The notes beneath the pieces were generated by a model. That model saw only the letters and a program-made list of their open reading frames with translations, made no database searches and had not been told where the DNA came from. Positions 1-64,000 of a stretch of DNA of 64,000 nucleotides are shown here, piece by piece. Numbering within the stretch: the stretch's first letter is position 1; the number at the start of each line of letters is the position of its first letter. The stretch is from Spirochaetaceae bacterium (GTDB lineage: Bacteria > Spirochaetota > Spirochaetia > DSM-2461): assembly GCA_051531975.1 (NCBI GenBank), contig JAOPTT010000006.1, forward strand, positions 654,977 through 718,976. The letters are read 5' to 3'. A program made the translations under genes and the position numbers.

Positions 1-703
1 CATCAAAATATCTACCACTTCTAATATTACCTACATTGATTTTGAATAAATAGGTGTAAAGTTCGGATATCAATCCAATTGTTTCATAAGGGACACAATA
101 GTATAGCTTATCAATAACCTTAAGTTTATAATTATCGATACCATCAGAGTCTATATAGAAACACTCAAATAGATCAGTAGGACTCCTAACATCTAATCCT
201 TTATATTGGATATAGTGTATTAAAAAGTCACTACATATACTAATAGCTAAATTGATCATATAGTTTCTTTTATTGTGCGTAAGGAGAGTATCGTAGTATT
301 TAATACATCTTTGATTAAGTAGCTTTATCCCTGTAGGTATTAAGTCGATCAACTTCTTTTTAGTTAGAACAAAACTTTCATTGTTATATAAAGGTACTTC
401 TTTAACCTTTTTACTAATATCCATCATTTTTAAACAGATTGATCTAGATAGTTTATGATCAGGACCAGTTGCGAAGTATAGAGTAACTTTATCGTTACTT
501 TTAAAGCTGATACTTATTAGAGCTTCCCTATTATGAATCTTTAACTTGTAGTTAGCTTGAGAACCATTGTTTAGTTCTGTTTTGACATAGCTAGCACTCC
601 TATCAAAACCTTTAAGTGCTCTATTCAAGATACTATCTATATCCTTCTTGTTAATATCGACATCTGTATATGATGTCTTCTTCTTGTTCCTACTATTGCT
701 CAT
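1..703 (-). CDS. RnlA/LsoA-like toxin-family protein (runs off the window's left edge; absent from the ORF track)
   Basis: Manual translation from ATG at 703 (GGAGA RBS upstream) is open to position 1. The N-terminus 'SYTDVDINKKDID...ISISFKSNDKVTLYFATGPDHKLSRSICLKM' resembles the RnlA N-terminal domain as I recall it. Confidence 0.5.
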   Translation of the reverse strand, partial: MSNSRNKKKTSYTDVDINKKDIDSILNRALKGFDRSASYVKTELNNGSQANYKLKIHNREALISISFKSNDKVTLYFATGPDHKLSRSICLKMMDISKKVKEVPLYNNESFVLTKKKLIDLIPTGIKLLNQRCIKYYDTLLTHNKRNYMINLAISICSDFLIHYIQYKGLDVRSPTDLFECFYIDSDGIDNYKLKVIDKLYYCVPYETIGLISELYTYLFKINVGNIRSGRYFD

Positions 704-835
704 AGTCCACTCTCCTATTTACAACATGTATATAGGATTTATAACTATAATTTGTGAACAAATACACTTACCCACTAATACAATACATCTAATATCTATA
801 ACTCTATACTACTAATCTATACAAAGGTATTATTA

Positions 836-1117
836 GCTTGAATGTGTATTCATTCTTATTTTTAGAATTATCATTACTTTTATATTTACTACACATTCAA
901 GCACATACTTGGTATAAGACTTATAATCATAATAGTTTCTATATAGTTGTTATAATACGTACACTAACGAGTTACTGCATCATTAAGGAGTAACTACTAT
1001 ACGATAAGGTATAGTTACTCCTTAATGATGCAGAATAGAGGAAATAGAACTATATCTTTATTTTTATATTTCTTGTTTTATTTATTCTTTTTATTAAAGT
1101 TCTATTACCTCTATTCT
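836..1117. repeat. Cluster of three inverted repeats, putative replication origin
   Basis: 13-bp IR 836-848/890-902; perfect 22-bp IR 975-996/1012-1033; 20-bp IR with 1 mismatch 1032-1051/1098-1117. Lies directly downstream of the rep-like gene. Confidence 0.75.
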
Positions 1118-1234
1118 TGTACGTATTAATTAATAGAGTCCATTTTTTTATTGATTATGTAAACCTTCCTAAAGATGATACAGTTTCTATGTACCACAAA
1201 CTGATTCAACCATTATTTTATATAAATATGGATA

Positions 1235-2065
1235 CTACACTCTCGATGCACCACACCCGGATTCAACCATTATCTTGTATAGATATGGGTGCAAAGCCTT
1301 GAACGAGCCAGAATCTATTATATGAAAATATTTACTTTTCAAATATTTCCTACTGTACTTAACAAGCATAGGTTTAATTTTCTTCTTAAACTCTGTTAAA
1401 TTATAGTTAAGGTCTCCCAGGGACATTTCTTTGAATTCCCTTTTTCGTAACAAATATTCAAATCTATATAAATGTTCATCACACTTAAAACCAAAATAAC
1501 GAAGCTTTTTAGTTCTATCATATATTTTAGCAAAGGATTTGTATTTCTCATGATTTTCAGGATTTCTATCATAAATATAAGTACTTTTTTCAGAATCATC
1601 TTTCAGCTTTCTATCCTTACTGTATATTGTCATTCCCAATTTATGAAAAAGAACATATCTAAATGGCCCATGAAATGGTACTGTATGAAAAAGGTACATG
1701 TTAGCTGGAAAATCGAATGCATATTCAAACTCAAAAACTGTTACATCTTTAACAAATTCTTCCCAATCCAAATCGCTTTTGAATAAAGGCTCATCTTGTT
1801 TCATATTTTCATCAATTGTATTCTTTATACAATCCAGTAGTCTGTACTCATAATCAAAGATATCATCGTGAAACACTACGTGAAAGTACTTCTCACAATA
1901 TTTTAAACAAGTAATATAGCTTTTGGTATCCCTATATTTTCGTGAAGCTTCCACAATTAAGTTAATATACTTTATAGGAATTCTTAAAGTAATCTTATCT
2001 ACAGATTCATACTTATTAATTTTACAATTATTATCAACATACTTAGGTAAACTATCTTTTCCCAT
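1235..2065 (-). CDS. Putative replication initiation protein (Rep_trans/phage CRI-like)
   Basis: Motif order 'FEFEYAFDF', 'STYIYD', 'AKIYDRTKK', 'LYRFEY' matches the rxDlAxD / txYxG / xiYdK / xRxE pattern of Rep_trans-type initiators. Confidence 0.6.
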   Translation of the reverse strand: MGKDSLPKYVDNNCKINKYESVDKITLRIPIKYINLIVEASRKYRDTKSYITCLKYCEKYFHVVFHDDIFDYEYRLLDCIKNTIDENMKQDEPLFKSDLDWEEFVKDVTVFEFEYAFDFPANMYLFHTVPFHGPFRYVLFHKLGMTIYSKDRKLKDDSEKSTYIYDRNPENHEKYKSFAKIYDRTKKLRYFGFKCDEHLYRFEYLLRKREFKEMSLGDLNYNLTEFKKKIKPMLVKYSRKYLKSKYFHIIDSGSFKALHPYLYKIMVESGCGASRV

Positions 2066-2515
2066 AGTTAACTCCTTCTTTTTATATGTTTCTGCTTTAT
2101 ATATAAGAATAATAAGTGAGTGCAGAATTTTGCATTAGGGACATAGATTAAAAGAAGCTATTATTTCTATTAAGATTAATTTTATTTACCGTGAACGATA
2201 ATTATAGTATCATTTTATTATTAAAAATAGATTTAAAGGTAGTTAAAATGCAACTAGGTTTTACAGGATTAAAAGAGAAACATAGAGCAAGTAGAGATAA
2301 CTGGACTTCAACTAATGCTCAAACAACTGGATTGAAAGTACACTGTGCCTTAGTTGGTTAAAATCAGCAGAAGAGTGACTACTAACACTGAAATAGGTCA
2401 TATCTATCAATGGATACCTTTTAACTCTTTATATTGTCAATAAAGTATACCTAATAGATGTGACTATTCTATTCGACTGAATAAGATACTATTTCGTCTG
2501 AACTCAATTGAAAGA

Positions 2516-3076
2516 CTATATAGCTATCATTTTGTAATTATCACTGAACTTATGCACAATTACATAATCCTGCAAATCACACAACGCAATTTCATTAAAA
2601 TCAATATAATTAAAATCGTTAAGAAAACCTTTCTTATTGGTAGTTTCAACAAATAGCGATATAAAACTTTTACTAGTTAAGTTATCTTTATTTAATTTTA
2701 AACATATTTTTAGGAATAGGTTTATATCATGGAATTTAGTATCTTTTATCGAATTTATTTTTAAACCTTTTAACAGCAATGTATAATACTCCATCAGTGA
2801 GTTATCTACCTGCTCTAGCTGCTTTTTCCCTAGTCCACGGTATCTACCATACACATCATTTAGAGAATCTTCTTTATTGATAATACTAATTATTTCATTC
2901 TCTTTTGTACTATTCAAAACTGTAACAATATTATTGATCCTAGTTGGACCAATCTTTATTTCTAGTACCGAACAAGTATTTATCACATCAGTACCATCAA
3001 TGTTCTTATTAAGTGATTTTAAGTGTTCTACTACAAGTGAATCATTAGTTAGAGTCTGTTCTCTAGTTTTACCCAT
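2516..3076 (-). CDS. Hypothetical protein
   Basis: 186-aa ORF, no recognised family. Confidence 0.55.
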   Translation of the reverse strand: MGKTREQTLTNDSLVVEHLKSLNKNIDGTDVINTCSVLEIKIGPTRINNIVTVLNSTKENEIISIINKEDSLNDVYGRYRGLGKKQLEQVDNSLMEYYTLLLKGLKINSIKDTKFHDINLFLKICLKLNKDNLTSKSFISLFVETTNKKGFLNDFNYIDFNEIALCDLQDYVIVHKFSDNYKMIAI

Positions 3077-3209
3077 AATAGAAAGCTATATAAAAAAAGG
3101 TTTTGTGTAAATAATGACTACCCTCTTTTGACAGTAATAAGATATTTACATATTAAGTTCTCAATTTATGTATTCTCAATAATATAATGTACATTGAAAC
3201 AATATGGAA

Positions 3210-3504
3210 TTAAGATGTAGGATCTAACGCTATAGCTATCTATGTGATCTTTAGATATCAATATACAGAAATAATTAACCATTTAACCTATAGATATACT
3301 CTTGTACTTTAGAGTTATGCAGTAGCACTGTTTATTGATGCTAAAAGGTAGAATTATCCTTCAATATTAACGATCTGATATTACAGTATATAACCAAATA
3401 TTGATTCCCGGGAAACAGTTATATATTATCAGTCAGTCCTTTAGTTGGAATGATATTTATACATCTTAACTTGATGTGATTCCAGCTATACATAATTTCA
3501 ATAC
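3210..3504. repeat. Copy A of a ~280-bp degenerate intergenic repeat
   Basis: Collinear blocks shared with 5896-6164: TAAGATGTAGG, TTTATTGATGCT, ATTCCCGG-AAACAG, CAGTCAGT, TGATATTTATA, TGATGTG, CTATACATA. Confidence 0.75.
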
Positions 3505-3843
3505 AATGTGTTCATCAGATAGATCTAGAGGAACTATTTTGACTTTGTAATTAATATCTACGACTACAGGAGTTAGTGTTAACCAGGGAGTCTTATATCT
3601 ACACCTCTAAATCAAAAATAGCACTCTGAGGGGCTAACACTAAACGTGGAGATGTAGTATTAAAATCAAAAAAATCGACAATTTGATTGGTGCCGTATCA
3701 CGGTTTTAATGTGGAGATATTTCTATTCTTAAATTGTCGTCGACTTGTCGTTATGGTATGGTGTAAGTCACTTTGTATGGTTTAAGTAGCGAAAGATTTC
3801 CATAATAAGAATAAGCAGGGCTCATTCCCCTGTTTCTCATTAT

Positions 3844-4677
3844 TTATATAGTAACCTCTACCAGTTCCAATTCATATTTTCCATGTATTTTTTTAGTTTC
3901 TAAAAAGGTTATATCATCATTTCTATCTGATAATTTGCCTATAATATGTTTTTTTAAATCATATGGAACTTTTAAACCAAAAATTATTTGGCCTATACTT
4001 CCTTCAATTAAGTATACTTTTTTTGTTGGAATATTATGAAGTGGTAATATAATCCTATATTCCTCTTCATAGCTCCATAAAGAAGACTTAGAATAAAGAA
4101 TGTCTTTAACCTTACCTGAGTTATCTTTAAAGGGATTTAAAATATGTGGAACTAGATCATTTTTGGGATAATAAATAGCTTTTGCAATTAGACTTCCATT
4201 ATCTAACTCATGATTCTTTTTATTATGGACGGATGTGTTTGTTTTTACATTAATAGCTATGAGATCTTTTCTTACTTCTGACTTAATCCCTACGCAGATT
4301 CCAGTATGATTATATGCATAATGTGACCACATTAGAATATTCTTAGGGTCTTTCGATAAACATAAAACTCTAAAACCATCTGTTACCGCGGTTATGTTTT
4401 TTATAAATTTATCATAATTAAACGCCCCAATTCCAACTAGTTTAACACCATACTTTTCTTCATAGGGACTATTTTCAAAATACTCTATAGCTTCACTGGG
4501 TTTATAATGGGATTCAAAAACAAATTGAGAGTCGAAAGGATCATTAAAATCATTTGGATTAGAAAAATATAATTCTCCTTTAGTTATCAATGCATCAGTG
4601 AACTCATTAACTTTATAGTTGTTATCTTTATCTGTGGTAAATAATGGTCGATATTTATATAGATATTGGTCACTCAA
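3844..4677 (-). CDS. DUF2971 domain protein
   Basis: 'LYFSNPNDFNDPFD', 'LCLSKDPKNILMWSHYAYNHTGICVG', 'KSSLWSYEEEYR'. Confidence 0.85.
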   Translation of the reverse strand: MSDQYLYKYRPLFTTDKDNNYKVNEFTDALITKGELYFSNPNDFNDPFDSQFVFESHYKPSEAIEYFENSPYEEKYGVKLVGIGAFNYDKFIKNITAVTDGFRVLCLSKDPKNILMWSHYAYNHTGICVGIKSEVRKDLIAINVKTNTSVHNKKNHELDNGSLIAKAIYYPKNDLVPHILNPFKDNSGKVKDILYSKSSLWSYEEEYRIILPLHNIPTKKVYLIEGSIGQIIFGLKVPYDLKKHIIGKLSDRNDDITFLETKKIHGKYELELVEVTI

Positions 4678-4711
4678 AAAAACTCCTTTATTAAATTGCT
4701 AGTTTCAATAT

Positions 4712-5773
4712 TTACAACATCTTTAAGTATTTCTTATATACCCAACCGGAAACCGTGATTTCGTTTATATAATCAAAGAATGTTACATATATCCACTTTC
4801 CTTTTCTTTTTTCTAATAACACTTTTTGATTTGGGTGTAAAACTGTGATGATTTCATTTTTAGTCGAAGGTTTAGACCGTATGTTTACAGTTCTTGTCAC
4901 AATGTAAAAAGTTGCATCTTGATTTACTACACTATAGTAATCAACCATAAAATCAACTATCTTTGATTGAGATTTTTCAATCAAGGATAATTTTTCGAAA
5001 TTGACTTCTTGATTAGTATCGATCTTCTCTTCAAGTATCACTTGATTACTATCAATTTTATCTTCAAGTTCGGTACTTTCATATTGGCTGTATATAAAAA
5101 ATAAAATACTTAAAATTAAGCTAGTAATAGCAATAAATCCTTCTAAACTTACAATAGTGGGTTTGTTATTGGTTATATGCTTAATTATATTTTGTTGAAA
5201 TTGTTCAAGCCGAACTTCAATATCATCAGTAGAAGTACTTGATGGATCTAATATTTCAGCATTAGAAAAAGTTTCTTCCAAATTACTTTCTTCATATAAA
5301 TCAGAATTTGCTACAAACTGAGTAACAAAGTCAAATGTGTTAAACATGTTTCTATGAGTCTTAAGTTCATCTGAAATATGAGAAGTATCAAACATTGCCT
5401 TCTGGGCTTCAAAAGCAGCAGTTATATAAGAAGTATCAAACATAGCCTTCTGGGCTTCAAAAGCAGCAGTTATATAAGAAGTATCAAACATTGCCTTCTG
5501 GGCTTCAAAAGCAGCAGTTATATGAGATGTATCAAAAATATTCATCTGAGTCTTAAGTGCTTTAGTGATAAAAGAAGTATCAAAAATATTCATCTGAACC
5601 TTAAGTGCTTTAGTGATATAAGAAGTATCAAACATAGCCTTCTGGGCTTCAAAAGCAGCAGTTATATGAGATGTATCAAACATAGTTTTTTGTGCGTCAA
5701 TGACATTAAAAATATTACTATATTGATTAACATTTATTTTACTTGCTAATTTTGAAATTTGATCAATATTCAT
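4712..5773 (-). CDS. Membrane protein with N-terminal 16-aa repeats and C-terminal bacterial SH3 domain
   Basis: Seven FDTS-initiated 16-aa repeats, one TM segment, then 'VNIRSKPSTKNEIITVL...KWIYV...SGWVYKKYL'. Confidence 0.8.
   Translation of the reverse strand: MNIDQISKLASKINVNQYSNIFNVIDAQKTMFDTSHITAAFEAQKAMFDTSYITKALKVQMNIFDTSFITKALKTQMNIFDTSHITAAFEAQKAMFDTSYITAAFEAQKAMFDTSYITAAFEAQKAMFDTSHISDELKTHRNMFNTFDFVTQFVANSDLYEESNLEETFSNAEILDPSSTSTDDIEVRLEQFQQNIIKHITNNKPTIVSLEGFIAITSLILSILFFIYSQYESTELEDKIDSNQVILEEKIDTNQEVNFEKLSLIEKSQSKIVDFMVDYYSVVNQDATFYIVTRTVNIRSKPSTKNEIITVLHPNQKVLLEKRKGKWIYVTFFDYINEITVSGWVYKKYLKML
5345..5680. repeat. 48-bp intragenic tandem repeat, 7 units of two main types
   Basis: GTATCAAA recurs every 48 bp and encodes FDTS(H/Y)ITAAFEAQKAM or FDTS(Y/F)ITKALK(V/T)QMNI. 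Confidence 0.9.
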
Positions 5774-5895
5774 TATTTACCTCAATTAGATTTTAACACC
5801 TAAACTAATTGATTATCAATAACATATATATTAAATCTATTTACAATCAATTTACGTATCCATTAGATATTTAGGTTAATTAAGCTAATACAATG

Positions 5896-6164
5896 TTAAG
5901 ATGTAGGTTCTAATTATATAGCGATCTGTAGATATTGATCATTTGATCTGGACATAAATCTATAAACTGCAAAGTTAAGCAGTTACATAATTTATTGATG
6001 CTTAGATATAGGTAAAAACCGCAATGTGAATGATCTAATATTATAATACATACCTAAATATTAATTCCCGGTAAACAGCAATATCTTAACAGTCAGTTCA
6101 GCTATATTTGGTTGATATTTATAATCTTATCCTGATGTGGTTCTACTATACATATTATCAACAC
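5896..6164. repeat. Copy B of the ~280-bp degenerate intergenic repeat
   Basis: Collinear similarity with 3210-3504. Confidence 0.75.
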
Positions 6165-6303
6165 GGAGTGATGTACAAATACTTCTATAATTACTATTAT
6201 TTCATTACAAAGATAATAAAAATGTAAGATATTAGAAGTAAATACTCTATTCTTTTTGTAGAGTAATTTATATATATTGCAGAAAACTTTTTTTTTCGTA
6301 AAA

Positions 6304-7014
6304 CTAATCAAATAATAGTGCTATTTTTTCTTCGTTCTCTTGTCTGAAAATATCATCAAGAATCTCTTGTCCATCAATTATATCATCAGGATCATTTTCT
6401 TCAAAAGTTATGACATCACTCTTTTGTTCATTATATACAATATTGATTATTTTTTTAGAAGTAAGTACTTTAAAATTTCTATCAAGTGGTTCCTTAATCA
6501 TTTTCTCGAGAATATCGATTAAATTTTTACAATTATCAGCTTTTATACCACTTAGCATTTTATCGATACCAGTTTTAAATTTGTTAATTTCAGTGCTAAT
6601 ATTATGGCAAGCTATTGAATATATTTGTGAATCACCAGCTGTAGACAATATAGCATTATTCATTTCAAATATACTTTTTTCCATTTGAGTTCTAATAATG
6701 GAAACTGTTTGTTCAATAAGGCTTTCACTGAATTCTCCAGTAAGATCACTTTCTATTCCAGTTTGTAATGGTTTAAGATCTTCAATTATCATGAGCCTTA
6801 ATAATGTTGTAGTTTTGATTATTGTTTGTGACACATTTTCAAGATCGTTTAATTCACTAAAAGCTTTACAAGAAACAATCCATCTATAAATAGGATTTAT
6901 CCTTTGAAGATAATAAACATAGGCACATCTACTTTCTATAGATATTTGATTCAGCTGTTTCTTATTAAGTTCAGGATTCTTAAATATAATCTGTAGTTTA
7001 TTTTTTTCTGACAA
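6304..7014 (-). CDS. Hypothetical helical protein with acidic C-terminus
   Basis: 236-aa ORF with TTG start; no family recognised. Confidence 0.6.
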   Translation of the reverse strand: MSEKNKLQIIFKNPELNKKQLNQISIESRCAYVYYLQRINPIYRWIVSCKAFSELNDLENVSQTIIKTTTLLRLMIIEDLKPLQTGIESDLTGEFSESLIEQTVSIIRTQMEKSIFEMNNAILSTAGDSQIYSIACHNISTEINKFKTGIDKMLSGIKADNCKNLIDILEKMIKEPLDRNFKVLTSKKIINIVYNEQKSDVITFEENDPDDIIDGQEILDDIFRQENEEKIALLFD

Positions 7015-7487
7015 CGAGAGACCCCTATAAAAGCAATGATTAGGTTAATATTAACATTATGATAAAACTTTTATAAGAAAAATGAATACTTATTTATATT
7101 TTTCTTTAAAGAACTTCAAAATAAAATTAACGATAACTTTGAATCAAAAGAAATATAAATTGTTTTAATTTTCGTAAGAGATTTTATTTTCTTAGCAATA
7201 TGAACTTTCTGTATCCGATATATATATTTATAATCATCCATATAAGTCACTATTATCATATCTGTTAAATTACACTGATAAAATTTAATTATGTCTTCGG
7301 AAGTAATTATAAAAATACTAATTACAAATATTTTTGAATGAAAATGAATGCCGTCACACTTTTTAATTTTATCCATATCAAACTCAGTACGATAATTATT
7401 TACTTTGATATGTAGTACATTAAAAATATATTACTGGTTTTTATAACATTTAATATTATATAATATAATCACTTATTGGAGCTTATA

Positions 7488-9236
7488 ATGAAATATATTA
7501 AAAATGACAAATTAATAAATGATAAACTTAGTAAGGGTTTTGTTTATTTTATACAACGTATGGATGAACTCTTATTTAATTACTCACTCGCCACTTATAA
7601 ACCTATGGCACTTAATACTCCATCATTATGCGTAGAAGCTTTAAGAACAATTAAGGAAATAAAAAATAATAATATAAATGAAAAGAATATTGTACATATT
7701 CTTGATGAATTAAATGAAGTTTTAAAAGGTGATACTGCAGCAAAAAAACTTATATTGGCAGATGCCAATTTCTATACAAACTTTAACGAAAGCATAATTT
7801 TAGAAGATCTATCAGATAGGTTATCACTATTAGAACGAAGTCTAGATAGAGATAGATATACTAATAAAATAATAGAATTACTTTTAATAGCAATATCTAA
7901 TAGTAATATAAGTGATATTGATCATCTATCAAAAAACTTGATTACAGTTTATGAAAACCGAGGTGTAAGTAAAAGGTTTCTTTATCAAGAATTCTATTCA
8001 TTTTTCTTTACTGGAGACGAAATTGATAATGATTCATTTGCTAATGAGTTTTTTGAAAGATTAAAACCTATTGGGCATTTATTTTCAGTCTATTTTAAAG
8101 TTAGCAATGAGATTTTGAAATTTAAGGATTCATTTAAATACTTCAAAATTAATGTTGTGGATGAATCAGATGAAAAGCTAGATCCTTTATTAAAAGAAAA
8201 ATTATCAAATGTAATATTCAATCCTAAAAACGGATATTGTCTAATAAAAATTGATAAAATAAGAAGTTTTGATCCATTTACAGCTCGAGAGCAAGCAGAG
8301 AGAGAGTTAGAAACATTAAAGAATACATCACAATTGTATTATCACAATACGAGCTTCTATTGGACAAGAAAATCGATTGCTGTTCAAGATTGCTGTTCTT
8401 CAAAAATAATTATTGTTAATAGGAATATTAATCCTATGATCAGTGACACTATTTTCTCTCCTTCAGATGTTGTTAAGAAAACAAATTGGGTATTTAAAAA
8501 TATTTCTTTACAAGGAGAAAGTTTTTACAAATTTAATAGAGCTATAGAATTACATAGTAATTCTGTTCACAATTTACAGACTGAAAATCAACTAGTAAAC
8601 CTCTGGACAATCTTTGAAACTATAGTACCCACTCGAGACAACACAGCAAAGGTTAACAATATCATAAATGAAGTTATACCTATAATACTTTTCAAATATT
8701 ATTCTAAAATACTCGATAATCTATATAAAGATTTGAAAAGATGGAATAAAAGTACACTGCACTCTATCATAAGTACGATCACTGAAAATGGTTCAAACTT
8801 GGAAAAAATGGTAATCTTTTTATGTGATACAAAATATGATACTAAGTTGCAACAATTATATAGTGATCTAGATGATTTTCATCTTTTAAGGAGTAGAATA
8901 TTTAAAATAAGAGAATTTCTATTAGATAAAAATAAACTATTGAAAAATTTAAATAGGCATGAAAAAAATGTAGTATGGCAGATCCACAGAATATATCGTA
9001 CTAGAAACCTTATTGTACATTCGGGTGTTAAGGCAACTTATATTAATACTTTGATTTCAAATACTCATGACTATATTGATCAGATAATATTTGAAATTAT
9101 TAACTTGTCTACTTCAAGCTACCATGTCTATACTTTAAAACAAAGCTTTGGAATATCTAAATTAAAATACAAAGATTTGATAAAAACGATTGAAGGATCA
9201 AAATCATATAAGAGCTATTTTAAAAAATTAATATAG
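7488..9236 (+). CDS. ApeA-like HEPN domain protein (candidate anti-phage RNase)
   Basis: C-terminal 'QLVNLWTIFETI' and HEPN Rx4H motif 'YRTRNLIVHSG'. ATG at 7488 follows a GGAG RBS. Confidence 0.7.
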   Translation: MKYIKNDKLINDKLSKGFVYFIQRMDELLFNYSLATYKPMALNTPSLCVEALRTIKEIKNNNINEKNIVHILDELNEVLKGDTAAKKLILADANFYTNFNESIILEDLSDRLSLLERSLDRDRYTNKIIELLLIAISNSNISDIDHLSKNLITVYENRGVSKRFLYQEFYSFFFTGDEIDNDSFANEFFERLKPIGHLFSVYFKVSNEILKFKDSFKYFKINVVDESDEKLDPLLKEKLSNVIFNPKNGYCLIKIDKIRSFDPFTAREQAERELETLKNTSQLYYHNTSFYWTRKSIAVQDCCSSKIIIVNRNINPMISDTIFSPSDVVKKTNWVFKNISLQGESFYKFNRAIELHSNSVHNLQTENQLVNLWTIFETIVPTRDNTAKVNNIINEVIPIILFKYYSKILDNLYKDLKRWNKSTLHSIISTITENGSNLEKMVIFLCDTKYDTKLQQLYSDLDDFHLLRSRIFKIREFLLDKNKLLKNLNRHEKNVVWQIHRIYRTRNLIVHSGVKATYINTLISNTHDYIDQIIFEIINLSTSSYHVYTLKQSFGISKLKYKDLIKTIEGSKSYKSYFKKLI

Positions 9237-9879
9237 AGAATTACCAAATGCATCATTTTCAATAAAGAAACCTCAATTACTGGAATTTCCATCATTTGCA
9301 GTATAAGAGACAAATTTAATCTCAAATACTAGCTATCTAAAAGTAATGAAATGAAAAATTCTGGTTAGTGATAGTAATGATGTCCAAACTTAGCCATAGC
9401 TATCAGATTATTTAACATAAAAATGTAACGACCATAAACACCTAATTATATAGATAACCTAAAATATTCATCTGGTGTGACCAAAACCCAAAACTGTAAT
9501 CAAAAAAAATAGATAAGTGTAAAAAGGTTCTTGGAAAGTTCGTTTCGCTAAACACGGATATATTGACCTATGATCTGATGCTGTTGGAAATCACAGGATT
9601 ATGCAGTTGGAACCTACAATTGATATTATTAAAATATCCCGGTGTTATTTAGTATACAGCCAAACTCATATTTGATAATTACTTTATTACCATCAACTGG
9701 ACTAACAACAGTGCCAATGAGATAAATCTAAATATCAGATAAGCATTATTCAAGGTTGGTCAAAGATTATTTTTTGATGTGGATAAACTATTAAACATAA
9801 TTATAGATCTCTGTAGCTATTATCTAAGTAGGTACAGTATAAGAAATAAGAATCACTCGAGGTGGAGGGTTATTTTAAT

Positions 9880-10037
9880 TGTGAACAAAATTGTGAACAA
9901 AAAAAATACAAAACTGTACAAAAGCAGACAAACCCATATAAATCAAAATGTTTTAAATCCTTTTAATATATAAAGTTATACAAAACAGTACAAAGCTATA
10001 CAAATAATGATATCAGGTTCGATTCCCTCCACCTCCA
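9880..10037 (+). repeat. att-like unit 1 (arm plus tmRNA 3'-end core)
   Basis: TGTGAACAA x2 (9880, 9892); phased motifs at 9907/17/27/37 and 9969/79/89/99; core GGTTCGATTCCCTCCACCTCCA at 10016-10037. Confidence 0.85.
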
Positions 10038-10045
10038 AAAACAAG

Positions 10046-10093
10046 ACTCTTGTAATTCTATATACAGAAAAGAATTACAAGAGTTTTTCTTTT
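10046..10093 (+). terminator. Intrinsic terminator following core 1
   Basis: Perfect 14-bp stem ACTCTTGTAATTCT (10046-10059) / AGAATTACAAGAGT (10071-10084) plus T-tract. Confidence 0.8.
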
Positions 10094-10107
10094 GATACAT
10101 ATTCAAA

Positions 10108-10215
10108 TGTAGCCAATACTGTAGCCAATACCTAAATAAAGATGGACTGAAACTGTATTTTAAGCAGTCTAGAGGCTAAAAAAAGTATAGGATTCTCAGT
10201 TCAACCCTCCACCTC
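10108..10215 (+). repeat. Downstream arm with secondary degenerate core (module 1)
   Basis: TGTAGCCAA x2 (10108, 10120), ending in AACCCTCCACCTC; homologous to 20732-20839. Confidence 0.8.
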
Positions 10216-10288
10216 TGAATTAATATAATTTATATTCTGCTATTTTGTGATCTGCAAATTCAAAAAGTTATAATTTAGTAGAAATAAG

Positions 10289-11191
10289 TTATTTACACCT
10301 AAACCCACATTCTTTATTTATGTTGTTATTATTTAATCCCATAAAATTGATTGGAGTATTGGGAAACTCTATTAATAGATTATTAAACTTATTAATAAAT
10401 TCATCATACTCATCTAATGGTTTTATAAGTTCACCTATTATATCCAATATTATGATTATTTTTTTTCTTTGCTTAGTGCTATATATTCTTTGCATATTTT
10501 TAGTAATTGAAGGTTTTATTGTGAGTGATGAATTCCAAAGCCTACCGTGATGGGCACAAATATTTCTTATTGTAGTAATCGATTGAACCCAGGACTCTAA
10601 TAAAAATGGTTTAACTCTGAAATAATTTGCTATATTTTTTTTTACATCCTTATTTTCTAATGATTTATATATTTTTGACCAGCTCCCAAAAGATATTACC
10701 TCAATTAACATCCATGATGCAGGTATTTTGGGTTCAGTATATTTATCTATGTAATTTTTTATAAAAATCTCATTGCTTCTTTTAATTTCTCTCCCAATAT
10801 CTAAAATAAATTTTTCATGATCAAACTGTGCATTTACATGTTTTTTTGATAATGGCCAATGAGAATCTTTACTGTTTAATGACATATGTAAATTTAGTTG
10901 AGTCCGAAATGCTACTTCTATATGGGTAATTGCATCAAATAATATAGTTCTTAACTTATCATCAAAATTATACAGATCAACTACATTTTTAAAATCTGTA
11001 TTTTTTTTATATTTATGGGTTCTCTTCCTATCTTCAAAAATTTCATAGTGTAAAGCATATCCAACAAATCTATAATAGCTTACTTTATTTAGAAACTTCG
11101 TTGCAAAATCTCTATTGGAGATTACCATACCTCTAGACTCTAATATATTAAGTTGTTCTTCAATGTTTGTTGGAGGTGAATTATATTTGAT
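10289..11191 (-). CDS. abiF: AbiF (Abi_2/AbiD-F family) HEPN toxin
   Basis: 'FLNKVSYYRFVGY', 'LYNFDDKLR', 'IEVAFRTQL', 'SFGSWSKIY', HEPN 'IRNICAHHGRLW'. The frame extends upstream of the track's ATG through 'PPTNIEEQLNILESRG', so the start is probably non-ATG near 11191. Confidence 0.85.
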   Translation of the reverse strand: MKYNSPPTNIEEQLNILESRGMVISNRDFATKFLNKVSYYRFVGYALHYEIFEDRKRTHKYKKNTDFKNVVDLYNFDDKLRTILFDAITHIEVAFRTQLNLHMSLNSKDSHWPLSKKHVNAQFDHEKFILDIGREIKRSNEIFIKNYIDKYTEPKIPASWMLIEVISFGSWSKIYKSLENKDVKKNIANYFRVKPFLLESWVQSITTIRNICAHHGRLWNSSLTIKPSITKNMQRIYSTKQRKKIIIILDIIGELIKPLDEYDEFINKFNNLLIEFPNTPINFMGLNNNNINKECGFRCK

Positions 11192-11214
11192 AGATATCCC
11201 CCTGTTTCATTGGT

Positions 11215-11275
11215 TATAAAAAAGAAGACCCGTTCTGGTCCGCATCGTAGAGAGGCGTAACGGGTACTGTTAATT
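11215..11275 (-). ncRNA. abiF-type RNA motif (putative RNA antitoxin / leader hairpin)
   Basis: GC-rich patch in AT-rich DNA just upstream of abiF. Minus strand reads ACCCGTT-ACGCCTCTCTACGATGCGGACCAG-AACGGGT followed by CTTCTTTTTT. Boundaries approximate. Confidence 0.7.
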
Positions 11276-11403
11276 TAATCTTAATATGGAGTGTTAAAAA
11301 TAACAACTGCTTTATATAGATATTTACTCACTATTCATGAAATTTTAATGTCAGAATTAATACAACCTTCACTAATTGCACAATCTCTCTTAAATACTAC
11401 TCA

Positions 11404-11559
11404 TGTAGCCAATATTGTAGCCAAAACCCATACAAACTGGTGCAAAACAGTACTAAACCATACAAAGTCTATGACGTTTAAGTTGCGACTCTATATAAAG
11501 TTATACAAAAGAAAGCAAAACGATACAAAACATATTGGAGGTTTCGATTCCCTCCACCT
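11404..11559 (+). repeat. att-like unit 2
   Basis: TGTAGCCAA x2 (11404, 11416); phased motifs at 11431/41/51/61 and 11494/504/514/524; core GGAGGTTTCGATTCCCTCCACCT at 11537-11559. Confidence 0.9.
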
Positions 11560-12032
11560 TCATTTCATGCTTATGTAAATCATTATATCGGATATGAATA
11601 ATCCATTTGTATATGTCCCTGCATAAACTTTAGTATCACTAACAAACAGGCAGTCCACATCATTTGTACCAAGTTGTGCAGTTTCGAAGGAATTTGTGGA
11701 TATATTGTAAATACTTAAACCCTGAAGTGTACCGATAAAAATATAATTGCCAGAGCCAGTAATATTATTAATCTGGTTATTTGTTAGACCGTCATCCGTA
11801 GTAAGGTTGTCCAATTTGTGCCACCATCGTTTGAATAAAGCAGACCATTGGAGGAAGTTCCAACGTATATATTCTGCCCAGATGCATAAACACATGTGGT
11901 AGTCACATTGGAAATAGATGTTCCTGTATATGATGTTATATCAAAAGTTTTGGAAAACGAAACATTAGGTAGGTCGGAAGTGAAAGTAATATAGATATCA
12001 TCAGAAACAGTATTTTTACTGTCTGTAACTTC
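11560..12032 (-). pseudogene. Fragment of a beta-propeller/BNR-like surface protein, frameshifted
   Basis: 'IYVGTSSNGLLYSNDGGTNWTTL', 'IFIGTLQGLSIY' and 'VYAGTYTNGLFIS' are split over two frames; the fragment ends at att core 2. Confidence 0.6.
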
Positions 12033-12290
12033 TATTAATAAATCTTTTTCCCATAACCAACTAGGATTTCCATTAGGTACATATCCATCAATGTAGGACA
12101 GAACATGCTTTCCATTCCCATCTACTCCATATGACTTAGGAACCCAATCTAAACCCTTTTTATTAACATGCAGAAGCAGATTGTGGATTGTATCTGAAGC
12201 TTCAGTTACATCTTTATAAATTAAATTATCCTTTTTAAGAGGTTTATTCATATTTCCACCCTCTAATACTTCGTATTCACTTTAATCCAT
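12033..12290 (-). pseudogene. N-terminal fragment of a phosphotransferase (APH/trifolitoxin-immunity-like)
   Basis: 'VLEGGNMNKP...TIHNLLLHV...WVPKSYGVDGNGKHVLSYIDG'. In-frame stop after the second codon; fused to unrelated sequence downstream. Confidence 0.55.
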
Positions 12291-12314
12291 TTTATCTCCT
12301 ATTGTAATTAGTAT

Positions 12315-12935
12315 TTAACCAAAGTGATGTATTGAGTAAGTATTTTCATTTGCAAACAGTTTACCAGTATTACTATCTTTAGCTGAAAAAACATCAGACT
12401 GAAATATATTTATATCATGATCTAAAACTTGATATGTGTTAGTGTCCTTCCAGCCAAAATATAATAACGTTATTTCTGATACCAATACTGAGTTTGGAAC
12501 GTCGTTATATCTACCATCTTTTAACAAAAAATCTTTTTCATCATATTCTTTTAATAGCCTGCCAATCCATGGATGATTTTTTATTGCACCAATTATTCCA
12601 GTACCTAGTAGTTTATTACCTTCATATCCAGCAAAAGCTTTAAAGTTCAATAAATCATCAAATGATTTAAGTACTTCAACATCGGTATCAAAATAAATTC
12701 CTCCCAATTTATTCAAAACATATAGCCTAACATAGTCAGTTACATAAGCATATTTTTTAGCATCATATGCCTCCGAAACAAATTTATTTGATCTGATATC
12801 AAAGTTTTCTTCATTCCATAAAACAAGTTCATATTCAGGTAAGTATTTCTTCCAGGATTTTATGCTTTCTTTTGCTTCACTCGATAATTCTCCATTACCA
12901 AACCAACAATAATGTATTTTTTTAGATATTGACAT
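12315..12935 (-). CDS. Glycosyltransferase family 32 (DXD sugar-binding)
   Basis: 'KKIHYCWFG', 'DYVRLYVLNKLGGIYFDTDVE', 'YSIHHF'; possibly C-terminally short. Confidence 0.85.
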   Translation of the reverse strand: MSISKKIHYCWFGNGELSSEAKESIKSWKKYLPEYELVLWNEENFDIRSNKFVSEAYDAKKYAYVTDYVRLYVLNKLGGIYFDTDVEVLKSFDDLLNFKAFAGYEGNKLLGTGIIGAIKNHPWIGRLLKEYDEKDFLLKDGRYNDVPNSVLVSEITLLYFGWKDTNTYQVLDHDINIFQSDVFSAKDSNTGKLFANENTYSIHHFG

Positions 12936-13043
12936 ATTTTAACTCCTTCCATATCAATTTTAGTTTGTAATATTGTTTAACCATTAAATAGTTCAGTTGC
13001 ACATCATCTTTTACGTAATTTTCACTGAGAATTTTATTTTCCT

Positions 13044-13939
13044 TTATATAATCTTCTTAATATTATTTTTTAACCGGAAGTGTGTATAGCCAGTAAAAAG
13101 TATGAAGAGAACTACCCATACTATCGTACCAGAAAAACCTGTTTCTATACCAAACTCAGTTCCTGTTATATTGCTAGAAATAGTTGACTCAGTAATAGCC
13201 CCATATAGAGTTGGTCCAATAGTTTTCCCTGAAATATTAAAAAAGCCTTCAACAACAAAATCATATGCAAAATGCAAAGATATAGGCAAAATTAAGGACT
13301 GTGTTTTGTAATATAAAAAACTAAACAACATACCTGCTACTAAAATATTTAAAAATAGCACCAATGGATTACCCTGATTCGAATTTGATACAAAAAAATG
13401 TACTAAAGAAAATATTGATGCAGAGATCAAGCATGCATTAAATGGCTTTTTAAGTATTTGTTCTAAGCGTTTTTGAAAGAACCCTCTAAAAAGGACCTCT
13501 TCTCCAACTACTGCAGCCAAACTTGTTACAAAAGCTAGAGCAACAGGGTGTATTAGATGCTGTGGCGAAAAACGATCAAGCATCCAACCAGAAACTAACA
13601 GACATTTATTCATGGTAAAAACAAGATATGCACTTGTCAGCACAAGAAATGTCCCTAAAAGTCCAACTAAAGAATCCTGAATTATAAACTTATGATCACC
13701 AAGAGCGTGAACTTTAAAGTTTTCATTTCTTGCATATCGGAAATATATAGATACAAATACAATTATGACTCCAATAGAAAAAATCCTAGGTAAAAATCCA
13801 GAGAATTCCTCAAATAGTCCAAGTCGAACTAGTGCAAATCTAGTAATAAAAGAGACAATAACTATAGAAAGTTGAGTCCCTATAAAATTACTATAAGCCA
13901 GATTATATGAAGAAGAATGTTTTTAAGTTTATTAAGCAT
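13044..13939 (-). pseudogene. CPBP (CAAX) intramembrane metalloprotease with 5' frameshift
   Basis: 'EEVLFRG', 'FSLVH', 'ISLHFAYD'. The ATG at 13939 with RBS is out of frame with the long hydrophobic frame (shift near 13885). Confidence 0.65.
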
Positions 13940-14012
13940 TTTATTCCTTTTGAAAAATTTAAATCTTACTGTATATAACACGCAAATACTGTGTAAATGT
14001 TACTTAAAATTA

Positions 14013-14552
14013 TTACCAGTATTCAGGTTTATTTATAGCATCAACACAGAATGAATTATCAGTAATAGATTGGATTTTATCACTTACCAAAGACTGTGCT
14101 AACCAACCTTCTGGATACTCAAGTTTTAAAGGAGCTTTCACAATTTTTTCAGATATTTTATTGTACCCAACTTTTGAGTAAAAATTAATATCACCATAAG
14201 TAAAAACCTGTTCTACATAATTTCCTTTTAAATCCTTGTGACCAAAATTAATCAATTTTTGACCTATTCCTTTTTTTTGATAATCTGAATGGATAGCCAC
14301 TGGAGCTAATAAAAATGTATTAATTTTACACTCTTCAAACTTCAACCTGGAAAAGAGAATACAGCCTATAATTTTTTTATCATCAATAGCGATATAAACA
14401 TGTAGATCATTTTTATCTGTTTTAGTCATTAATTCAAAAGCTAAGTTTCCTATTAACATTCCTTCTTCAACACCTTCAGAATCTGAAAATGTCTTGATAA
14501 ATAACTCTTGTATTTTCTCTATGTTTTCTGATTTATAATTTGAAAATTCCAT
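14013..14552 (-). CDS. GNAT N-acetyltransferase (YhbS-like)
   Basis: 'LLAPVAIHSDYQKKGIGQKLI', 'YGDINFYSKVGY'. Confidence 0.85.
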   Translation of the reverse strand: MEFSNYKSENIEKIQELFIKTFSDSEGVEEGMLIGNLAFELMTKTDKNDLHVYIAIDDKKIIGCILFSRLKFEECKINTFLLAPVAIHSDYQKKGIGQKLINFGHKDLKGNYVEQVFTYGDINFYSKVGYNKISEKIVKAPLKLEYPEGWLAQSLVSDKIQSITDNSFCVDAINKPEYW

Positions 14553-14615
14553 TCGATATCCTTCTTATATTATTTAATTATTGAAAATGATAACTTATAC
14601 TCATTCCATGAAGAT

Positions 14616-15396
14616 CTACTTTTGTGAAAAGATCCAGTCTGCTACCTTTTTATTAACAATGTCTGGATTTTCCCATAAAGGGAATCCCCCTGCATTAGGA
14701 ATAATAATACTTTCAACCATTTCATTTTTATCTAATAAGTTCCTCATTCCATGAAATTCAGTCATATCGTAATTACCATTATATGCTAATATCGGTAATT
14801 TTAATTTTTTTAATTGATTAATGATATCCATAGTATCTTTAGTTTTTTTTTCAGATAACCAAGGTTTCCCACTAAATGATTGAAGAATTTTAAGATGATC
14901 TTCTGATCTTGTTTCTTTTGGGTTACGTCGCATATATTTTTGGGTTACGTCGCATATATTCAAACCATTCCGAATGTGTAAACCAATTATTAATAGCCTC
15001 ATCAATTCCTTTCTCAAAAATTATAGACCTGGCTCTATTTATATTTTTATTAAATCCAGGAATTACGACACCCTCGAATATAAACAGTCTTATACTGAAT
15101 ACTTTTTTTAAATATAAATTAAGACCAATTGCTGTACTTGTATGAGTCCCCCAATATATGAAATCATCAATTATTAGATATTTTAATAATTCTATAATAT
15201 CTTCAGTGTATTCTTCTATTCCAAATGGACCATCATGTTCTGAATTACCATGCCCTCTTAGATCTAATGTTAAGCAGTTGAAACTATCCCTAAAAAACTC
15301 AATTTGTTTGTTAAATATGGCCAGATTCTGTGTAAAACCGTGTACAAACACAATTGTCTGTTTTTGGTTATTATTTTCAAAATTATAATTTATCAA
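14616..15396 (-). pseudogene. Alpha/beta hydrolase frameshifted by a 22-bp tandem duplication
   Basis: 'VFVHGF', 'LDLRGHGNS'. TTTTGGGTTACGTCGCATATAT is duplicated at 14916-14937 and 14938-14959. Confidence 0.85.
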
Positions 15397-15570
15397 TGAG
15401 TCCTCATAAATGTAAAGTTTACATTTTACTTCTTTAATATTAGATATTTTATTACTATTTTTTAATAAGGAAAACCATTTTTTATTGGTTTAAATAGTAT
15501 ATGCATAATAAGATCTTATATATCTTCTTAAAACAGTATCATTTTTGGATTGATTCACATTTGATATTTG

Positions 15571-15630
15571 GTTGTCCATGCAACAATTGACATATCCTGT
15601 AATAAGGGCTAATTTAGTTATACAGACAAC
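15571..15630 (+). promoter_or_regulatory. Sigma70 promoter flanked by two putative MarR operators
   Basis: TTGACA (15587)-17 bp-TAATTT; dyads GTTGTCCATGCAAC (15571) and GTTATACAGACAAC (15617). Confidence 0.6.
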
Positions 15631-15645
15631 TAAAAAGGTTTATAA

Positions 15646-16086
15646 ATGATAAAAGTAAATGATTCAATATATTTTAATATTTCACGGGTGGCTCTTTTAC
15701 TAAGGAGAGATTTTCTGCAAAATCTTAAAGAATTTAATATTACTCCTGAGCAGTGGTCAATAATGGCTTTTCTTAATGAAAAACAAAAGCCAATATCACA
15801 AAAGTCGATAGTAGAACATTTACTAAAAGATAAACATGCTGTTTCAAAAATGATTAATAAAATGGTAAAAAAAGAGTGGATAATAAAAGAAGCTGATATT
15901 AATGATAGCCGAGTAACACTGATATCTTTGACTAAAAAGGGAACTGAAGATATGCATACAATTGGAAATGTTCTATCCAAGTCTCAGCATAATAGAGAAT
16001 ATAATATGTTTCCTAATGAAGAGAAGAAGATGATTCTTAACTTTTTAAAACAAATTAGGATATTTTTTAATGATATAAAGGAGTAA
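15646..16086 (+). CDS. MarR family regulator
   Basis: 'ITPEQWSIM', 'DKHAVSKMINKM', 'DSRVTLISLTKKG'. Confidence 0.9.
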   Translation: MIKVNDSIYFNISRVALLLRRDFLQNLKEFNITPEQWSIMAFLNEKQKPISQKSIVEHLLKDKHAVSKMINKMVKKEWIIKEADINDSRVTLISLTKKGTEDMHTIGNVLSKSQHNREYNMFPNEEKKMILNFLKQIRIFFNDIKE

Positions 16087-16088
16087 TT

Positions 16089-16382
16089 ATGAATCCACTA
16101 AAAACAGTACAGGATCTAGATCCGGAATTAACTAAGATAATGGAAGATTCCAGATTATTGGCATTTACGGAAGGATCATTAGATTTAAAAACTAAATATC
16201 TAATTGGTTTGTCCATAGATGCAACGAAAGGTACTCCTGAGGGAGTTAGAAGTTTAGCAATACAGGCATTAAAAAACGGAGCAACAAAAGATGAAATCAA
16301 AGAAGTAATAAGAATTGTATATCTAATTAATGGTGTTAGCAGCATGTATCCAGTATCAATTGGTCTCAAAGATTTAATATAG
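16089..16382 (+). CDS. Carboxymuconolactone decarboxylase (CMD/AhpD-like) protein
   Basis: 'GSLDLKTKYLIGLSID', 'ALKNGATKDEIKEVI'. Confidence 0.85.
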   Translation: MNPLKTVQDLDPELTKIMEDSRLLAFTEGSLDLKTKYLIGLSIDATKGTPEGVRSLAIQALKNGATKDEIKEVIRIVYLINGVSSMYPVSIGLKDLI

Positions 16383-16490
16383 GAATATTTTAAATAATTA
16401 TTAACTAATTAAATTTCTAAAAAAAATGTTTCCAAGGGTAACATAATCCCTGGGAACACATCTATATCAATTTGAGAACTGGTAGAATAA

Positions 16491-17846
16491 TTACAGAATT
16501 CGATTATGTTTAATAACATTTTTATAATACTCTGCACTCAATTTAGGAGTTCTTTTTTGATTTTCAAAATTAACATAAACCAGACCAAAACGTTTGGTAT
16601 ACCCTTCAGCCCATTCAAAATTATCTAAAAAGCTCCAAACAAAATATCCTTTTAATGGATACCCTTCTTCTATTGCCCTTGATGCACCTATAAAATGATT
16701 ACGAAGATAAAAAATACGGTCTGTATCTAAAACCTCTCCATCTTTATTTAGTTTATCATTACAGGCACTACCACTTTCTGTAACATATATACTTTTAACA
16801 TCCCATAGCTCATTAACATAGCGTGTACTCCAGTAGATAGTTTCAGGACCAACCTTAATCCATGGAAGATCCATTGAAGGATGCGATGGTGCAAAGTCAA
16901 CAACATTATACCCTTTAGCAGAATTCTTATCTGCTCTTATATAGGTTGGATAATACATATTGATGCCTAAGTAATCTATAGGAGCATTTATTAACTTCAT
17001 CTCATCCAGTGTATAATCAGGAGCATTATCCCCTTCTTCTTCAAGATACTTTTTAGAATATGAACCCTCTAGAAGAGGAGAAAGGAATGATCCATTTATA
17101 TCATGAAAAGCTTGTTTGGCAGCAGCAATATGCTCTTCTGTTTCAAAAATTGGAACACAATTATATGGATTATCAGAAAGTCCAACCTTAATATCACCTT
17201 TTGCATTTTCCCGTAGTGCTTTAAGAGCATAGCCATGCCCCAAAAGTCCATTATGAAAAACCTGGTTTACTTTAGCTCTTGAGAGTGTTTTACCAGGAGC
17301 AAAGACTCCATCTCGATAACCTAACTCTGCAATGCATATATAATCATTTAGTGTATAATAATTTTTTAGTCTATCTGATAACCGTTCAGATATGATACCA
17401 GCATAGTCACCAAAATATTTTGATGTCTCTTTTGATTCCCATCCACCATATTGATCTTCTAATACCTGTGGCAGATCCCAATGAAATAGTGTTGCACAGG
17501 GTTCTATGTTAGCTTCCAGAAGAGAATCTACAAGGCGGCTATAATAATCTATTCCCTTTTCATTAAATTCTCCTTTCCCATTGGGAAAGACTCGGGGCCA
17601 AGATATAGAGAATCTATAAGATTTTAATCCCATATTCTTCATTAAAACAATATCATCTTTGTAGAGATTATATTGATCACAGCTTATATCACCATTATGA
17701 TCACTTTTAATTTTCCCTGGTATATGAGAGAAAGTATCCCAGATAGATTTACCCCTACCATCAATATTAACAGCACCCTCAACTTGATATGCTGACGTAG
17801 AACATCCCCATAAAAAATCTTTTGGCATTTTATATGACTTACTCAT
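16491..17846 (-). CDS. GH1 beta-glucosidase
   Basis: 'FLWGCSTSAYQVEG', 'YRFSISWPR', 'TLFHWDLPQ', 'YVTESG', 'WSFLDNFEW'. The acid/base motif reads TLND rather than TLNE. Confidence 0.9.
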   Translation of the reverse strand: MSKSYKMPKDFLWGCSTSAYQVEGAVNIDGRGKSIWDTFSHIPGKIKSDHNGDISCDQYNLYKDDIVLMKNMGLKSYRFSISWPRVFPNGKGEFNEKGIDYYSRLVDSLLEANIEPCATLFHWDLPQVLEDQYGGWESKETSKYFGDYAGIISERLSDRLKNYYTLNDYICIAELGYRDGVFAPGKTLSRAKVNQVFHNGLLGHGYALKALRENAKGDIKVGLSDNPYNCVPIFETEEHIAAAKQAFHDINGSFLSPLLEGSYSKKYLEEEGDNAPDYTLDEMKLINAPIDYLGINMYYPTYIRADKNSAKGYNVVDFAPSHPSMDLPWIKVGPETIYWSTRYVNELWDVKSIYVTESGSACNDKLNKDGEVLDTDRIFYLRNHFIGASRAIEEGYPLKGYFVWSFLDNFEWAEGYTKRFGLVYVNFENQKRTPKLSAEYYKNVIKHNRIL

Positions 17847-18355
17847 ATAGACTCCTATTTAGTATTGTAATCATAGATTTTTATTATTTAGATGTAAATA
17901 TTAAATGGATCATAATTTATTTACTGCCATCGATATTCATTATCAATGAGTTATACTGTCCAATTTAAGAAATATATATAAGTGATTAATATGAAACTTT
18001 ATACTTTTGTTTATCGAGCCATTGATGTCCATATACAATAAAACCTTCTCTACCATTGAATCTATCAACCCCAAAAATTGAGCCTTGATTTTTATCTAAA
18101 AATCGGAGCTTTAATATAAGCTGTTCATCTTTCCTTTTAAGATTTATTAATTTAATATGATTTTGAAGTACTTCATGAAAAACTATTGGATTAGTCTTTT
18201 CTGATTTTTAGTGTTTAAGATATCTTAATAATTACCTAAAACGGATTTAATATTGTTGTTCATAATATAGTCCAGGGTTTCAATTGAAAACTCAGCTCTT
18301 GTTATCATAAACAATAAGTCTAGACATCAACATTTCCTAAAAAATTTATTTGAAA

Positions 18356-18817
18356 TTAATTAATTGGAATAAAGATATCAATTTCAGATTTACTACTATT
18401 CCAATTAAAACGATTATCATATCTTTCATAATGTACCATAGGTCTATCTAAGTTTAGCTTAAAACTATTTTTTGGCAATATGTCTTTATATATATCAAAA
18501 TATGTAAATTTTAACTTATTCATGTCTCCACAATGAACAAACTTAACGTATTTATTTTTAGGTATAACATATTGCTTTAAATTTACAGAATCTATAATTG
18601 GTACTGAAGGCATATAAAAATAACTATTATTCTTTTTGAATGTTAATCCGTATTTTTCCCAATTATGATCAATACGCCTTTTTATAGTATTAAACATACT
18701 ATTAACTTTTTCCCAATGGTTAGATATGATTCTTTGATTTTCTGTTTGAGACTTAGTAAGTAAAACAGGTAAACCTTCTACTTCTTTTTTATCTATTTCT
18801 AATATTTCCCAATTCAT
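18356..18817 (-). CDS. GyrI-like small-molecule-binding protein
   Basis: 'IPKNKYVKFVHCG', 'YERYD', 'IDIFIPI'. Confidence 0.8.
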   Translation of the reverse strand: MNWEILEIDKKEVEGLPVLLTKSQTENQRIISNHWEKVNSMFNTIKRRIDHNWEKYGLTFKKNNSYFYMPSVPIIDSVNLKQYVIPKNKYVKFVHCGDMNKLKFTYFDIYKDILPKNSFKLNLDRPMVHYERYDNRFNWNSSKSEIDIFIPIN

Positions 18818-18899
18818 TTACTAAAGTTCCTACCAACTGATAATAAAACAATCGTTTATTTTAATCAAATTCACCAATTATCAGCCCACTGTTATGTGC

Positions 18900-19300
18900 A
18901 ATATAGACAGTTTCTCCATCACAAAACACTCCATTTGCTGAAATATTTGGGAACGACGTATACCTGTCTACTTCAACATCTTGCCAATTTAATCCATCAT
19001 CGGCCGAAATCTACAGTTTCCCACCATATTTAACACATACCAAGTATGTTCCATCATTGGCAAACCCCATTATTGAACCACCACCAAGAGTATAATAGTC
19101 ATCAACAAAAGTCTCTCCTGAATCTGTAGATCTAGAATAGTAGGTGTCGATAGCTGCAACAACAGTACTTCCTGAAACATATAATAATTTCATATCTGGA
19201 GTATAATCCGAATAAGCAACTACTAAAGTGTCAGCATTTGAATAATCCAGGTTTAAAGTGGTTAAAATATGATCACCAGCAACATACAAGGTTGATGTAT
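18900..19300 (-). pseudogene. Fragment of a BNR-like surface protein
   Basis: 'YYSRSTDSGETF'; the downstream part continues in another frame ('ISADDGLNWQ'). Boundaries approximate. Confidence 0.4.
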
Positions 19301-19495
19301 AAATAATTAATCGTATAAGAACTTTGGTATAGATTTTTACAATCACCTTTAATTATCTAAGGGATTTCATCCCTTTATTAGTTTGAAATTCACCACAATA
19401 TATCTATCTTGTTTATCTCTGACTATTAATATATAGAAATCTTTAATCTAATTGACCAGCCACTATAAAGACTATAAAGACTATAAAATTAGAGT

Positions 19496-19654
19496 ATGAT
19501 TAAGAAATCTTTTGAAGAGAAAGTTGAATTTATTAAAAAGAGTAGACTTAAAAATTACAAAGAGAGTTTAAGGCTTGAAGGTCTAAATCCCTCTGTTCAC
19601 CTCCATGGAAAAACTCGAGCAGAGATAATATCATATTATACACACAAGAAATGA
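19496..19654 (+). CDS. FicA/YhfG-like antitoxin (52 aa, below the track cutoff)
   Basis: MIKKSFEEKVEFIKKSRLKNYKESLRLEGLNP... carries the (S/T)xxxE(G/N) inhibitory motif and overlaps the fic start by ATGA. Confidence 0.8.
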   Translation: MIKKSFEEKVEFIKKSRLKNYKESLRLEGLNPSVHLHGKTRAEIISYYTHKK

Positions 19655-20243
19655 AATCTATAAAGTATGGTACTGATGAAGATCCATATAGCTATAAAGA
19701 TACTGACATATTAATTAATAAACTGGATATAAGATCTAATATCACATTAGAAAATATTGAAGAAGAGATTTCTACCTTAGCTGTAGGTGAAATTGATTTT
19801 GCAACTCCTCCCTATAATTCTAAATATTGGCAGAACATTCATGAAATACTATTTAAGGACTTATATAATTGGGCTGGAGAGTTTCGAACAGTTCATATTA
19901 CTAAAGGTTCAACAGTCTTTTCAATCCTCTATATATAGATCAGGAGTTAAATAGGATTTTTACTGACTTAAGTAGAAATAAATATTTTGTAGATTTACCA
20001 GTTGCACTATTAGTTACGAACATAGCATAATTATATATTGAGTTGAATATAATTCATCCTTTTAGAGAAGGGAATGGACGTTCTCAGCGCATATTATTTG
20101 ATCATATGTTAGCAAACTGTGGATATAAAATTGATTGGGGTAAAATATCAAAAGATCACTGGTTAGAAGCTAATATTTGCAGAGTAGACCTTAACTACAA
20201 GCCAATAGAAAATATTATGTCGGATTGTTTAGTAGAGTTTTAA
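19651..20243 (+). pseudogene. FicT-like adenylyltransferase toxin, disrupted
   Basis: 'DPYSY', 'IHEILFKDLYNWAGEFRTVHITKG', 'HPFREGNGRSQR'; split by a frameshift and a stop around 19920-20030. Confidence 0.85.
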
Positions 20244-20502
20244 TTATTTGGTGTATAAAATTACATTTCTAATTTCCTAGGGAGTTAATTATCCTAGCTC
20301 TATCCACAAACCCCTAACATATACTTCTAATGAAACCAAAACAAATGCATTTAATGTTCTAGTTGCTATCACATTCAATTTGTAAACTCCTAATAATATT
20401 ATGCAATATGAATATCAACAATAATATATCAATTTGCGATATTATTTCTAATTATTTTATTAAATCTTTCTATTTCTTAGTGTCCTTATGTTATCTCTTT
20501 TG

Positions 20503-20661
20503 TGTGACCAAAACTGTGACCAATTGAAATACAAAGCCGTACTAAACCATACAAAGCGATACAAAGAGTCGACGACCTAAGTTACTAAAGGGTATAAAGT
20601 TATACAAAGAGAGACAAAACCGTACAAATAAAAGACGAGGATTCGATTCCCTCCACCTCCA
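20503..20661 (+). repeat. att-like unit 3
   Basis: TGTGACCAA x2 (20503, 20515); phased motifs at 20530/40/50/60 and 20593/603/613/623; core GACGAGGATTCGATTCCCTCCACCTCCA at 20634-20661. Confidence 0.9.
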
Positions 20662-20669
20662 AAAACTAG

Positions 20670-20718
20670 ACTCTTGTAATTCTATATATACAAAAGAATT
20701 ACAAGAGTTTTTCTTTTT
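20670..20718 (+). terminator. Intrinsic terminator following core 3
   Basis: Same 14-bp stem as at 10046 (20670-20683/20695-20708) plus T-tract. Confidence 0.8.
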
Positions 20719-20731
20719 ATAAATATTTCAA

Positions 20732-20839
20732 TGTAGCCAGTATGTAGCCAATACGAATAGAAAATGGTCGTTGAAACAGCATTTAAAGCACTCTAGAAGC
20801 TTAAAAAAGTACAATATTCCCAGTGTAACCCTCCACCTC
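20732..20839 (+). repeat. Downstream arm with secondary degenerate core (module 2)
   Basis: TGTAGCCA(G/A) x2 (20732, 20743), ending in TAACCCTCCACCTC; homologous to 10108-10215. Confidence 0.8.
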
Positions 20840-20916
20840 TTGCTATGTAAAAGCAGTTAGTATATTAACTGCCTACAGAATCTATCTATGATGGACCATA
20901 TTGTCTAGACTAAATG

Positions 20917-21270
20917 TCAGCCACAAATCTTAATTTGTTTTTCTTTATTATATAAATTATAAAAATATGCTTCATCTGGTGTTCTTTTCCTAAGGGAATT
21001 ATGTGGTCTTCTTAAGTTGTATTTATCAATATATCTATTAATTCCTTGAATCGCTTCTATTGGATTTTCATAATCTTTTAAATAAACTTCTCCATATTTT
21101 AATGTTTTCCAGAATCTTTCGATTGTGATACTTTCTGATTCAGAAGTATCTGGGAAAAATAATCCTAAACAGCGGAATATAATTTTTACAATACTGATAG
21201 GCATATCTCTAAATACAACATCAAACATTAGGATAGCCATTGGAGTTCCTTGATTAGATATAAACATCAT
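20917..21270 (-). mobile_element. IS3-family transposase C-terminal remnant
   Basis: 'IERFWKTLKYGEVYLKDY...YIDKYNLRRPHNSLRKRTPDEAY'; N-terminus missing. Confidence 0.8.
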
Positions 21271-21351
21271 ATATAACTAGCTAATAAAAACTTCCTATAA
21301 CATATAAAATTTAGAATTGTAATAAAGCATTATCCACTATATTATAAGTAT

Positions 21352-21669
21352 ATGAATCAGGATAAAAAATTAGAAAAAATCAAGGACATAATAGTCGAAA
21401 CTGTACATCCAGATAAAATTATACTTTTTGGATCACGAGCCAATGGTACAAATAAAGACGACAGTGACTATGATATCTTTATACTAAAAAATGGTATTAC
21501 TAATGAAAGAACCATAATTGGTGATGTCAATGTTGCCCTATTTAGGAATCATATTATTGATGATATTGATATTGTCGCAGCTAATCCTGAAAAATTTGAA
21601 AAACACAAAAACAATGACTATTTAGTTTATAAAGATATTTATAACCAGGGAATAACTATTTATGGATAA
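21352..21669 (+). CDS. Minimal nucleotidyltransferase (MNT)
   Basis: 'IILFGSRANGTNKDDSDYDIFI' (GS...DxD). Confidence 0.9.
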   Translation: MNQDKKLEKIKDIIVETVHPDKIILFGSRANGTNKDDSDYDIFILKNGITNERTIIGDVNVALFRNHIIDDIDIVAANPEKFEKHKNNDYLVYKDIYNQGITIYG

Positions 21670-22042
21670 GAGCATTGATCCAAAAGAATGGTTGAACAGA
21701 GCTTATGGTTGTTTGCTAAGGGCGAGAAAACCTATTGAAGAAGGTATGTACTATGAAGACTTCTGCTATGACTGCCAGCAAGCAGCTGAAAAAGCTCTTA
21801 AAGCCCTAATCGTTAGATTAGGTCTAGATCTACATAGAACCCACTCTTTTAGAAAACTTCTTAACGAATTAACAAAAAGAATAATTATTCCTGAATCAAT
21901 ATTTGATGTTCTTAAAATTGAAGTATATGCAGTAACAACAAGGTACCCAGATGATTTTATTGAAGTATCTGAAAATGAATATAGAGAAGCATTAGAAATT
22001 GCTCAAAGAGTATATGACTGGACTTCAGAAAATATAAAATAA
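21662..22042 (+). CDS. HEPN domain protein, partner of the MNT
   Basis: 'CYDCQQAAEKALKAL', 'RTHSFRKL', 'YAVTTRYP'; overlaps the MNT stop. Confidence 0.9.
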   Translation: MDKSIDPKEWLNRAYGCLLRARKPIEEGMYYEDFCYDCQQAAEKALKALIVRLGLDLHRTHSFRKLLNELTKRIIIPESIFDVLKIEVYAVTTRYPDDFIEVSENEYREALEIAQRVYDWTSENIK

Positions 22043-22273
22043 ACTTCTATAAAATCTTACCTTTAGATGAATATAACCATTATTATTGTTTAAACCTTGT
22101 ATTAGATAAATACTAAAAAGTTACGAATTCCGTAAATTTACTAAATTCGAATCACTTCAGGTGTAGAGTTACGTTTCATTGTAACCAAAATTGGATAGCC
22201 ACAACCACTCTATTGTTCATTATGATGCAGTATTGTTTCCTAGAAAGCGAAAGTACTATGTAATCTTGTCAAA

Positions 22274-22432
22274 TGTAGCCAATATTGTAGCCAAAACCCA
22301 GACAAACTGATACAAAACAGTACTAAACTATACAAAGTCTAAGACATCTAAGTTACTAATCTGTATAAAGTTATACAAAATAAAGCAAAGCGATACGAAA
22401 GCTATTGGAGGTTTCGATTCCCTCCACCTCCA
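22274..22432 (+). repeat. att-like unit 4
   Basis: TGTAGCCAA x2 (22274, 22286); phased motifs at 22301/11/21/31 and 22364/74/84/94; core GGAGGTTTCGATTCCCTCCACCTCCA at 22407-22432. Confidence 0.9.
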
Positions 22433-22434
22433 TT

Positions 22435-22770
22435 TTAAGACTTATATAAATCTTTTATTGAAGTGATTAGCGTTGGAATTGTTCTTGAAACAGTTGTCCA
22501 AATTATTTCATAATCAACAACATCATAACCATGAATTAATCGATCCCTCATACCAGCCATAGCTTTCCATGGAATACTTTTATTTGATTCTCTAAAATCA
22601 TCAGGGATTCGCTTACTAGCTTCACCAATAATCTCCAAACATCTTATTACTGCAAATTGAGTTTTTTCATCGTATTTGAACTCATCTTTTGATAGTCCCT
22701 TTATAAACTCTTGGGTTAATTCCATAGATTTTAAAATATCGTTAAGATAGACCTTAAAATCTTTTTTCAC
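22435..22770 (-). CDS. hepT: HepT-like (DUF86) RNase toxin
   Basis: 'LEIIGEASKRIP', 'IPWKAMAGMRDRLIHGY' (Rx4HxY). Confidence 0.9.
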   Translation of the reverse strand: MKKDFKVYLNDILKSMELTQEFIKGLSKDEFKYDEKTQFAVIRCLEIIGEASKRIPDDFRESNKSIPWKAMAGMRDRLIHGYDVVDYEIIWTTVSRTIPTLITSIKDLYKS

Positions 22771-23063
22771 AGATATTGAACCTCAGATAATATAGATTCA
22801 TTAATTATAGGTTTGAGTGAAGATTTTAGGACGAGATCAACTGTAGTATTTAGATCTTCAGTAAGTTCCTGCTCTAATGTAATAAGATCAAAAAGATCCA
22901 TTTTCGAGGGCCTAGACAAATCAATGAGTATATCAACATCACTGTTAGCATTTTCTTCACCTCTTACATAAGATCCAAAGATACCTATTTCACTAATACC
23001 TGATTCTAGTAATCTCTTTTTCTTTTTAAGAAGTGTATCTTTGATGATGTTTAAGTCTGTCAT
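22767..23063 (-). CDS. mntA: MntA-like adenylyltransferase antitoxin
   Basis: 'IFGSYVRGEENANSDVDILID' (GSx10DxD); 4-nt overlap with hepT. Confidence 0.9.
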   Translation of the reverse strand: MTDLNIIKDTLLKKKKRLLESGISEIGIFGSYVRGEENANSDVDILIDLSRPSKMDLFDLITLEQELTEDLNTTVDLVLKSSLKPIINESILSEVQYL

Positions 23064-23191
23064 ATATCCCTCTTACTAATATTATACTACTGCTAATTTT
23101 ATTTAAATAGAAGTAATTAAAATTTTACTTGTCTATTCAAACCTAATATTGAATTATCTACTGCAGATGTCATTAGTGCACATACTGTAAA

Positions 23192-23348
23192 TGTAGCCAA
23201 TATTGTAGCCAAAACCAATTCAAAATGGTACAAAACAGTACTAAACTATACAAAGTCTATGGCTTCTAAATTACGACTCTATATAAAGTTATACAAAATA
23301 AAGCAAAGACATACGAAAGATATTGGAGGTTTCGATTCCCTCCACCTC
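23192..23348 (+). repeat. att-like unit 5
   Basis: TGTAGCCAA x2 (23192, 23204); phased motifs at 23219/29/39/49 and 23282/92/302/312; core at 23325-23348. Confidence 0.9.
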
Positions 23349-23381
23349 TAAAGATGTACTTTTTTTATTTAAACAATCTAA

Positions 23382-23484
23382 GTAGCCAAAACAAATTCAA
23401 AGGCATACAAAACCGTACTAAGCGATACAAAAATAAAGGCACCTACCCCTACACAGTATATAAAGTCATACAAAACCATATTAA
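23382..23484 (+). repeat. Partial att-like unit 6 (arm only, core lost)
   Basis: Single GTAGCCAA; phased motifs at 23396/406/416/426 and 23459/69/79; no TTCGATT core. Confidence 0.75.
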
Positions 23485-23536
23485 GGTAGCTAATATATCT
23501 AAAGCTGAATACCCATGCTATATGTTGATATAGTTT

Positions 23537-24925
23537 TTATACGTCTTTATATGCTTTTACAAGTTGTTCCATAGCACTTCTACCATCACCAAAAAACATT
23601 AAAGTATTATCTGCAATGAATAGTGGATTAGGAATGCCGGCAAAACCAGGTCTTAAACTTCTTTTTATAACTATAACTGTTTTAGCACTATCAACATTTA
23701 AAATAGGCATACCTGATATCGGATTATTCTCTTCACGGGATATTGGATTTACAACATCATTCGCTCCAAGAACAATTACTACATCCATATCTTTAAATCT
23801 TGGATTAATAATATCAAGCTCCAGTAATTTGTCGTAAGAAATATTCTCTTCTGCAAGTAGAACATTCATATGACCAGGCATCCGTCCTGCTACGGGGTGA
23901 ATGCCAAATACAACATTAACACCTCTTTTCTCAAGATCTTCTGAAAGGATACGAACCATACCCTGAGCGTGGGCTACTGCCATACCATACCCAGGAACAA
24001 ATGCAACATTTCTTGCTGATTCTAAAAGCATAGCAATCTCTTCGGCTGATGTCGATTTTGTTTTACCACTATATATGTCCCCTTCATCCACCTGTTTGAT
24101 AATTGCACCAATTCCTCCAAAAAGAACATTAGAAAGAGATCTATTCATAGCTTTACACATTATTCTCGTCAAAATAATACCCGATGCTCCTACTAGTGCT
24201 CCAGCGATTATAAGAACATGATTTGAAAGTACAAAACCAGTAGCTGTAGCAGCTAAACCTGAGTAAGAATTTAGAAGTGCTATAACTATTGGCATATCTG
24301 CACCACCAATTGCAATTACAAGAAAAATACCTAATAGCCCTGCTATTGCTACTAAAACCCAATAATATATTGTTTGATCAGGTTTCTTAATTATAAGAAC
24401 TCCAACAATTATAGACATTAGAAACAGTAGTATTTTTACAGACTGTTCAAGTTTGTATCTAACTGGTTTATCACTTACTATTCCTTGAAGTTTTCCAAAA
24501 GCGATAAAACTTCCTGTAAAAGTAACAGAACCTATTAATCCAGATATTACAACAGAAATTAATAATAAATTGGATGGATTCATACCTGGAAGAGAATACT
24601 CAATTAAAACAGCACCAGCAACTAGAAGTGAAGCTCCTCCACCTAATCCATTAAATAGACCAACCATTTGTGGCATAGCTGTCATTTTAATTTTTACAGC
24701 TGAAATAACTCCAATAACCGAGCCAATTAGTATCCCTAATATAATCAGGTCGTAGCTAATAATCTGTCTGTTCAACAAAGTAATTATTATAGCCAATAAC
24801 ATTCCAACTGCACCCAAAAAGTTTCCACGTACAGCACTTTTGGGATGAGATAATCCCTTTAATCCCAAAATAAACAGTGTTGCTGATAGTAGATAAATAA
24901 AGTTCACAAACGCGGGTGATATCAT
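23537..24925 (-). CDS. pntB: NAD(P) transhydrogenase beta subunit
   Basis: 'MPQMVGLFNGLGG', 'PGYGMAVA', 'HPVAGRMPGHMNVLLAE', 'GANDVVNP'. Confidence 0.97.
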   Translation of the reverse strand: MISPAFVNFIYLLSATLFILGLKGLSHPKSAVRGNFLGAVGMLLAIIITLLNRQIISYDLIILGILIGSVIGVISAVKIKMTAMPQMVGLFNGLGGGASLLVAGAVLIEYSLPGMNPSNLLLISVVISGLIGSVTFTGSFIAFGKLQGIVSDKPVRYKLEQSVKILLFLMSIIVGVLIIKKPDQTIYYWVLVAIAGLLGIFLVIAIGGADMPIVIALLNSYSGLAATATGFVLSNHVLIIAGALVGASGIILTRIMCKAMNRSLSNVLFGGIGAIIKQVDEGDIYSGKTKSTSAEEIAMLLESARNVAFVPGYGMAVAHAQGMVRILSEDLEKRGVNVVFGIHPVAGRMPGHMNVLLAEENISYDKLLELDIINPRFKDMDVVIVLGANDVVNPISREENNPISGMPILNVDSAKTVIVIKRSLRPGFAGIPNPLFIADNTLMFFGDGRSAMEQLVKAYKDV

Positions 24926-25206
24926 TTTTTACCCCTTCCAAATTTCTTTAACATTCTATGGGTAACTACAAAACCTCCAACTACATTTATAGTTGCAAAT
25001 ATTACTGCTATAAGTCCTAGTACTGTTGTTAAAGTAGTTATCTGACTACCGGTTGATAAAATTGCACCAATTAATGATATACCTGATATTGCATTTGAAC
25101 CGGACATAAGGGGTGTATGCAGGATTGGGGATATTTTTGTGATAACCTCAAAACCTACAAAAATTGCCAAAACAAATATTATTAAAAGAACAACAAAATT
25201 TTCCAT
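24922..25206 (-). CDS. pntA: NAD(P) transhydrogenase alpha subunit, part 2
   Basis: 'LHTPLMSGSNAISG', 'NVVGGFVVTHRML'. Confidence 0.95.
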   Translation of the reverse strand: MENFVVLLIIFVLAIFVGFEVITKISPILHTPLMSGSNAISGISLIGAILSTGSQITTLTTVLGLIAVIFATINVVGGFVVTHRMLKKFGRGKK

Positions 25207-25207
25207 G

Positions 25208-26329
25208 TTACCTCCACTCACCCTCTCTGCATATTAATGTTTTCTCTATAATTTCATCTTCCATATTCATGTTTAATTCACCATCTTTAATTAGAAGATG
25301 TATAAAATTTGATATGTTTTTTGAATATAACTGACTGGAGTGGTTTGCAACTTCTGAAGGTAGATTAGTGCTTCCGATAATTTTTACGCCATCTATGTCT
25401 TTTATTTTATTTGGTTCTGTTAATTCACAATTACCTCCCCCCTCTGCTGCTAGATCTATAATTAGACTCCCTTGAGACATACTGTGTACCATATCGGCTG
25501 TTATTAGAATCGGAGCTTTTTTACCTGGAATAAGTGCTGTTGTAATAACGACATCAGATGCTTTTATAGATGCTGCTAAGAGCTCCCTTTGTTTATCATA
25601 AAACTCTTTATCCATCTCTTTTGCATAACCACCTTTATCCTCTGATCCCCCGGTCTCTAGATCAAGTTCAAGGAATTTAGCCCCAAGACTTTCAACCTGC
25701 TCTTTTGCAGCCGGTCTTATGTCATAACCTGTAATTAGTGCTCCAAGTCTATGGGTTGTAGCTATGGCCTGCAGTCCTGCAACTCCAGCACCTATAACCA
25801 ATATTTTAGACGGAGTAATAGTACCTGCCGCTGTCATCATCATCGGGAATATTTTATGAAGACTATCTGCTGCGATTATAGCTGCTTTATATCCTGAAAT
25901 TGAGGCCATTGAGGATAGAACATCCATGCTCTGGGCTCTTGATATCCTTGGAATCAGTTCAAGCGCAAAGACATTGAGTTTTTTCTCTTTTAGTAAATTT
26001 TTAAACTCTTTCATATTATATGGATTCATAAGACCAATTACTGTGGCCTTATTTCTTATGATATTTATATCTTTTTTTCCCTCTATAGGATTTGAAGCAC
26101 CAGCACGAACCATTATTAGTATATCGGATTTATTAAATATCTCTTCGCGGCTCTCTGTAATAGTGGCCCCTTTCAAACTGTATAGTTCATCTTTAAACCC
26201 TGCGTTTAAACCGGCACCACTTTCGATTAGAACGGAAGAGCCTGCTTTAATGAGTCCTGCAACATGTGCTGGAACCAGTGCAACTCTATTTTCATTTGGG
26301 AAACTTTCTTTTGGAATACCAATAATCAT
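25208..26329 (-). CDS. pntA: NAD(P) transhydrogenase alpha subunit, part 1
   Basis: 'IGIPKE...ENRVALVP', 'PRISRAQSMDVLSS', 'GAGVAGLQA'. Start placed after the GGAGG RBS. Confidence 0.95.
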   Translation of the reverse strand: MIIGIPKESFPNENRVALVPAHVAGLIKAGSSVLIESGAGLNAGFKDELYSLKGATITESREEIFNKSDILIMVRAGASNPIEGKKDINIIRNKATVIGLMNPYNMKEFKNLLKEKKLNVFALELIPRISRAQSMDVLSSMASISGYKAAIIAADSLHKIFPMMMTAAGTITPSKILVIGAGVAGLQAIATTHRLGALITGYDIRPAAKEQVESLGAKFLELDLETGGSEDKGGYAKEMDKEFYDKQRELLAASIKASDVVITTALIPGKKAPILITADMVHSMSQGSLIIDLAAEGGGNCELTEPNKIKDIDGVKIIGSTNLPSEVANHSSQLYSKNISNFIHLLIKDGELNMNMEDEIIEKTLICREGEWR

Positions 26330-26811
26330 AATCTGATCCTCCCAGTTAAATTGTAATCTGGTGAATCTAAAATGCAATGTTTTTTATTCTGATACTCGTT
26401 TGACGCACCATTATACTCATAAGTAACTTCAATTTAGTTTGACACTCAAGATACTTAAATTCAAAATAATTACTAATTATATTTTGAGAATCAAGATAAA
26501 TAAGAAGTTCACGTGGTAGTAAAAAATTTATATAAGTCTAAATATTAATTAAAAATTTTATATATTAGGTGTGAATATTATTTTGAATATTAAATTAAGT
26601 CATCAATTAAGATAATTAACTTTGGTATTGATCGGGTAACAGTCGTCTATATTATCTCATAATCAATAACATCATAACCGTAAGTTAGTCTATATCTCAT
26701 CCCAGCCATTTATATCCAAGGTATAAAACTGTTCAATAAATTAAAGCCTATGTTAATTCTTTTCTCGAGCTAACATGGGCTTTAATCTTTATGACAGCTT
26801 ATTACTTTCTT

Positions 26812-29205
26812 TTATACCCTTGTAGGAATAACATGGGTTTGCGGAAAATTCAGCTGACTTCCTGCTAAAATCTGAGATACAAATGTTATATCCAAATCAA
26901 GAGTTATTTTTAGAACATCTTCAATTGTTTCAACAAGTGAAAATTTTAACTGTTCACGAATTTCTTCTGGAATATCGTTTATATCCTCTTTATTGTCTTT
27001 AGGAAGAAGAACATGTTTTATTCCAGCTCTATGGGCTGCAAGAACCTTTTCTTTTAATCCACCTATTGGTAGAACATCTCCGCTTAGGGTTAATTCACCT
27101 GTCATAGCAATATCAGAGGAAACATTTTGACCTGTCAACAATGAAACAAGTGATGTGAACAGTGTAATACCTGCTGAAGGTCCATCTTTTGGTGTTGCAC
27201 CGGATGGGACATGAATATGAATATCATTCTCGTCAAAATTAAAAGTTCCGGTAAGATGGAATAGTCTTGAACGAATTAAACTTGAAGAAATTATGGCAGA
27301 TTCTTTCATTACATCACCAAGCTGTCCTGTTAGGATCAGATTACCCTTTCCTTTCATCACAGCTGTTTCAATAAATAGAATTTCACCACCAACCGGTGTC
27401 CATGCAAGACCAGTAACAATTCCAGGTAGATTTTTATCCTTAATCCTATCATGCCTGATCTTTTCTTTTCCAAGAATATCGGTAATATTTTCAGTATTTA
27501 CATCATATGGTTTCCCTGTATCATTAGAAACTAACTCTACGCTTGAATATCTTACTATTTGAGTAATTTTCTTCTTTAAACCTCTGACCCCTGCTTCTCT
27601 TGTGTATTTGTCAATTATGATATTAATTACATCATCTGATATTGTAATTTTATTGTCTACAATACCGTGTTCTTCATAAACTGCTGGAACTAGGTGGTTC
27701 TTTGCTATGTGAAACTTCTCATTATTTGTATAACTTGATATTTCAATAACTTCCATTCTATCAAGAAGTGGAGCAGGTATTGTATTTAGAGAATTTGCAG
27801 TAGCAATAAATAGTACATCTGATAAGTCATATGGTACTTCAAGATAGTGATCAGAAAAAGAATTATTCTGTTCTGGATCTAGAACCTCAAGTAGTGCTGA
27901 AAATGGACCACCACCATTGGATGTTGAAAGCTTATCAATTTCATCTAGAACAAATACTGGATTCTTTGATTTTGCTTTTTTAATTCCTGAAATGATTCTT
28001 CCTGGAAGAGCTCCGATATATGTTCTCCTATGTCCACGAATTTCTGCTTCATCTCTAACACCACCAAGACTTGCTCTTACATATTCACGATTAAGAGCCT
28101 TAGCAATACTTTTACCCAGACTGGTTTTACCTGTTCCAGGAGGACCTACTAATAAGATAATAGATCCTTGTTTCTCTTTTTTAAGTTTTAAAACAGCAAG
28201 ATGCTGTATAATTCGTTCCTTAACTTTATCAAGACCAAAGTGTTCTTCGTTTAAAGTCTTCTTTGCATCTTCAAGATTTATATCAGTCAAATCTTTTGTC
28301 TTCCATGGTAACTCTATTAATAAATCTAGATAGTTTTGAATAATAGAAGATTCAGATCCATTTAATCCAACATTTTCAAGTTTTTTTACTTCAGATAAAG
28401 CAACCTTTATCACATCAGAAGGCATTCCAGAAACTTCAATTTTATTTCGATACTCTTCAAACTTATCTGCGTTTCCTTCTCCTTCATCAAGTTCTTTTTG
28501 TATTGTCTTCATCTGCTCTCTTAATAAATTTGTACGATATTGTTTTGTAGTTTTTTCATTCATTTTTTGAGATAGTTCAATTTGAAGATTAATTCTTTCA
28601 TCATTTTTATCTAGTATATCTATAAAATTCAAATATTTACTTTTAAGTGTAGCTGATGTTAGTAGTAGTTGTTTATCTTTTAAACTAACATCCATAAATG
28701 GTAATAAAGATTCTATTATACGATCTAGATCATGAAGCTTTTCTAAATATAGAATAAACTCTTCGGCACCTTTGAATTTTTTACCTGTATCACGTATATG
28801 TTTTTTTATTTTATTCAATAAAACAATTTCTTCGTTTTTAGATAAATCAACTTGGCAATTAAAATCAGAATACGTTGAAAAACACAAATCGCCTTCTAAT
28901 TCCATATCAATGATATTAACAAGGGATTGTCCCTGAACATCAACAATATATCCATCCTCTAACTTTTTTATTTCATTAATGACTAAAGTAGTCCCTACTT
29001 CGTAGAAATCATCCTTCTTTATTCCTTCTAAATTTTTACTTTCCGTAGTTTTTGCTGAAAGTGCTATTGTAGTAATCTCAGAACTACCTTTATACCCATT
29101 AAGTATCTGAGCCATTCGACTGTTTACTTTTACTTTAGCTTTTGATCCCGTATAAATTACAGTGTCAAAAACTGGAATTATCATCGCTTTATTTTTGTTA
29201 TTCAT
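26812..29205 (-). CDS. lon: Lon protease (endopeptidase La)
   Basis: Walker A 'GPPGTGKTS', 'IRGHRRTYIGALPGRI', catalytic 'PKDGPSAG', 'GGLKEK'. Confidence 0.97.
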   Translation of the reverse strand: MNNKNKAMIIPVFDTVIYTGSKAKVKVNSRMAQILNGYKGSSEITTIALSAKTTESKNLEGIKKDDFYEVGTTLVINEIKKLEDGYIVDVQGQSLVNIIDMELEGDLCFSTYSDFNCQVDLSKNEEIVLLNKIKKHIRDTGKKFKGAEEFILYLEKLHDLDRIIESLLPFMDVSLKDKQLLLTSATLKSKYLNFIDILDKNDERINLQIELSQKMNEKTTKQYRTNLLREQMKTIQKELDEGEGNADKFEEYRNKIEVSGMPSDVIKVALSEVKKLENVGLNGSESSIIQNYLDLLIELPWKTKDLTDINLEDAKKTLNEEHFGLDKVKERIIQHLAVLKLKKEKQGSIILLVGPPGTGKTSLGKSIAKALNREYVRASLGGVRDEAEIRGHRRTYIGALPGRIISGIKKAKSKNPVFVLDEIDKLSTSNGGGPFSALLEVLDPEQNNSFSDHYLEVPYDLSDVLFIATANSLNTIPAPLLDRMEVIEISSYTNNEKFHIAKNHLVPAVYEEHGIVDNKITISDDVINIIIDKYTREAGVRGLKKKITQIVRYSSVELVSNDTGKPYDVNTENITDILGKEKIRHDRIKDKNLPGIVTGLAWTPVGGEILFIETAVMKGKGNLILTGQLGDVMKESAIISSSLIRSRLFHLTGTFNFDENDIHIHVPSGATPKDGPSAGITLFTSLVSLLTGQNVSSDIAMTGELTLSGDVLPIGGLKEKVLAAHRAGIKHVLLPKDNKEDINDIPEEIREQLKFSLVETIEDVLKITLDLDITFVSQILAGSQLNFPQTHVIPTRV

Positions 29206-29226
29206 AATGTCCTCCAAATCTAATAA

Positions 29227-29249
29227 AGTTAGTTAATACTAACCTAACT
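29227..29249. promoter_or_regulatory. Putative MarR operator upstream of lon
   Basis: GTTAATACTAACCTAA, similar to the dyad at 29700. Confidence 0.5.
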
Positions 29250-29265
29250 ATATTATTAAAAAAAA

Positions 29266-29685
29266 TTATTTAACTTTACTAAATAATTTTATAAGTGTTT
29301 CAATTTCTTCCTTAGTAAGATTATTTAGAATTCTATCGATTACTCTCTCTATAGTTATTCTTTCATACCTTGCTATCATCTTTCCCTGATCCGTTAAAAA
29401 TATATTTGATATTCTTCCATCATCAGGAGATTTCTCTCTATATACCATATTTAGGTTGATAAACTTATTTATCATCTCAGATATGGTTGGTTTTGAATTA
29501 TTTGTTAACTCAGCAAGCCGACTGAATGTCATATCATCGTACTTATCTATTATTTTAAGATATTCAATTTGTCTTACTGTAAGTTCACTAGCAGCACATG
29601 TTTTTTTTACATTACAAGCACACTCTGATCTTATATTAGATATACTTTCATAAGCTTCTAGTAATAATTCTCTAGTTTCATTCAA
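29266..29685 (-). CDS. MarR family regulator
   Basis: 'LTVRQIEYL', 'SKPTISEMINK', 'DDGRISNIFLTDQG'. Confidence 0.9.
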   Translation of the reverse strand: MNETRELLLEAYESISNIRSECACNVKKTCAASELTVRQIEYLKIIDKYDDMTFSRLAELTNNSKPTISEMINKFINLNMVYREKSPDDGRISNIFLTDQGKMIARYERITIERVIDRILNNLTKEEIETLIKLFSKVK

Positions 29686-29699
29686 TTTACAATCCTTAT

Positions 29700-29716
29700 G
29701 GTTAGGCCTAACCTAA
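29700..29716. promoter_or_regulatory. Putative MarR autoregulatory operator
   Basis: Perfect palindrome GGTTAGGCCTAACC at 29700-29713. Confidence 0.55.
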
Positions 29717-29945
29717 TTATATATAAATATCTGAATATTTAAAAGGTATGTATTTTTTTATTCAACGTCAACAAAAATTGTAAAAAAAATTAAAAAGCAG
29801 CAATACTTCTAATATTAGTATTGAATACTGGGGTAATTCAGGGAATACAGGATTTGAAATGGACTGATTAGAGCCTATAATAAAATTAAGATATATTTGC
29901 ACTCCTATTAATATTCTTTTATAATTAATAATAGGAAGTAACCCT

Positions 29946-32078
29946 ATGAAAACTGATACCTACACAGTACTACCACGAGGTGGATATATAATTGATACGG
30001 AACTTGGCTATATTCAATTTGGAGCTCCACCTGAAACAATTAAAGATACTATGATGATGCCAAAAGGTGTTCCAAATATCTTTGTCATTTTGGATAAGAT
30101 GTTTGACCCAGACAAAGGAATTAGTCTAGCAGAAATAGAGTTCCCTATATATTTTAATTATTTCATTTTACAAAGAAAGACAATTATTATTTGCAAGAAA
30201 GATCAAGTCTCACGATTAAAGGAAGTACTTCAAGAGGCTCTTTTTGGTCCTAAAATAATTAATTTAAATATCGATTATGATTTAGAATATAAAGATATGT
30301 CAGTACCAGATATAGAAAAAGAGATGAGTCACTTTCGAAATAATCTTAAATTCTCTGATGTCGTTACTGTTGGATTAATTAAAAATGATTCCTGTACTAT
30401 AGGCAATGTAACTATAAAAAATATGAAAAAAGGATTCCTTGAGGTAAGTGAAAAAGGAAAACTTCTTGCAAAGATTCCTGATGAAATTCAGTATAAACCA
30501 TCTATTTCTATTGGAGAGAGACTACCAGAGCCCTATGAACCTGATTTATTTAGTATAACCTGTCTAGGTCCGAGTCATGGATTTGATCCTAAAGAGAATA
30601 CATCAGGTTATATTATTTGGTTAAATCATCATGGGATAATGGTTGATCCACCTGTAAATTCGACAGAATGGTTAAGGGATTCCAATGTTAATCCTCAATT
30701 AATTGACAGTATTATTTTGACCCACTGTCACGCTGATCATGATGCAGGAACATTTCAAAAAATTATCGAAGAGAAAAGAATAACAATTTATTCTACTGAA
30801 ACAGTGATAATGAGTTTTGTACGAAAGTATGCAGCTCTTTCAGGAATGGATGTTTCATATCTAAAAAAACTTTTTACTTTCCATCCAATAAAGATAGGGA
30901 AACCAGTATTTATTCACGGTGGGAATTTCGAGATGTTTTATACATTACATTCCATACCCACTCTTGGTTTTAAAATGAAATTCCAAGATCAAACATTTGT
31001 ATATTCATCTGATCATAATAACGATCCTGAGGTTCATAAAGATCTTTTTGAAAGGGGAATTATCTCTAAAGAGCGTTATGATGAATTTTCCAGTTTCCCC
31101 TGGGATTATAAAGTTATCTACCATGAATCAGGAGTCCCTCCTCTTCATACCCCAATAAATTATCTTGACTCCCTACCAGAGGAAGTAAAAAAAAGGATTG
31201 TAGTTTATCATATCGCTAAAAAAGATTTTCCTGACGATAGCTCGCTATCTCTTGCAAATTTTGGGATAGAAAATACTCTAGTATTCCCAACAAGTACTCC
31301 TTATTATGAAAAGACTTATAAAGTTTTAAATGTTTTGAACCATATAGATTTTTTCCAGGATATGGAAATAAGTAAAGCCCAGGATTTCATATCCATAGTA
31401 AATGAAGAAAATTTCAAAAAAGGTGACTTAATTATTGAAAAAGGAACCCCTGGTGATAAGTTCTATATAATATATTCCGGAAATGTTTCTATAGTAGGTA
31501 CAGAGTTTAAACAGAAGAAGATATATGGGACTTATGAATATTTTGGAGAAGTTGCCTTAATAACAAAAAAAGTACGTACAGCTAATGTTATGGCAGAGAC
31601 AGATGTAGTTGCATATTCAATAGGAAGAGATGAATTCCTAGATTTTATCGATGGAACAGATTTTAAACAGACTCTTTTAAGGTTAACAAAAATAAGAAGT
31701 GCAGATACATGGAATTTACTCTCAAGCAGTCCATTTTTTAAATATTGCTCATCCTATCAAAAGACATGGCTCGAATCAATTTTTATTCCTATAGAAAAAA
31801 CAGGAATAGGAACGCTTCAAAAAGAGAGTGAAAAAATAAAATATATCTATATAATTAAAAGTGGTGAAGTTCTAGTATCAAAAAATGAAAAAAGTATAAC
31901 AACTATTAAACGTGGCGACTTTATTGGAATGATGTCACAAGTTTATAAAAACGAAGCTTCAGATTATACATTCTCATATAACTCTAAAGTTGAGTTATAT
32001 ATGATTAAACGAGATGATATTCTTGCTTTTGTTGAAAAAAACCCAGGACTTTTAATGAAGATTAGATACAATTATTAG
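29946..32078 (+). CDS. Metallo-beta-lactamase-fold hydrolase with two cNMP-binding domains
   Basis: 'LTHCHADHDAG'; 'GDKFYIIYSG...FGEVAL...RTANV'; second degenerate cNMP domain. Confidence 0.85.
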   Translation: MKTDTYTVLPRGGYIIDTELGYIQFGAPPETIKDTMMMPKGVPNIFVILDKMFDPDKGISLAEIEFPIYFNYFILQRKTIIICKKDQVSRLKEVLQEALFGPKIINLNIDYDLEYKDMSVPDIEKEMSHFRNNLKFSDVVTVGLIKNDSCTIGNVTIKNMKKGFLEVSEKGKLLAKIPDEIQYKPSISIGERLPEPYEPDLFSITCLGPSHGFDPKENTSGYIIWLNHHGIMVDPPVNSTEWLRDSNVNPQLIDSIILTHCHADHDAGTFQKIIEEKRITIYSTETVIMSFVRKYAALSGMDVSYLKKLFTFHPIKIGKPVFIHGGNFEMFYTLHSIPTLGFKMKFQDQTFVYSSDHNNDPEVHKDLFERGIISKERYDEFSSFPWDYKVIYHESGVPPLHTPINYLDSLPEEVKKRIVVYHIAKKDFPDDSSLSLANFGIENTLVFPTSTPYYEKTYKVLNVLNHIDFFQDMEISKAQDFISIVNEENFKKGDLIIEKGTPGDKFYIIYSGNVSIVGTEFKQKKIYGTYEYFGEVALITKKVRTANVMAETDVVAYSIGRDEFLDFIDGTDFKQTLLRLTKIRSADTWNLLSSSPFFKYCSSYQKTWLESIFIPIEKTGIGTLQKESEKIKYIYIIKSGEVLVSKNEKSITTIKRGDFIGMMSQVYKNEASDYTFSYNSKVELYMIKRDDILAFVEKNPGLLMKIRYNY

Positions 32079-32197
32079 ATAGAATAGTATATGATCCAAA
32101 GATCTAATTTATTTTGTATTTTAAACCAACTGACTGGGTTGTCTTTGTTGTACGACTTATTCTTATTATCATTTCAGAACTGAATAAAAAATGATCA

Positions 32198-34627
32198 CTA
32201 ATGGTCAAGAATCTCAGCAATAACGTGGCTCAATTCATCGACTTTGAAAGGCTTGCGGATAAATCCATTAAGGCCTTGTACTTTCATTGCATTGAGTTTT
32301 TCATTATTGGTGTATCCTGAAGTAATCACAACTTTGCAGCCACTATTCATTTCTCTCATCGCCATAAAAGCTTCATACCCATTCATTACAGGCATTATCA
32401 TATCCATCAAGATGAGATCGATCTCTAAGTGGTTAATCTTAAAGAGATCGAATGCCTTCTGACCATTCTCTGCAAGCATGACAGTGTAACCCAGTTCCTC
32501 GAGTATAGCCTTGCCTGTGAAGCGAATAAGCTCTTCATCGTCAACAAGGAGTATCATCCCTGAACCCATACGGGAGTTGGTTCGCTTAGGCAAGACCTTT
32601 ACATGTTCACTGGAACAAGGGAGGAGAAGGTGAAATGTTGTACCCACACTGATTTCGCTATAGACCGTGACAGCCCCGTGATGCTCCTTAACTGCGCCAT
32701 AGACGGTTGATAGGCCTAACCCTGTTCCTTTACCTTGTTCTTTTGTAGTAAAAAAGGGATCAAAGATCTTATGTAAATTTTCTTGTGATATTCCTAAACC
32801 ATTATCCATAACTTCTAATTCACAATAATTACCAGGGGTGATATCAAAGGAGCTCATTTCACAATATTTATGGCTCAATTTTTTATTCCGAGTTGATATT
32901 TGTATCTCTCCGCCATTGGGCATAGCATGGCTTGCATTGATGCAAAGATTCAGCAACATATTATTTATGCTTGAATTATCTCCAATAATGATAGAGTTAA
33001 TAGCATACTTTGTAACGATGATCTTGATATTTTTATCTAGGGTACTCGACAAGATCACTTCTGCATCGTCGACTATCTCATTTATATCTATCGCATCATA
33101 AGTGAGATTTCCCTTACGACTAAAAGTGAGAAGCTTCTTGATTAAATCTGATGCTCTACTTGAGGCTTGCATAATCATATCAACATATTTTAACCCACGA
33201 TCATCGAGGTTACGCTTTGGTGATTTCAGAAGAAATGATGAATTAATAATGGCACCTAATATATTGTTAAAGTCGTGAGCTATTCCTCCAGCGAGTTGTC
33301 CGATAGCTTCCATCTTTCGAGTATGATTTAAGCTGGCTTGGCTGGTTTTCAATGCAATCTCTGCCTGCTTTCTATCGGTGATATCAATGATACAAACAGG
33401 AATATTCTTGAAGTCTTCTAAAGTTTCGGGGATCCTTAATGAGATTATTGCAAATATTTTTTTACCATTTATCGTATGAAACACTGCTTCAGAACGAAAT
33501 ACATCCTCTTCGTTCCAAATTGAGCATAACTCATCGATAAAAATGTTGTTAGCATCTGGACCAAAGGTTTTGCTTATATCTTGAATGAAGAGCTCTTTAG
33601 AGCTTGCATCAAAAAGCTTCAATGTCGCATCATTAATCTGGTTCACATTAACTAATTTTATAATTTCCATAAGAATATCCTGATTATCAGTTAGAAATGT
33701 TTTTAGATCATCAACACCCTTCTCCCTTAGTTTATCGAGATATAACTTAACACCACTTAGATCTTCGTTCCATATAGAAATTTCTGCATTTTGGAAAATT
33801 AACTTAAATTGTCTCTCCCTATCCTGAACCTTCCTTATTAAATTTAAGCTCTGTTCATTCAGTTCGTTGATCGTCTCACCAATGGTTTGAAACTCATCCC
33901 CTGTCCTGATGCTGATCCCATCATCTTTAATCTCGACAATACCTTTAATTATAGCCTCTACGGGTTGGGTGATTAAACGTAGGGAGAAAAGAACTACTCC
34001 GACGATTGAGATTAGTAAGATGAGGAGGGATGCGCCGATTCCCTTCTTTATATATGTTTCACCTAACTCTATATTTCTTGTATTTTGAGCATGTATACGT
34101 GCAAAAACAGAGTAAAGAGCTTGGCCATAGGCTAGTATTATCATCTCTTTAGGCTCTATTCGATAGTGAATACGAACTGGTAAAATGAGTTCATCAGTCT
34201 CAGTGAACTGGGTATAGTTATCGATGGAGAATTCTAGTTCATTTGAGATTCTATAATGATCCATTGCTGCTTCGAGTTGCTCTGATGAGAGCAGATCTAA
34301 CATCTGACTAGGAACGCTACTACCCTCTAGCACTTTTCCATGAAAATCAATGATGAATTGAGATTTACCATCAGCTTCTAGGGTTGATAAAATCTCAAAA
34401 GTTGATATATCTCCTTTGATGGATCTTATATCATCAATCTCCTCAAAAAAGATTTGAGCATAGAGATCAGATAATTCTATACCAAACTCTAAAACCTCAC
34501 TCCTAAAGTTATGGTTAAAGTTATCCTCTGTTTGAGTGAGAATATTAAACCATATAGCCAGAAGTGAGATGAGAACTATGATGAAGAAGATAGATAGAAA
34601 GACGCTGATCTTGTATCGAACTTTCAT
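32198..34627 (-). CDS. Hybrid sensor histidine kinase/response regulator
   Basis: 'GGIAHDFNN', 'FFTTKEQGKGTGLGLS', receiver 'LLVDDE...DMIMP'. Confidence 0.92.
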   Translation of the reverse strand: MKVRYKISVFLSIFFIIVLISLLAIWFNILTQTEDNFNHNFRSEVLEFGIELSDLYAQIFFEEIDDIRSIKGDISTFEILSTLEADGKSQFIIDFHGKVLEGSSVPSQMLDLLSSEQLEAAMDHYRISNELEFSIDNYTQFTETDELILPVRIHYRIEPKEMIILAYGQALYSVFARIHAQNTRNIELGETYIKKGIGASLLILLISIVGVVLFSLRLITQPVEAIIKGIVEIKDDGISIRTGDEFQTIGETINELNEQSLNLIRKVQDRERQFKLIFQNAEISIWNEDLSGVKLYLDKLREKGVDDLKTFLTDNQDILMEIIKLVNVNQINDATLKLFDASSKELFIQDISKTFGPDANNIFIDELCSIWNEEDVFRSEAVFHTINGKKIFAIISLRIPETLEDFKNIPVCIIDITDRKQAEIALKTSQASLNHTRKMEAIGQLAGGIAHDFNNILGAIINSSFLLKSPKRNLDDRGLKYVDMIMQASSRASDLIKKLLTFSRKGNLTYDAIDINEIVDDAEVILSSTLDKNIKIIVTKYAINSIIIGDNSSINNMLLNLCINASHAMPNGGEIQISTRNKKLSHKYCEMSSFDITPGNYCELEVMDNGLGISQENLHKIFDPFFTTKEQGKGTGLGLSTVYGAVKEHHGAVTVYSEISVGTTFHLLLPCSSEHVKVLPKRTNSRMGSGMILLVDDEELIRFTGKAILEELGYTVMLAENGQKAFDLFKINHLEIDLILMDMIMPVMNGYEAFMAMREMNSGCKVVITSGYTNNEKLNAMKVQGLNGFIRKPFKVDELSHVIAEILDH

Positions 34628-35629
34628 CTATCTGAGGCCTTGCTCTACATATTCTTCGATCTCAATAATTGTGTTCCGAGACTGAATGGCAGATCCTGTA
34701 TTTATATCCAATCCTGCGAAGCTCCAACGATCTGAAATGACGAGTTGCAGTACCGAAAGATAACCTTGCAAAAAAGGCTGCTGATCTGAGAGTAGATCGA
34801 TGTAACCAGTTTTGAGCTCAGTCATTAATGAGGGAGATAAGCCAAAACCTACAACGTGAATATAGTCGGGGCCAACACCCGCATCTTTTAATCCTTGTAC
34901 GGTGGCGCTAATATTAATATCATCGAAGACCAACTTTGCCTCGGGATGCTCACTCATTAGCTCCCTCAAATGATTTGCTTGCCACTGTATCGCCTCTTCT
35001 TTGTCATCAAATAAAATTTTCTTTTGATTAATAATCTTCAGACCATACTCATTAAAGACTGCGATGGCTGCAAGGGATCTGTTTTCTCTCATTCCACTTA
35101 TACTCGTTGAGAAGAAGATTATCTCATCTCCAGGGATTAATTCAAACTGGACAATTGCCGCTCTGGCTAAATTATGTCCTGATTGATAGAGATCTTCTCC
35201 TGCATAACCAAATCCATGGTTTTTATAGGTCCGTTGGATCTCTGGTAAGGGAACATTCATAGAGGTAACTATTATGCCTTTACGAATCGCTTCATCAATT
35301 AACGTTTTAAAAGCCCCTGTTCCTGGGTGTCCCATAATAGCGATACCATCAGGATTCTTATTGATCGACTCCTTGAACTGAATAAGCATCTTATTTGGCT
35401 CCCAATTAGACCACACCAATTCAATGTTTACATCTAGACTCTCTGCAGCAAAGATTACTCCATTTTCAATTCTTTTAGAAAAGCGACTTTCCTCGGAACC
35501 TCCTAGGAAAACTATATAATTTGAATTGTTTTTAGGTTTAAACTGAATCACATTAAAGGAAAATAGGAAGATAATACCCACGACAATAATTGTAATTATT
35601 ATAATGAACAACATATTAGTTTTTTTCAT
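34628..35629 (-). CDS. Periplasmic sugar-binding (type I) protein
   Basis: 'NPDGIAIMGHPG', 'DQQPFLQGYL'; abuts the kinase gene. Confidence 0.85.
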   Translation of the reverse strand: MKKTNMLFIIIITIIVVGIIFLFSFNVIQFKPKNNSNYIVFLGGSEESRFSKRIENGVIFAAESLDVNIELVWSNWEPNKMLIQFKESINKNPDGIAIMGHPGTGAFKTLIDEAIRKGIIVTSMNVPLPEIQRTYKNHGFGYAGEDLYQSGHNLARAAIVQFELIPGDEIIFFSTSISGMRENRSLAAIAVFNEYGLKIINQKKILFDDKEEAIQWQANHLRELMSEHPEAKLVFDDINISATVQGLKDAGVGPDYIHVVGFGLSPSLMTELKTGYIDLLSDQQPFLQGYLSVLQLVISDRWSFAGLDINTGSAIQSRNTIIEIEEYVEQGLR

Positions 35630-35751
35630 ATTATCAACTCCTGTTAGGATAATTATTTACACCTTTTACAAATATTATAATTCAAATTATTGTTTAATTA
35701 CATTTATTTAATTTTATATTTAAACTATTCTTATTTTATTACCTCAAAATG

Positions 35752-37101
35752 CTAATTAATAATAGCTTCGACTCGGTTCCTTCCTGACTCTTTTGCACGA
35801 TAAAGAGCGTCATCAACTAGTTTAATAAATGCATTGGCTTTTAATCCTTTTTTATACTCACCAACCCCAAAACTTGCAGTTTTTTGTTTTACTTGATCAA
35901 AATTGTGGGACTCTATTTTTGAACGCATATTCTCTGCAAGAATAGTAGCTCCTTCTAAAACAGTATCAGGAAGTACTATTAGAAACTCCTCTCCGCCCCA
36001 ACGACCTACAACATCAATCCGTCGTGAATTCGTTTTTAATAAATTTGCTATTTTTGTAAGCACTTGATCACCAACAGTATGTCCAAAGGTATCATTGACA
36101 TCTTTAAAATAATCGATGTCTACAAGAATTATAGAAAAACTGCTTCCTCTAACTTCCGACTTATAAATTTCATCCTCTATAACAGAGTCTATTCTAAGCC
36201 TATTTGCTAATTTTGTTAGGGCATCAGTTCTTGAAAGAATTTTAAGCTGCTCATTTAGTTCCAATAATTCTGCCTGGTCCTTGGTAAGTTTTTGATTAGA
36301 TTCCTGTAGTTTTCCCATGGTATCTTTCAGTTTTACAGAAATATCAGAAATGGTATCTCCCAAATCGCTGATCTCATCATTATTTTTAATATTAATTTTG
36401 TAGTCAAAATCAAGAGATGCTATTGCTTCAGCCTTTTTTTTAATTTTATATATTGGATTTGTTAGGCCATATGAAATGATAATAGTTAGTAAAAGACCAG
36501 TCAGAAAGGATATGGCAAGAGTGATTAATATTGCCTGGAAAGCAAGTTCTGCCCCTTGTCTAATCATATCTGTAGGTTTTTCTAACATTATATAATAATC
36601 ATCTGAAAAAGCTCCAAGTAGAATTATTAGATCCGTACCAGGTGGAGGAGACCCAGCTTCTGGTCTTGATTCTTCTTTTTGACGTTGTGGTGGGGCCTCA
36701 TTTATATCCATTTTGTGAGCATTATTAAAGATCCTATAATAGTCAAAGGAGTCTAATCCTTTTTTAAGCATAGGGGTTATGTGTCTGAGATGGATTTCAG
36801 GTAAGTCATCCATGTGAGAGAGCGCAGGTGAAGTTGATGCCATTATTTCATATTTACTATTAAAAATAGTAACAAAGCCCCCAAGACCTTTCTCCTTCTG
36901 AAGAATAAACCTAGTGAAGTCTAAATCTGATTTAAAATCTTTAGCGATATAATTGTAATGATTCTCAAGTCTATCCTTAACATCATTAAGAATAATGGAT
37001 GGAAAAAGAAACCTTGAAGCTGCAAGAAATAAAACTCCAGTAAATAGAAGTATAAATGCAGTAACCAAAAATAGTTTAAATCTTATATTTATCCGCGTCA
37101 T
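35752..37101 (-). CDS. Membrane diguanylate cyclase (HAMP-GGDEF)
   Basis: 'TDALTKLANR', 'DIDYFKDVNDTFGH', 'RWGGEEF'. Confidence 0.92.
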   Translation of the reverse strand: MTRINIRFKLFLVTAFILLFTGVLFLAASRFLFPSIILNDVKDRLENHYNYIAKDFKSDLDFTRFILQKEKGLGGFVTIFNSKYEIMASTSPALSHMDDLPEIHLRHITPMLKKGLDSFDYYRIFNNAHKMDINEAPPQRQKEESRPEAGSPPPGTDLIILLGAFSDDYYIMLEKPTDMIRQGAELAFQAILITLAISFLTGLLLTIIISYGLTNPIYKIKKKAEAIASLDFDYKINIKNNDEISDLGDTISDISVKLKDTMGKLQESNQKLTKDQAELLELNEQLKILSRTDALTKLANRLRIDSVIEDEIYKSEVRGSSFSIILVDIDYFKDVNDTFGHTVGDQVLTKIANLLKTNSRRIDVVGRWGGEEFLIVLPDTVLEGATILAENMRSKIESHNFDQVKQKTASFGVGEYKKGLKANAFIKLVDDALYRAKESGRNRVEAIIN

Positions 37102-37391
37102 GTTACTCTCCAAATGTGTTATATAAATTATTAAAGATATATTTATGGTTTGCCAAATGCCTTAACTCAACCACATTACAAATTATTTTATGGCCTTTTA
37201 ATATTATAGTTATCCCACCAGATAGCTATGATATTGTGATTGATCACTTCTAAAAGTATATTTGCAAAACTATAATTATGCCAAAATTATCTATTTTTCA
37301 ATCATATATAATAATAAAATGATTTATTGGCTACTGGTTAATTGAAAATAAAAAATGTTGTATCGAGGTCTTTTATGACTATATTTAATAT

Positions 37392-38096
37392 ATGGATAAC
37401 AATAACGTGTTAATAGTTGAAGATGTGCCTGAAATTGCAAAAATCATCTCAACTAATATTGAAGATCTAGGTTTAAAAACTACTCATATGTCAGATGGTA
37501 AAAGTGGCTTATTAGAAGCTCTAAGTGGTAAATATACACTTATTATACTAGACTTAATGTTACCAAAACTTGATGGTATTTCAATCTGCTCAAAAATTAG
37601 AGAGAATGACAGTTTAACACCAATCTTAATATTAACAGCAAAAGGTGATGAAATAGATAGGATTCTAGGGCTGGAGCTTGGTGCCGATGATTATATGACA
37701 AAACCTTTTAGTGTTAGGGAATTGGTAGCCAGGGTTAAAGCTCTACTTAGACGCTCAAGAACCACTAATAAGTTTGATGAAATGAAAAGTTTAGATGAAA
37801 TAGAAATAAATGATATTAAAGTAGACTTTAAAAATAGAAAAGTTATATTGAGGGGTTTAGAACTGGAACTAACTGTAAAAGAGTTTGATCTATTATCTCT
37901 GTTTATAAAAAATCCTGGTAGGACATTTAGTAGAAAAGATTTATTAGAAAGGATATGGGGTTACCAGTTTGAAGGTTACGAGCATACAGTTAATACTCAT
38001 ATAAATAGACTTAGAAATAAGATTGAGGATGACGCCTCTAATCCCAATTATTTAAAAACTGTTTGGGGTATAGGATATAAATTCAATGATATTTAA
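37392..38096 (+). CDS. OmpR family response regulator
   Basis: 'LDLMLPKLDG', 'GADDYMTKPF', 'TVWGIGYKF'. Confidence 0.95.
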   Translation: MDNNNVLIVEDVPEIAKIISTNIEDLGLKTTHMSDGKSGLLEALSGKYTLIILDLMLPKLDGISICSKIRENDSLTPILILTAKGDEIDRILGLELGADDYMTKPFSVRELVARVKALLRRSRTTNKFDEMKSLDEIEINDIKVDFKNRKVILRGLELELTVKEFDLLSLFIKNPGRTFSRKDLLERIWGYQFEGYEHTVNTHINRLRNKIEDDASNPNYLKTVWGIGYKFNDI

Positions 38097-39519
38097 ATTA
38101 CACTCTTTTTACTCTAAACTATCTTTTATATTTCTAATTTTAATTTTATTCCTTGGAACTGGAATTTTAGTATTTACTTTTTCAGCTTCTGGACGACTGT
38201 TTGATGAGGTTGAGCAGTTATTAAACAAGGAATATGCAGGTAGCATTGCTTTAGAGTTACAACCAATAGTAGAGGATGGATTTTCTGTAGAAAAAATTAA
38301 AGGAGCAATTCACTATATGATGGTTTTAAACCCTATGGTTGAAATTTACCTTCTGGATTCTGATGGTTATATATTGGCATTTTTCACAAGTCCGGGGGAT
38401 AAATTAGTTAGGGATTCTATAAACCTTAAACCGTTAAAACAATTTTTTGGTCCAGATGCACAATTCCCAATATTAGGTGATGATCCAAAATCACTGAATA
38501 ATAAAAAGCCTTTTTCAGCTGCAAACTTAAAAATGGGAATTGACAGTGGATTTGTATATGTTGTTCTTCGGGGAGAGGATTATGACAGATCCATTAAAGG
38601 TATAAGTACAAGTTATTATTTTAAAACAGGTTTAGGTACCGTTCTATTTGCTATATTAATAACCCTTATTCTTGGTTTAATTCTATTTTTTTTATTAACA
38701 AAAAGGTTACGTATATTAAATAGTGTGGTTCAAGACTTTAAAAATGGAAATTATAAATCACGTATAAATATAAAAGGTACAGATGAATTGAGTTTTCTTG
38801 GTTTGGCATTTAATGATATGGCACAATCTATAGAGAATAATGCTCAGGAAAAAAGTGACTTAATTACCAATATTTCCCATGATTTACGAAGTCCACTAAC
38901 TTCAATTAGAGGGCATTTAGAGACTATTATCTTAAAAGATAAAAAATTGACTGATGATGAGAGACTGGATTACCTTAATATAAGTCTAAAAAATATATCC
39001 AATTTCCAGGGATTGGTAGATAAACTGTTTGAACTTGCAAAACTTGAAAATAATCAGATAAAATTAAACCCAGAAATATTTTCAATTGCCGAATTAACCC
39101 AGGATGTTATAATGAAATTACAGCCAGCTGCAGAACATTCAACTATAAAACTAAAGTTGATTAAACCTGATGATTTACTTGTTATATCAGGTGATATTGG
39201 AATGATAGAGAGAGTTTTGTCCAATATTGTCGAGAATGCTCTTATTTACACTCCTACTAAAGGGATAGTAGAATTAAGTTTAATTAAAAATTATGAAAAT
39301 ATAGATATAAGGATAAGTGATACCGGATCTGGAATAGATAAAAAGGATCTTCCTAAAATATTTGATCGGTTTTATAGAGGTACAGACAATAAAACTATTG
39401 GAACAGGCCTTGGTCTCGCAATTGTAAAAAAAATAATAACTCTACATGGAGGAAATATAACTGTGGAGAGTGTAAAAGATAGAGGAACAACTTTTATAAT
39501 TTCTCTCCCACTTAAATAA
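38086..39519 (+). CDS. HAMP sensor histidine kinase
   Basis: 'SHDLRSPLTSI', 'DTGSGI', 'GTGLGLAI'. Confidence 0.95.
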   Translation: MIFKLHSFYSKLSFIFLILILFLGTGILVFTFSASGRLFDEVEQLLNKEYAGSIALELQPIVEDGFSVEKIKGAIHYMMVLNPMVEIYLLDSDGYILAFFTSPGDKLVRDSINLKPLKQFFGPDAQFPILGDDPKSLNNKKPFSAANLKMGIDSGFVYVVLRGEDYDRSIKGISTSYYFKTGLGTVLFAILITLILGLILFFLLTKRLRILNSVVQDFKNGNYKSRINIKGTDELSFLGLAFNDMAQSIENNAQEKSDLITNISHDLRSPLTSIRGHLETIILKDKKLTDDERLDYLNISLKNISNFQGLVDKLFELAKLENNQIKLNPEIFSIAELTQDVIMKLQPAAEHSTIKLKLIKPDDLLVISGDIGMIERVLSNIVENALIYTPTKGIVELSLIKNYENIDIRISDTGSGIDKKDLPKIFDRFYRGTDNKTIGTGLGLAIVKKIITLHGGNITVESVKDRGTTFIISLPLK

Positions 39520-39539
39520 AGTTTATCTATTGTTTTTAG

Positions 39540-39558
39540 TTTTGTGATACTTTTGTGA
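39540..39558 (+). promoter_or_regulatory. Putative OmpR-type binding site upstream of dipZ
   Basis: TTTTGTGA direct repeat with 11-bp period (39540, 39551). Confidence 0.5.
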
Positions 39559-39596
39559 CATTTGATGTGTAAACTATTATTAAATGGAGGCAGGAT

Positions 39597-41285
39597 ATGC
39601 TGATTTTAATCATATTTGCATTTTTATCTGGAATTGTTACGATCTTATCCCCCTGTATACTTCCTGTATTACCAATAGTTTTAACAGGTAGTTTTGGTAA
39701 TAAAAGTAGACCATATGGAATTGTTTTAGGTTTTATTTTAAGTTTTGTTATTTTTTCACTAACACTATCCTGGATTATAAATTTTCTAAACATCCCCGGT
39801 GATAGTTTAAGAATATTAGCTATTATATTTATTACTTTTTTTGGTTTAATAATGTTCATTCCATCTTTTAAAGAGAAGTTTGAAATTTTTATTTCAAAAA
39901 TTACTAGGTCTAAAAGTAATAACAGTTCTAAAAATGGATTTAAAGGTGGTGTTTTTATTGGACTAACCCTTGGAATCGTCTGGACTCCTTGTGTAGGCCC
40001 AATTATGGCTTCAGTAATAGCACTAGCAGCTACTCAAACAGTGGATGTAGCATCAGTTTTAATAATCTTGTTTTACTCTATTGGTACTTCGATACCTATG
40101 TTTGCTGTGATTCTTGGTGGTAGAACTATAATCAAAAAGATACCTTTTTTAACTAAAAACCCTGTGAAAATTCAACGTGGTTTTGGAATACTTATGATAA
40201 TAATTGGACTGTCTATTGGTCTTGATCTAGATAGAAAATTCCAATCGGTGGTATTAAAAGTATTCCCAAATTATGGTGCAGGACTCACAGTATTTGAGAC
40301 TATTGAGCCCGTACAAAAAGCATTAAAATCAATAAATAGAAGTTCCAAATCGGATTTAGGAATTTTATTAGACTCTGTAAATAACCCCAAAAATGCAACA
40401 TTAGGAAACTACGGATTAGCACCGGAGTTTATAACTAATCCTTTAGGTATAGATCTTCAAAGTCTTAAAGGTAAAGTAGTAATTGTAGATTTCTGGACAT
40501 ATAGCTGCATTAACTGTATTAGGACTATACCCCATTTAAGATCCTGGTATGAGACGTATAAAGATTATGGTCTTGAAATAGTTGGAGTACATACTCCTGA
40601 GTTTGCTTTTGAAAGCACTAGAAAAAACGTGAACAAAGCTATAAAGGACTTAGGAATAACATGGCCAGTTATACAGGATAACAATTATAAACAATGGATA
40701 TCATATAATAATAGATACTGGCCTGCAAAATATATTTTAGACGTTAACGGAGTTATACGTTATTTCCACTTTGGTGAAGATGAATATTCTACTTTGGAGA
40801 AAGTAATACGAAAATTACTTTTAGAAGCAGGTATTGATCTATCTTCTAAAGCCAATAAGCAAACTGTATTTAAATTTAAAAGTAAAACACCAGAAATATA
40901 TCTTGGTTACGGTAGAACCAGTGGATTCAGTTCAAATGAAGAAATATCTGAAAACAGAGAAATTACTTATACTTCCCCAAAAAAATTAAATAATGGGCAG
41001 TGGAGTTTAACTGGTAACTGGTTAATAAAAAAAGAGTTTATAGTTCCTAAAAATAGTGGAGAACTTGAACTTAACTTTAGTGCAAAAAACGTATTTATAG
41101 TTATAGAACCTGAATCAACTTCAGGTGGAGTCATTGAGGTTCTATTAGATGGTAAAAGGATTCATGAGATACAACCTACAGTGAGTAAATTATACCAACT
41201 AGTAGATTTAAAACGAGCAGGTAGTCATAACCTTAAATTGAGAATAAAAGGTGATCTAAGACTATTTGCATTTACATTTGGATAG
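39597..41285 (+). CDS. dipZ: DipZ (CcdA/DsbD-thioredoxin fusion)
   Basis: 'LSPCILPVLP', 'WTPCVGP', 'DFWTYSCINC', 'TPEIYLGY'. Confidence 0.92.
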   Translation: MLILIIFAFLSGIVTILSPCILPVLPIVLTGSFGNKSRPYGIVLGFILSFVIFSLTLSWIINFLNIPGDSLRILAIIFITFFGLIMFIPSFKEKFEIFISKITRSKSNNSSKNGFKGGVFIGLTLGIVWTPCVGPIMASVIALAATQTVDVASVLIILFYSIGTSIPMFAVILGGRTIIKKIPFLTKNPVKIQRGFGILMIIIGLSIGLDLDRKFQSVVLKVFPNYGAGLTVFETIEPVQKALKSINRSSKSDLGILLDSVNNPKNATLGNYGLAPEFITNPLGIDLQSLKGKVVIVDFWTYSCINCIRTIPHLRSWYETYKDYGLEIVGVHTPEFAFESTRKNVNKAIKDLGITWPVIQDNNYKQWISYNNRYWPAKYILDVNGVIRYFHFGEDEYSTLEKVIRKLLLEAGIDLSSKANKQTVFKFKSKTPEIYLGYGRTSGFSSNEEISENREITYTSPKKLNNGQWSLTGNWLIKKEFIVPKNSGELELNFSAKNVFIVIEPESTSGGVIEVLLDGKRIHEIQPTVSKLYQLVDLKRAGSHNLKLRIKGDLRLFAFTFG

Positions 41286-41303
41286 TTATCCATGGAGGAT
41301 AAT

Positions 41304-41882
41304 ATGAAAAAGTTTTTATTTTTAATAGTTATAGCTTTAATAAATTTATCATTTTTACTATCTGCAAACAGTAACAAAGAGCAGATGATAATAGAAGAAA
41401 AGTCAGTCGGAGTAATTCCACCAACAGCTATGGATGGAGTTTATACAAAACCGAGTACAAAAGAGATTATGGAATCCCTAAATGAACTGCAATATCGAGT
41501 TACACAAAAGAATGCAACTGAACGTGCCTTTAATAATATGTATTGGGATAATCATAAGGATGGAATATATGTAGATATAGTTTCCGGAGAACCTCTATTT
41601 AGTTCAACTGACAAGTTTGAATCTTTTACTGGCTGGCCAAGTTTTACAAAACCATTGGAATCTGGAAATGTAACAGAAATTATAGACTCAAGTTTTGGTA
41701 TGACAAGGGTTGAAGTTAGAAGTTTATACGCAGATTCACACTTGGGACATCTATTTCCTGATGGTCCACAACCTACAGGAGATAGATACTGTATTAACTC
41801 AGCATCTTTACTGTTTATAGCGGTAAAGGATATGGAAAAAGAAGGTTATGGAAACTACTTACATCTATTTAATAAGATGTAA
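41304..41882 (+). CDS. msrB: Methionine-R-sulfoxide reductase with signal peptide
   Basis: 'GWPSF', '[11 protein letters not shown]', 'RYCINSASL'. Confidence 0.95.
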
Positions 41883-41895
41883 AAAGGAGAAAATT

Positions 41896-42543
41896 ATGAG
41901 ATTATTAATTTTACTAATGTTTATGAATACTATAATTTTTGCTTCTAGCAACAATGAACTACAAATCGATTTAGAAGAAAAAAATATAGTATTTTCAGAA
42001 GAGGATGTTGATACGGCTATTTTTGCTGGAGGATGTTTTTGGGGTGTAGAAGCAGTTTATGAAGCATTAGAAGGTGTTTACATTGTGGAATCTGGATATT
42101 CAGGTGGAGCTGCAGATACTGCAAGTTATAATATGGTAGGAACAGGAAAAACAGGCCATGCAGAGGTAGTAAAAATAGTGTATAACCCCGAAATAATAAG
42201 TTTTAAACAGTTATTAGATGTGTTTTTTACTGTTGCCCACGATCCCACCCAGTTAAATTATCAGGGCCCGGATAAGGGTACTGAGTATCGTTCAGCTATA
42301 TTTTATGTTAATGAGAATCAGAAAATGGAATCTGAAAAATATATAAAAGAGCTTAAAAATAACAAAGTTTTTAAACAAGAAATTGTTACAGAGATTACTC
42401 CACTTGAAGGTTTTTATATAGCTGAAACTTATCATCAGGATTTCATGAGGTTAAATCCAACTCACCCATATATAGTTTATTGGGATATACCTAAAATAAA
42501 TCATCTGAAAAATGAATTCCCAGAACTATTATCAAGTAACTAA
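41896..42543 (+). CDS. msrA: Methionine-S-sulfoxide reductase with signal peptide
   Basis: 'FAGGCFWG', 'TGHAEVV', 'AETYHQD'. Confidence 0.95.
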   Translation: MRLLILLMFMNTIIFASSNNELQIDLEEKNIVFSEEDVDTAIFAGGCFWGVEAVYEALEGVYIVESGYSGGAADTASYNMVGTGKTGHAEVVKIVYNPEIISFKQLLDVFFTVAHDPTQLNYQGPDKGTEYRSAIFYVNENQKMESEKYIKELKNNKVFKQEIVTEITPLEGFYIAETYHQDFMRLNPTHPYIVYWDIPKINHLKNEFPELLSSN

Positions 42544-42547
42544 TTAT

Positions 42548-42574
42548 GTATTACCCGGGTGTTCCGGGTAATAC
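42548..42574. terminator. Hairpin between convergent genes
   Basis: GTATTACCCGG-gtgtt-CCGGGTAATAC, 11-bp stem. Confidence 0.75.
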
Positions 42575-42586
42575 TTATATTTAACA

Positions 42587-43720
42587 TTAATTTTCTAGAG
42601 TATCTTTTGCTTCATGAAAATCAAAACCTGGGATATGATCCTTCATCTCCTTCATTGGAATTTCTGAACTTATATTATTTGGAATCTCCATCTTTTCATA
42701 AAGCTCTTCTAACGAAAGATTCATAGCTATTGCTATATCTAATAGAGTCATATAACCCTTTAGTTCACTGGCATCCACAACCTCTGATGATGAATCTATT
42801 GGATTTGGAAGAAGTTTAAATTGTCCAATAAGTGATGATATTCCAATTCCACCAAAATAAATTATTAGCGTTACTACACCAATAGTTAATGGATTAATAT
42901 TTAACTTACCTTTTGACCCCATTTTATTATTTAGAGCTCCCTCTTTTGGGCAAGCTATGGTACATTCCTGACAATTTATACACTCCATGGATGTAACTTC
43001 ATCTAGTTTCGCAACTTCTATATTCATAAAACAAGCTTTACTACATAAATCGCAATCTATACATATGTCTTTTTCCCTCTTTATTTTAAAAGGACTAATT
43101 TTTGAAATAAGACCTAGGAAACCACCCATTGGGCATAGGTATTTACAAAAAAACCTATCATATAAAAATGAACCTATAAAAGTTATTAATAAAATAATAA
43201 ACCCAATTGGGAATTCACTCCATACAGCAGAGATACCTTCACCCAAATGACCATATGCGGCCCATGGATCATATGGAGACATCCATAAAGTAGCTGTAGT
43301 CCATGCAAAGATAGTTGTTATAGCGAGTATTGGATATTTTAGATATCTTAATGCCTTATCAATTTTTTTAGGCATAACTAACTGTTTTCCCATAACCTTT
43401 TTTCCAAGACGGCCAAGGAATTCCTGTATTCCTCCCAATGGACATATCCATGCACAAAAAGTTCTCCGAAATATTATAGCTAATATTATTGATACAACAA
43501 AAAGAACTAAGGTACCTGTATAGATTTTACTTAAAAGATCTCCTGTAGTAAAAATTGTATATAAACTTTCAAGCCCTCCATATGGACATAAAGCATGGAT
43601 TGATGGACTTCCATCTGGACCTCCACCTTTGACCTGATGCATATATGCTTCATAACTTATAAAAATAATAAATGCAGCTAATAAAGATAATCTGATTTTT
43701 GTTACTATTTTCGTTTTCAT
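42587..43720 (-). CDS. Membrane 4Fe-4S binding protein (NapH/YccM-like)
   Basis: 'FCAWICPLG', 'FCKYLCPMG', 'CIDCDLCSKAC', 'CINCQECTIACP'. Confidence 0.9.
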   Translation of the reverse strand: MKTKIVTKIRLSLLAAFIIFISYEAYMHQVKGGGPDGSPSIHALCPYGGLESLYTIFTTGDLLSKIYTGTLVLFVVSIILAIIFRRTFCAWICPLGGIQEFLGRLGKKVMGKQLVMPKKIDKALRYLKYPILAITTIFAWTTATLWMSPYDPWAAYGHLGEGISAVWSEFPIGFIILLITFIGSFLYDRFFCKYLCPMGGFLGLISKISPFKIKREKDICIDCDLCSKACFMNIEVAKLDEVTSMECINCQECTIACPKEGALNNKMGSKGKLNINPLTIGVVTLIIYFGGIGISSLIGQFKLLPNPIDSSSEVVDASELKGYMTLLDIAIAMNLSLEELYEKMEIPNNISSEIPMKEMKDHIPGFDFHEAKDTLEN

Positions 43721-43752
43721 TTGATCTCCTTAATTAACAATACAATTCAATT

Positions 43753-43778
43753 GTAAAGATCAGGTAAAGATCAGGTAA
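43753..43778. promoter_or_regulatory. 11-bp direct repeat upstream of the 4Fe-4S gene
   Basis: GTAAAGATCAG GTAAAGATCAG GTAA. Confidence 0.5.
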
Positions 43779-43828
43779 TTTAAAGTTTACTTAATCTTGA
43801 TTGAAGTAGAAAATATTTTGAATAGACA

Positions 43829-44803
43829 TTATTTTGATACCTCAATAATCAGGTTACCCCTCTTATCTCCAGCTTCTACATATTTATGTGCTTCCGCTAT
43901 ATTTTCAAGTTTAATTACTTTATCTATAAATACTTTTATTATCCCACCTTCAACAAGCCCTTTTATATATTCAAGATCAGAAATTGAGTGATCTGATGTA
44001 TCAAAATGAATTTTTTTATTACTAAACAGATTAATTAATCGACCTAAAAATTTGTGATAAAATTTTGGATTTGCAATTACATAATTCCCATTATCATATA
44101 ATATATCTATGGATTTTTTAAATGGACTTTTACCTACTACATCGAAGATAAGATCATATTTATTATCCTCTGCAGTAAAATCCTCATTTGTATAGTCAAT
44201 AACTCTATCAGCACCTAAAGAAGTTAACATTTCAAATTTACTTTTTTTATCAACGACTGTAACACTAGCACCCTGGTGTTTAGCAATCTGTAGAGCAATA
44301 GTTCCAATGCTTCCTCCTGCCCCATTTATTAAAACCTTATCATTTTTATTAATATTAAATTTCTTTAGGTAATGTCTAGCTTCTAACCCACCAATTGATA
44401 TAACTGCAGCCTCCTGGAATGTTAAACATTGAGGTTTTAAAATAAAACAACCCTTATCTGAAACAGAAACATACTCAGCATAACCACCCATCTTTAGTCC
44501 AGTTGCTCCAAACAGTTCATCACCAACCTTAAACTTTGTTACTTTTTTTCCTACTTCTTCTATAACCCCAGATATCTCCTGTCCAAGAATTATGTTTCTT
44601 GGTTTAAAAGGTCCAAAAAACATCCGGATCAATAATTTTAAGATGAAGGGAAACTTTAAACTTCGCATTTCACAATCACCAGCATTTACCGATGTATTAT
44701 ATACTTTTATTAATATTTCATTATCTTTAGGTTCTGGTTTTTGTATATTTTGTAATTCCAAAAAATCTGCGCTTCCATATTTATTCCAAATTATTGCTCT
44801 CAT
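43829..44803 (-). CDS. NAD(P)-dependent MDR-family oxidoreductase
   Basis: 'VLINGAGGSIGT', 'YDLIFDVVG', 'AEAHKYVE'. Confidence 0.9.
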   Translation of the reverse strand: MRAIIWNKYGSADFLELQNIQKPEPKDNEILIKVYNTSVNAGDCEMRSLKFPFILKLLIRMFFGPFKPRNIILGQEISGVIEEVGKKVTKFKVGDELFGATGLKMGGYAEYVSVSDKGCFILKPQCLTFQEAAVISIGGLEARHYLKKFNINKNDKVLINGAGGSIGTIALQIAKHQGASVTVVDKKSKFEMLTSLGADRVIDYTNEDFTAEDNKYDLIFDVVGKSPFKKSIDILYDNGNYVIANPKFYHKFLGRLINLFSNKKIHFDTSDHSISDLEYIKGLVEGGIIKVFIDKVIKLENIAEAHKYVEAGDKRGNLIIEVSK

Positions 44804-45031
44804 ATTTTTTTCCTTAATTTATCTCATTTATAGTATCACTTTACAATCTAGTGGTATTTTCTCTATTTAACCAGATATTTTAATTTATATTAAATCTAAA
44901 TCCTAACAATATTGAATATTTCGCATAATAGAAATGTTGTAGATATAAAGATAGTCACCTCTACCAGATATTAAAACTGTTCCTGATAGAGATGATAATT
45001 GAGTATAAACAAGAAAATTATCAGATACAGA

Positions 45032-46456
45032 TTAACAAATCTTAATCGTTTTCATACCTGTTAAAACTCCGAATTTTTCAATCTTTGAGCTTATATGACC
45101 AGTACCTATTGCGAGGTGATGTGCAGGACCTGCATAACTCCACTGATTCATAAATTCCTCTGCTCCTAAAGAAAATCGATAACGGCTATTTGTATTTCCT
45201 ATTGCCAGAACTGGCCCGGTAATACATTCCCCTTCTGCTACAAGAAGAAAAAGTCCATCTGAACCCTGAACAATAGCAAGAAGAGTAACAGGACCGGGTT
45301 TTACAGACATTTGAATAGAGAGACCTTTCCCAGGTTTTCCATGATATACAGATAACGGTACAAGATCTACAGAACCTTCAGCAATAGCAAAATGTGCAGG
45401 ACCATCATGTCCTAACATAACTATATCATCATCAAAGTCCATGCCGTAAAACTCGCTGAATGAACCTCCAGCACCAAAACTATCAAGAATCTTCATTGCT
45501 TGCGCATTTTTAACTTCACACTCTCCAGCAACTGGAATGTTCCGTCCAGTAAGCAGTGTATTCCCGGCTATAACAGATGTAACAATATCTTCATATTCAC
45601 TACCTGACTGCCCTTCGTAATAATAAGCCATTGAACCGATATTATTTTCTGTAACCAGACGATCAAGTGCAACAGAAGTTTTTGCTGCTCTAATTACTTC
45701 ATCTATTTCACACTCTTTAGAAATATTAAAAGTATGCTCAAATTCCTGGATTTTATTATCCACCTGCTCATCTGTAACTTCCCGTCTATACTTTGCCAGT
45801 TCACACATTTCAAGTATCTCGATATGAGTTCCTAGAACAGTTGATTGTTGAGCAAGATCTGTATAAACATCAAGCATTCCACCATAATAATGTCCAAGAA
45901 TTCCTAAACGATTATTTTTCATAATTCGAAATACTTTAGCAGCCTGGACCCATTCCTGAATTGTATTCTCTGTTTTCTTCTGGCCTAGATACCCTGTAAC
46001 AATTTTATAAGGTATATTACCACGATTAAATATTCCAGCAATTTCAGGTACTGAACACGCCTGACAATTTGCCAACCATTTTCCTGTCATTAGACCACGG
46101 TCACCCAGATTATTAAAAGCTTCATAATCAAGTGAAGATTCAGGTTGAACATTTAAAAGTATGACAGGGACTCCCGCTTCCTGAGCTACAGGCAATACCG
46201 TTGAAGATAGTGCATAAGTAGTTATATAACAAAAAAGCAGTTCAATTCCGGATTCTCGAAACATGAGCGCTACTTCCTTAGCTTTTTCCGGGCTGTCTAC
46301 TAAACCTGCAGAAATAACTTCTGATCCATCTATATTAAGTACATTTTCAATTTGTGAGAGATAACCTTTTAGCTCATCTTCCAAGCCTTCAAACTGAGGC
46401 CAGTAAGTATTTAGTCCAATACCAAATACTCCTATTTTAACCTTAGCTTTACTCAT
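45032..46456 (-). CDS. L-fucose/L-arabinose isomerase family protein
   Basis: 'PVAGECEVKN', 'LGHDGPAH', 'GPAHHLA'. Confidence 0.85.
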   Translation of the reverse strand: MSKAKVKIGVFGIGLNTYWPQFEGLEDELKGYLSQIENVLNIDGSEVISAGLVDSPEKAKEVALMFRESGIELLFCYITTYALSSTVLPVAQEAGVPVILLNVQPESSLDYEAFNNLGDRGLMTGKWLANCQACSVPEIAGIFNRGNIPYKIVTGYLGQKKTENTIQEWVQAAKVFRIMKNNRLGILGHYYGGMLDVYTDLAQQSTVLGTHIEILEMCELAKYRREVTDEQVDNKIQEFEHTFNISKECEIDEVIRAAKTSVALDRLVTENNIGSMAYYYEGQSGSEYEDIVTSVIAGNTLLTGRNIPVAGECEVKNAQAMKILDSFGAGGSFSEFYGMDFDDDIVMLGHDGPAHFAIAEGSVDLVPLSVYHGKPGKGLSIQMSVKPGPVTLLAIVQGSDGLFLLVAEGECITGPVLAIGNTNSRYRFSLGAEEFMNQWSYAGPAHHLAIGTGHISSKIEKFGVLTGMKTIKIC

Positions 46457-47463
46457 ATTTTAATCTCCTTCTTTGGAGAACCTTTAGAGCTTCGACGTAC
46501 ACGTAAATATTCTTCTATTCTGTCTCGTATTTCAGACATTGAAAAAGCTAAAAGAAGTACAATACCTATTACCACTCGTTGCATATAAGAATCAACTCTG
46601 AACAGATTCATGGTTGTATTTAATGAAGCAAAAAAGAGAGCTGCAATAAAAGTATTAATAACACTTCCCTTACCTCCCTTTAAACTCGTTCCACCAAGAA
46701 CAACAGCTGAAATAACCTCAAACTCATATCCATATTTCATCCCAGGATTTGCAGACCACAGTCTTGAACTCAAAAATACTGCCGCTAGTCCTGTAAAAGC
46801 TCCAACTAGAATAAAAGCTCCAATTCTTACACGAGTAACTGGGGTTCCAGAGATAATACTTGCTTTTGTAGAATTTCCAACAGCCAAAATTCGTCTACCA
46901 AATATGCTGTAACGAAGAACAAATGTCATAATAACAGCAAGAATAAGAAAAACAATAAATGGAGTAGGAATACCTAATATCTTTCCATTTCCTAGAGATG
47001 TAAACCACTTCTCTTGAAACTGTACAGGATTTCCATCGGATATAATAAAAGCTAACGCCCGATATACAAAAAACATTGCCAAAGTCGCAATAAAGGCTGG
47101 AATACCCAAAACAGCAGAAAGTGTTCCATTAAGTCCACCTGCCACTGCTCCTAGTAATATAACTATCAGTAGAGTTGGTAATAGACCAACAGTACCAACA
47201 ATAGAAACTGTAACAATAGACAATAACGCTATTAGTGAACCGACAGACAGATCAAAATCACCTGTCATTATCAGAAAAGTCATACCGATTGCAGCAAAGC
47301 CAACAAAGGCTGCTTCACGGGCAATATTCATAAATATTAATGGATTACGAAAGTTACTGTTAAAAATAAGAGCTACCATCCAAAGCAACAGCAGTGCAAA
47401 AAGAATACCCTTATCCGCAAAAATATCTTTAATAATAGTTGAACCTTTTTTTTGGTTAATCAT
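46453..47463 (-). CDS. Monosaccharide ABC permease
   Basis: 'DFDLSVGS', 'GYEFEVISAVVLGGTSLKGG'. Confidence 0.92.
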   Translation of the reverse strand: MINQKKGSTIIKDIFADKGILFALLLLWMVALIFNSNFRNPLIFMNIAREAAFVGFAAIGMTFLIMTGDFDLSVGSLIALLSIVTVSIVGTVGLLPTLLIVILLGAVAGGLNGTLSAVLGIPAFIATLAMFFVYRALAFIISDGNPVQFQEKWFTSLGNGKILGIPTPFIVFLILAVIMTFVLRYSIFGRRILAVGNSTKASIISGTPVTRVRIGAFILVGAFTGLAAVFLSSRLWSANPGMKYGYEFEVISAVVLGGTSLKGGKGSVINTFIAALFFASLNTTMNLFRVDSYMQRVVIGIVLLLAFSMSEIRDRIEEYLRVRRSSKGSPKKEIKI

Positions 47464-48398
47464 CTGTTCCCCCTTTTCCCAAGTTTATTGTTAAGAGCGC
47501 TTACACTCAGGGCTGCAATCAGAATCAATCCTGTAACTAGCCTTTGATAAAAATCTGGAACTCCTAAAAGATTTAATCCATTTTTAATAATTCCTAACAT
47601 AATAGCCGCAACGAGGGTTCCCCAGAGGTTTCCTTTTCCACCTGTCAGTGCAGTTCCACCAAGAATGGTTGCTGTGATAACTTCCAATTCAAAACCCTGC
47701 CCAAGCCGGCCATTACCTGTTAATAGTTGAGATGTTAAAATGGTACCTGAGAGCATAGTTGTAACAGAGGTCATTATAAAAATACCTGTTATAACTAGAT
47801 TCACTGGAATACCCGAAATATGGGCAGCCTCATCTCCAGATCCAATACCACGAACCCAAACTCCAAAACGTGTCCACCGATAAATAACTGAAGCAATAAT
47901 ATATAATCCAAGCATCAACAAAACTGGAACAGGAATAATACCAACCTTACCACCAGAGAAAACTTTAATATCAAGATGACTATAAATAGTAGCATCATGC
48001 CCTTGAGTATATAAAAGAGCTAAACCACGGTATATTGTCAGTGTTGCAAGGGTGGCTACAAAGGTCTGAATTTTAAGTTTCGTAATAATAAAACCATTAA
48101 ACATACCAAGTAGTATTCCAGCTACTAAAAGAATTCCAAGTGAAGGAATAAGCCCATATTTTGGGATATTTAGACCAAGAATACAGGTTGCTAGGGCCAT
48201 TTGAGATCCTATTGAAAGATCAAATCCCCCTGCAGTTATAGCAAAGGTCATCCCCACACCAGCAATTGCAACCATAGATACCTGAGAAAGTAGATTTAAG
48301 ATATTCTGTTGTGAAAGAATATTTGGCGTTAATATGGCAAAAATTAGCAGTGTACCTAACGCTAAAATATAGATGCCGTAACGTTCCCATATTTTCAT
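47460..48398 (-). CDS. Monosaccharide ABC permease
   Basis: 'GGFDLSIGS', 'GFELEVITATILGGT'. Confidence 0.92.
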   Translation of the reverse strand: MKIWERYGIYILALGTLLIFAILTPNILSQQNILNLLSQVSMVAIAGVGMTFAITAGGFDLSIGSQMALATCILGLNIPKYGLIPSLGILLVAGILLGMFNGFIITKLKIQTFVATLATLTIYRGLALLYTQGHDATIYSHLDIKVFSGGKVGIIPVPVLLMLGLYIIASVIYRWTRFGVWVRGIGSGDEAAHISGIPVNLVITGIFIMTSVTTMLSGTILTSQLLTGNGRLGQGFELEVITATILGGTALTGGKGNLWGTLVAAIMLGIIKNGLNLLGVPDFYQRLVTGLILIAALSVSALNNKLGKRGNR

Positions 48399-49897
48399 GA
48401 GTTCACCTCCGCTGCTCCAGTAGCAATTTTCATTATTCGAGTCTCCTCAATTTCAGCACCATTTAATATCTGGACTATGCTTCCATCCCGTATTACTGCA
48501 ACCCTGTGACTTAGTGAGATAAGTTCAGGAAGGTCGGAAGATACCAAGATAATAGCGAGACCATCATTTGTAAGTTTATCCATAAGCTCGTATATTTCAC
48601 TCTTTGTTCCTACGTCAATTCCTCTGGTAGGTTCAAGTAAAATTAAAACTTTACAGCTTCTAGCAAGAGCACGTCCAAGGACTGCTTTTTGCTGATTTCC
48701 ACCACTTAAGTCACGAATTATTTGGCTTGGATTAGATGATCGTATTTTCATTAAATTTGAATATTTACTATATATTTCCTGTTCTTTTTTGGGAGGAAGA
48801 AAAAGACCTCCTAAGAAACCTATTTCAGTTAAAGAGTTTATAGTAAGATTATCTCTTACTCCCATTAAAGGAAATATTCCAGACTCTTTCCGGTCTTCAG
48901 TAACATAGGCGATTCCTGCCGCCATAGCATGAGCTGCGCTTTTTAAACGTACCTGTTTACCATCAATTGAAACTGATCCACTATCTATACTCTCAAGGCC
49001 ATAAAGTGCGCTACAGATCTCTTCTATACCACACCCCATAAGACCACCTAATCCTAATATTTCTCCAGCTTTAACATCAAAGCTTACATTTCTAAAATAT
49101 GGTTCACGGCTAATATCATTAACCTCAAAGATTTTATCTTTAATATAATTTCCTGGTTTTCTATAAAAGACTTTTACATCTCTTCCAACCATCATTCTAA
49201 TAATACTGTCCTCATCCAATTCAGATAATGGGGCTGTACCCACTAATTTTCCGTCACGTAGAACAGTAACCCTATCAGATACATCAAAAATTTCTTTCAT
49301 CCGATGGGATATATACAAGATTGTTTTGCCCTGTTTTTTAAGGCTACTGATAATACTGAAAAGCCTAACAACTTCCGCATCATTCAATGCCGCGGTTGGC
49401 TCATCCATAATAATAACTGAAGCATTTAGACTTACAGCCTTGGCTATTTCAGTCATCTGCTTCTCGGCAACACTAAGTGTCCCTACTTCAATTTCAGGAT
49501 TTAAGGGAAGATCTAAGCGAGTTAATAACTCCCTAGTTTCTTGAATAAGTCTCTTTCGATCTACAAAACCAAACCTTGTTGGTAATCTGTTTGCATATAT
49601 GTTTTCAGCAACAGATAACTCACTCATTAAATTAAATTCCTGATAAATAACTGCTATACCTTTTGACTGAGAGTCTACTGGATGTTTAAAACGAACTAAT
49701 GAACCTTCTACTTCCAGTTCTCCCATATCAGGGACATATACCCCGCCAAGAACCTTCATTAGTGTACTTTTCCCAGCCCCATTCTCACCTACTATGGAGT
49801 GAGTTTCTCCTACAATGATATCGAGGGAAACATCTGACAAAGCTTTGACCCCAGGGAATGTTTTTGTAATATTTTTTAGCCTAACGGCAAACTTCAT
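48395..49897 (-). CDS. Monosaccharide ABC ATP-binding protein (RbsA-like)
   Basis: 'GENGAGKST', 'LSGGNQQK', 'EPTRGIDVG'. Confidence 0.95.
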   Translation of the reverse strand: MKFAVRLKNITKTFPGVKALSDVSLDIIVGETHSIVGENGAGKSTLMKVLGGVYVPDMGELEVEGSLVRFKHPVDSQSKGIAVIYQEFNLMSELSVAENIYANRLPTRFGFVDRKRLIQETRELLTRLDLPLNPEIEVGTLSVAEKQMTEIAKAVSLNASVIIMDEPTAALNDAEVVRLFSIISSLKKQGKTILYISHRMKEIFDVSDRVTVLRDGKLVGTAPLSELDEDSIIRMMVGRDVKVFYRKPGNYIKDKIFEVNDISREPYFRNVSFDVKAGEILGLGGLMGCGIEEICSALYGLESIDSGSVSIDGKQVRLKSAAHAMAAGIAYVTEDRKESGIFPLMGVRDNLTINSLTEIGFLGGLFLPPKKEQEIYSKYSNLMKIRSSNPSQIIRDLSGGNQQKAVLGRALARSCKVLILLEPTRGIDVGTKSEIYELMDKLTNDGLAIILVSSDLPELISLSHRVAVIRDGSIVQILNGAEIEETRIMKIATGAAEVNS

Positions 49898-49973
49898 ACT
49901 TACCTCCAAATATAAAAGCCAGCAGTAACTCTAAAAAATAACTGCCGGCTATATTTATTCTATTAAATTAAAA

Positions 49974-50906
49974 CTATTCTACGTTATCTGCTGTAATTAG
50001 ATTTACAGGAACATAAATTTCTCTATCCGCTTTATTATCATAATCTAAAGCCAAACCCTTTATAGCTTTGTCTGCAAGTAGAACAGTCATCTTACCCATT
50101 TCATAAGGAATCTGCTGAACTGTTGCTGCCATAGTACCGGCCTTGATTGCGTCCATTGCCACACCATCACCATTAAAACCAATAATCATAATATCATTAC
50201 GTCCTGCATCAACTGCAGCTTGAGCTGCTGCTGCTGCCATAGGATCATTTTCAGCAAATACAGCTTGAATCCCTGGATGTGCAACTAAAATATCTTGCAT
50301 AATACTGTAACCTTCTTCTGGTTTACTGTGCCCAGAAAGTTCAGATACAACTTTGTAACCTGCATCAGTTACAGCTTTTTTAAATCCTTCACCACGTCGG
50401 ATAGCATATACAGCTGAAGGTTCAACTTTAATAATAGCTACTTCCATAGAACCATTTGTACCTTTTAATTGATCAATTACAAATTCACCAGCAAGAGCAC
50501 CACCACCAAAGTTATCAGAAATAACAATAGCGTCATAATTAGAACCACCACCACCAATATCATCTAAAATTACAGGAATTCCAGCTTCATGTGCTGATTC
50601 TACAACTGGACCTACAGCCGGAGGTTTAACCGGAGAAACTATTAGAGCATCGATACCTTGAACAATTAGATCCTGACAACCTGAAACCATTAAAGCTTCG
50701 TCAGATTTTTGATCATGTAATATAAATTCATAACCTAAACTTTCTGCCATCTCTCTTGTTCCTCTTTCCATTTCCTGAAAGAATCCATACTGCATGTCGT
50801 AAACTGAGAACCCTATAGTCATCTTTTTACTTTCATTTTGACTCGCTGCAAATAATGTATTGGCACTAACAACCAATATCATAACAACCACTAACAATTT
50901 TTTCAT
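49974..50906 (-). CDS. Monosaccharide ABC substrate-binding protein (RbsB-like)
   Basis: Signal peptide; 'VFAENDPMA', 'ATVQQIPYEMG'. Confidence 0.92.
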   Translation of the reverse strand: MKKLLVVVMILVVSANTLFAASQNESKKMTIGFSVYDMQYGFFQEMERGTREMAESLGYEFILHDQKSDEALMVSGCQDLIVQGIDALIVSPVKPPAVGPVVESAHEAGIPVILDDIGGGGSNYDAIVISDNFGGGALAGEFVIDQLKGTNGSMEVAIIKVEPSAVYAIRRGEGFKKAVTDAGYKVVSELSGHSKPEEGYSIMQDILVAHPGIQAVFAENDPMAAAAAQAAVDAGRNDIMIIGFNGDGVAMDAIKAGTMAATVQQIPYEMGKMTVLLADKAIKGLALDYDNKADREIYVPVNLITADNVE

Positions 50907-50999
50907 TTTAAGCCTCCTAAGCTAATTAAATTAAGTTTAAGGGTGATTTAACCATAAGACCATGTACAATAAAGGCAACATGATATACATTTTTAACAT

Positions 51000-51944
51000 A
51001 TGCCAATAGATTTACGGTTTTTCAGGAAATATCTGCACATAAACGATGCAGCTAGAGAATGGGGTCTTTGGTGTACCGATGCAGGTGCAACAGAAATAAA
51101 TCCTGATGACAACTACCCTAAACTTCCCGATACACATCCAGACTCTTTTTCTAAAGATTTATCTAAAGGTCGTGGTCGTATTATTCAAGAATTTCAACTT
51201 ATTTATATAACTCAGGGAAAAGGTCATTTTCAATGGATGGCAAATGATGGGAAAGTATCTGAATTAGAAGTCGAAGCTGGCTCTGCATTAATTCTCTATC
51301 CAGGAATATGGCACTCTTATGCACCGGATAAGAGTACCGGATGGCATGAGTACTGGGTTGGATTTCAAGGTGAAATACCTGAAAAACTACAGCGAAAAAT
51401 GTTATTAAATTCAGAGTCTCCACTCTCTTCAATAGGTCTGCATGAAGACCTTATCACTGATTATAAAGAAATTTTCAATCTTATACATGAAGAACCTCCA
51501 GCTTTTCAAATGATTATTAGCGGCATTATCTTAAAAATGCTTGGACGTGTAACAAGTCTTAATCAGGGTGGAGGCATGGCCCATGGAGTAGAAAGAGCTG
51601 TACGAATGGCAAAGGTTTACTTCGAAGAACATCTTGAAGAAGAGCTTATTATTGAAGACCTCATTGAACATGTGGGTATGAGTTATAGTACTTTTCAACG
51701 TTCATTCAAGGAATATACAGGCTTATCTCCTTACCGATATTTTTTACAGTTAAAGATTCACGAAGCTTGTCTACTACTACTTAATCAAGTTCCAGTAAAA
51801 GATATTGCATTTAGACTATCCTTTAAGAACCCATATTATTTTTCTAGGCTTTTTAAAAATAAAACCGGCCTCACACCTACTGAATGGCAGCGTGGAGCCC
51901 TTCTTTCTCAAGAAAAACCTACCATGGCAATAAATAACCTCTAG
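51000..51944 (+). CDS. AraC family regulator
   Basis: Cupin 'PGIWHSY'; HTH 'FKNPYYFSRLFKNKTGLTP'. Divergent from the ABC operon. Confidence 0.92.
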   Translation: MPIDLRFFRKYLHINDAAREWGLWCTDAGATEINPDDNYPKLPDTHPDSFSKDLSKGRGRIIQEFQLIYITQGKGHFQWMANDGKVSELEVEAGSALILYPGIWHSYAPDKSTGWHEYWVGFQGEIPEKLQRKMLLNSESPLSSIGLHEDLITDYKEIFNLIHEEPPAFQMIISGIILKMLGRVTSLNQGGGMAHGVERAVRMAKVYFEEHLEEELIIEDLIEHVGMSYSTFQRSFKEYTGLSPYRYFLQLKIHEACLLLLNQVPVKDIAFRLSFKNPYYFSRLFKNKTGLTPTEWQRGALLSQEKPTMAINNL

Positions 51945-52120
51945 ACATATGATCATTCTCTTTTTTTGACTAACTAATATAAATATTTTACTACAAAGTG
52001 ACCTATTCTTAAATTATGTTTAATTATATAGAGAGTTCATCTACTGCATATATAGCAACTTTAAATATTTTGATGAAGGATTATAGAAATAAAATTGATT
52101 CTTTATAGGAGAGATATAGA

Positions 52121-54445
52121 ATGAGGAAAACTAATTCTAATCAATCAGGACAAAACAAACATATAAAAAAACAATTGAATCTTACAAATAACGACATGGA
52201 AGGATTTTTCAATATTATTCCTTCTATGCTTGCTATCGCCTCAGATGATGGTTATTTAAAAAAAATAAACTCGGAATGGACGAGGATTCTGGGATTTTCA
52301 GAAGAGGAACTTTTATCAAAACCACTTTTTGATTTTATTCACCCCGAAGATATTGCTCCAACATTAAAAGAGATTGGAAGACAACAAGCCGGTTTTAGTA
52401 CTATTAATTTTATCAATAGATATAGGTGTAAAGACGGATCGTACCGGTTCATAGAATGGGAATCTACTCCTGCATCTAATGGATTTCTTTATGCATCTGG
52501 ACGAGATATTACCGAAAGTAAAAAGGTTGAAGAGGATATAAAAAGAAGAGAAGAACAATATTATGCACTTTCAGAAAATAATCCAGACAATATTATGCGA
52601 TATGATAAAAAATTACGCCATATTTATGCAAATCAATCTACATTGCATGTATCAGGATTTACTGAAGATGAATATATTGGAAAAACACATAGAGAACTTG
52701 GATATCCTGAAGATTTATGTGAATTCTGGGAAGGAATAATCAAAAGAGTCTTTAAAACTGGTGAGAATCATTCAGAAATATTTGAATGGCAGGGGGTAGA
52801 TAAATTAATGACACTTGAATGGAGATGTATACCAGAATTTGCAACTGATGGATCGGTTGAATCCGTTTTAGCTATTTCCAGAGATGTTACAGAAAGAAAA
52901 AATGTGGAGAACCAACTAATTGAAAGCGAAAATAGATTTAGACGTGCTGTTGAAAAAAGTCCATTTCCCATAATGATTCATGCTGAAGATGGTGAGGTCT
53001 TATCAATAAGCAATACATGGACAGAATTAAGTGGTTACACTCATGATGATATCCCGACAATAAGTATTTGGACTGAGAAAGCTTATGGTATCCAAAAAAA
53101 AATGGTTACCCAGGATATAAATGCTCTTTATGATCTTCAGCACCGTAAATCAGAAGGAGAATATGAAGTAAATTGTTCTGACGGATCCAAAAAGATTTGG
53201 GATTTCAGTTCTATCTCATTGGGTAGATTACCAGACAATCGGCGAATAGCGATGAGTATGGCTGCAGATGTTACAGATCGAATAAAAGCAGAGGTAGATA
53301 AAGATAAATTACAGCAACAGCTCAATCATAAAAGCAAAATGGACTCGATTGGAGAACTTGCAGGAGGAATGGCACATGATTTTAATAATGTTTTAACTGG
53401 AATAATGAGTGCTTCTCAACTACTTAGTTTACCTACAAGTGGACTAAGTGAGAATAACCTTAAATATGTCGGTATGATTTCTCAAGCATCAGTTCGTGCT
53501 TCTGAACTTATCAGTAAAATGCTTGCTTTTAGCCGGAAAGGTAAAATAGTAACAACGACTCTAAATATTCATGAGATTCTGAATGATTTAGTTGAAATAT
53601 TAGAAGGAACGATAGATAAAAAAATTACTCTTTCAGTAGTAAAAGAAGCACCAAATTATAATTTTACAGGTGATCTCTCTGCAATTGAAAGTGCATTTCT
53701 AAATTTAGGAATTAATGCCAGTCATGCGATGCCAGATGGAGGGACAATACAATTTAAAACATTTAATACTTTCCTAGATCAGAAATATTGTGATTCAAGT
53801 TCTTTTGAGATTAAACCTGGAAATTATTTACGGATAGAAATTAAAGATACAGGTTGCGGAATTCCAAAAGTTAATTTAGATAAAATATTTAATCCTTTTT
53901 ACTCAACAAAGGAACAGGGTAAAGGCACAGGTCTCGGTTTGTCTGCAGTTTATGGTACGATACAAGATCACGATGGTAGTATCGAGGTTAATAGCGAAGT
54001 AGGATTAGGTACAACTTTTAATATTTTACTACCTTGTTCTGAACATTTAATTAAACAAGTGAAGGATATAAAACCAATACTAACTGGAGCTGGAACAATA
54101 TTACTTGTTGATGATGAAGAACTTAATAGAATCTTGAATCAAGAAATCCTAGAATTACTTGGATACAAAGTTTTACTAGCTAAAGACGGGCTGGAATCAA
54201 TAGAGATTTTCAGTAAAAAACATTCTGAAATTGATATAGTTCTTATGGATATGATTATGCCGAAAATGAATGGAGCTGAAGCTTTTACAAAAATGAGAAC
54301 AATAGATGGAAATTGTAAAGTAATTATTACATCAGGTTATATTAAAGATGAGAAGATTGATGAGTTAATAAAATTGGGTTTAGCTGGATTTATTAGTAAA
54401 CCCTATAAAATTTCTGAAATCAGTCAGCTTTTAGATATCGTTTAG
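52121..54445 (+). CDS. Multi-PAS hybrid histidine kinase
   Basis: Three PAS-like segments ('FIHPED'); 'AHDFNN', 'GKGTGLGLS'; receiver domain. Confidence 0.92.
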   Translation: MRKTNSNQSGQNKHIKKQLNLTNNDMEGFFNIIPSMLAIASDDGYLKKINSEWTRILGFSEEELLSKPLFDFIHPEDIAPTLKEIGRQQAGFSTINFINRYRCKDGSYRFIEWESTPASNGFLYASGRDITESKKVEEDIKRREEQYYALSENNPDNIMRYDKKLRHIYANQSTLHVSGFTEDEYIGKTHRELGYPEDLCEFWEGIIKRVFKTGENHSEIFEWQGVDKLMTLEWRCIPEFATDGSVESVLAISRDVTERKNVENQLIESENRFRRAVEKSPFPIMIHAEDGEVLSISNTWTELSGYTHDDIPTISIWTEKAYGIQKKMVTQDINALYDLQHRKSEGEYEVNCSDGSKKIWDFSSISLGRLPDNRRIAMSMAADVTDRIKAEVDKDKLQQQLNHKSKMDSIGELAGGMAHDFNNVLTGIMSASQLLSLPTSGLSENNLKYVGMISQASVRASELISKMLAFSRKGKIVTTTLNIHEILNDLVEILEGTIDKKITLSVVKEAPNYNFTGDLSAIESAFLNLGINASHAMPDGGTIQFKTFNTFLDQKYCDSSSFEIKPGNYLRIEIKDTGCGIPKVNLDKIFNPFYSTKEQGKGTGLGLSAVYGTIQDHDGSIEVNSEVGLGTTFNILLPCSEHLIKQVKDIKPILTGAGTILLVDDEELNRILNQEILELLGYKVLLAKDGLESIEIFSKKHSEIDIVLMDMIMPKMNGAEAFTKMRTIDGNCKVIITSGYIKDEKIDELIKLGLAGFISKPYKISEISQLLDIV

Positions 54446-54530
54446 AATAAGTAAAGTTGATTTTAAATTAATAATAATCTTTTAAGGATACCAATCAACG
54501 ACAATACTCTTAAAAGCTGACATCTTTGTG

Positions 54531-55196
54531 TTATTTAACAAATTCTCTTTGAATAACAATATATGTTTCATCATTAAATGAGCCTATATCAGAAGCATAT
54601 TTCAACTTAGGTGCAGTATCCAAGTTATCCAGAATTTCATAAATCTCATCATCCAATCCATAAAATGCAAATTGAATATATTCTCCTCTGATAATTATAT
54701 TAAAAAAACCTGGAACTTCTGATAATTGTTTCGCAACTGCAATAGGGAAGTTTTCATCGCCATTTAAAATTTCTATATTTCCTGCTAAAAATGAATCAGA
54801 TGATCTAATACTTTGGGAATCCACAGTGCTTTTATGCACAATATAATTTCCGACATAATCAGTACGTACGGCATAGATACCAAAAGTTTCTTGGGTTTCT
54901 TCTATTAACTCATCAAATGACTGCCCACTATCAGAGTTATAAACAAACTGCAGACACCATGGTGGTCCACCGTATGGACGGATAACAAGGGATAAGAAAC
55001 CTGGGTCTTTTGCCCATGAGTGTGCAATCTCACTGAGTCTCTCAGGACCTAACCTATCTCTTGTCTCATTTTCTGCAAATGCAATTATTCCTGCAGCACC
55101 AGTTGCATTATAATCATTAATCGTTTGAGCGTTCAGTAAACTTGTAGATAAAAAAATAAATGTCATAAGTATCAAATATAAAGCTGATTTTTTCAT
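54531..55196 (-). CDS. Secreted hypothetical protein
   Basis: Signal peptide 'MKKSALYLIL...LNAQT'; GGAG RBS. Confidence 0.7.
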   Translation of the reverse strand: MKKSALYLILMTFIFLSTSLLNAQTINDYNATGAAGIIAFAENETRDRLGPERLSEIAHSWAKDPGFLSLVIRPYGGPPWCLQFVYNSDSGQSFDELIEETQETFGIYAVRTDYVGNYIVHKSTVDSQSIRSSDSFLAGNIEILNGDENFPIAVAKQLSEVPGFFNIIIRGEYIQFAFYGLDDEIYEILDNLDTAPKLKYASDIGSFNDETYIVIQREFVK

Positions 55197-55379
55197 GAGA
55201 ACTCCTTTAAAGTCTATAGTTTAAATATAGAGAGTAAAAAATTGGTTGTAAATAATAATATATTCAAAATAAATATTTAGTGATTTTCCAATATTTACAT
55301 TAACAACAGTAATGACTGATAAACTAAATGAGAGGGTTACACTTATTACATTTTGCTGGGTTGAGCTTTTATTTCCAAT

Positions 55380-55453
55380 AAATGTCAGGTATATGGACAT
55401 TTATGATTGACTTATACCTATTATGAGGTAAAATGTCATTATGGAAGACATTA
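55380..55453 (+). promoter_or_regulatory. tetR promoter with two AATGTC-N9-GACATT operators
   Basis: Dyads at 55381-55401 and 55432-55452; TTGACT (55407) and TAAAAT (55429). Confidence 0.65.
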
Positions 55454-56112
55454 ATGTCACATACAAAGAGAGCCAAACTAAAGCTAAAACAAGACAAACA
55501 ATCTTATCAAAGAGTCTAAATCTATTTACTTCAAATAGTATAGAGAGTGTATCACTTGTGGAAATAGCCAAAGTCTGTGATATCACAACAAGGAATTTAT
55601 ATAGATATTACCCTTCTAAGGAGTTTCTAGTTATAGATTGTACATATTTTTGTTTTTATAATTCTCAACTTTCTAATTCATTTGAGTTGGATACATCCAC
55701 GACCGGTTTATATCAGCTAAAGTCAATTATGATTAGTTTAATTAATTTAAAAGAAGACAAAACAGAGGATATTGGTTTTACAAAATACATAATGTATTTT
55801 GATATATACATTTCCACCCTCTCTAAAACCCACCCTGCATTTATTAAATATACAAAAGAGTATTTACCATTTATTGAGGAGGAAGATAGATATCCTATTA
55901 AATCCGCTTTGATGTGTGGAATTAAAGATGGAACTATTAATATAAAAGAAGAAGAGATTGATCTATATGATACATATATTCTTCAATCCATTTTTAGTCT
56001 TTTAATGAGAATAAATATTAAAGAATATGAAAATAAAAAAATTAATGAATCCCTTGTATATAAACACATTGAAATAATTTTAGAACACTTAGGAGTAAAC
56101 AGTGAAAATTAG
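55441..56112 (+). CDS. TetR family regulator
   Basis: 'VSLVEIAKVCDITTRNLYRYYPSKE'. Confidence 0.85.
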   Translation: MEDINVTYKESQTKAKTRQTILSKSLNLFTSNSIESVSLVEIAKVCDITTRNLYRYYPSKEFLVIDCTYFCFYNSQLSNSFELDTSTTGLYQLKSIMISLINLKEDKTEDIGFTKYIMYFDIYISTLSKTHPAFIKYTKEYLPFIEEEDRYPIKSALMCGIKDGTINIKEEEIDLYDTYILQSIFSLLMRINIKEYENKKINESLVYKHIEIILEHLGVNSEN

Positions 56113-58528
56113 CATTAACAATCTATTAAAAGAGTTAACATTGGAAGAGAAGGCAAGTCTTTGCTCAGGAAAAGATTTCTGGCATTTAAAAGGTATAGAA
56201 AGGCTTAATATCCCATCTATAATGGTTACTGATGGTCCCCACGGTTTACGAAAACAAGAGGCAAAGGGAGACCATGTAGGGTTAGGAGGAAGTGTAAAAG
56301 CTACTTGTTTCCCAACAGCTTCAGCTACTGCCAGTTCCTGGGATATAGATATGATGGAAGAGATGGGTGTGGCACTTGGAGAGGAGTGTCTAGCTGAAGA
56401 TGTATCTGTTCTTTTAGGCCCTGGAGTTAATATTAAAAGATCCCCACTATGTGGTAGAAATTTTGAATATATATCAGAAGACCCATATGTTACTGGTAAA
56501 ATGGGAGCAGCCCTAGTTAACGGTATACAGAGCCAAGGGATAGGAACATCACTTAAACATTTTGCTCTTAATAATCAAGAACATAGACGAATGGTTACAG
56601 ATTCTGTAGTAGATGAGAGAACACTAAGAGAGATCTATCTACCTGGTTTTGAAGAAGTAATTAAAAAAGCTGGGCCCTGGACAGTAATGTGTGCTTATAA
56701 CAAAATTGAAGGTGAATACTGTAGTGATAATAAGAAATTATTAACTGATATATTAAAAGATGAGTGGGGTCATACTGGTTTAGTAGTTACCGACTGGGGT
56801 GCATGTAATGACAGAGTTCAGGGTATTAAAGCCGGGCTTGAATTAGAGATGCCTTCAAGTGGTGGTATAAATGATAAGTTAATTGTGGAAGCTGTTAACA
56901 GTGGTAATTTAACAGTACAGGAGCTTGATAAAGTTGTAAGCAGAGTACTGGATCTAATTTTTAAATCTGAAGAAGCAAAAAAACCGGATTTTAATTATGA
57001 TAAAGATGTACATAATGAACTTGCAAGGAAAGTTGCAGGAAACTCAGCAGTTCTACTAAAAAATAGTAATAACTTTTTACCACTAATTAATACTGAAAAT
57101 ATACTTATTGTGGGAGAGTTTGCCAAAACTCCAAGATATCAGGGTGCTGGAAGTTCATTTATCAATCCACATAAGATAACAAGTTCTCTAGATGAGTTTG
57201 ATAAACTGGGTATAAAATATGATTACAAACAGGGATATAACATAAGTTCAGATATACCAGATAATAACCTTATTATAGAGGCTGTTAATTCATCAAAAGG
57301 AAAAGGTACTGTTATTATATTTGCAGGTTTAACAGATGATTATGAATCAGAAGGCTTTGATAGGATACATATCGATCTTCCTGACAGTCATACTAGTTTA
57401 ATAAAATCTCTAGCCGAAGTGAATAATAATGTAATTGTTGTATTACAAAATGGTGCTCCAGTTTCTATGCCATGGAAAGATAGCGTCAACTCAATTTTAG
57501 AGTGTTACCTTGGGGGACAGGCTGGTGGAGCTGCTGCTGTAGATATACTTTTAGGAAAAGTAAATCCAAGTGGAAAGTTAGCTGAAACGTTTCCTATTAA
57601 AATTGAAGATGATCTAGCAACAAACTGGTTTGGAATGGGACCTAAAACTGTGGAGTATCGTGAGAGTATTTATGTTGGATACCGTTATTATGACACTGCA
57701 AAAAAAGATGTTTTATTTCCTTTTGGGTATGGTTTAAGTTATACAGAGTTTGAGTATTCTAATCTAAAACTGGACAAAACAGAAATGACTGAAAGTGAAA
57801 CATTAACAGTTAGTCTAAATGTTAAAAATACCGGTTCACTAGCAGGAAAAGAGATAGTTCAGTTATATGTTAATGATACAAAGAGTATTATATTCAGACC
57901 TGAAAAAGAACTTAAAGAATTTACTAAAGTTGATCTTAACCCTGGAGAACAAAAAAATGTAACATTTAAATTAAGTAAAAGGGATTTTGCATATTACAAT
58001 GTGGATGAAAAAGACTGGGTAATAGAGAGCGGAAACTTTAAAATATTATTAGGAGCATCCAGTAGAGATATTAGGCTAGAAGCTGAGTTAACTGTAAATT
58101 CATCATCTGAAATTAAGACACCAGATCTTAGAAATTTAACTCCTGAATATTACAACATTAAAGATATTAAAAATATAAAAGATGGAAGTTTTACACACCT
58201 TTTAGGTCGGGAAATCCCAATGCAAAATATGGCAAAGGGGGAACTGTTTAATATAACTTCAACTGTAGGGGATGTAAGCAATACCTTTATTGGTAAAAAA
58301 CTGTATAAACTAATTCTGAAAAACTTTTTAAAAACATCAGGAAATGAAGAGAAGATTGATCCAACTATGGAAAGAATGATGACAGCCATAATTTTTGACA
58401 TGCCACTACGAAGTCTTATTTTAATGAGTGGAGGAAAATTCAGTACAAAAGCGATAAATGGTGTAATTCATATGATAAACTCCAGGTATTTAAAGGGTAT
58501 TATCACTTTGCTTAAACCAGGTAAATAA
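56102..58528 (+). CDS. GH3 beta-glucosidase
   Basis: 'TDGPHGLRKQ', 'GRNFEYISEDP', 'VVTDWG', 'PFGYGLSYT'. Confidence 0.95.
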   Translation: MKISINNLLKELTLEEKASLCSGKDFWHLKGIERLNIPSIMVTDGPHGLRKQEAKGDHVGLGGSVKATCFPTASATASSWDIDMMEEMGVALGEECLAEDVSVLLGPGVNIKRSPLCGRNFEYISEDPYVTGKMGAALVNGIQSQGIGTSLKHFALNNQEHRRMVTDSVVDERTLREIYLPGFEEVIKKAGPWTVMCAYNKIEGEYCSDNKKLLTDILKDEWGHTGLVVTDWGACNDRVQGIKAGLELEMPSSGGINDKLIVEAVNSGNLTVQELDKVVSRVLDLIFKSEEAKKPDFNYDKDVHNELARKVAGNSAVLLKNSNNFLPLINTENILIVGEFAKTPRYQGAGSSFINPHKITSSLDEFDKLGIKYDYKQGYNISSDIPDNNLIIEAVNSSKGKGTVIIFAGLTDDYESEGFDRIHIDLPDSHTSLIKSLAEVNNNVIVVLQNGAPVSMPWKDSVNSILECYLGGQAGGAAAVDILLGKVNPSGKLAETFPIKIEDDLATNWFGMGPKTVEYRESIYVGYRYYDTAKKDVLFPFGYGLSYTEFEYSNLKLDKTEMTESETLTVSLNVKNTGSLAGKEIVQLYVNDTKSIIFRPEKELKEFTKVDLNPGEQKNVTFKLSKRDFAYYNVDEKDWVIESGNFKILLGASSRDIRLEAELTVNSSSEIKTPDLRNLTPEYYNIKDIKNIKDGSFTHLLGREIPMQNMAKGELFNITSTVGDVSNTFIGKKLYKLILKNFLKTSGNEEKIDPTMERMMTAIIFDMPLRSLILMSGGKFSTKAINGVIHMINSRYLKGIITLLKPGK

Positions 58529-58726
58529 AAAGATATATAGGTGATAAATATAACTTCTATGAAGCCCGTGTTTATCACCTATATACTCCCAAAGTCTTAG
58601 TGAAGAGGCAATTATATAGGCAAGATTGCTATGTTATGGTATTTAATTTAGGTTTTGTAGGGGACAAATTATAGTTAACAGATGTATTAATTTGACTGTT
58701 GCATTTGTCCATTATACAATCTATTT

Positions 58727-60424
58727 ATGAAACTTAATCTTTCTTTAAAAAGACAATTCTTTATATTAATTTCAATACAACTACTGTTTGGTTTAATAAT
58801 ACAGTCATATTATTCATTTAACCTTAATAGATTATTGGTTGATAGACAAAAGGAATATGTTCAAAACAGTGAAGATCAAATAGTATCAATTATTAATAAT
58901 AAGCAAAAGTCAATTAACTACATAGGTGAAACTCTTGTTCTAAATACTCTGCATCAGGAGTTTATCAATGAAAATGATCCCATTAAAAAAGCTGGATTGA
59001 TTAAACATATAAAAAGAAATTTCTCAGAGATAAGTGAAAGAAACCACGATGTTACTGATATTAAAATACTCTCTTCAGATGGTGATATTCTTGTTGAAAA
59101 TATTATGGGAACAAGGTTTGTAATGGCTGAGATGTTACAAGAATACTCTTTGGAAAGCATTAGATCAGGACTTGTAACAACATTCTATTACGACGATTAT
59201 TATTCAATAAACAAAAAAAATAGGATGCACTTTTTTTATATATCTCCAATATATTCAACTACAGAATATACAGGAAAAGCTCTAGGATATATTATTATTG
59301 CAGTTTCGATGAGTCATATAAACAACTATCTTAACAAAGGATCAGACTATATAATATCAGATAAAAATGGTGTTATTGGGGCAAGTACAAATCATACCCT
59401 TATTAATACAAACGAGTTAAATATTAATGGAAATGAAAAAGCAAAACAGAGAGTAATTGATGTTTTAGATTGGACAATATATAGCAATAACTCATTTACC
59501 AATATTAAAACAAATATAACACCAGTAATAAATAACGGTATAATTATATTAGTTGCAGCATTGGTATTTATGGCTCTATCTTCCATAATTATTATGAATA
59601 GTATAACCAATCCAATCAAAGATATTATTCTTAGTTTAAGAGACATTGCCAGTAAAAAACATAATAAAATTAAATCTACCAATAGTAATGAAATTGAGAT
59701 TTTAACAAAAGAAATAAATATTATGTTACATAAAATAGAAGAATCCAATACTGAACTAATCGAAAAAAATGGGTTTTTACTTCTTGAAAAAGTTGAGAAG
59801 AAGAGAGCCCAGCTAGAGGCTCTACAGAGTCAAATCAATCCTCATTTTCTATATAATACATTGGAATCAATAAGAATGATGTCATTAACTGATGATAGGA
59901 AAGAGATAGCCACAGCAATAAAAATACTTGCAAATCTATTCAGATATACTACAAAAACTGATGTTAAAGAGGTAAGTTTTAAAGAAGAACTAAATCATGT
60001 AAAAAATTATACTGAACTGCTTAAGATAAGATATGAAGATAATGTTGTCATTAACTACGAAATAGATGAAACACTATATAAGAATAGAACTCTTAAATTT
60101 ATCCTGCAACCCATCGTCGAAAATGCTTTTGAACACGGTTTAAAAAATAAAATAGGAACTATTATTATTAGGTTAAAAAAGATCAAGAACTCCGCAGTTT
60201 TTAGTGTTATAGATAATGGAAGTGGAATAGATGATAATACTCTAGATTTAATGTCAAAAAGATTAAACAATGAAATAAAACAAACTAACGGTAGTATTGG
60301 CCTTTATAATGTAAATAAACGAATTAAACTAAAATACGGTGATAAATATGGTGTTTTTATAAAATCAAATATAGATATAGGAACCACAGTATCAATCTTT
60401 TTACCAAATGAGGAAAATGTATGA
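58727..60424 (+). CDS. YesM-like sensor histidine kinase
   Basis: 'LQSQINPHFLYNTLE', 'QPIVENAFEHG'. Confidence 0.92.
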   Translation: MKLNLSLKRQFFILISIQLLFGLIIQSYYSFNLNRLLVDRQKEYVQNSEDQIVSIINNKQKSINYIGETLVLNTLHQEFINENDPIKKAGLIKHIKRNFSEISERNHDVTDIKILSSDGDILVENIMGTRFVMAEMLQEYSLESIRSGLVTTFYYDDYYSINKKNRMHFFYISPIYSTTEYTGKALGYIIIAVSMSHINNYLNKGSDYIISDKNGVIGASTNHTLINTNELNINGNEKAKQRVIDVLDWTIYSNNSFTNIKTNITPVINNGIIILVAALVFMALSSIIIMNSITNPIKDIILSLRDIASKKHNKIKSTNSNEIEILTKEINIMLHKIEESNTELIEKNGFLLLEKVEKKRAQLEALQSQINPHFLYNTLESIRMMSLTDDRKEIATAIKILANLFRYTTKTDVKEVSFKEELNHVKNYTELLKIRYEDNVVINYEIDETLYKNRTLKFILQPIVENAFEHGLKNKIGTIIIRLKKIKNSAVFSVIDNGSGIDDNTLDLMSKRLNNEIKQTNGSIGLYNVNKRIKLKYGDKYGVFIKSNIDIGTTVSIFLPNEENV

Positions 60425-61446
60425 ATATTCTAATAGTTGACGATGAACCCAAAATTAGAAAAGGTCTAAGACATGTTGTTGACTGGTTTGAACACGGAAT
60501 AAAAATTATAGGTTCAGCATCAAATGGCAGTGAAGCTTTAGAAATAATTAAGAACCCTGATAATAAAGTTGATTTAGTTATTACTGATATAGAAATGCCT
60601 ATCATGGATGGTATCCAATTATCTAAAGAGATCAAAAATAGTTATCCGGGAATAAAAATTATTATACTCTCAGGTTATGACAACTTTGAATATGCAAAAA
60701 AAGCAATGATATACGGAGTTACCGATTATCTATTAAAACCGGTGGATGAAGATGAACTATTAAATACTGTTTTAAAATTAAGAAAGCAGATAGAAGATAA
60801 AAATTTTAGTTATCCAGAAGGATTTGTAAAAAAAATAATAGATGATATAGAGAGTTTTAAATCTAAAGAGATAAATGATAATATAGAAGAACTTTATCTT
60901 TATTTTAAAAAAGAGAGATATACTTTAAAACAGATTAAAGGTTCATTAAATCTTATGTTTCTTAATATTGAAAATAAAATGCTTCCTGAAGGAGTTTCTT
61001 ATAAAGATATTTCGAACAATGATGAATTTCAGACTAATAACCTGTCATCTAGCTCACCAGAAGAATCTATGACTCTTTTTCTAAAATGTCTGATTATTAT
61101 TGCTGAACATAAATCATCAAGTAAATCTTTAACAATAATAAATCAGATAAAAAAATATATTAGAGAGAACCTGGGTTCAGAAATATCACTGAATTCTGTT
61201 GCAAGTGAGTTCCTTTTAAATCCTTCATATCTAAGCCAATTATTCAAAAAACATTATAAAGGTGGGTTTTTAACATATATTATCGATCTAAAAATGGAGA
61301 AAGCTAAAAAATTATTAAAAGATAAAAACCTCAAAATATCAGAAATTAGTGAAATAATTGGTTATACTGATGTAAAATACTTTAGTAAACTTTTCAAGAA
61401 CAAAATTGGAATACGTCCATCAGAATATAGGGAGAATTTAAGTTAA
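60421..61446 (+). CDS. YesN-like response regulator (REC-AraC)
   Basis: 'TDIEMPIMDG', 'GYTDVKYFSKLFK'. Confidence 0.92.
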   Translation: MNILIVDDEPKIRKGLRHVVDWFEHGIKIIGSASNGSEALEIIKNPDNKVDLVITDIEMPIMDGIQLSKEIKNSYPGIKIIILSGYDNFEYAKKAMIYGVTDYLLKPVDEDELLNTVLKLRKQIEDKNFSYPEGFVKKIIDDIESFKSKEINDNIEELYLYFKKERYTLKQIKGSLNLMFLNIENKMLPEGVSYKDISNNDEFQTNNLSSSSPEESMTLFLKCLIIIAEHKSSSKSLTIINQIKKYIRENLGSEISLNSVASEFLLNPSYLSQLFKKHYKGGFLTYIIDLKMEKAKKLLKDKNLKISEISEIIGYTDVKYFSKLFKNKIGIRPSEYRENLS

Positions 61447-63002
61447 GGATTTATTATTCCCAACTGGGTGGCTTTATTATTAACCTCATCTATTGCCATA
61501 TCCAATCCCTCATCCTGTAGCAGTTTAATCTGTTTTTCCCACTCTTTTATTGGATCATCTGCTATAGATACATTAAGTATGGTATCAAATATAGCATCAC
61601 CTTTCTCAAATTTTGATTTAGTTGGAGTATTTAAATATTGTATATCCATATTTACAGGACTTAAATACTCTCTGTTTTTTTCATATAAATCCAAGCAACT
61701 CTCCATTATATTTTTTTTATATATAGCAAGAGAATATTCATCTACAATCCAGTTACTGATATCCCCACCCCAGGAAGGTAGATCGATAAAAATATTTAAT
61801 GAAGGGTATTTTTTATTCATGTCTGAACTATCAATAATATTGATAACTCCATCTTCTAATGTAAAGTCTACACCAGGTATTCCATATTTAATGGAATTTT
61901 GTCCCTCTTCAGATAACAGGTAATCATATAGACTTAATATTTTCTCCATTTTTTTATCAGATACATTAGAACTGAAAAAACTTGATGACCAGAAATTTTT
62001 ACCTTCATGGAAAGAGTATCGATATCCTTCTTCATTTTTCCAAATTGGAAGGAACTCAATTACATCTGATAGGTCTGTATCATTATACCGTAACCATAAA
62101 TCAGATAAACTATATATTACTCTTGGTTTAATCTGGGTAAACAACATTCCTGTTTTCCCCAAACAAAAATTAAATTTACCCTCTTCCCCCGATAAAGATA
62201 AAAGCTGTGGATCTAAAAGCTCTTCTTTCCAAAGTCTGTTTAATTCCATTATACCTGTAACCATATTTTTAGAAATATATCCTGGAATCCACTTATTATC
62301 TTCAAATTTCCATGTTTTACTGGCTGCTTCAGGCACAGATGATAAAAAAACAGTTGAAGTATACTGTTTATTAGCAAAAGTTATTCCTGTTGTATCGTCA
62401 ATTCCATTTCCATCAGGATCATTTTCTTTAAAAGCTTTTGCTAGAGAGACGTACTCTTCAAATGTTTCTGGGATGTCTAATCCCAGTTTAACTCTCCAGT
62501 CCTTTCTTGAGACAATCCCTCTTTCTGCAGAATTATATGTAGAATCTAGGGCATTAATTCTTGGAAAAAGATATAACTTTCCATAGGTACTAAGGTTCTT
62601 AATTCCTTCCTGTTCAGTGATAGATTTAATATATGGATATTTACTTAGATCAGCTGGTAATGACCTGATTTGATTATTATCTATCCAGCTATAATATTCA
62701 TCTGATAACATAAAACTACCAACAAATATATCAGGAAGTTTATTAGAGGCAGCCCAATAAAGAATTTTTTGATTATATTCAGCCCATGTTAGGTTTTTTG
62801 GAACTATATTGATATTAAATTTTTCTTCTATAAATTTCAGGTAATCATCATTGTCACTAGTTAAAAATTTTTCTATTTCCCAAAAAGCCACCGATATATC
62901 AATAACCGGTGGCTTTTCTATCTGTGCTATTTTAATCTCCTCTTTAACAGTACAAGAGGAGATTATTAAAAGCATAAGGTTTAATTGTAATATTTTTCTC
63001 AT
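61443..63002 (-). CDS. Extracellular solute-binding lipoprotein (LplA-like)
   Basis: Lipobox-like 'IISSC'; 'RKDWRVKLGLDIPET', 'DPDGNGIDDT'. Confidence 0.85.
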   Translation of the reverse strand: MRKILQLNLMLLIISSCTVKEEIKIAQIEKPPVIDISVAFWEIEKFLTSDNDDYLKFIEEKFNINIVPKNLTWAEYNQKILYWAASNKLPDIFVGSFMLSDEYYSWIDNNQIRSLPADLSKYPYIKSITEQEGIKNLSTYGKLYLFPRINALDSTYNSAERGIVSRKDWRVKLGLDIPETFEEYVSLAKAFKENDPDGNGIDDTTGITFANKQYTSTVFLSSVPEAASKTWKFEDNKWIPGYISKNMVTGIMELNRLWKEELLDPQLLSLSGEEGKFNFCLGKTGMLFTQIKPRVIYSLSDLWLRYNDTDLSDVIEFLPIWKNEEGYRYSFHEGKNFWSSSFFSSNVSDKKMEKILSLYDYLLSEEGQNSIKYGIPGVDFTLEDGVINIIDSSDMNKKYPSLNIFIDLPSWGGDISNWIVDEYSLAIYKKNIMESCLDLYEKNREYLSPVNMDIQYLNTPTKSKFEKGDAIFDTILNVSIADDPIKEWEKQIKLLQDEGLDMAIDEVNNKATQLGIINP

Positions 63003-63042
63003 TAAATTAATGCTATCAGGGAATTAACCTTAATGCAATATA

Positions 63043-64000
63043 TTATTTAATCCCTAACTCTTTAGCTTTCTGATTTACTTCTTCAATTGCACCATCTAAA
63101 CCTTCAGCTCTTAACTGATCCATCTGGTTGTTCCATTCAGTTTCAGGATCATCTGAAATCATTGCAACTATAACTGAATCAAATATTAAATCCCCTCGCT
63201 CGAATTTAGCCTTATTTGGAGTACTTAAGTATTGAATACCCATATTAACAGGACTTAAACTGTTTTTGCTATCATCATACTGATTGATACAAACATCCAT
63301 AACATCTTCAGGATACATTGCTAATGAAAATCCATCTTTAACCCAAACGCTCATGTCATTAAACCATACAGGAAGACCTCTAAATATCCCTATTGAAGGA
63401 TATTTTTTCTCAAGATCAACAGACTTATCGTTAACTGTTACATCGTTACCATTATCTGTCATATCTATACCAGGAATACCAAATTTAAGTATATTTACTC
63501 CCTCAGTAGATAATAAGAAGTTATAGATCTCCATGATTTTAGCCATTTTTTCGTCTGATACATGTGCACTAAAATAACTTGATGACCAGAAGTTTTTACC
63601 TTCGTGGAAAGCGTATCTTTTACCTTCTTCATTTTTCCATATTGGTAAGAACTCTATTTTATCAGTTAAATCAGAATCATTATATTTTTCCCAAAGTTCT
63701 GAAATATCTTTAAGTTTATTAGCTTTAGCACCAGTAAATAACATACCTGTATTACCCTGTGCAAATACCTCATTACCCTCTTTACCATTATATGATAAAA
63801 CATCACCATCAACTACTCCAGACTTCCAAAGTGTATTAAGTTCTTTAATTCCTTTAACCATATCTTTTGATGCATATCCAGGAATCCATTTACCATCTTC
63901 TTTTTTCCATGTTTTACTTGCAGCTTCAGGCACAGTTGAAAGTAGTGCCATTGATACTAACGCTTTAGACCTGAAAGTCATACCAATTGTATCATTTACT
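63043..64000 (-). CDS. Extracellular solute-binding protein, paralog of the preceding gene (5' end outside the window)
   Basis: Shares 'VPEAASKTWK', 'EFLPIWKNEEG.RY.FHEGKNFWSSS' and 'LSPVNM.IQYL' with 61443-63002. Confidence 0.85.
   Translation of the reverse strand, partial: VNDTIGMTFRSKALVSMALLSTVPEAASKTWKKEDGKWIPGYASKDMVKGIKELNTLWKSGVVDGDVLSYNGKEGNEVFAQGNTGMLFTGAKANKLKDISELWEKYNDSDLTDKIEFLPIWKNEEGKRYAFHEGKNFWSSSYFSAHVSDEKMAKIMEIYNFLLSTEGVNILKFGIPGIDMTDNGNDVTVNDKSVDLEKKYPSIGIFRGLPVWFNDMSVWVKDGFSLAMYPEDVMDVCINQYDDSKNSLSPVNMGIQYLSTPNKAKFERGDLIFDSVIVAMISDDPETEWNNQMDQLRAEGLDGAIEEVNQKAKELGIK

Follow-up and report, generated by a model that had tools for sequence, protein, structure and literature searches.

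What assembled a row of similar non-coding units, interleaved with abortive-infection and toxin-antitoxin genes, in the genome of a Spirochaetaceae bacterium (G000)? The units lie in a 64,000-nt stretch of contig C6 (the window), where an original prediction had counted five co-oriented copies of ~157 bp and a coreless sixth. A repeat search within the window and an nhmmer profile of the unit run over the whole genome confirmed this count at ~160 bp per unit (five full units, E 2e-45 to 5e-32, all on the + strand; sixth unit, 1e-10). Two further short, degenerate units had been missed; both follow a core and a hairpin terminator and finish in CCCTCCACCTCT (Table 1). Outside the ssrA island the profile returned only matches at E 4.9 and 7.2, and no further unit was found from pntB rightward; the unit is restricted to the ssrA locus and not scattered in the manner of a MITE.

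The exact 17-mer TTCGATTCCCTCCACCT that forms the core occurs six times in the 5,457,215-bp assembly, always on the + strand of contig C6: the ssrA end accounts for one copy and units 1–5 for one each. This ssrA is the genome's own (ARAGORN, C6:591850-592230, + strand, 62.7 kb left of the window), and the units end in its last 17–20 bases, confirming that the core is a tmRNA 3' end. Units 1, 3 and 4 agree with ssrA through ...CACCTCCA; the core end deviates to TCA in unit 2 and CTA in unit 5, and in unit 3 identity with ssrA reaches GACGAGG. The final ssrA bases are the acceptor strand and discriminator, where ARAGORN places the gene end. Of the "full CCA ending" ascribed to three units, the match to the end of ssrA stands (units 1, 3 and 4) and the CCA itself does not, as no terminal CCA is encoded.

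Table 1. Features of the array (window positions) with the evidence for each.
Feature	Position	Strand	Evidence
Inverted copy of the core's 3' part (AGGTGGAGGG) on the outer border of unit 1	9860..9869	+	read directly
Unit 1, attR (arm + core) of a ~73-kb integrase-bearing element starting at ssrA	9879..10036	+	TGTGAAC x2; nhmmer E 5e-32
Hairpin terminator copy 1, T3 type, directly 3' of core 1	10037..10093	+	92% identity with copy 2 (after core 3); kept after the G001 core
Short degenerate unit, TGTAGCC x2 ... CCCTCCACCTCT	10103..10216	+	nhmmer partial match E 0.0098
Abi_2 (AbiF-like) abortive-infection gene	10289..11128	-	PF07751, E 2.2e-53
abiF RNA motif, same strand as the Abi_2 gene and upstream of it	11228..11264	-	RF03085, full length 1-37, 30.9 bits, under gathering score 37; E 0.035
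Unit 2, arm + core, TGTAGCC x2, core end TCA	11401..11560	+	nhmmer E 2.4e-45
Mixed 9-kb segment with several broken genes; intact-looking: glycosyltransferase, CAAX protease, GNAT, MarR, CMD, GH1, GyrI-like; broken: beta-propeller fragments 11560-12251, split alpha/beta hydrolase 14616-15396, split Fic 19651-20240	11561..20499	.	Pfam, NCBIfam
Unit 3, arm + core, TGTGACC x2, separate arm lineage	20500..20660	+	nhmmer E 3.5e-39
Hairpin terminator copy 2, T3 type	20661..20717	+	
Second short degenerate unit, TGTAGCC x2 ... CCCTCCACCTCT	20727..20840	+	
IS3-family DDE transposase, C-terminal fragment	20917..21270	-	rve_3, 8.3e-10; covers NF033516 positions 317-368 of 369 only
MNT (nucleotidyltransferase) + HEPN gene pair	21352..22042	+	PF18765, PF01909; PF05168 1.7e-26
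Unit 4, arm + core, TGTAGCC x2	22272..22431	+	nhmmer E 6.5e-45
hepT-mntA toxin-antitoxin pair	22435..23063	-	PF01934 1.2e-29; PF01909 8.3e-14; NCBIfam HepT and MntA matches below cut-offs
Unit 5, arm + core, TGTAGCC x2, core end CTA	23190..23348	+	nhmmer E 1.5e-44
Unit 6, coreless arm relic, single TGTAGCC, last array element	23382..23479	+	nhmmer E 1.1e-10, profile positions 18-115; R1 profile E 2.1e-9
pntB, first housekeeping-type gene right of the array, then pntA parts and lon	23537..24925	-	PF02233, 9.1e-176

From left to right, the units comprise a tandem 7-mer pair, RTACWAA repeats in 10-bp steps and the ssrA core. The window contains 96 RTACWAA matches, against 76.6 ± 8.6 in shuffles; the six units account for 28 of them, every one on the + strand and at 10-bp spacing. 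A whole-genome search for 7-mer pairs (TGTRNNC repeated after 3–7 nt) returned 12, eight of them in the island, and all eight lie on the + strand, at attL and the start of seven units. The 7-mers read TGTGAAC in unit 1, TGTGACC in unit 3, and TGTAGCC in units 2, 4, 5 and 6 and both short units; the arms themselves fall into three lineages (63–72% identity between, 83–90% within). The arms diverge by up to 37%, yet the 17 nt of the core are intact in every one of the five full units. Judged by this layout, the units are arm-bearing attR-type sites, which supports their original assignment as arm-bearing att sites, here found at the ssrA locus alone.

The + strand ssrA and adjoining tyrosine integrase expected left of the window are both present. 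An integrase gene (C6:592333-593457, product 374 aa) lies directly 3' of ssrA across a gap of 102 bp, and the residues R222, K254, H321, R324 and Y356 are kept across 14 homologues. Its AlphaFold model (pLDDT 82.9) has an N-terminal domain of three strands and a helix, and the top matches in a fold search were full-length lambda integrase chains (E 4.6e-11, 375–389 columns). Sequence identity to these chains is only 17–19%, and a search of PDB entries gave no sequence-level match. Sequence conservation and model together suggest a lambda-type, three-domain tyrosine integrase that looks intact, with a predicted domain plan like that of phage lambda Int (PDB 1Z1B, 1Z1G, 5J0N); as in lambda attP, putative arm sites are repeated on both sides of the core, and they differ between elements. 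PF00589 had five matches in G000, four of them above the cut-off, and only one integrase belongs to the resident clade.

A TGTGAAC pair sits between the ssrA terminator and the start of the resident integrase, and among the units only unit 1 carries the same 7-mer. Comparison of five islands shows that the 7-mer pair next to the integrase and the pair at the far end vary together: TGTGAAC/TGTGAAC in G000, GTGACC/TGTGACC in G001, TGTAGCC/TGTAGCC in G018, TGTAGAC/TGTAGAC in the tRNA-Ala island of G002 and TTTGMACAG/TTTGATCAG in G041. Such co-variation is the behaviour expected of arm-type sites, and the 7-mers would be bound by the N-terminal domain of the integrase. Homologues with at least 54% identity directly follow ssrA in G001, G008, G041 and G018; in G016 that position is taken by a decayed copy. 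In G045 a 5.7-kb stretch of IS genes separates ssrA from an attR unit, and no ssrA-adjacent integrase of the clade was found there, the best match (27% identical) lying beside tRNA-Pro. The inverted core motif also precedes the G001 unit and is absent before the G002 unit. For every lineage, corresponding arms exist in other genomes.

The segments between the cores contain no tyrosine or serine recombinase. The earlier claim that they lack any recombinase holds to that extent, and fails for 20840-22271, which has the IS3-family fragment. The predicted cargo (abiF plus RNA, MNT-HEPN and hepT-mntA) is borne out by Pfam, Rfam-type motif and NCBIfam evidence. Cargo genes run in both orientations, and the four segments share no detectable DNA similarity in cargo. 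The array shows several signs of decay: a split Fic, a split hydrolase, an IS3 fragment, beta-propeller fragments that abut core 2, and the coreless unit 6. Directly after core 2, in register, is a T1 terminator remnant (16/18 nt; score reached by 0/500 and 2/500 shuffles). G001 has the same left module plus Abi_2, whose ortholog lies at the same place (82% DNA identity) with the abiF RNA motif sequence kept, and its counterpart of unit 2 has lost the core. Only one breakpoint could be compared with a relative: homology between G000 and G001 in unit 2 is interrupted about 33 nt ahead of TTCGATT, whereas the cassette reading had placed breakpoints exactly there. Split and truncated genes, the terminator remnant and this off-core break do not support active capture, excision and reshuffling.

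The window is best explained as the far, older end of a ~86-kb composite island at the ssrA 3' end, probably formed by tandem accretion and then decay into integrase-less CIME-type relics that kept Abi and toxin-antitoxin modules. Elements of one lambda-type tyrosine-integrase family would integrate repeatedly and site-specifically into the ssrA 3' end. Their attP would run from a tandem 7-mer pair through phased RTACWAA/A-tract repeats to the ssrA T-arm and acceptor core, followed by a hairpin terminator, a second tandem 7-mer pair and the integrase gene. Integration would rebuild ssrA with the core and terminator of the incoming element, leaving the arm plus displaced core at the far end as attR. 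We infer an order of events in which newer arrivals would displace earlier elements outward. Inter-core segments would then be remains of earlier elements that lost the integrase and most content, and kept their att sites along with cargo that stabilises itself or is selected for (AbiF plus RNA, MNT-HEPN, HepT-MntA); because they lack an integrase and keep att sites and cargo, we classify them as putative CIME-type relics. Tandem accretion had been proposed before, and the layout and the integrase-less segments with such cargo support it. With no cognate integrase for their arm class in the genome, the relics have probably become largely sedentary. Relatives yielded no unoccupied ssrA site from which the outer limit of the island could be fixed.

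Several observations sit less easily with decay. The five intact cores could mean that the sites are kept functional. Segments 10037-11560 and 20661-22431 have left modules 84% identical and right units 88% identical around unrelated cargo, which looks like one integrase-less backbone used twice more than like two elements that decayed independently. Segment edges are tidier than random deletions would leave, with the hepT stop codon 3 nt past core 4 and an ORF stop overlapping core 2. Contigs from the likely source sample include minor forms (depth about 11–12 vs about 33–37 for the main form) that join 20598 to 22416 and 10093 to 22268; these junctions, seen in contigs only, at a search likeness of 85% and with sides of 27–30 nt, may hint weakly at array variants at units. 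An alternative that we consider unlikely is that the segments are non-autonomous vehicles of the TGTAGCC class, bounded by a terminator and 7-mer pair on the left and a complete arm plus core on the right; any visiting TGTAGCC-class integrase would excise them, transfer them and insert them again in trans. The shared backbone, the left module with Abi_2 in G001 and the intact cores fit this design, as do a TGTAGCC-class integrase with matching attR in G018, from another genus of the family, and related units with hepT-mntA and HEPN genes (90–100% identity) on short, low-depth contigs from other marine samples. However, a TGTAGCC-class integrase was not found in G000, the whole-genome profile gave no copies outside the ssrA locus, segments 11561-20660 and 22432-23348 have no left module, and the G000/G001 break in unit 2 lies off the core. 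Pattern scans of metagenome contigs and of genome contigs found no related unit; in a second genome-contig scan with 85 matching stretches, none of 80 fetched loci had a unit by profile.

The original prediction itself, in which a single ssrA-side integrase actively takes up, excises and rearranges every cassette in the way an integron integrase handles attC cassettes, is very improbable. Integrons and CALINs are arrays of small modules with a recombination site at one module end and cargo rich in toxin-antitoxin and defence genes, and the array shares these traits. An apparently intact integrase does adjoin ssrA, the core and overall arm design are common to all units, and the minor contig forms may be array variants. 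A single integrase for all units does not fit, however, because the arms form three lineages with different tandem 7-mers and the genome has a single clade integrase, matched by unit 1 alone; the segments are also rich in pseudogenes. In contrast to integrons, the resident integrase is not IntI-like (TIGR02249 23 bits, cut-off 265), single strands of the units show neither folding nor an attC-type hairpin (z -1.5 to +1.4), no attI or Pc adjoins the array, and gene orientation is mixed. Local segmental duplication with unequal homologous recombination and no separate integrations is likewise very improbable: the 160-bp direct repeats are good exchange substrates, the core-terminator-short-unit module is present twice (84–92% identity), and the three cases of a core followed directly by terminator and unit could stem from recombination between an element's two 7-mer pairs, but the unrelated cargo and the three arm lineages with their counterparts elsewhere stand against it, and units 1 and 3 are already not the closest relatives of their fellow array units.

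Work on streptococci by Pavlovic in 2004 and Bellanger in 2011 reportedly dealt with CIMEs and site-specific accretion. By analogy with streptococcal CIMEs and Dehalococcoides ssrA islands, accretion followed by decay makes this an array of a known kind. It is not a new integron-like category, because integrase-less segments in ssrA arrays are already described from Dehalococcoides (McMurdie et al. 2011, PMC3146451). That account reports multiple tandem islands within 100 kb downstream of ssrA, inserted in the T-loop, some without an integration module and suggested to be cis-mobilizable elements. Dehalococcoides islands are described with a large serine recombinase (DsiB), a 20-bp repeat and reductive dehalogenases (PMC3146451), whereas the present array, in a different host lineage, has a predicted lambda-type tyrosine integrase, a ~140-bp arm of phased repeats, and Abi and toxin-antitoxin cargo. 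Streptococcal CIMEs, as reviewed in PMC5704250, have lost integration and transfer genes, keep attL and attR and lie next to a functional element in a tandem arrangement at the target gene's 3' end; the origin proposed there is integration, decay and integration of another element. Their cis-mobilisation was demonstrated experimentally (PMC5704250), whereas the present array is known from its sequence; it also differs in having four cargo-bearing segments and three cargo-less relics (two short units and unit 6), and three arm classes, with most relics lacking a cognate integrase in the cell. Prochlorococcus tycheposons, which integrate at tRNA and tmRNA genes, resemble the array in their described layout: the host is marine, successive integrations shift older elements into the island, and remnants include integrase fragments and additional partial tRNAs (Hackl et al., bioRxiv 10.1101/2020.12.28.424599). 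In the unlikely case that the segments are instead moved in trans as vehicles, the ssrA locus would serve as a store from which defence and toxin-antitoxin modules could be exchanged.

The units in this window are fragments of a gene and not genes, displaced copies of the 3′ end of the resident ssrA (the tmRNA gene). A repeat search and a profile built from five units recovered five co-oriented copies of ~160 bp, each an arm followed by an ssrA-derived core, and a sixth copy that has lost its core. As the original prediction had proposed, the core matches this genome's ssrA: the 17-mer TTCGATTCCCTCCACCT has six exact matches in the whole assembly, always on the + strand of the same contig (C6). 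One forms the 3′ terminus of a tmRNA gene that ARAGORN reports as complete; the other five lie in the units and form direct co-oriented repeats 72.8-86.1 kb downstream of ssrA. The complete gene lies 62.7 kb left of the window, which spans C6:654977-718976 of this genome (G000), and represents the intact target at the island end, and no tRNA or tmRNA gene was found in the window by ARAGORN or by Rfam at the gathering threshold. ARAGORN labelled the complete gene 'Tag not identified' and printed an odd tag; a tag frame, AKKEDEVIICLGDSVSLAIAA*, is legible by eye and homologous to the tags called in the relatives G001 and G002. Since pntB, pntA and lon follow unit 6 on the right without another unit, the array ends ~86 kb from ssrA.

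Positions of features at the ssrA island (window coordinates unless a contig of the source genome, C6, or of a relative is named)
Feature	Position	Strand	7-mer pair	Remarks
Complete tmRNA gene (ssrA)	C6:591850-592230	+		intact target gene
Integrase-bearing element	C6:592231-654976			large defence island, loci L001-L004; outside window
Inverted coreless arm relic	C6:593511-593638 (L001:5511-5638)	-	TGTAGACAC/TGGACACAC, TGTAGAC-type	directly after integrase gene; outside window
Degenerate arm-like relic	9478-9530			GTGTGACCAAAAC... then A-rich stretch; repeat family D7
Inverted copy of last 10 nt of core (AGGTGGAGGG)	9860-9869			outer edge of unit 1; in G001 at L018:13874-13887
Unit 1	9879-10036	+	TGTGAAC	
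Segment	10037-11560		TGTAGCC at both sides	Abi_2, abiF RNA
Short unit	10103-10216		TGTAGCC	degenerate
abiF RNA motif (RF03085)	11228-11264	-		full-length
Unit 2	11401-11560	+	TGTAGCC	
Segment	11561-20660			mixed, 9 kb; arm repeats at right side only
DXD glycosyltransferase (Gly_transf_sug)	12315-12935	-		206 aa
Fic/VbhT-like piece	19651-19935	+		N-terminal, ~2-90 of family model
Fic/VbhT-like piece	20043-20240	+		C-terminal, ~131-192 of family model
Unit 3	20500-20660	+	TGTGACC	
Segment	20661-22431		TGTAGCC at both sides	MNT/HEPN
Short unit	20727-20840		TGTAGCC	degenerate
Unit 4	22272-22431	+	TGTAGCC	
Segment	22432-23348			hepT-mntA; arm repeats at right side only
Unit 5	23190-23348	+	TGTAGCC	
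Unit 6	23382-23479	+	TGTAGCC	coreless
Integrase orthologue in G001	G001:C1:158540-159663 (L022)			two overlapping frames
Stretch examined in G045	G045:C10:98501-106500 (L144)			contains the 5.7 kb from ssrA to attR unit

All units share one layout. A tandem 7-mer pair, its copies one helical turn apart, is followed by four RTACWAA-type repeats at 10-bp intervals, a spacer of ~22 bp, four further repeats that include an invariant TATAAAGTTATACAAA, and finally the T-loop, T-stem and acceptor strand of ssrA. The motif RTACWAA is found 96 times in the window (76.6 +/- 8.6 in shuffles), and 28 of these matches lie inside the six units, every one on the + strand. Pairs in which TGTRNNC recurs 3-7 nt later are found at 12 places in the genome. 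Eight of them fall in the ssrA island, seven at unit starts and the eighth in the stretch that separates the ssrA terminator from the start of the integrase gene. The last 10 nt of the core stand in inverted form at the outer edge of unit 1; this feature is shared with G001 and is missing before the G002 unit.

An integrase of the expected type exists, as originally predicted. A gene for a tyrosine integrase of 374 aa starts 102 bp after ssrA (PF00589, 2.4e-14), and its residues R222, K254, H321, R324 and Y356 are conserved across 14 homologues. The PF00589 search of the genome returned five matches, four of them above the cut-off, and a genome-wide search identified this single integrase of the resident clade. 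Its predicted structure (pLDDT 82.9) places three strands and a helix in the N-terminal domain (among them strands 13-17 and 23-28 and helix 45-57), and the best fold matches were full-length lambda integrase chains (E 4.6e-11, 375-389 columns); a sequence search against PDB chains gave no match. The ~73 kb between this gene and unit 1, which is the attR of the integrase-bearing element, encode type I R-M, KAP NTPase, Mrr, HNH, ArdC, SSB, three RadC, DUF5906, a metallophosphatase-STAND NTPase, a TPR-metallo-beta-lactamase protein and a Panacea-domain antitoxin. This element may itself be composite; a degenerate arm-like relic lies ~350 bp left of unit 1. The inverted relic directly after the integrase gene was considered as a required P′ arm and rejected: it is missing at that position in G001, G008 and G041 and begins with a TGTAGAC-type pair, as in the tRNA-Ala and tRNA-Pro islands of relatives, so it is a relic of another element.

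Across the order, integrase homologues (E <= 1e-20) were detected in 19 of 38 genomes. Those with at least 54% identity (G001, G008, G041, G018) directly follow ssrA, as does a decayed copy in G016; more distant homologues stand behind tRNA-Met, tRNA-Pro or tRNA-Ala. Ten of the 11 tRNA/tmRNA-linked loci share the order gene end, hairpin terminator, tandem 7-9-mer pair and integrase start (pair exact in six loci, imperfect in four); at the G016 locus no clear pair was seen. The pair co-varied between the two arms in the five islands with both ends readable (integrase side/far side, attR): TGTGAAC/TGTGAAC in the source genome (G000), GTGACC/TGTGACC in G001, TGTAGCC/TGTAGCC in G018, TGTAGAC/TGTAGAC in the G002 tRNA-Ala island and TTTGMACAG/TTTGATCAG in G041. 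Judged from sequence, this is the behaviour expected of arm-type integrase sites, and the pair would be bound by the integrase. A sequence-only profile from seven units matched eight of the 38 genomes, seven times in G000 and once or twice in each of the others. Behind the tRNA-Ala integrase of G002 stands a unit in inverted orientation, which belongs to a convergent ssrA-type island as its attR. In G045, 5.7 kb with IS21 IstB and IS3 transposase genes separate ssrA from a full attR unit; the 10 ORFs scanned there included no tyrosine integrase, and no ssrA-adjacent integrase of the resident clade was found. In G001 the integrase orthologue (80% identity) is divided between two overlapping frames and is probably a pseudogene with a frameshift. 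T-arm-like matches of 18 nt, spaced 100-250 bp, cluster in twos or threes on G002:C231, G018:C385, G041:C2, G045:C6 and G021:C2, some adjoining tRNA genes.

The array is probably a series of tandem islands at ssrA that includes CIME-type relics, which is a known kind. Every segment has att sites on both sides, being bounded by two cores. Among 39 ORFs scanned with Pfam, 38 of them inside the window and one crossing its left edge, none in 9859-23484 encodes a tyrosine recombinase, a serine recombinase, a relaxase or a T4SS component; the region holds just an IS3 fragment. Signs of decay are frequent: in the 9-kb segment the Fic gene is in two pieces, an alpha/beta hydrolase is split and beta-propeller fragments run into core 2; after unit 3 an IS3 transposase is reduced to its last ~50 residues; and unit 6, with a single TGTAGCC, has lost its core. 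The IS genes in G045, the split integrase of G001 and the deletion in the G001 copy of unit 2 point the same way. A terminator remnant stands directly after core 2, where 16 of 18 nt equal the 5′ half of the ssrA-following terminator at the same offset (score reached in 0/500 and 2/500 shuffles against two references), and a weaker terminator match follows core 4 (p about 0.02). The Fic pieces, of a VbhT-like adenylyltransferase, adjoin unit 3. The abiF RNA motif closely precedes the Abi_2 gene and shares its strand; it scores 30.9 bits, below the gathering score of 37, and is conserved in sequence in G001. The glycosyltransferase of the 9-kb segment resembles the TcdA/TcdB catalytic-domain model only weakly and over a short stretch (~26 residues at the DXD region), and it looks like an ordinary sugar transferase.

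Alternatively, TGTAGCC-class segments could be non-autonomous 'att-only' vehicles that exchange their cargo and rely on an entering integrase of matching class to move them in trans, which we consider unlikely. Activity is left open by the five cores, all intact, and two segment edges lie within 3 nt of a core. The left module (84%) and the right unit (88%) are common to segments 10037-11560 and 20661-22431, whose cargo is unrelated; on the sequences, this integrase-less backbone could equally reflect propagation without an integrase instead of derivation from an autonomous element by deletion. Four sequencing runs, all available as contigs, were compared at 85% likeness; one contained 96% of the words sampled and probably represents the source sample (5-9% in the other three). 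In that sample, minor contigs with roughly a third of the depth of the main form connect unit 3 with what follows core 4 (20598>22416) and the core-1 terminator with unit 4 (10093>22268); a further joint is 22383>20614. With short sides of 27-52 nt and likeness of 85%, these joints, the only data that bear on excision with a neighbouring functional element, are treated as hints and could stem from repeats or other strains. In the contigs, depth also falls right of 23242, which is not a readable signal.

The proposal that one integrase serves all cassettes is contradicted as stated, with most units carrying 7-mers that mismatch the sole resident integrase. Arms are 86-88% identical among units 2, 4 and 5 and 83% identical between unit 1 and the G001 unit, and about 63-68% between lineages. 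Grouping unit 3 with the G001 island, which shares its TGTGACC pair, was rejected: the arms are only 68% identical, so unit 3 is a separate lineage. With only one integrase of this clade in G000, most units, judged by the 7-mer alone, lack a cognate integrase in the cell; the pair is the one feature that tracks integrase identity, and an integrase may recognize other classes. Breakpoints were expected exactly at TTCGATT. A block comprising unit, core, terminator, short unit, Abi_2 and unit 2 is 82-88% identical between G000 and G001, and the G001 copy of unit 2 is internally deleted and stops ~33 nt before the core, so the sole comparable breakpoint lies off the crossover site. In the empty-site comparison, the G001 ssrA site was also occupied, a DNA search with the pntB flank gave no match in G001-G003, and ssrA was not found in G003 (assembly 71% complete). 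The 'unit plus core' pattern had no match in genome contigs. The TGTAGCC-pair pattern hit 85 stretches of unrelated taxa and was discarded as chance (unit found by profile in none of 80 loci checked, median GC 60%). Unit patterns had no match in a set of metagenome contigs that may omit this genome or its near relatives, which makes this negative a weak one.

An integron-like system was not borne out: the integrase is not of the IntI type (TIGR02249, 23.1 bits against a cut-off of 265), single-strand folding of the five units was no better than shuffles (z -1.47 to +1.44, 200 shuffles each), which rules out attC-like sites, and integron integrase, attI and Pc adjoin their array, whereas the resident integrase is 72-86 kb from the units. 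A MITE-like dispersed repeat, which the original prediction had named as a refuting outcome, is ruled out, since all profile matches with E below 2 fall within the ssrA island and the only others genome-wide (E 4.9 and 7.2) are not significant.

Tandem island arrays have precedents. McMurdie et al. (PMC3146451) describe several tandem islands within 100 kb of ssrA in Dehalococcoides, each bounded by a 20-bp ssrA repeat and inserted at the T-loop; some have no integration module, and the authors suggest cis-mobilizable elements. Those islands use a serine recombinase, whereas the present one has a tyrosine integrase. A review of IMEs (PMC5704250) defines CIMEs and the route from integration through decay to accretion, and the tycheposon preprint (bioRxiv 10.1101/2020.12.28.424599) describes elements integrating one after another and degenerate remnants that include partial tRNAs. 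The predicted N-terminal domain, the modelled lambda Int fold and the 7-mer pairs co-varying between arms in five islands would fit a lambda-type heterobivalent system, in which the N-terminal domain would bind the repeated arm sites. Full-text literature searches found no description of this particular family, a result that makes no wider claim of absence from print.

The observation behind the original prediction is thus confirmed and its interpretation partly supported; a new kind of gene-capture system is not established by this finding. What remains of most interest is the co-varying 7-mer 'address', and with it the att-only vehicles, improbable as we judge them. If such vehicles exist, each would have a terminator and 7-mer pair at its left end and a full arm and core at its right, the variable pair would be an address code matching vehicle to integrase, and the ssrA locus would do for tyrosine integrases what a cassette reservoir does for integrons, storing defence and toxin-antitoxin modules. 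The island is a clean natural example of the growth of a defence-rich region at a tmRNA gene, in which Abi and toxin-antitoxin modules and att sites survive decay. The new and useful detail is the att design, a 7-mer pair on both arms that changes from island to island with the integrase; because of this co-variation, arm-site specificity and cross-mobilization of integrase-less relics are directly testable.

Follow-up and report, generated by a model that had tools for sequence, protein, structure and literature searches.

Repeat units and cassettes in the window

The 64-kb window, i.e. the whole stretch of DNA analysed, contains five complete units of about 165 bases (U1-U5) and one truncated unit (U6), all on the plus strand and with a fixed geometry of motif positions. 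Each complete unit starts with two 9-mers whose starts are 12 bp apart. The first heptamer starts 14 bp on from the second 9-mer (U1-U5), and heptamers with at most one mismatch from RTACAAA are found at +0, +10, +20 and +30 (block 1); this arrangement is repeated in block 2 after a step of 32 bp in U1 and 33 bp in U2-U5. From the last heptamer it is 20 bp to the start of TTCGATT in U1-U5. The geometry described in an earlier note on this DNA was borne out by the motif positions in U1-U5, with AAGCAAA (two mismatches) as third heptamer of block 2 in U2, U4 and U5. The first heptamer of block 2 is (A/G)TATAAA in every unit; that the first hexamer of this block is an invariant TATAAA had escaped the earlier note. 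U2, U4 and U5 also have the dyad it described, GGAGGT TTCGATT CCCTCC, with a stem GGAGG/CCTCC of 5 bp and five of six positions complementary. These three units are 86-88% identical to each other without gaps and, therefore, their common geometry is in part due to common descent. U1 and U3 are more diverged (64-75% identity), and it is these two units and the relatives described below that give independent weight to the fixed geometry.

The analysis started from U2 (11404-11562). Its 9-mer pair, TGTAGCCAA at 11404-11412 and 11416-11424, is proposed to be a pair of integrase arm-type sites in the P arm. Block 1 (11430-11466) reads ATACAAA, GTGCAAA, GTACTAA and ATACAAA with an exact period of 10 bp, block 2 (11493-11529) reads ATATAAA, ATACAAA, AAGCAAA (weak) and ATACAAA with the same period, and the core follows at 11537-11562. 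U1 (9880-10039) has two copies of TGTGAACAA, 4+4 heptamers and the core GGTTCGATTCCCTCCACCTCCA, and is the attR-type right end of a 72.8-kb island (island 1) that begins at ssrA outside the window. Directly adjacent (10040-10216, plus strand) are a terminator hairpin and then U1b, with two copies of TGTAGCCAA (10108-10128) in P'-arm geometry; U1b ends in the degenerate core-like CAACCCTCCACCTCT and no integrase follows. Between U1b and U2 lies a gene on the minus strand (10289-11128) for an Abi_2 abortive-infection-like protein of 279 aa (PF07751, E 2.2e-53). U3 (20503-20663), with two copies of TGTGACCAA, 4+4 heptamers and a core, is the right end of a 9-kb block (11565-20663). It is followed (20664-20840, plus strand) by a terminator hairpin and then U3b, with TGTAGCCAG and TGTAGCCAA and a degenerate core; this stretch is a 92% / 83% copy of 10018-10216. 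Cassette A (20664-22434) holds an rve_3 fragment and an MNT/HEPN pair and has U4 (22274-22434) as its right end; cassette B holds a toxin-antitoxin pair on the minus strand, HepT-like (22435-22770) and nucleotidyltransferase (22767-23063), and ends in U5 (23192-23352). U4 and U5 both have two copies of TGTAGCCAA, 4+4 heptamers and a core. U6 (23381-23480), about 30 bp past the core of U5, retains a single 9-mer, block 1 and the beginning of block 2, lacks a core and is followed by the core gene pntB.

Altogether, five segments are bounded by cores and have tDNA fragments. Their cargo is Abi, two MNT/HEPN pairs, a Cass2-family protein and the 9-kb metabolic block. No integrase or remnant of one was detected in the window by tblastn with three integrases (nothing below E 0.9), and the segments between units are therefore integrase-less, CIME-like cassettes: they are att-flanked and have neither integrase nor transfer genes.

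ssrA, the integrase next to it and the proposed arm-type sites

The tmRNA gene (ssrA) of the same genome has TTCGATTCCCTCCACCT(CCA), the core of the units, as its 3' end; the core extends from the T-loop to the discriminator base. The tmRNA gene is located at G000:C6:591850-592230 (ARAGORN; Rfam RF00023, 148 bits), 62.7 kb to the left of the window; within the 64-kb window Rfam and ARAGORN gave 0 matches and 0 genes. The 17-mer core occurs six times in the 5.46-Mb genome, always in contig 6 and on a single strand; the tmRNA 3' end accounts for one copy and U1-U5 for the other five. The T-arm of the tmRNA is GAGGG/UUCGAUU/CCCUC. In U2, GGAGGT is a partial copy of the 5' strand of the T-stem, TTCGATT (11543-11549) is the T-loop, CCCTC is the 3' strand of the T-stem and CACCT(T)CA is the 3' strand of the acceptor with one change; positions 11543-11559 match ssrA to 100%. 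The earlier note had taken the unit for an att arm, and this is supported; it had not recognised core and dyad as the 3' part of ssrA.

The identity to ssrA begins 2 bp ahead of TTCGATT in U1, directly at TTCGATT in U2-U5 and, in alignments, about 0-3 bp ahead of the T-loop in the ssrA-core units of relatives. Identity from the T-loop to the 3' end and the flanking symmetry of the T-stem are the marks of the T-loop class of tDNA integration, and both are seen here; T-loop and anticodon-loop sublocations with flanking symmetry have been outlined (preprint 10.1101/2020.11.02.365908). The overlap region is, judged from the sequence, likely the 7-nt T-loop TTCGATT. The proposal of the earlier note that TTCGATT is the overlap is consistent with this, the heptanucleotide being the tmRNA T-loop and the identity block starting at or just before it; the overlap can be placed no finer than the 17 invariant bases and may lie to the right of TTCGATT.

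Directly after ssrA there is a terminator hairpin, then TGTGAACA-gtt-TGTGAACAA and then an ORF of 369-374 aa. The ORF begins about 100 bp after ssrA, 62.6 kb upstream of the window and outside the DNA on which the earlier note was based, and matches Phage_integrase (PF00589, E 2.4e-14). The catalytic columns R..H.R..Y of tyrosine recombinases are invariant in 13 homologues. According to the structural model (pLDDT 83), the protein has an N-terminal part of three strands (8-12, 18-23, 33-37) and a helix (40-52), a helical domain and a catalytic domain. In the PDB the model is closest to chains of full-length lambda Int (1z1b_B, E 8e-12; 5j0n), at a sequence identity of 18-19% to lambda Int. Residues 1-96 matched no arm-binding family in Pfam (E<=0.01), and phmmer found nothing among PDB sequences at E<=0.01. 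The model predicts a three-domain integrase of the lambda type with a separate, putative arm-binding N-terminal domain. As in the Islander scheme, an intact tmRNA gene stands together with displaced 3' fragments downstream, on the same replicon and in the same orientation, and the integrase of island 1 lies inside the island adjoining the regenerated tDNA; the five segments of the window have the fragments and no integrase. Displaced tDNA fragments are described as marks of island ends, and tandem arrays occur (PMC4383910).

Homologues of the integrase are present in 26 of 101 related genomes; a collection of genome contigs searched with the integrase as query gave no confirmed relative. A tRNA or tmRNA gene in the same orientation is located just upstream of the integrase in 18 of the 30 loci collected (17 distinct). 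In these 17 loci a direct pair with a period of 11-12 bp is found 45-75 bp past the end of the tRNA or tmRNA gene; the pair is clean (at most one mismatch in eight) in 10 of the 17, and for the remaining 7 it was identified by eye. Seven genomes have P and P' arms for the same target, and the 9-mers match fully in five, partially in one and not in one. The full matches are TGTGAACA(A) in island 1 of G000, TGTGACCA in the sister species G001, TGATACCA in a 9.7-kb element at tRNA-Pro (G082), TGTAGACAC at tRNA-Ala (G002) and TGTAGCCA in G018; G030 agrees in 7 of 9 positions, and in G066, which has ssrA-type P and P' arms, the 9-mers differ. Within the window TGTAGCCAA links U1b to U2 and likewise U3b to U4.

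Among the 17 relatives, the identity of the N-terminal domain is correlated with the Hamming distance of the 9-mers (Spearman -0.58; none of 2000 label permutations as low), a figure that overstates the relation since for 7 of the 17 the register of the 9-mer was set by eye and related elements do not count as independent. For the catalytic domain rho is -0.01. Two loci that share TGTAGACAC have N-terminal domains with 64% identity and different targets, tRNA-Ala (L053) and tRNA-Pro (L055). Repeats that are present on P and P', are distinct from the core and go with a particular integrase are the mark of arm-type sites, and the 9-mers apparently behave like such sites. Both proposals of the earlier note, that the 9-mers are integrase arm-type sites and that their three variants reflect different integrase specificities, gain support from the recurrence on P and P' within elements and from the co-variation with the N-terminal domain, as far as sequence comparison can tell.

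The core is the ssrA 3' end, and ssrA itself is followed by the terminator, the TGTGAACA pair and int; the units are therefore read as P-arm-plus-core junctions of a tandem array of ssrA islands. More specifically, we propose, with a probability of about 0.78, that they are the P arm and core of att sites of lambda-type tyrosine integrases that insert islands at the T-loop region of ssrA, with the heptamers curving the spacer and the centre of the 9-mer setting specificity. Each element would bring TTCGATTCCCTCCACCT(CCA) as a replacement for the 3' end of ssrA; after integration this copy would stay behind as displaced fragment at the far end of the element (attR), and repeated integration would stack the junctions into an array. 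The N-terminal domain of Int would bind the 9-mer pair, some 125 bp away from the crossover, and a second pair in the P' arm, 50-75 bp past the core and just upstream of int. The catalytic and core-binding domains would act at the T-arm, where the T-stem halves would be the inverted core sites and the 7-nt T-loop probably the overlap. The eight phased A-rich heptamers may curve the DNA, directly or by means of an accessory protein, so that one integrase molecule could bridge arm and core, and the central letters of the 9-mer would determine by which integrase the arm is recognised. Directly supported by the data are the identity of the core, the integrase with its predicted three-domain fold, the pairing of 9-mers between P and P', the co-variation with the N-terminal domain and the phasing with its conservation; that the sites are bound and the DNA bent, where the strands are exchanged and whether the system is active today is inferred.

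The phased spacer between arm and core

The full 4/4 lattice of heptamers is found at eight positions in 64 kb, all of them within units and none on the minus strand. It was present in none of 200 block shuffles, and about 0.00014 positions would be expected if the matches were independent. Mean pairwise identity is 0.84 in the heptamer columns, 0.75 in the 9-mer and 0.91 in the core, but only 0.50 in the filler, or 0.40 if one unit per 9-mer type is used, and it drops when the lattice is shifted. Conservation is thus concentrated on the motifs, as the earlier note had held; the uniform conservation that it named as a refutation is not seen. An invariant 16-mer gave at least 119 matches in metagenome contigs and at least 119 in genome contigs. 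The unit model (E<=0.001) matched 1 of 80 metagenome-contig loci and 3 of 80 genome-contig loci; judged by eye, only one of the scanned loci, L099, is a real unit, and the other 16-mer matches were discarded as chance in AT-rich DNA.

The earlier note had proposed a prediction of DNA curvature. In a wedge-angle calculation across the 64 kb, the 120-bp windows with the strongest curvature begin at 11369 (rank 1), 22238 (rank 2) and 23152 (rank 4), with further ones at 23470 (rank 7) and 9878 (rank 11); U3 is outside the top 15, and at a fixed offset the units rank in the 1st-20th percentile. In the arms of 12 of 16 relatives AA autocorrelation has a peak at a lag of 10-11 (mean z 2.1); the 10-bp phasing of A is weak or absent in the other four, for example in L016, which has no peak. 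The heptamers are predicted to give a strong bend. Features that would go with a bend between arm site and core are the phased A-rich heptamers, the predicted curvature and candidate ORFs of the HTH_17 (excisionase) family.

One such ORF of 64 aa is encoded by island 1 (G000:C6:651258-651407; E 7e-14 in a family search); a Pfam scan of 52 island 1 ORFs at E<=1e-4 omitted this ORF and named no excisionase. Another is located beside int in the compact element of G082 (E 9.6e-16). These ORFs would fit a view that we regard as possible, albeit with less than even odds, namely that the heptamers are specifically bound by a directionality factor of the small winged-helix type or by a nucleoid protein of the host. 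Such a protein would polymerise head-to-tail on the 10-bp lattice, like lambda Xis, and intrinsic curvature would be secondary. The positions of the heptamer other than the A run are as conserved as the run itself (T 0.78, A 0.78, C 0.88), identity in the three filler phases is just 0.40-0.58, and lambda has Xis, Fis and IHF sites at a like position between arm site and core, as outlined in PMC4880445. However, the letters of the heptamer vary across genera (ATCAAAA, GTAAAA, TATAGAA) while the phasing is kept, one heptamer serves four 9-mer types in this genus, and none of the cassettes encodes a protein of the HTH_17 type. According to PMC4880445, the lambda P arm owes its shape to IHF, Xis and an A-tract that is intrinsic to it.

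The middle of the unit contains a second pattern. In U2 the step (11471-11499, plus strand) has a -35-like ATGACG (11471-11476), a 17-bp spacer and the invariant TATAAA (11494-11499), and in general this TATAAA lies 17-18 bp past a degenerate -35-like hexamer. It is tempting to speculate that this is an outward-facing promoter that fires across the junction, with block 1 as curved upstream DNA and block 2 as a transcribed leader into the core; Pcirc of ICEclc is said to be a promoter of this kind. The best sigma-70-like match is at the aligned TATAAA column in five of the six units of the window and no more than 7 columns away in 6 of 17 relatives. Three of these score at least 10/12: L015 (TTGACT-17-TATATT) and L018 (TGGACA-17-TATATT) with 10/12 each, and L010 (TTGACA-16/18) with 11/12 matches, 10.5 after the spacer penalty. 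In addition, TATAAAGTTATACAAA is invariant across the six units save one base in U6. On the other hand, the best match is elsewhere in 12 of 23 arms, and an automatic promoter scan reports none of these sites, since TATAAA does not have T as its sixth base and goes with a degenerate -35. In most P' arms, moreover, a terminator is located directly past the core, so a transcript could hardly get to int. Among the listed datasets that contain 20300-23600, none is recorded as RNA. A promoter function is doubtful; the step in U2 may be taken as a weak lead to a promoter-like element aimed at the core.

Possible mobility of the array and comparison with known systems

A further possibility, which we consider unlikely, is that the array is a working integron-like platform on which cassettes without integrase are moved in trans by the integrases of ssrA islands. 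The window has no integrase, yet it has five core-bounded segments with typical cassette cargo, and cassettes A and Abi have the same 9-mers on both arms. Moreover, a 4.3-kb contig of sequencing run X2 (about 91-96% identical) has cassette B (22447-23298) followed by cassette A (20637-22436), the reverse of the order in the window, with both joints at units. A minor contig of run X1 that appears to join U3-type sequence to the right flank of the U4 core was not counted: its depth is 11 versus about 35, the shorter side is 30 nt, the T-loop region is seemingly 5 nt short, and the repeats make its placement ambiguous. Against mobility, an integrase cognate to TGTAGCCAA or TGTGACCAA is lacking in the genome. 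Its single member of this lambda-type family (one match, E<=1e-20) is of the TGTGAACA type and, therefore, the TGTAGCCAA and TGTGACCAA units may be fossils. The Abi cassette is syntenic in the sister species at 78% identity, a sign of long-standing vertical inheritance; P' arm sites are absent from cassette B and from the 9-kb block; the sequencing runs examined gave no circular joint; and more than three units are found only in G000. The more far-reaching idea of a live gene-capture platform on lambda-type chemistry, in which resident or visiting integrases would insert, excise and reorder cassettes in trans at intrinsically curved P-arm/core sites with the 9-mer as address label, is speculative and in our view rather improbable.

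That the repeats are transposon ends, replication iterons or attC-type folded sites is hardly tenable: the 9-mers start with TGT, as many transposon termini do, and direct repeats at a fixed period are iteron-like, but each complete unit ends in the exact 3' end of ssrA in the orientation of ssrA, a like architecture is found at tRNA-Pro, tRNA-Ala and other targets beside tyrosine integrases, single-strand folding is no better than that of shuffles in four of four folds (z -0.4 to -1.6; U2 and U4, both strands), and no transposase or Rep gene accompanies the units.

P-arm-plus-core junctions of ssrA islands remain the preferred reading, and the array offers a compact comparative view of how one integrase family builds its att sites: a variable two-copy address (the 9-mers) with the N-terminal domain as putative reader, a fixed helically phased spacer that may replace or assist bending proteins, and a crossover in a tmRNA or tRNA stem-loop. 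The order tDNA, terminator, 9-mer pair and int, together with a further copy of this pair some 125 bp ahead of the displaced fragment, is a rule that could aid the annotation of island ends and the pairing of integrases with arms in poorly studied marine bacteria, and the cassette-like remnants may represent defence genes that are mobilised in trans. Literature word searches yielded no description of a P arm with 2x9-mer and 4+4 heptamers, only general precedents, and one may still be published. The system is of a known kind and its details are new; current understanding is not overturned.

As in integron arrays, small cassettes, most of them consisting of one operon (toxin-antitoxin, Abi, Cass2 family), are lined up at the locus, and each has a terminal recombination site. 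Unlike integrons, it has neither an IntI, attI or Pc head nor a single-stranded hairpin site; the head of the array is ssrA with a lambda-type int, and the sites are duplex P-arm/core sites. CIMEs and the site-specific accretion of ICESt1-type elements were reportedly described by Pavlovic in 2004. As there, segments that keep att sites and lack an integrase stand in tandem with an integrase-bearing island, but several of our cassettes keep the P-arm side only, and their mobilisation is putative.

The ssrA islands of Dehalococcoides are, as outlined in PMC3146451, arranged in tandem and bounded by ssrA and 20-bp direct repeats, and 15 islands without an integration module are proposed there to be cis-mobilizable elements. 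As far as that account goes, they share with our array the series of segments that follow ssrA in tandem and have a copy of its 3' end as their terminus, the insertion point in the T-loop, conserved extra sequence upstream of the repeats and the absence of an integrase from many of them. They differ by the serine recombinase DsiB and a conserved flank of 15 bp, in contrast to a lambda-type tyrosine integrase and a structured P arm of about 145 bp.

In the KplE1/HK620 module (IntS/TorI), a tRNA gene is followed by attL, which is described as overlapping the promoter of int (PMC2951348). Here, too, the order is tDNA, P' arm-type sites and an int gene of the same orientation, and the sites immediately precede the start of int; by analogy autoregulation would be expected. 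The gene for the directionality factor is uncoupled from int in that module, comparable to the HTH_17 ORF 58 kb from int; integrase lineage and target differ, and an element-supplied terminator is located between tDNA and arm sites here.

With lambda attP and Int the system has in common a three-domain integrase, as judged from the match of the model to full-length lambda Int, arm-type repeats on both arms that are distinct from the core and a stretch from the distal arm site to the core that is here predicted to be bend-prone. The lambda attB is non-coding, whereas the target here is the T-loop of ssrA; there is one pair of arm sites per arm, with a period of 11-12 bp, and eight phased A-rich heptamers take the place of the IHF, Xis and Fis sites of lambda. 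Elements that form islands at tDNA are well known; what is unusual here is the regularity of the helix-phased layout.

Architecture of the units

The repeated units of the window are read as att sites of the lambda type, set at a tmRNA gene and accompanied by CIME-like remnants; the kind is known, and this well-ordered member of it is new. The window contains five complete units of about 165 bp and one truncated copy, which the repeat finder and direct reading place at 9880-10039 (U1), 11404-11562 (U2, the one first noted), 20503-20663 (U3), 22274-22434 (U4), 23192-23352 (U5) and 23381-23480 (U6, truncated). Motif positions were assigned by script, with the heptamer defined as RTACAAA with at most one mismatch. 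In all five complete units the 9-mers of the pair are 12 bp apart from start to start, the first block of four heptamers begins at +14 and proceeds in 10-bp steps, and TTCGATT starts 20 bp after the last heptamer. The step from the first block to the second is 32 bp in U1 and 33 bp in U2-U5, and the second block occupies four further lattice positions. The fixed geometry described in the earlier note is thus borne out. Its 4+4 motifs at an exact 10-bp period hold as positions, but the wording is too strict for the second block, where the third motif is merely AAGCAAA in U2, U4 and U5 and the first is (A/G)TATAAA in every unit. The full four-of-four lattice occurs eight times in the 64 kb, each time within a unit; it was found neither on the opposite strand of the 64 kb nor in any of 200 shuffles.

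Conservation is concentrated at the motifs, as had been proposed, and is not uniform: mean pairwise identity is 0.91 in core columns, 0.84 in heptamer columns and 0.75 in 9-mer columns, against 0.40-0.50 in the filler. U2, U4 and U5 are mutually 86-88% identical and therefore close copies, so that the independent weight rests on U1, U3 and the relatives. Nothing in the data suggests transposon ends or iterons, and single strands of the units fold no better than shuffles. A repeat of another kind, seven copies of a 48-bp coding repeat (5262-5741), lies within a minus-strand ORF (4712-5773) for a 353-aa protein with 16-residue units such as AAFEAQKAMFDTSYIT and a C-terminal SH3_3 domain.

A promoter-like element within the unit is a weak lead. 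The invariant TATAAA lies 17-18 bp past a degenerate -35-like hexamer (ATGACG, TCGACG, AAGACA, ATGGCT or AAGGCA), and the best sigma-70-like match falls at the aligned TATAAA column in five of six units and at most seven columns off in 6 of 17 relatives, three of which score at least 10/12. A separate promoter scan listed none of the TATAAA-column sites. Most P' arms (the 9-mer pair right of the core, before int) have a terminator after the core.

The core and the 3' end of ssrA

Six copies of the 17-mer TTCGATTCCCTCCACCT are present in the 5.46-Mb assembly. Each is on contig 6, plus strand, and the first forms the end of ssrA, located 62.7 kb to the left of the window. A tmRNA was called there by ARAGORN and matched Rfam RF00023 with 148 bits, while both searches found nothing in the 64-kb window. 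In the RF00023 match the T-arm reads GAGGG/UUCGAUU/CCCUC, after which come the acceptor strand CACCUCC and, as discriminator, A; TTCGATT is accordingly the T-loop. Judged by sequence, the unit core represents the tmRNA gene's 3' end, and what had been noted as a "dyad" in U2, U4 and U5 reproduces part of the T-stem.

To regenerate the gene, an integrating element must bring all sequence 3' of the crossover and none 5' of it. Identity to ssrA starts 2 bp before TTCGATT in U1, directly at it in U2-U5, and about 0-3 bp before it in ssrA-core units of relatives. Left of the identity block the sequence goes with the arm type (GGAGGT, ATCAGG, CGAGGA), and differences at the right end (CCTTCA, CCTCTA) go with the right flank. 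Strand exchange is probably placed in the T-loop region. The proposal that TTCGATT is the overlap is consistent with this identity edge of 0-2 bp, but the placement goes no finer than the 17 invariant bases.

Integrase, proposed arm-type sites and heptamers

Directly downstream of ssrA follow a terminator hairpin, the pair TGTGAACA-gtt-TGTGAACAA and, about 20 bp on, an ORF of 369-374 aa with Phage_integrase and SAM-like domains. Its model, built on 13 homologues (pLDDT 83), opens with three strands and a helix at the N terminus, to which a helical domain and then the catalytic domain are joined; full-length chains of lambda integrase rank first among its PDB matches (1z1b_B, E 8e-12; 5j0n), and Tn1549 Int comes next. 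Since U1 carries the same 9-mer twice (TGTGAACAA), ssrA to U1 is one 72.8-kb island with matching arm repeats at both ends. This island 1 encodes a type I restriction system, a KAP NTPase, Mrr, ArdC, three RadC, SSB and a 64-aa HTH_17 (excisionase-family) ORF. Right after the int stop, outside the window, lies an inverted coreless unit (L032 1501-1651; G000:C6:593502-593653, minus strand) with a TGTAGACAC-like pair and 4+4 phased heptamers (unit-model E 5e-7). The related genome G002 is reciprocal, with a TGTAGACAC-type int and then an inverted TGTGAACAA unit (L053 2441-2605); only 2 of 30 int loci have such a unit.

Among 101 related genomes, the sequence-only unit model matched in 16, this genome counted, and the integrase search in 26. 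At 18 of 30 integrase loci (17 distinct) the sequence just upstream holds, in the same orientation, a gene for tmRNA or for a tRNA (Pro, Ala, Met, Arg, Val); the other 12 have none within the stretch examined. All 17 distinct loci have a direct pair with 11-12-bp period, 45-75 bp beyond the end of that gene and a short distance ahead of the int start, which is clean in ten and was picked by eye with at least two mismatches in seven. The central letters of the 9-mer vary between elements (TGTGAACA, TGTGACCA, TGTAGCCA, TGTAGACAC, TGATACCA, TGTTAGTGA, TGTGAGCAG, GTGCGACCA, TGTTACGT and others). Seven genomes have both an int-side and a unit-type arm for one target; the 9-mers agree in five (G000, i.e. 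this genome, G001, G002, G018, G082), agree at 7/9 in G030 and disagree in G066. In the window itself U1b and U3b, half-units of P' type (TGTAGCCAA), each precede a TGTAGCCAA unit (U2, U4).

Identity of the N-domain drops as 9-mer distance grows (17 integrases; Spearman -0.58, 0 of 2000 label permutations as low), whereas that of the catalytic domain does not (14 full-length proteins; rho -0.01); these figures overstate independence, as the elements are related and some 9-mer registers were hand-chosen. Two integrases sharing the TGTAGACAC pair have N-domains 64% identical and different targets (tRNA-Ala, tRNA-Pro). Arm agreement and N-domain co-variation point one way: the 9-mers would be arm-type sites for the integrase N-terminal domain and their variants, three in the window, different specificities, as first suggested. 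Together with the ssrA core, the match between unit and int-side 9-mers also argues for the att-arm reading itself. The ssrA-island integrase of the sister species G001 (L035/L062, G001:C1:158540-159663) aligns as two pieces, residues 4-293 and 289-374, that are in different frames; the gene is probably frameshifted. A 3682-bp metagenome contig (L099, minus strand, ~2900-3170) has a shorter unit built to this plan: GTGAGAATA twice, TATAAAGTTATACAAA, a tRNA 3' end and, at once, a different pair, GTGCAGGA twice, that would serve a second element of other specificity as its P' arm.

The heptamers had been taken to bend the DNA or to bind a directionality factor. Curvature prediction over the whole 64 kb, in 120-bp windows and with dinucleotide wedge angles, ranks windows overlapping units highly (starts 11369, rank 1; 22238, 2; 23152, 4; 23470, 7; 9878, 11); U3 is absent from the top 15. 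Alignment-free AA-AA autocorrelation peaks at lag 10-11 in the arms of 12 of 16 relatives (mean z 2.1) and not in the other four. Since the peak is also present in arms with heptamers ATCAAAA, GTAAAA or GAAAA, phasing outlives sequence, which favours a structural role. In this genus, the T, A and C in front of the A run match the A's themselves in conservation, and one heptamer is common to four different 9-mer types; this local conservation leaves room for a bound protein, for which two HTH_17 ORFs, one in island 1 and one in the compact G082 element, are candidates.

Integrase-less segments and known systems

No integrase or integrase remnant was found in the 64-kb window, so the inter-core segments are integrase-less; the genome's sole integrase type of this family is the TGTGAACA-type. 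The segments are an Abi_2 segment (10040-11562), a 9-kb block (11565-20663) with GH1, MarR, GNAT, CAAX protease and Cass2-family protein, cassette A (20664-22434) with an rve_3 fragment and an MNT/HEPN pair, cassette B (22435-23352) with HepT and a nucleotidyltransferase, and an almost empty interval ahead of U6. The Abi segment and its flanking units are syntenic in G001 at 78% identity, and the array of G001 stops there. On a 4.3-kb contig of a sequencing run with related contigs (X2), cassette B precedes cassette A, the reverse of the window order, with both joints at units and unequal divergence from the window (~90.5% versus ~95.7% identity), which argues that the modules are discrete and core-bounded.

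U1b and U3b (10148-10216, 20772-20840; the two copies 83% identical) end in a degenerate core-like CAACCCTCCACCTCT, ~70 bp past the 9-mer pair, where an int gene would be expected; a scar left by a deletion, or a short variant of att, would account for these ends. A terminator-like hairpin with a T run (11226-11241, minus strand), in the upstream leader between U2 and the annotated Abi_2 start, could act as an attenuator or terminate a short transcript. The Cass2/GyrI-like "integron-associated effector binding protein" (18356-18817, minus strand, E 3.5e-11), between U2 and U3, belongs to a family otherwise familiar from integron cassettes. An alpha/beta-hydrolase gene (14616-15396, minus strand) is split into overlapping ORFs of 157 and 133 aa exactly at a perfect 22-bp tandem duplication (14916-14960; TRF, 2.0 copies, 100% match), by which it was probably broken.

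For tDNA integrases a T-loop sublocation with symmetry of the flanking stem has been described (preprint 10.1101/2020.11.02.365908; Table 1 footnote, PMC4383910), and the identity boundary at the T-loop fits this class. In tRNA-targeting relatives the gene fragments are longer, up to the anticodon region (L013, L025), so the integrase family uses both symmetric sublocations. The lambda P arm owes its shape to IHF, three Xis subunits and an intrinsic A-tract (PMC4880445); compared with it, the arms of this integrase family would lean more on phased A-runs. Dehalococcoides has tandem ssrA islands, of which 15 lack an integration module and were put forward as cis-mobilizable elements (PMC3146451). 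The tandem integrase-less segments at ssrA are alike in both, but there a serine recombinase acts.
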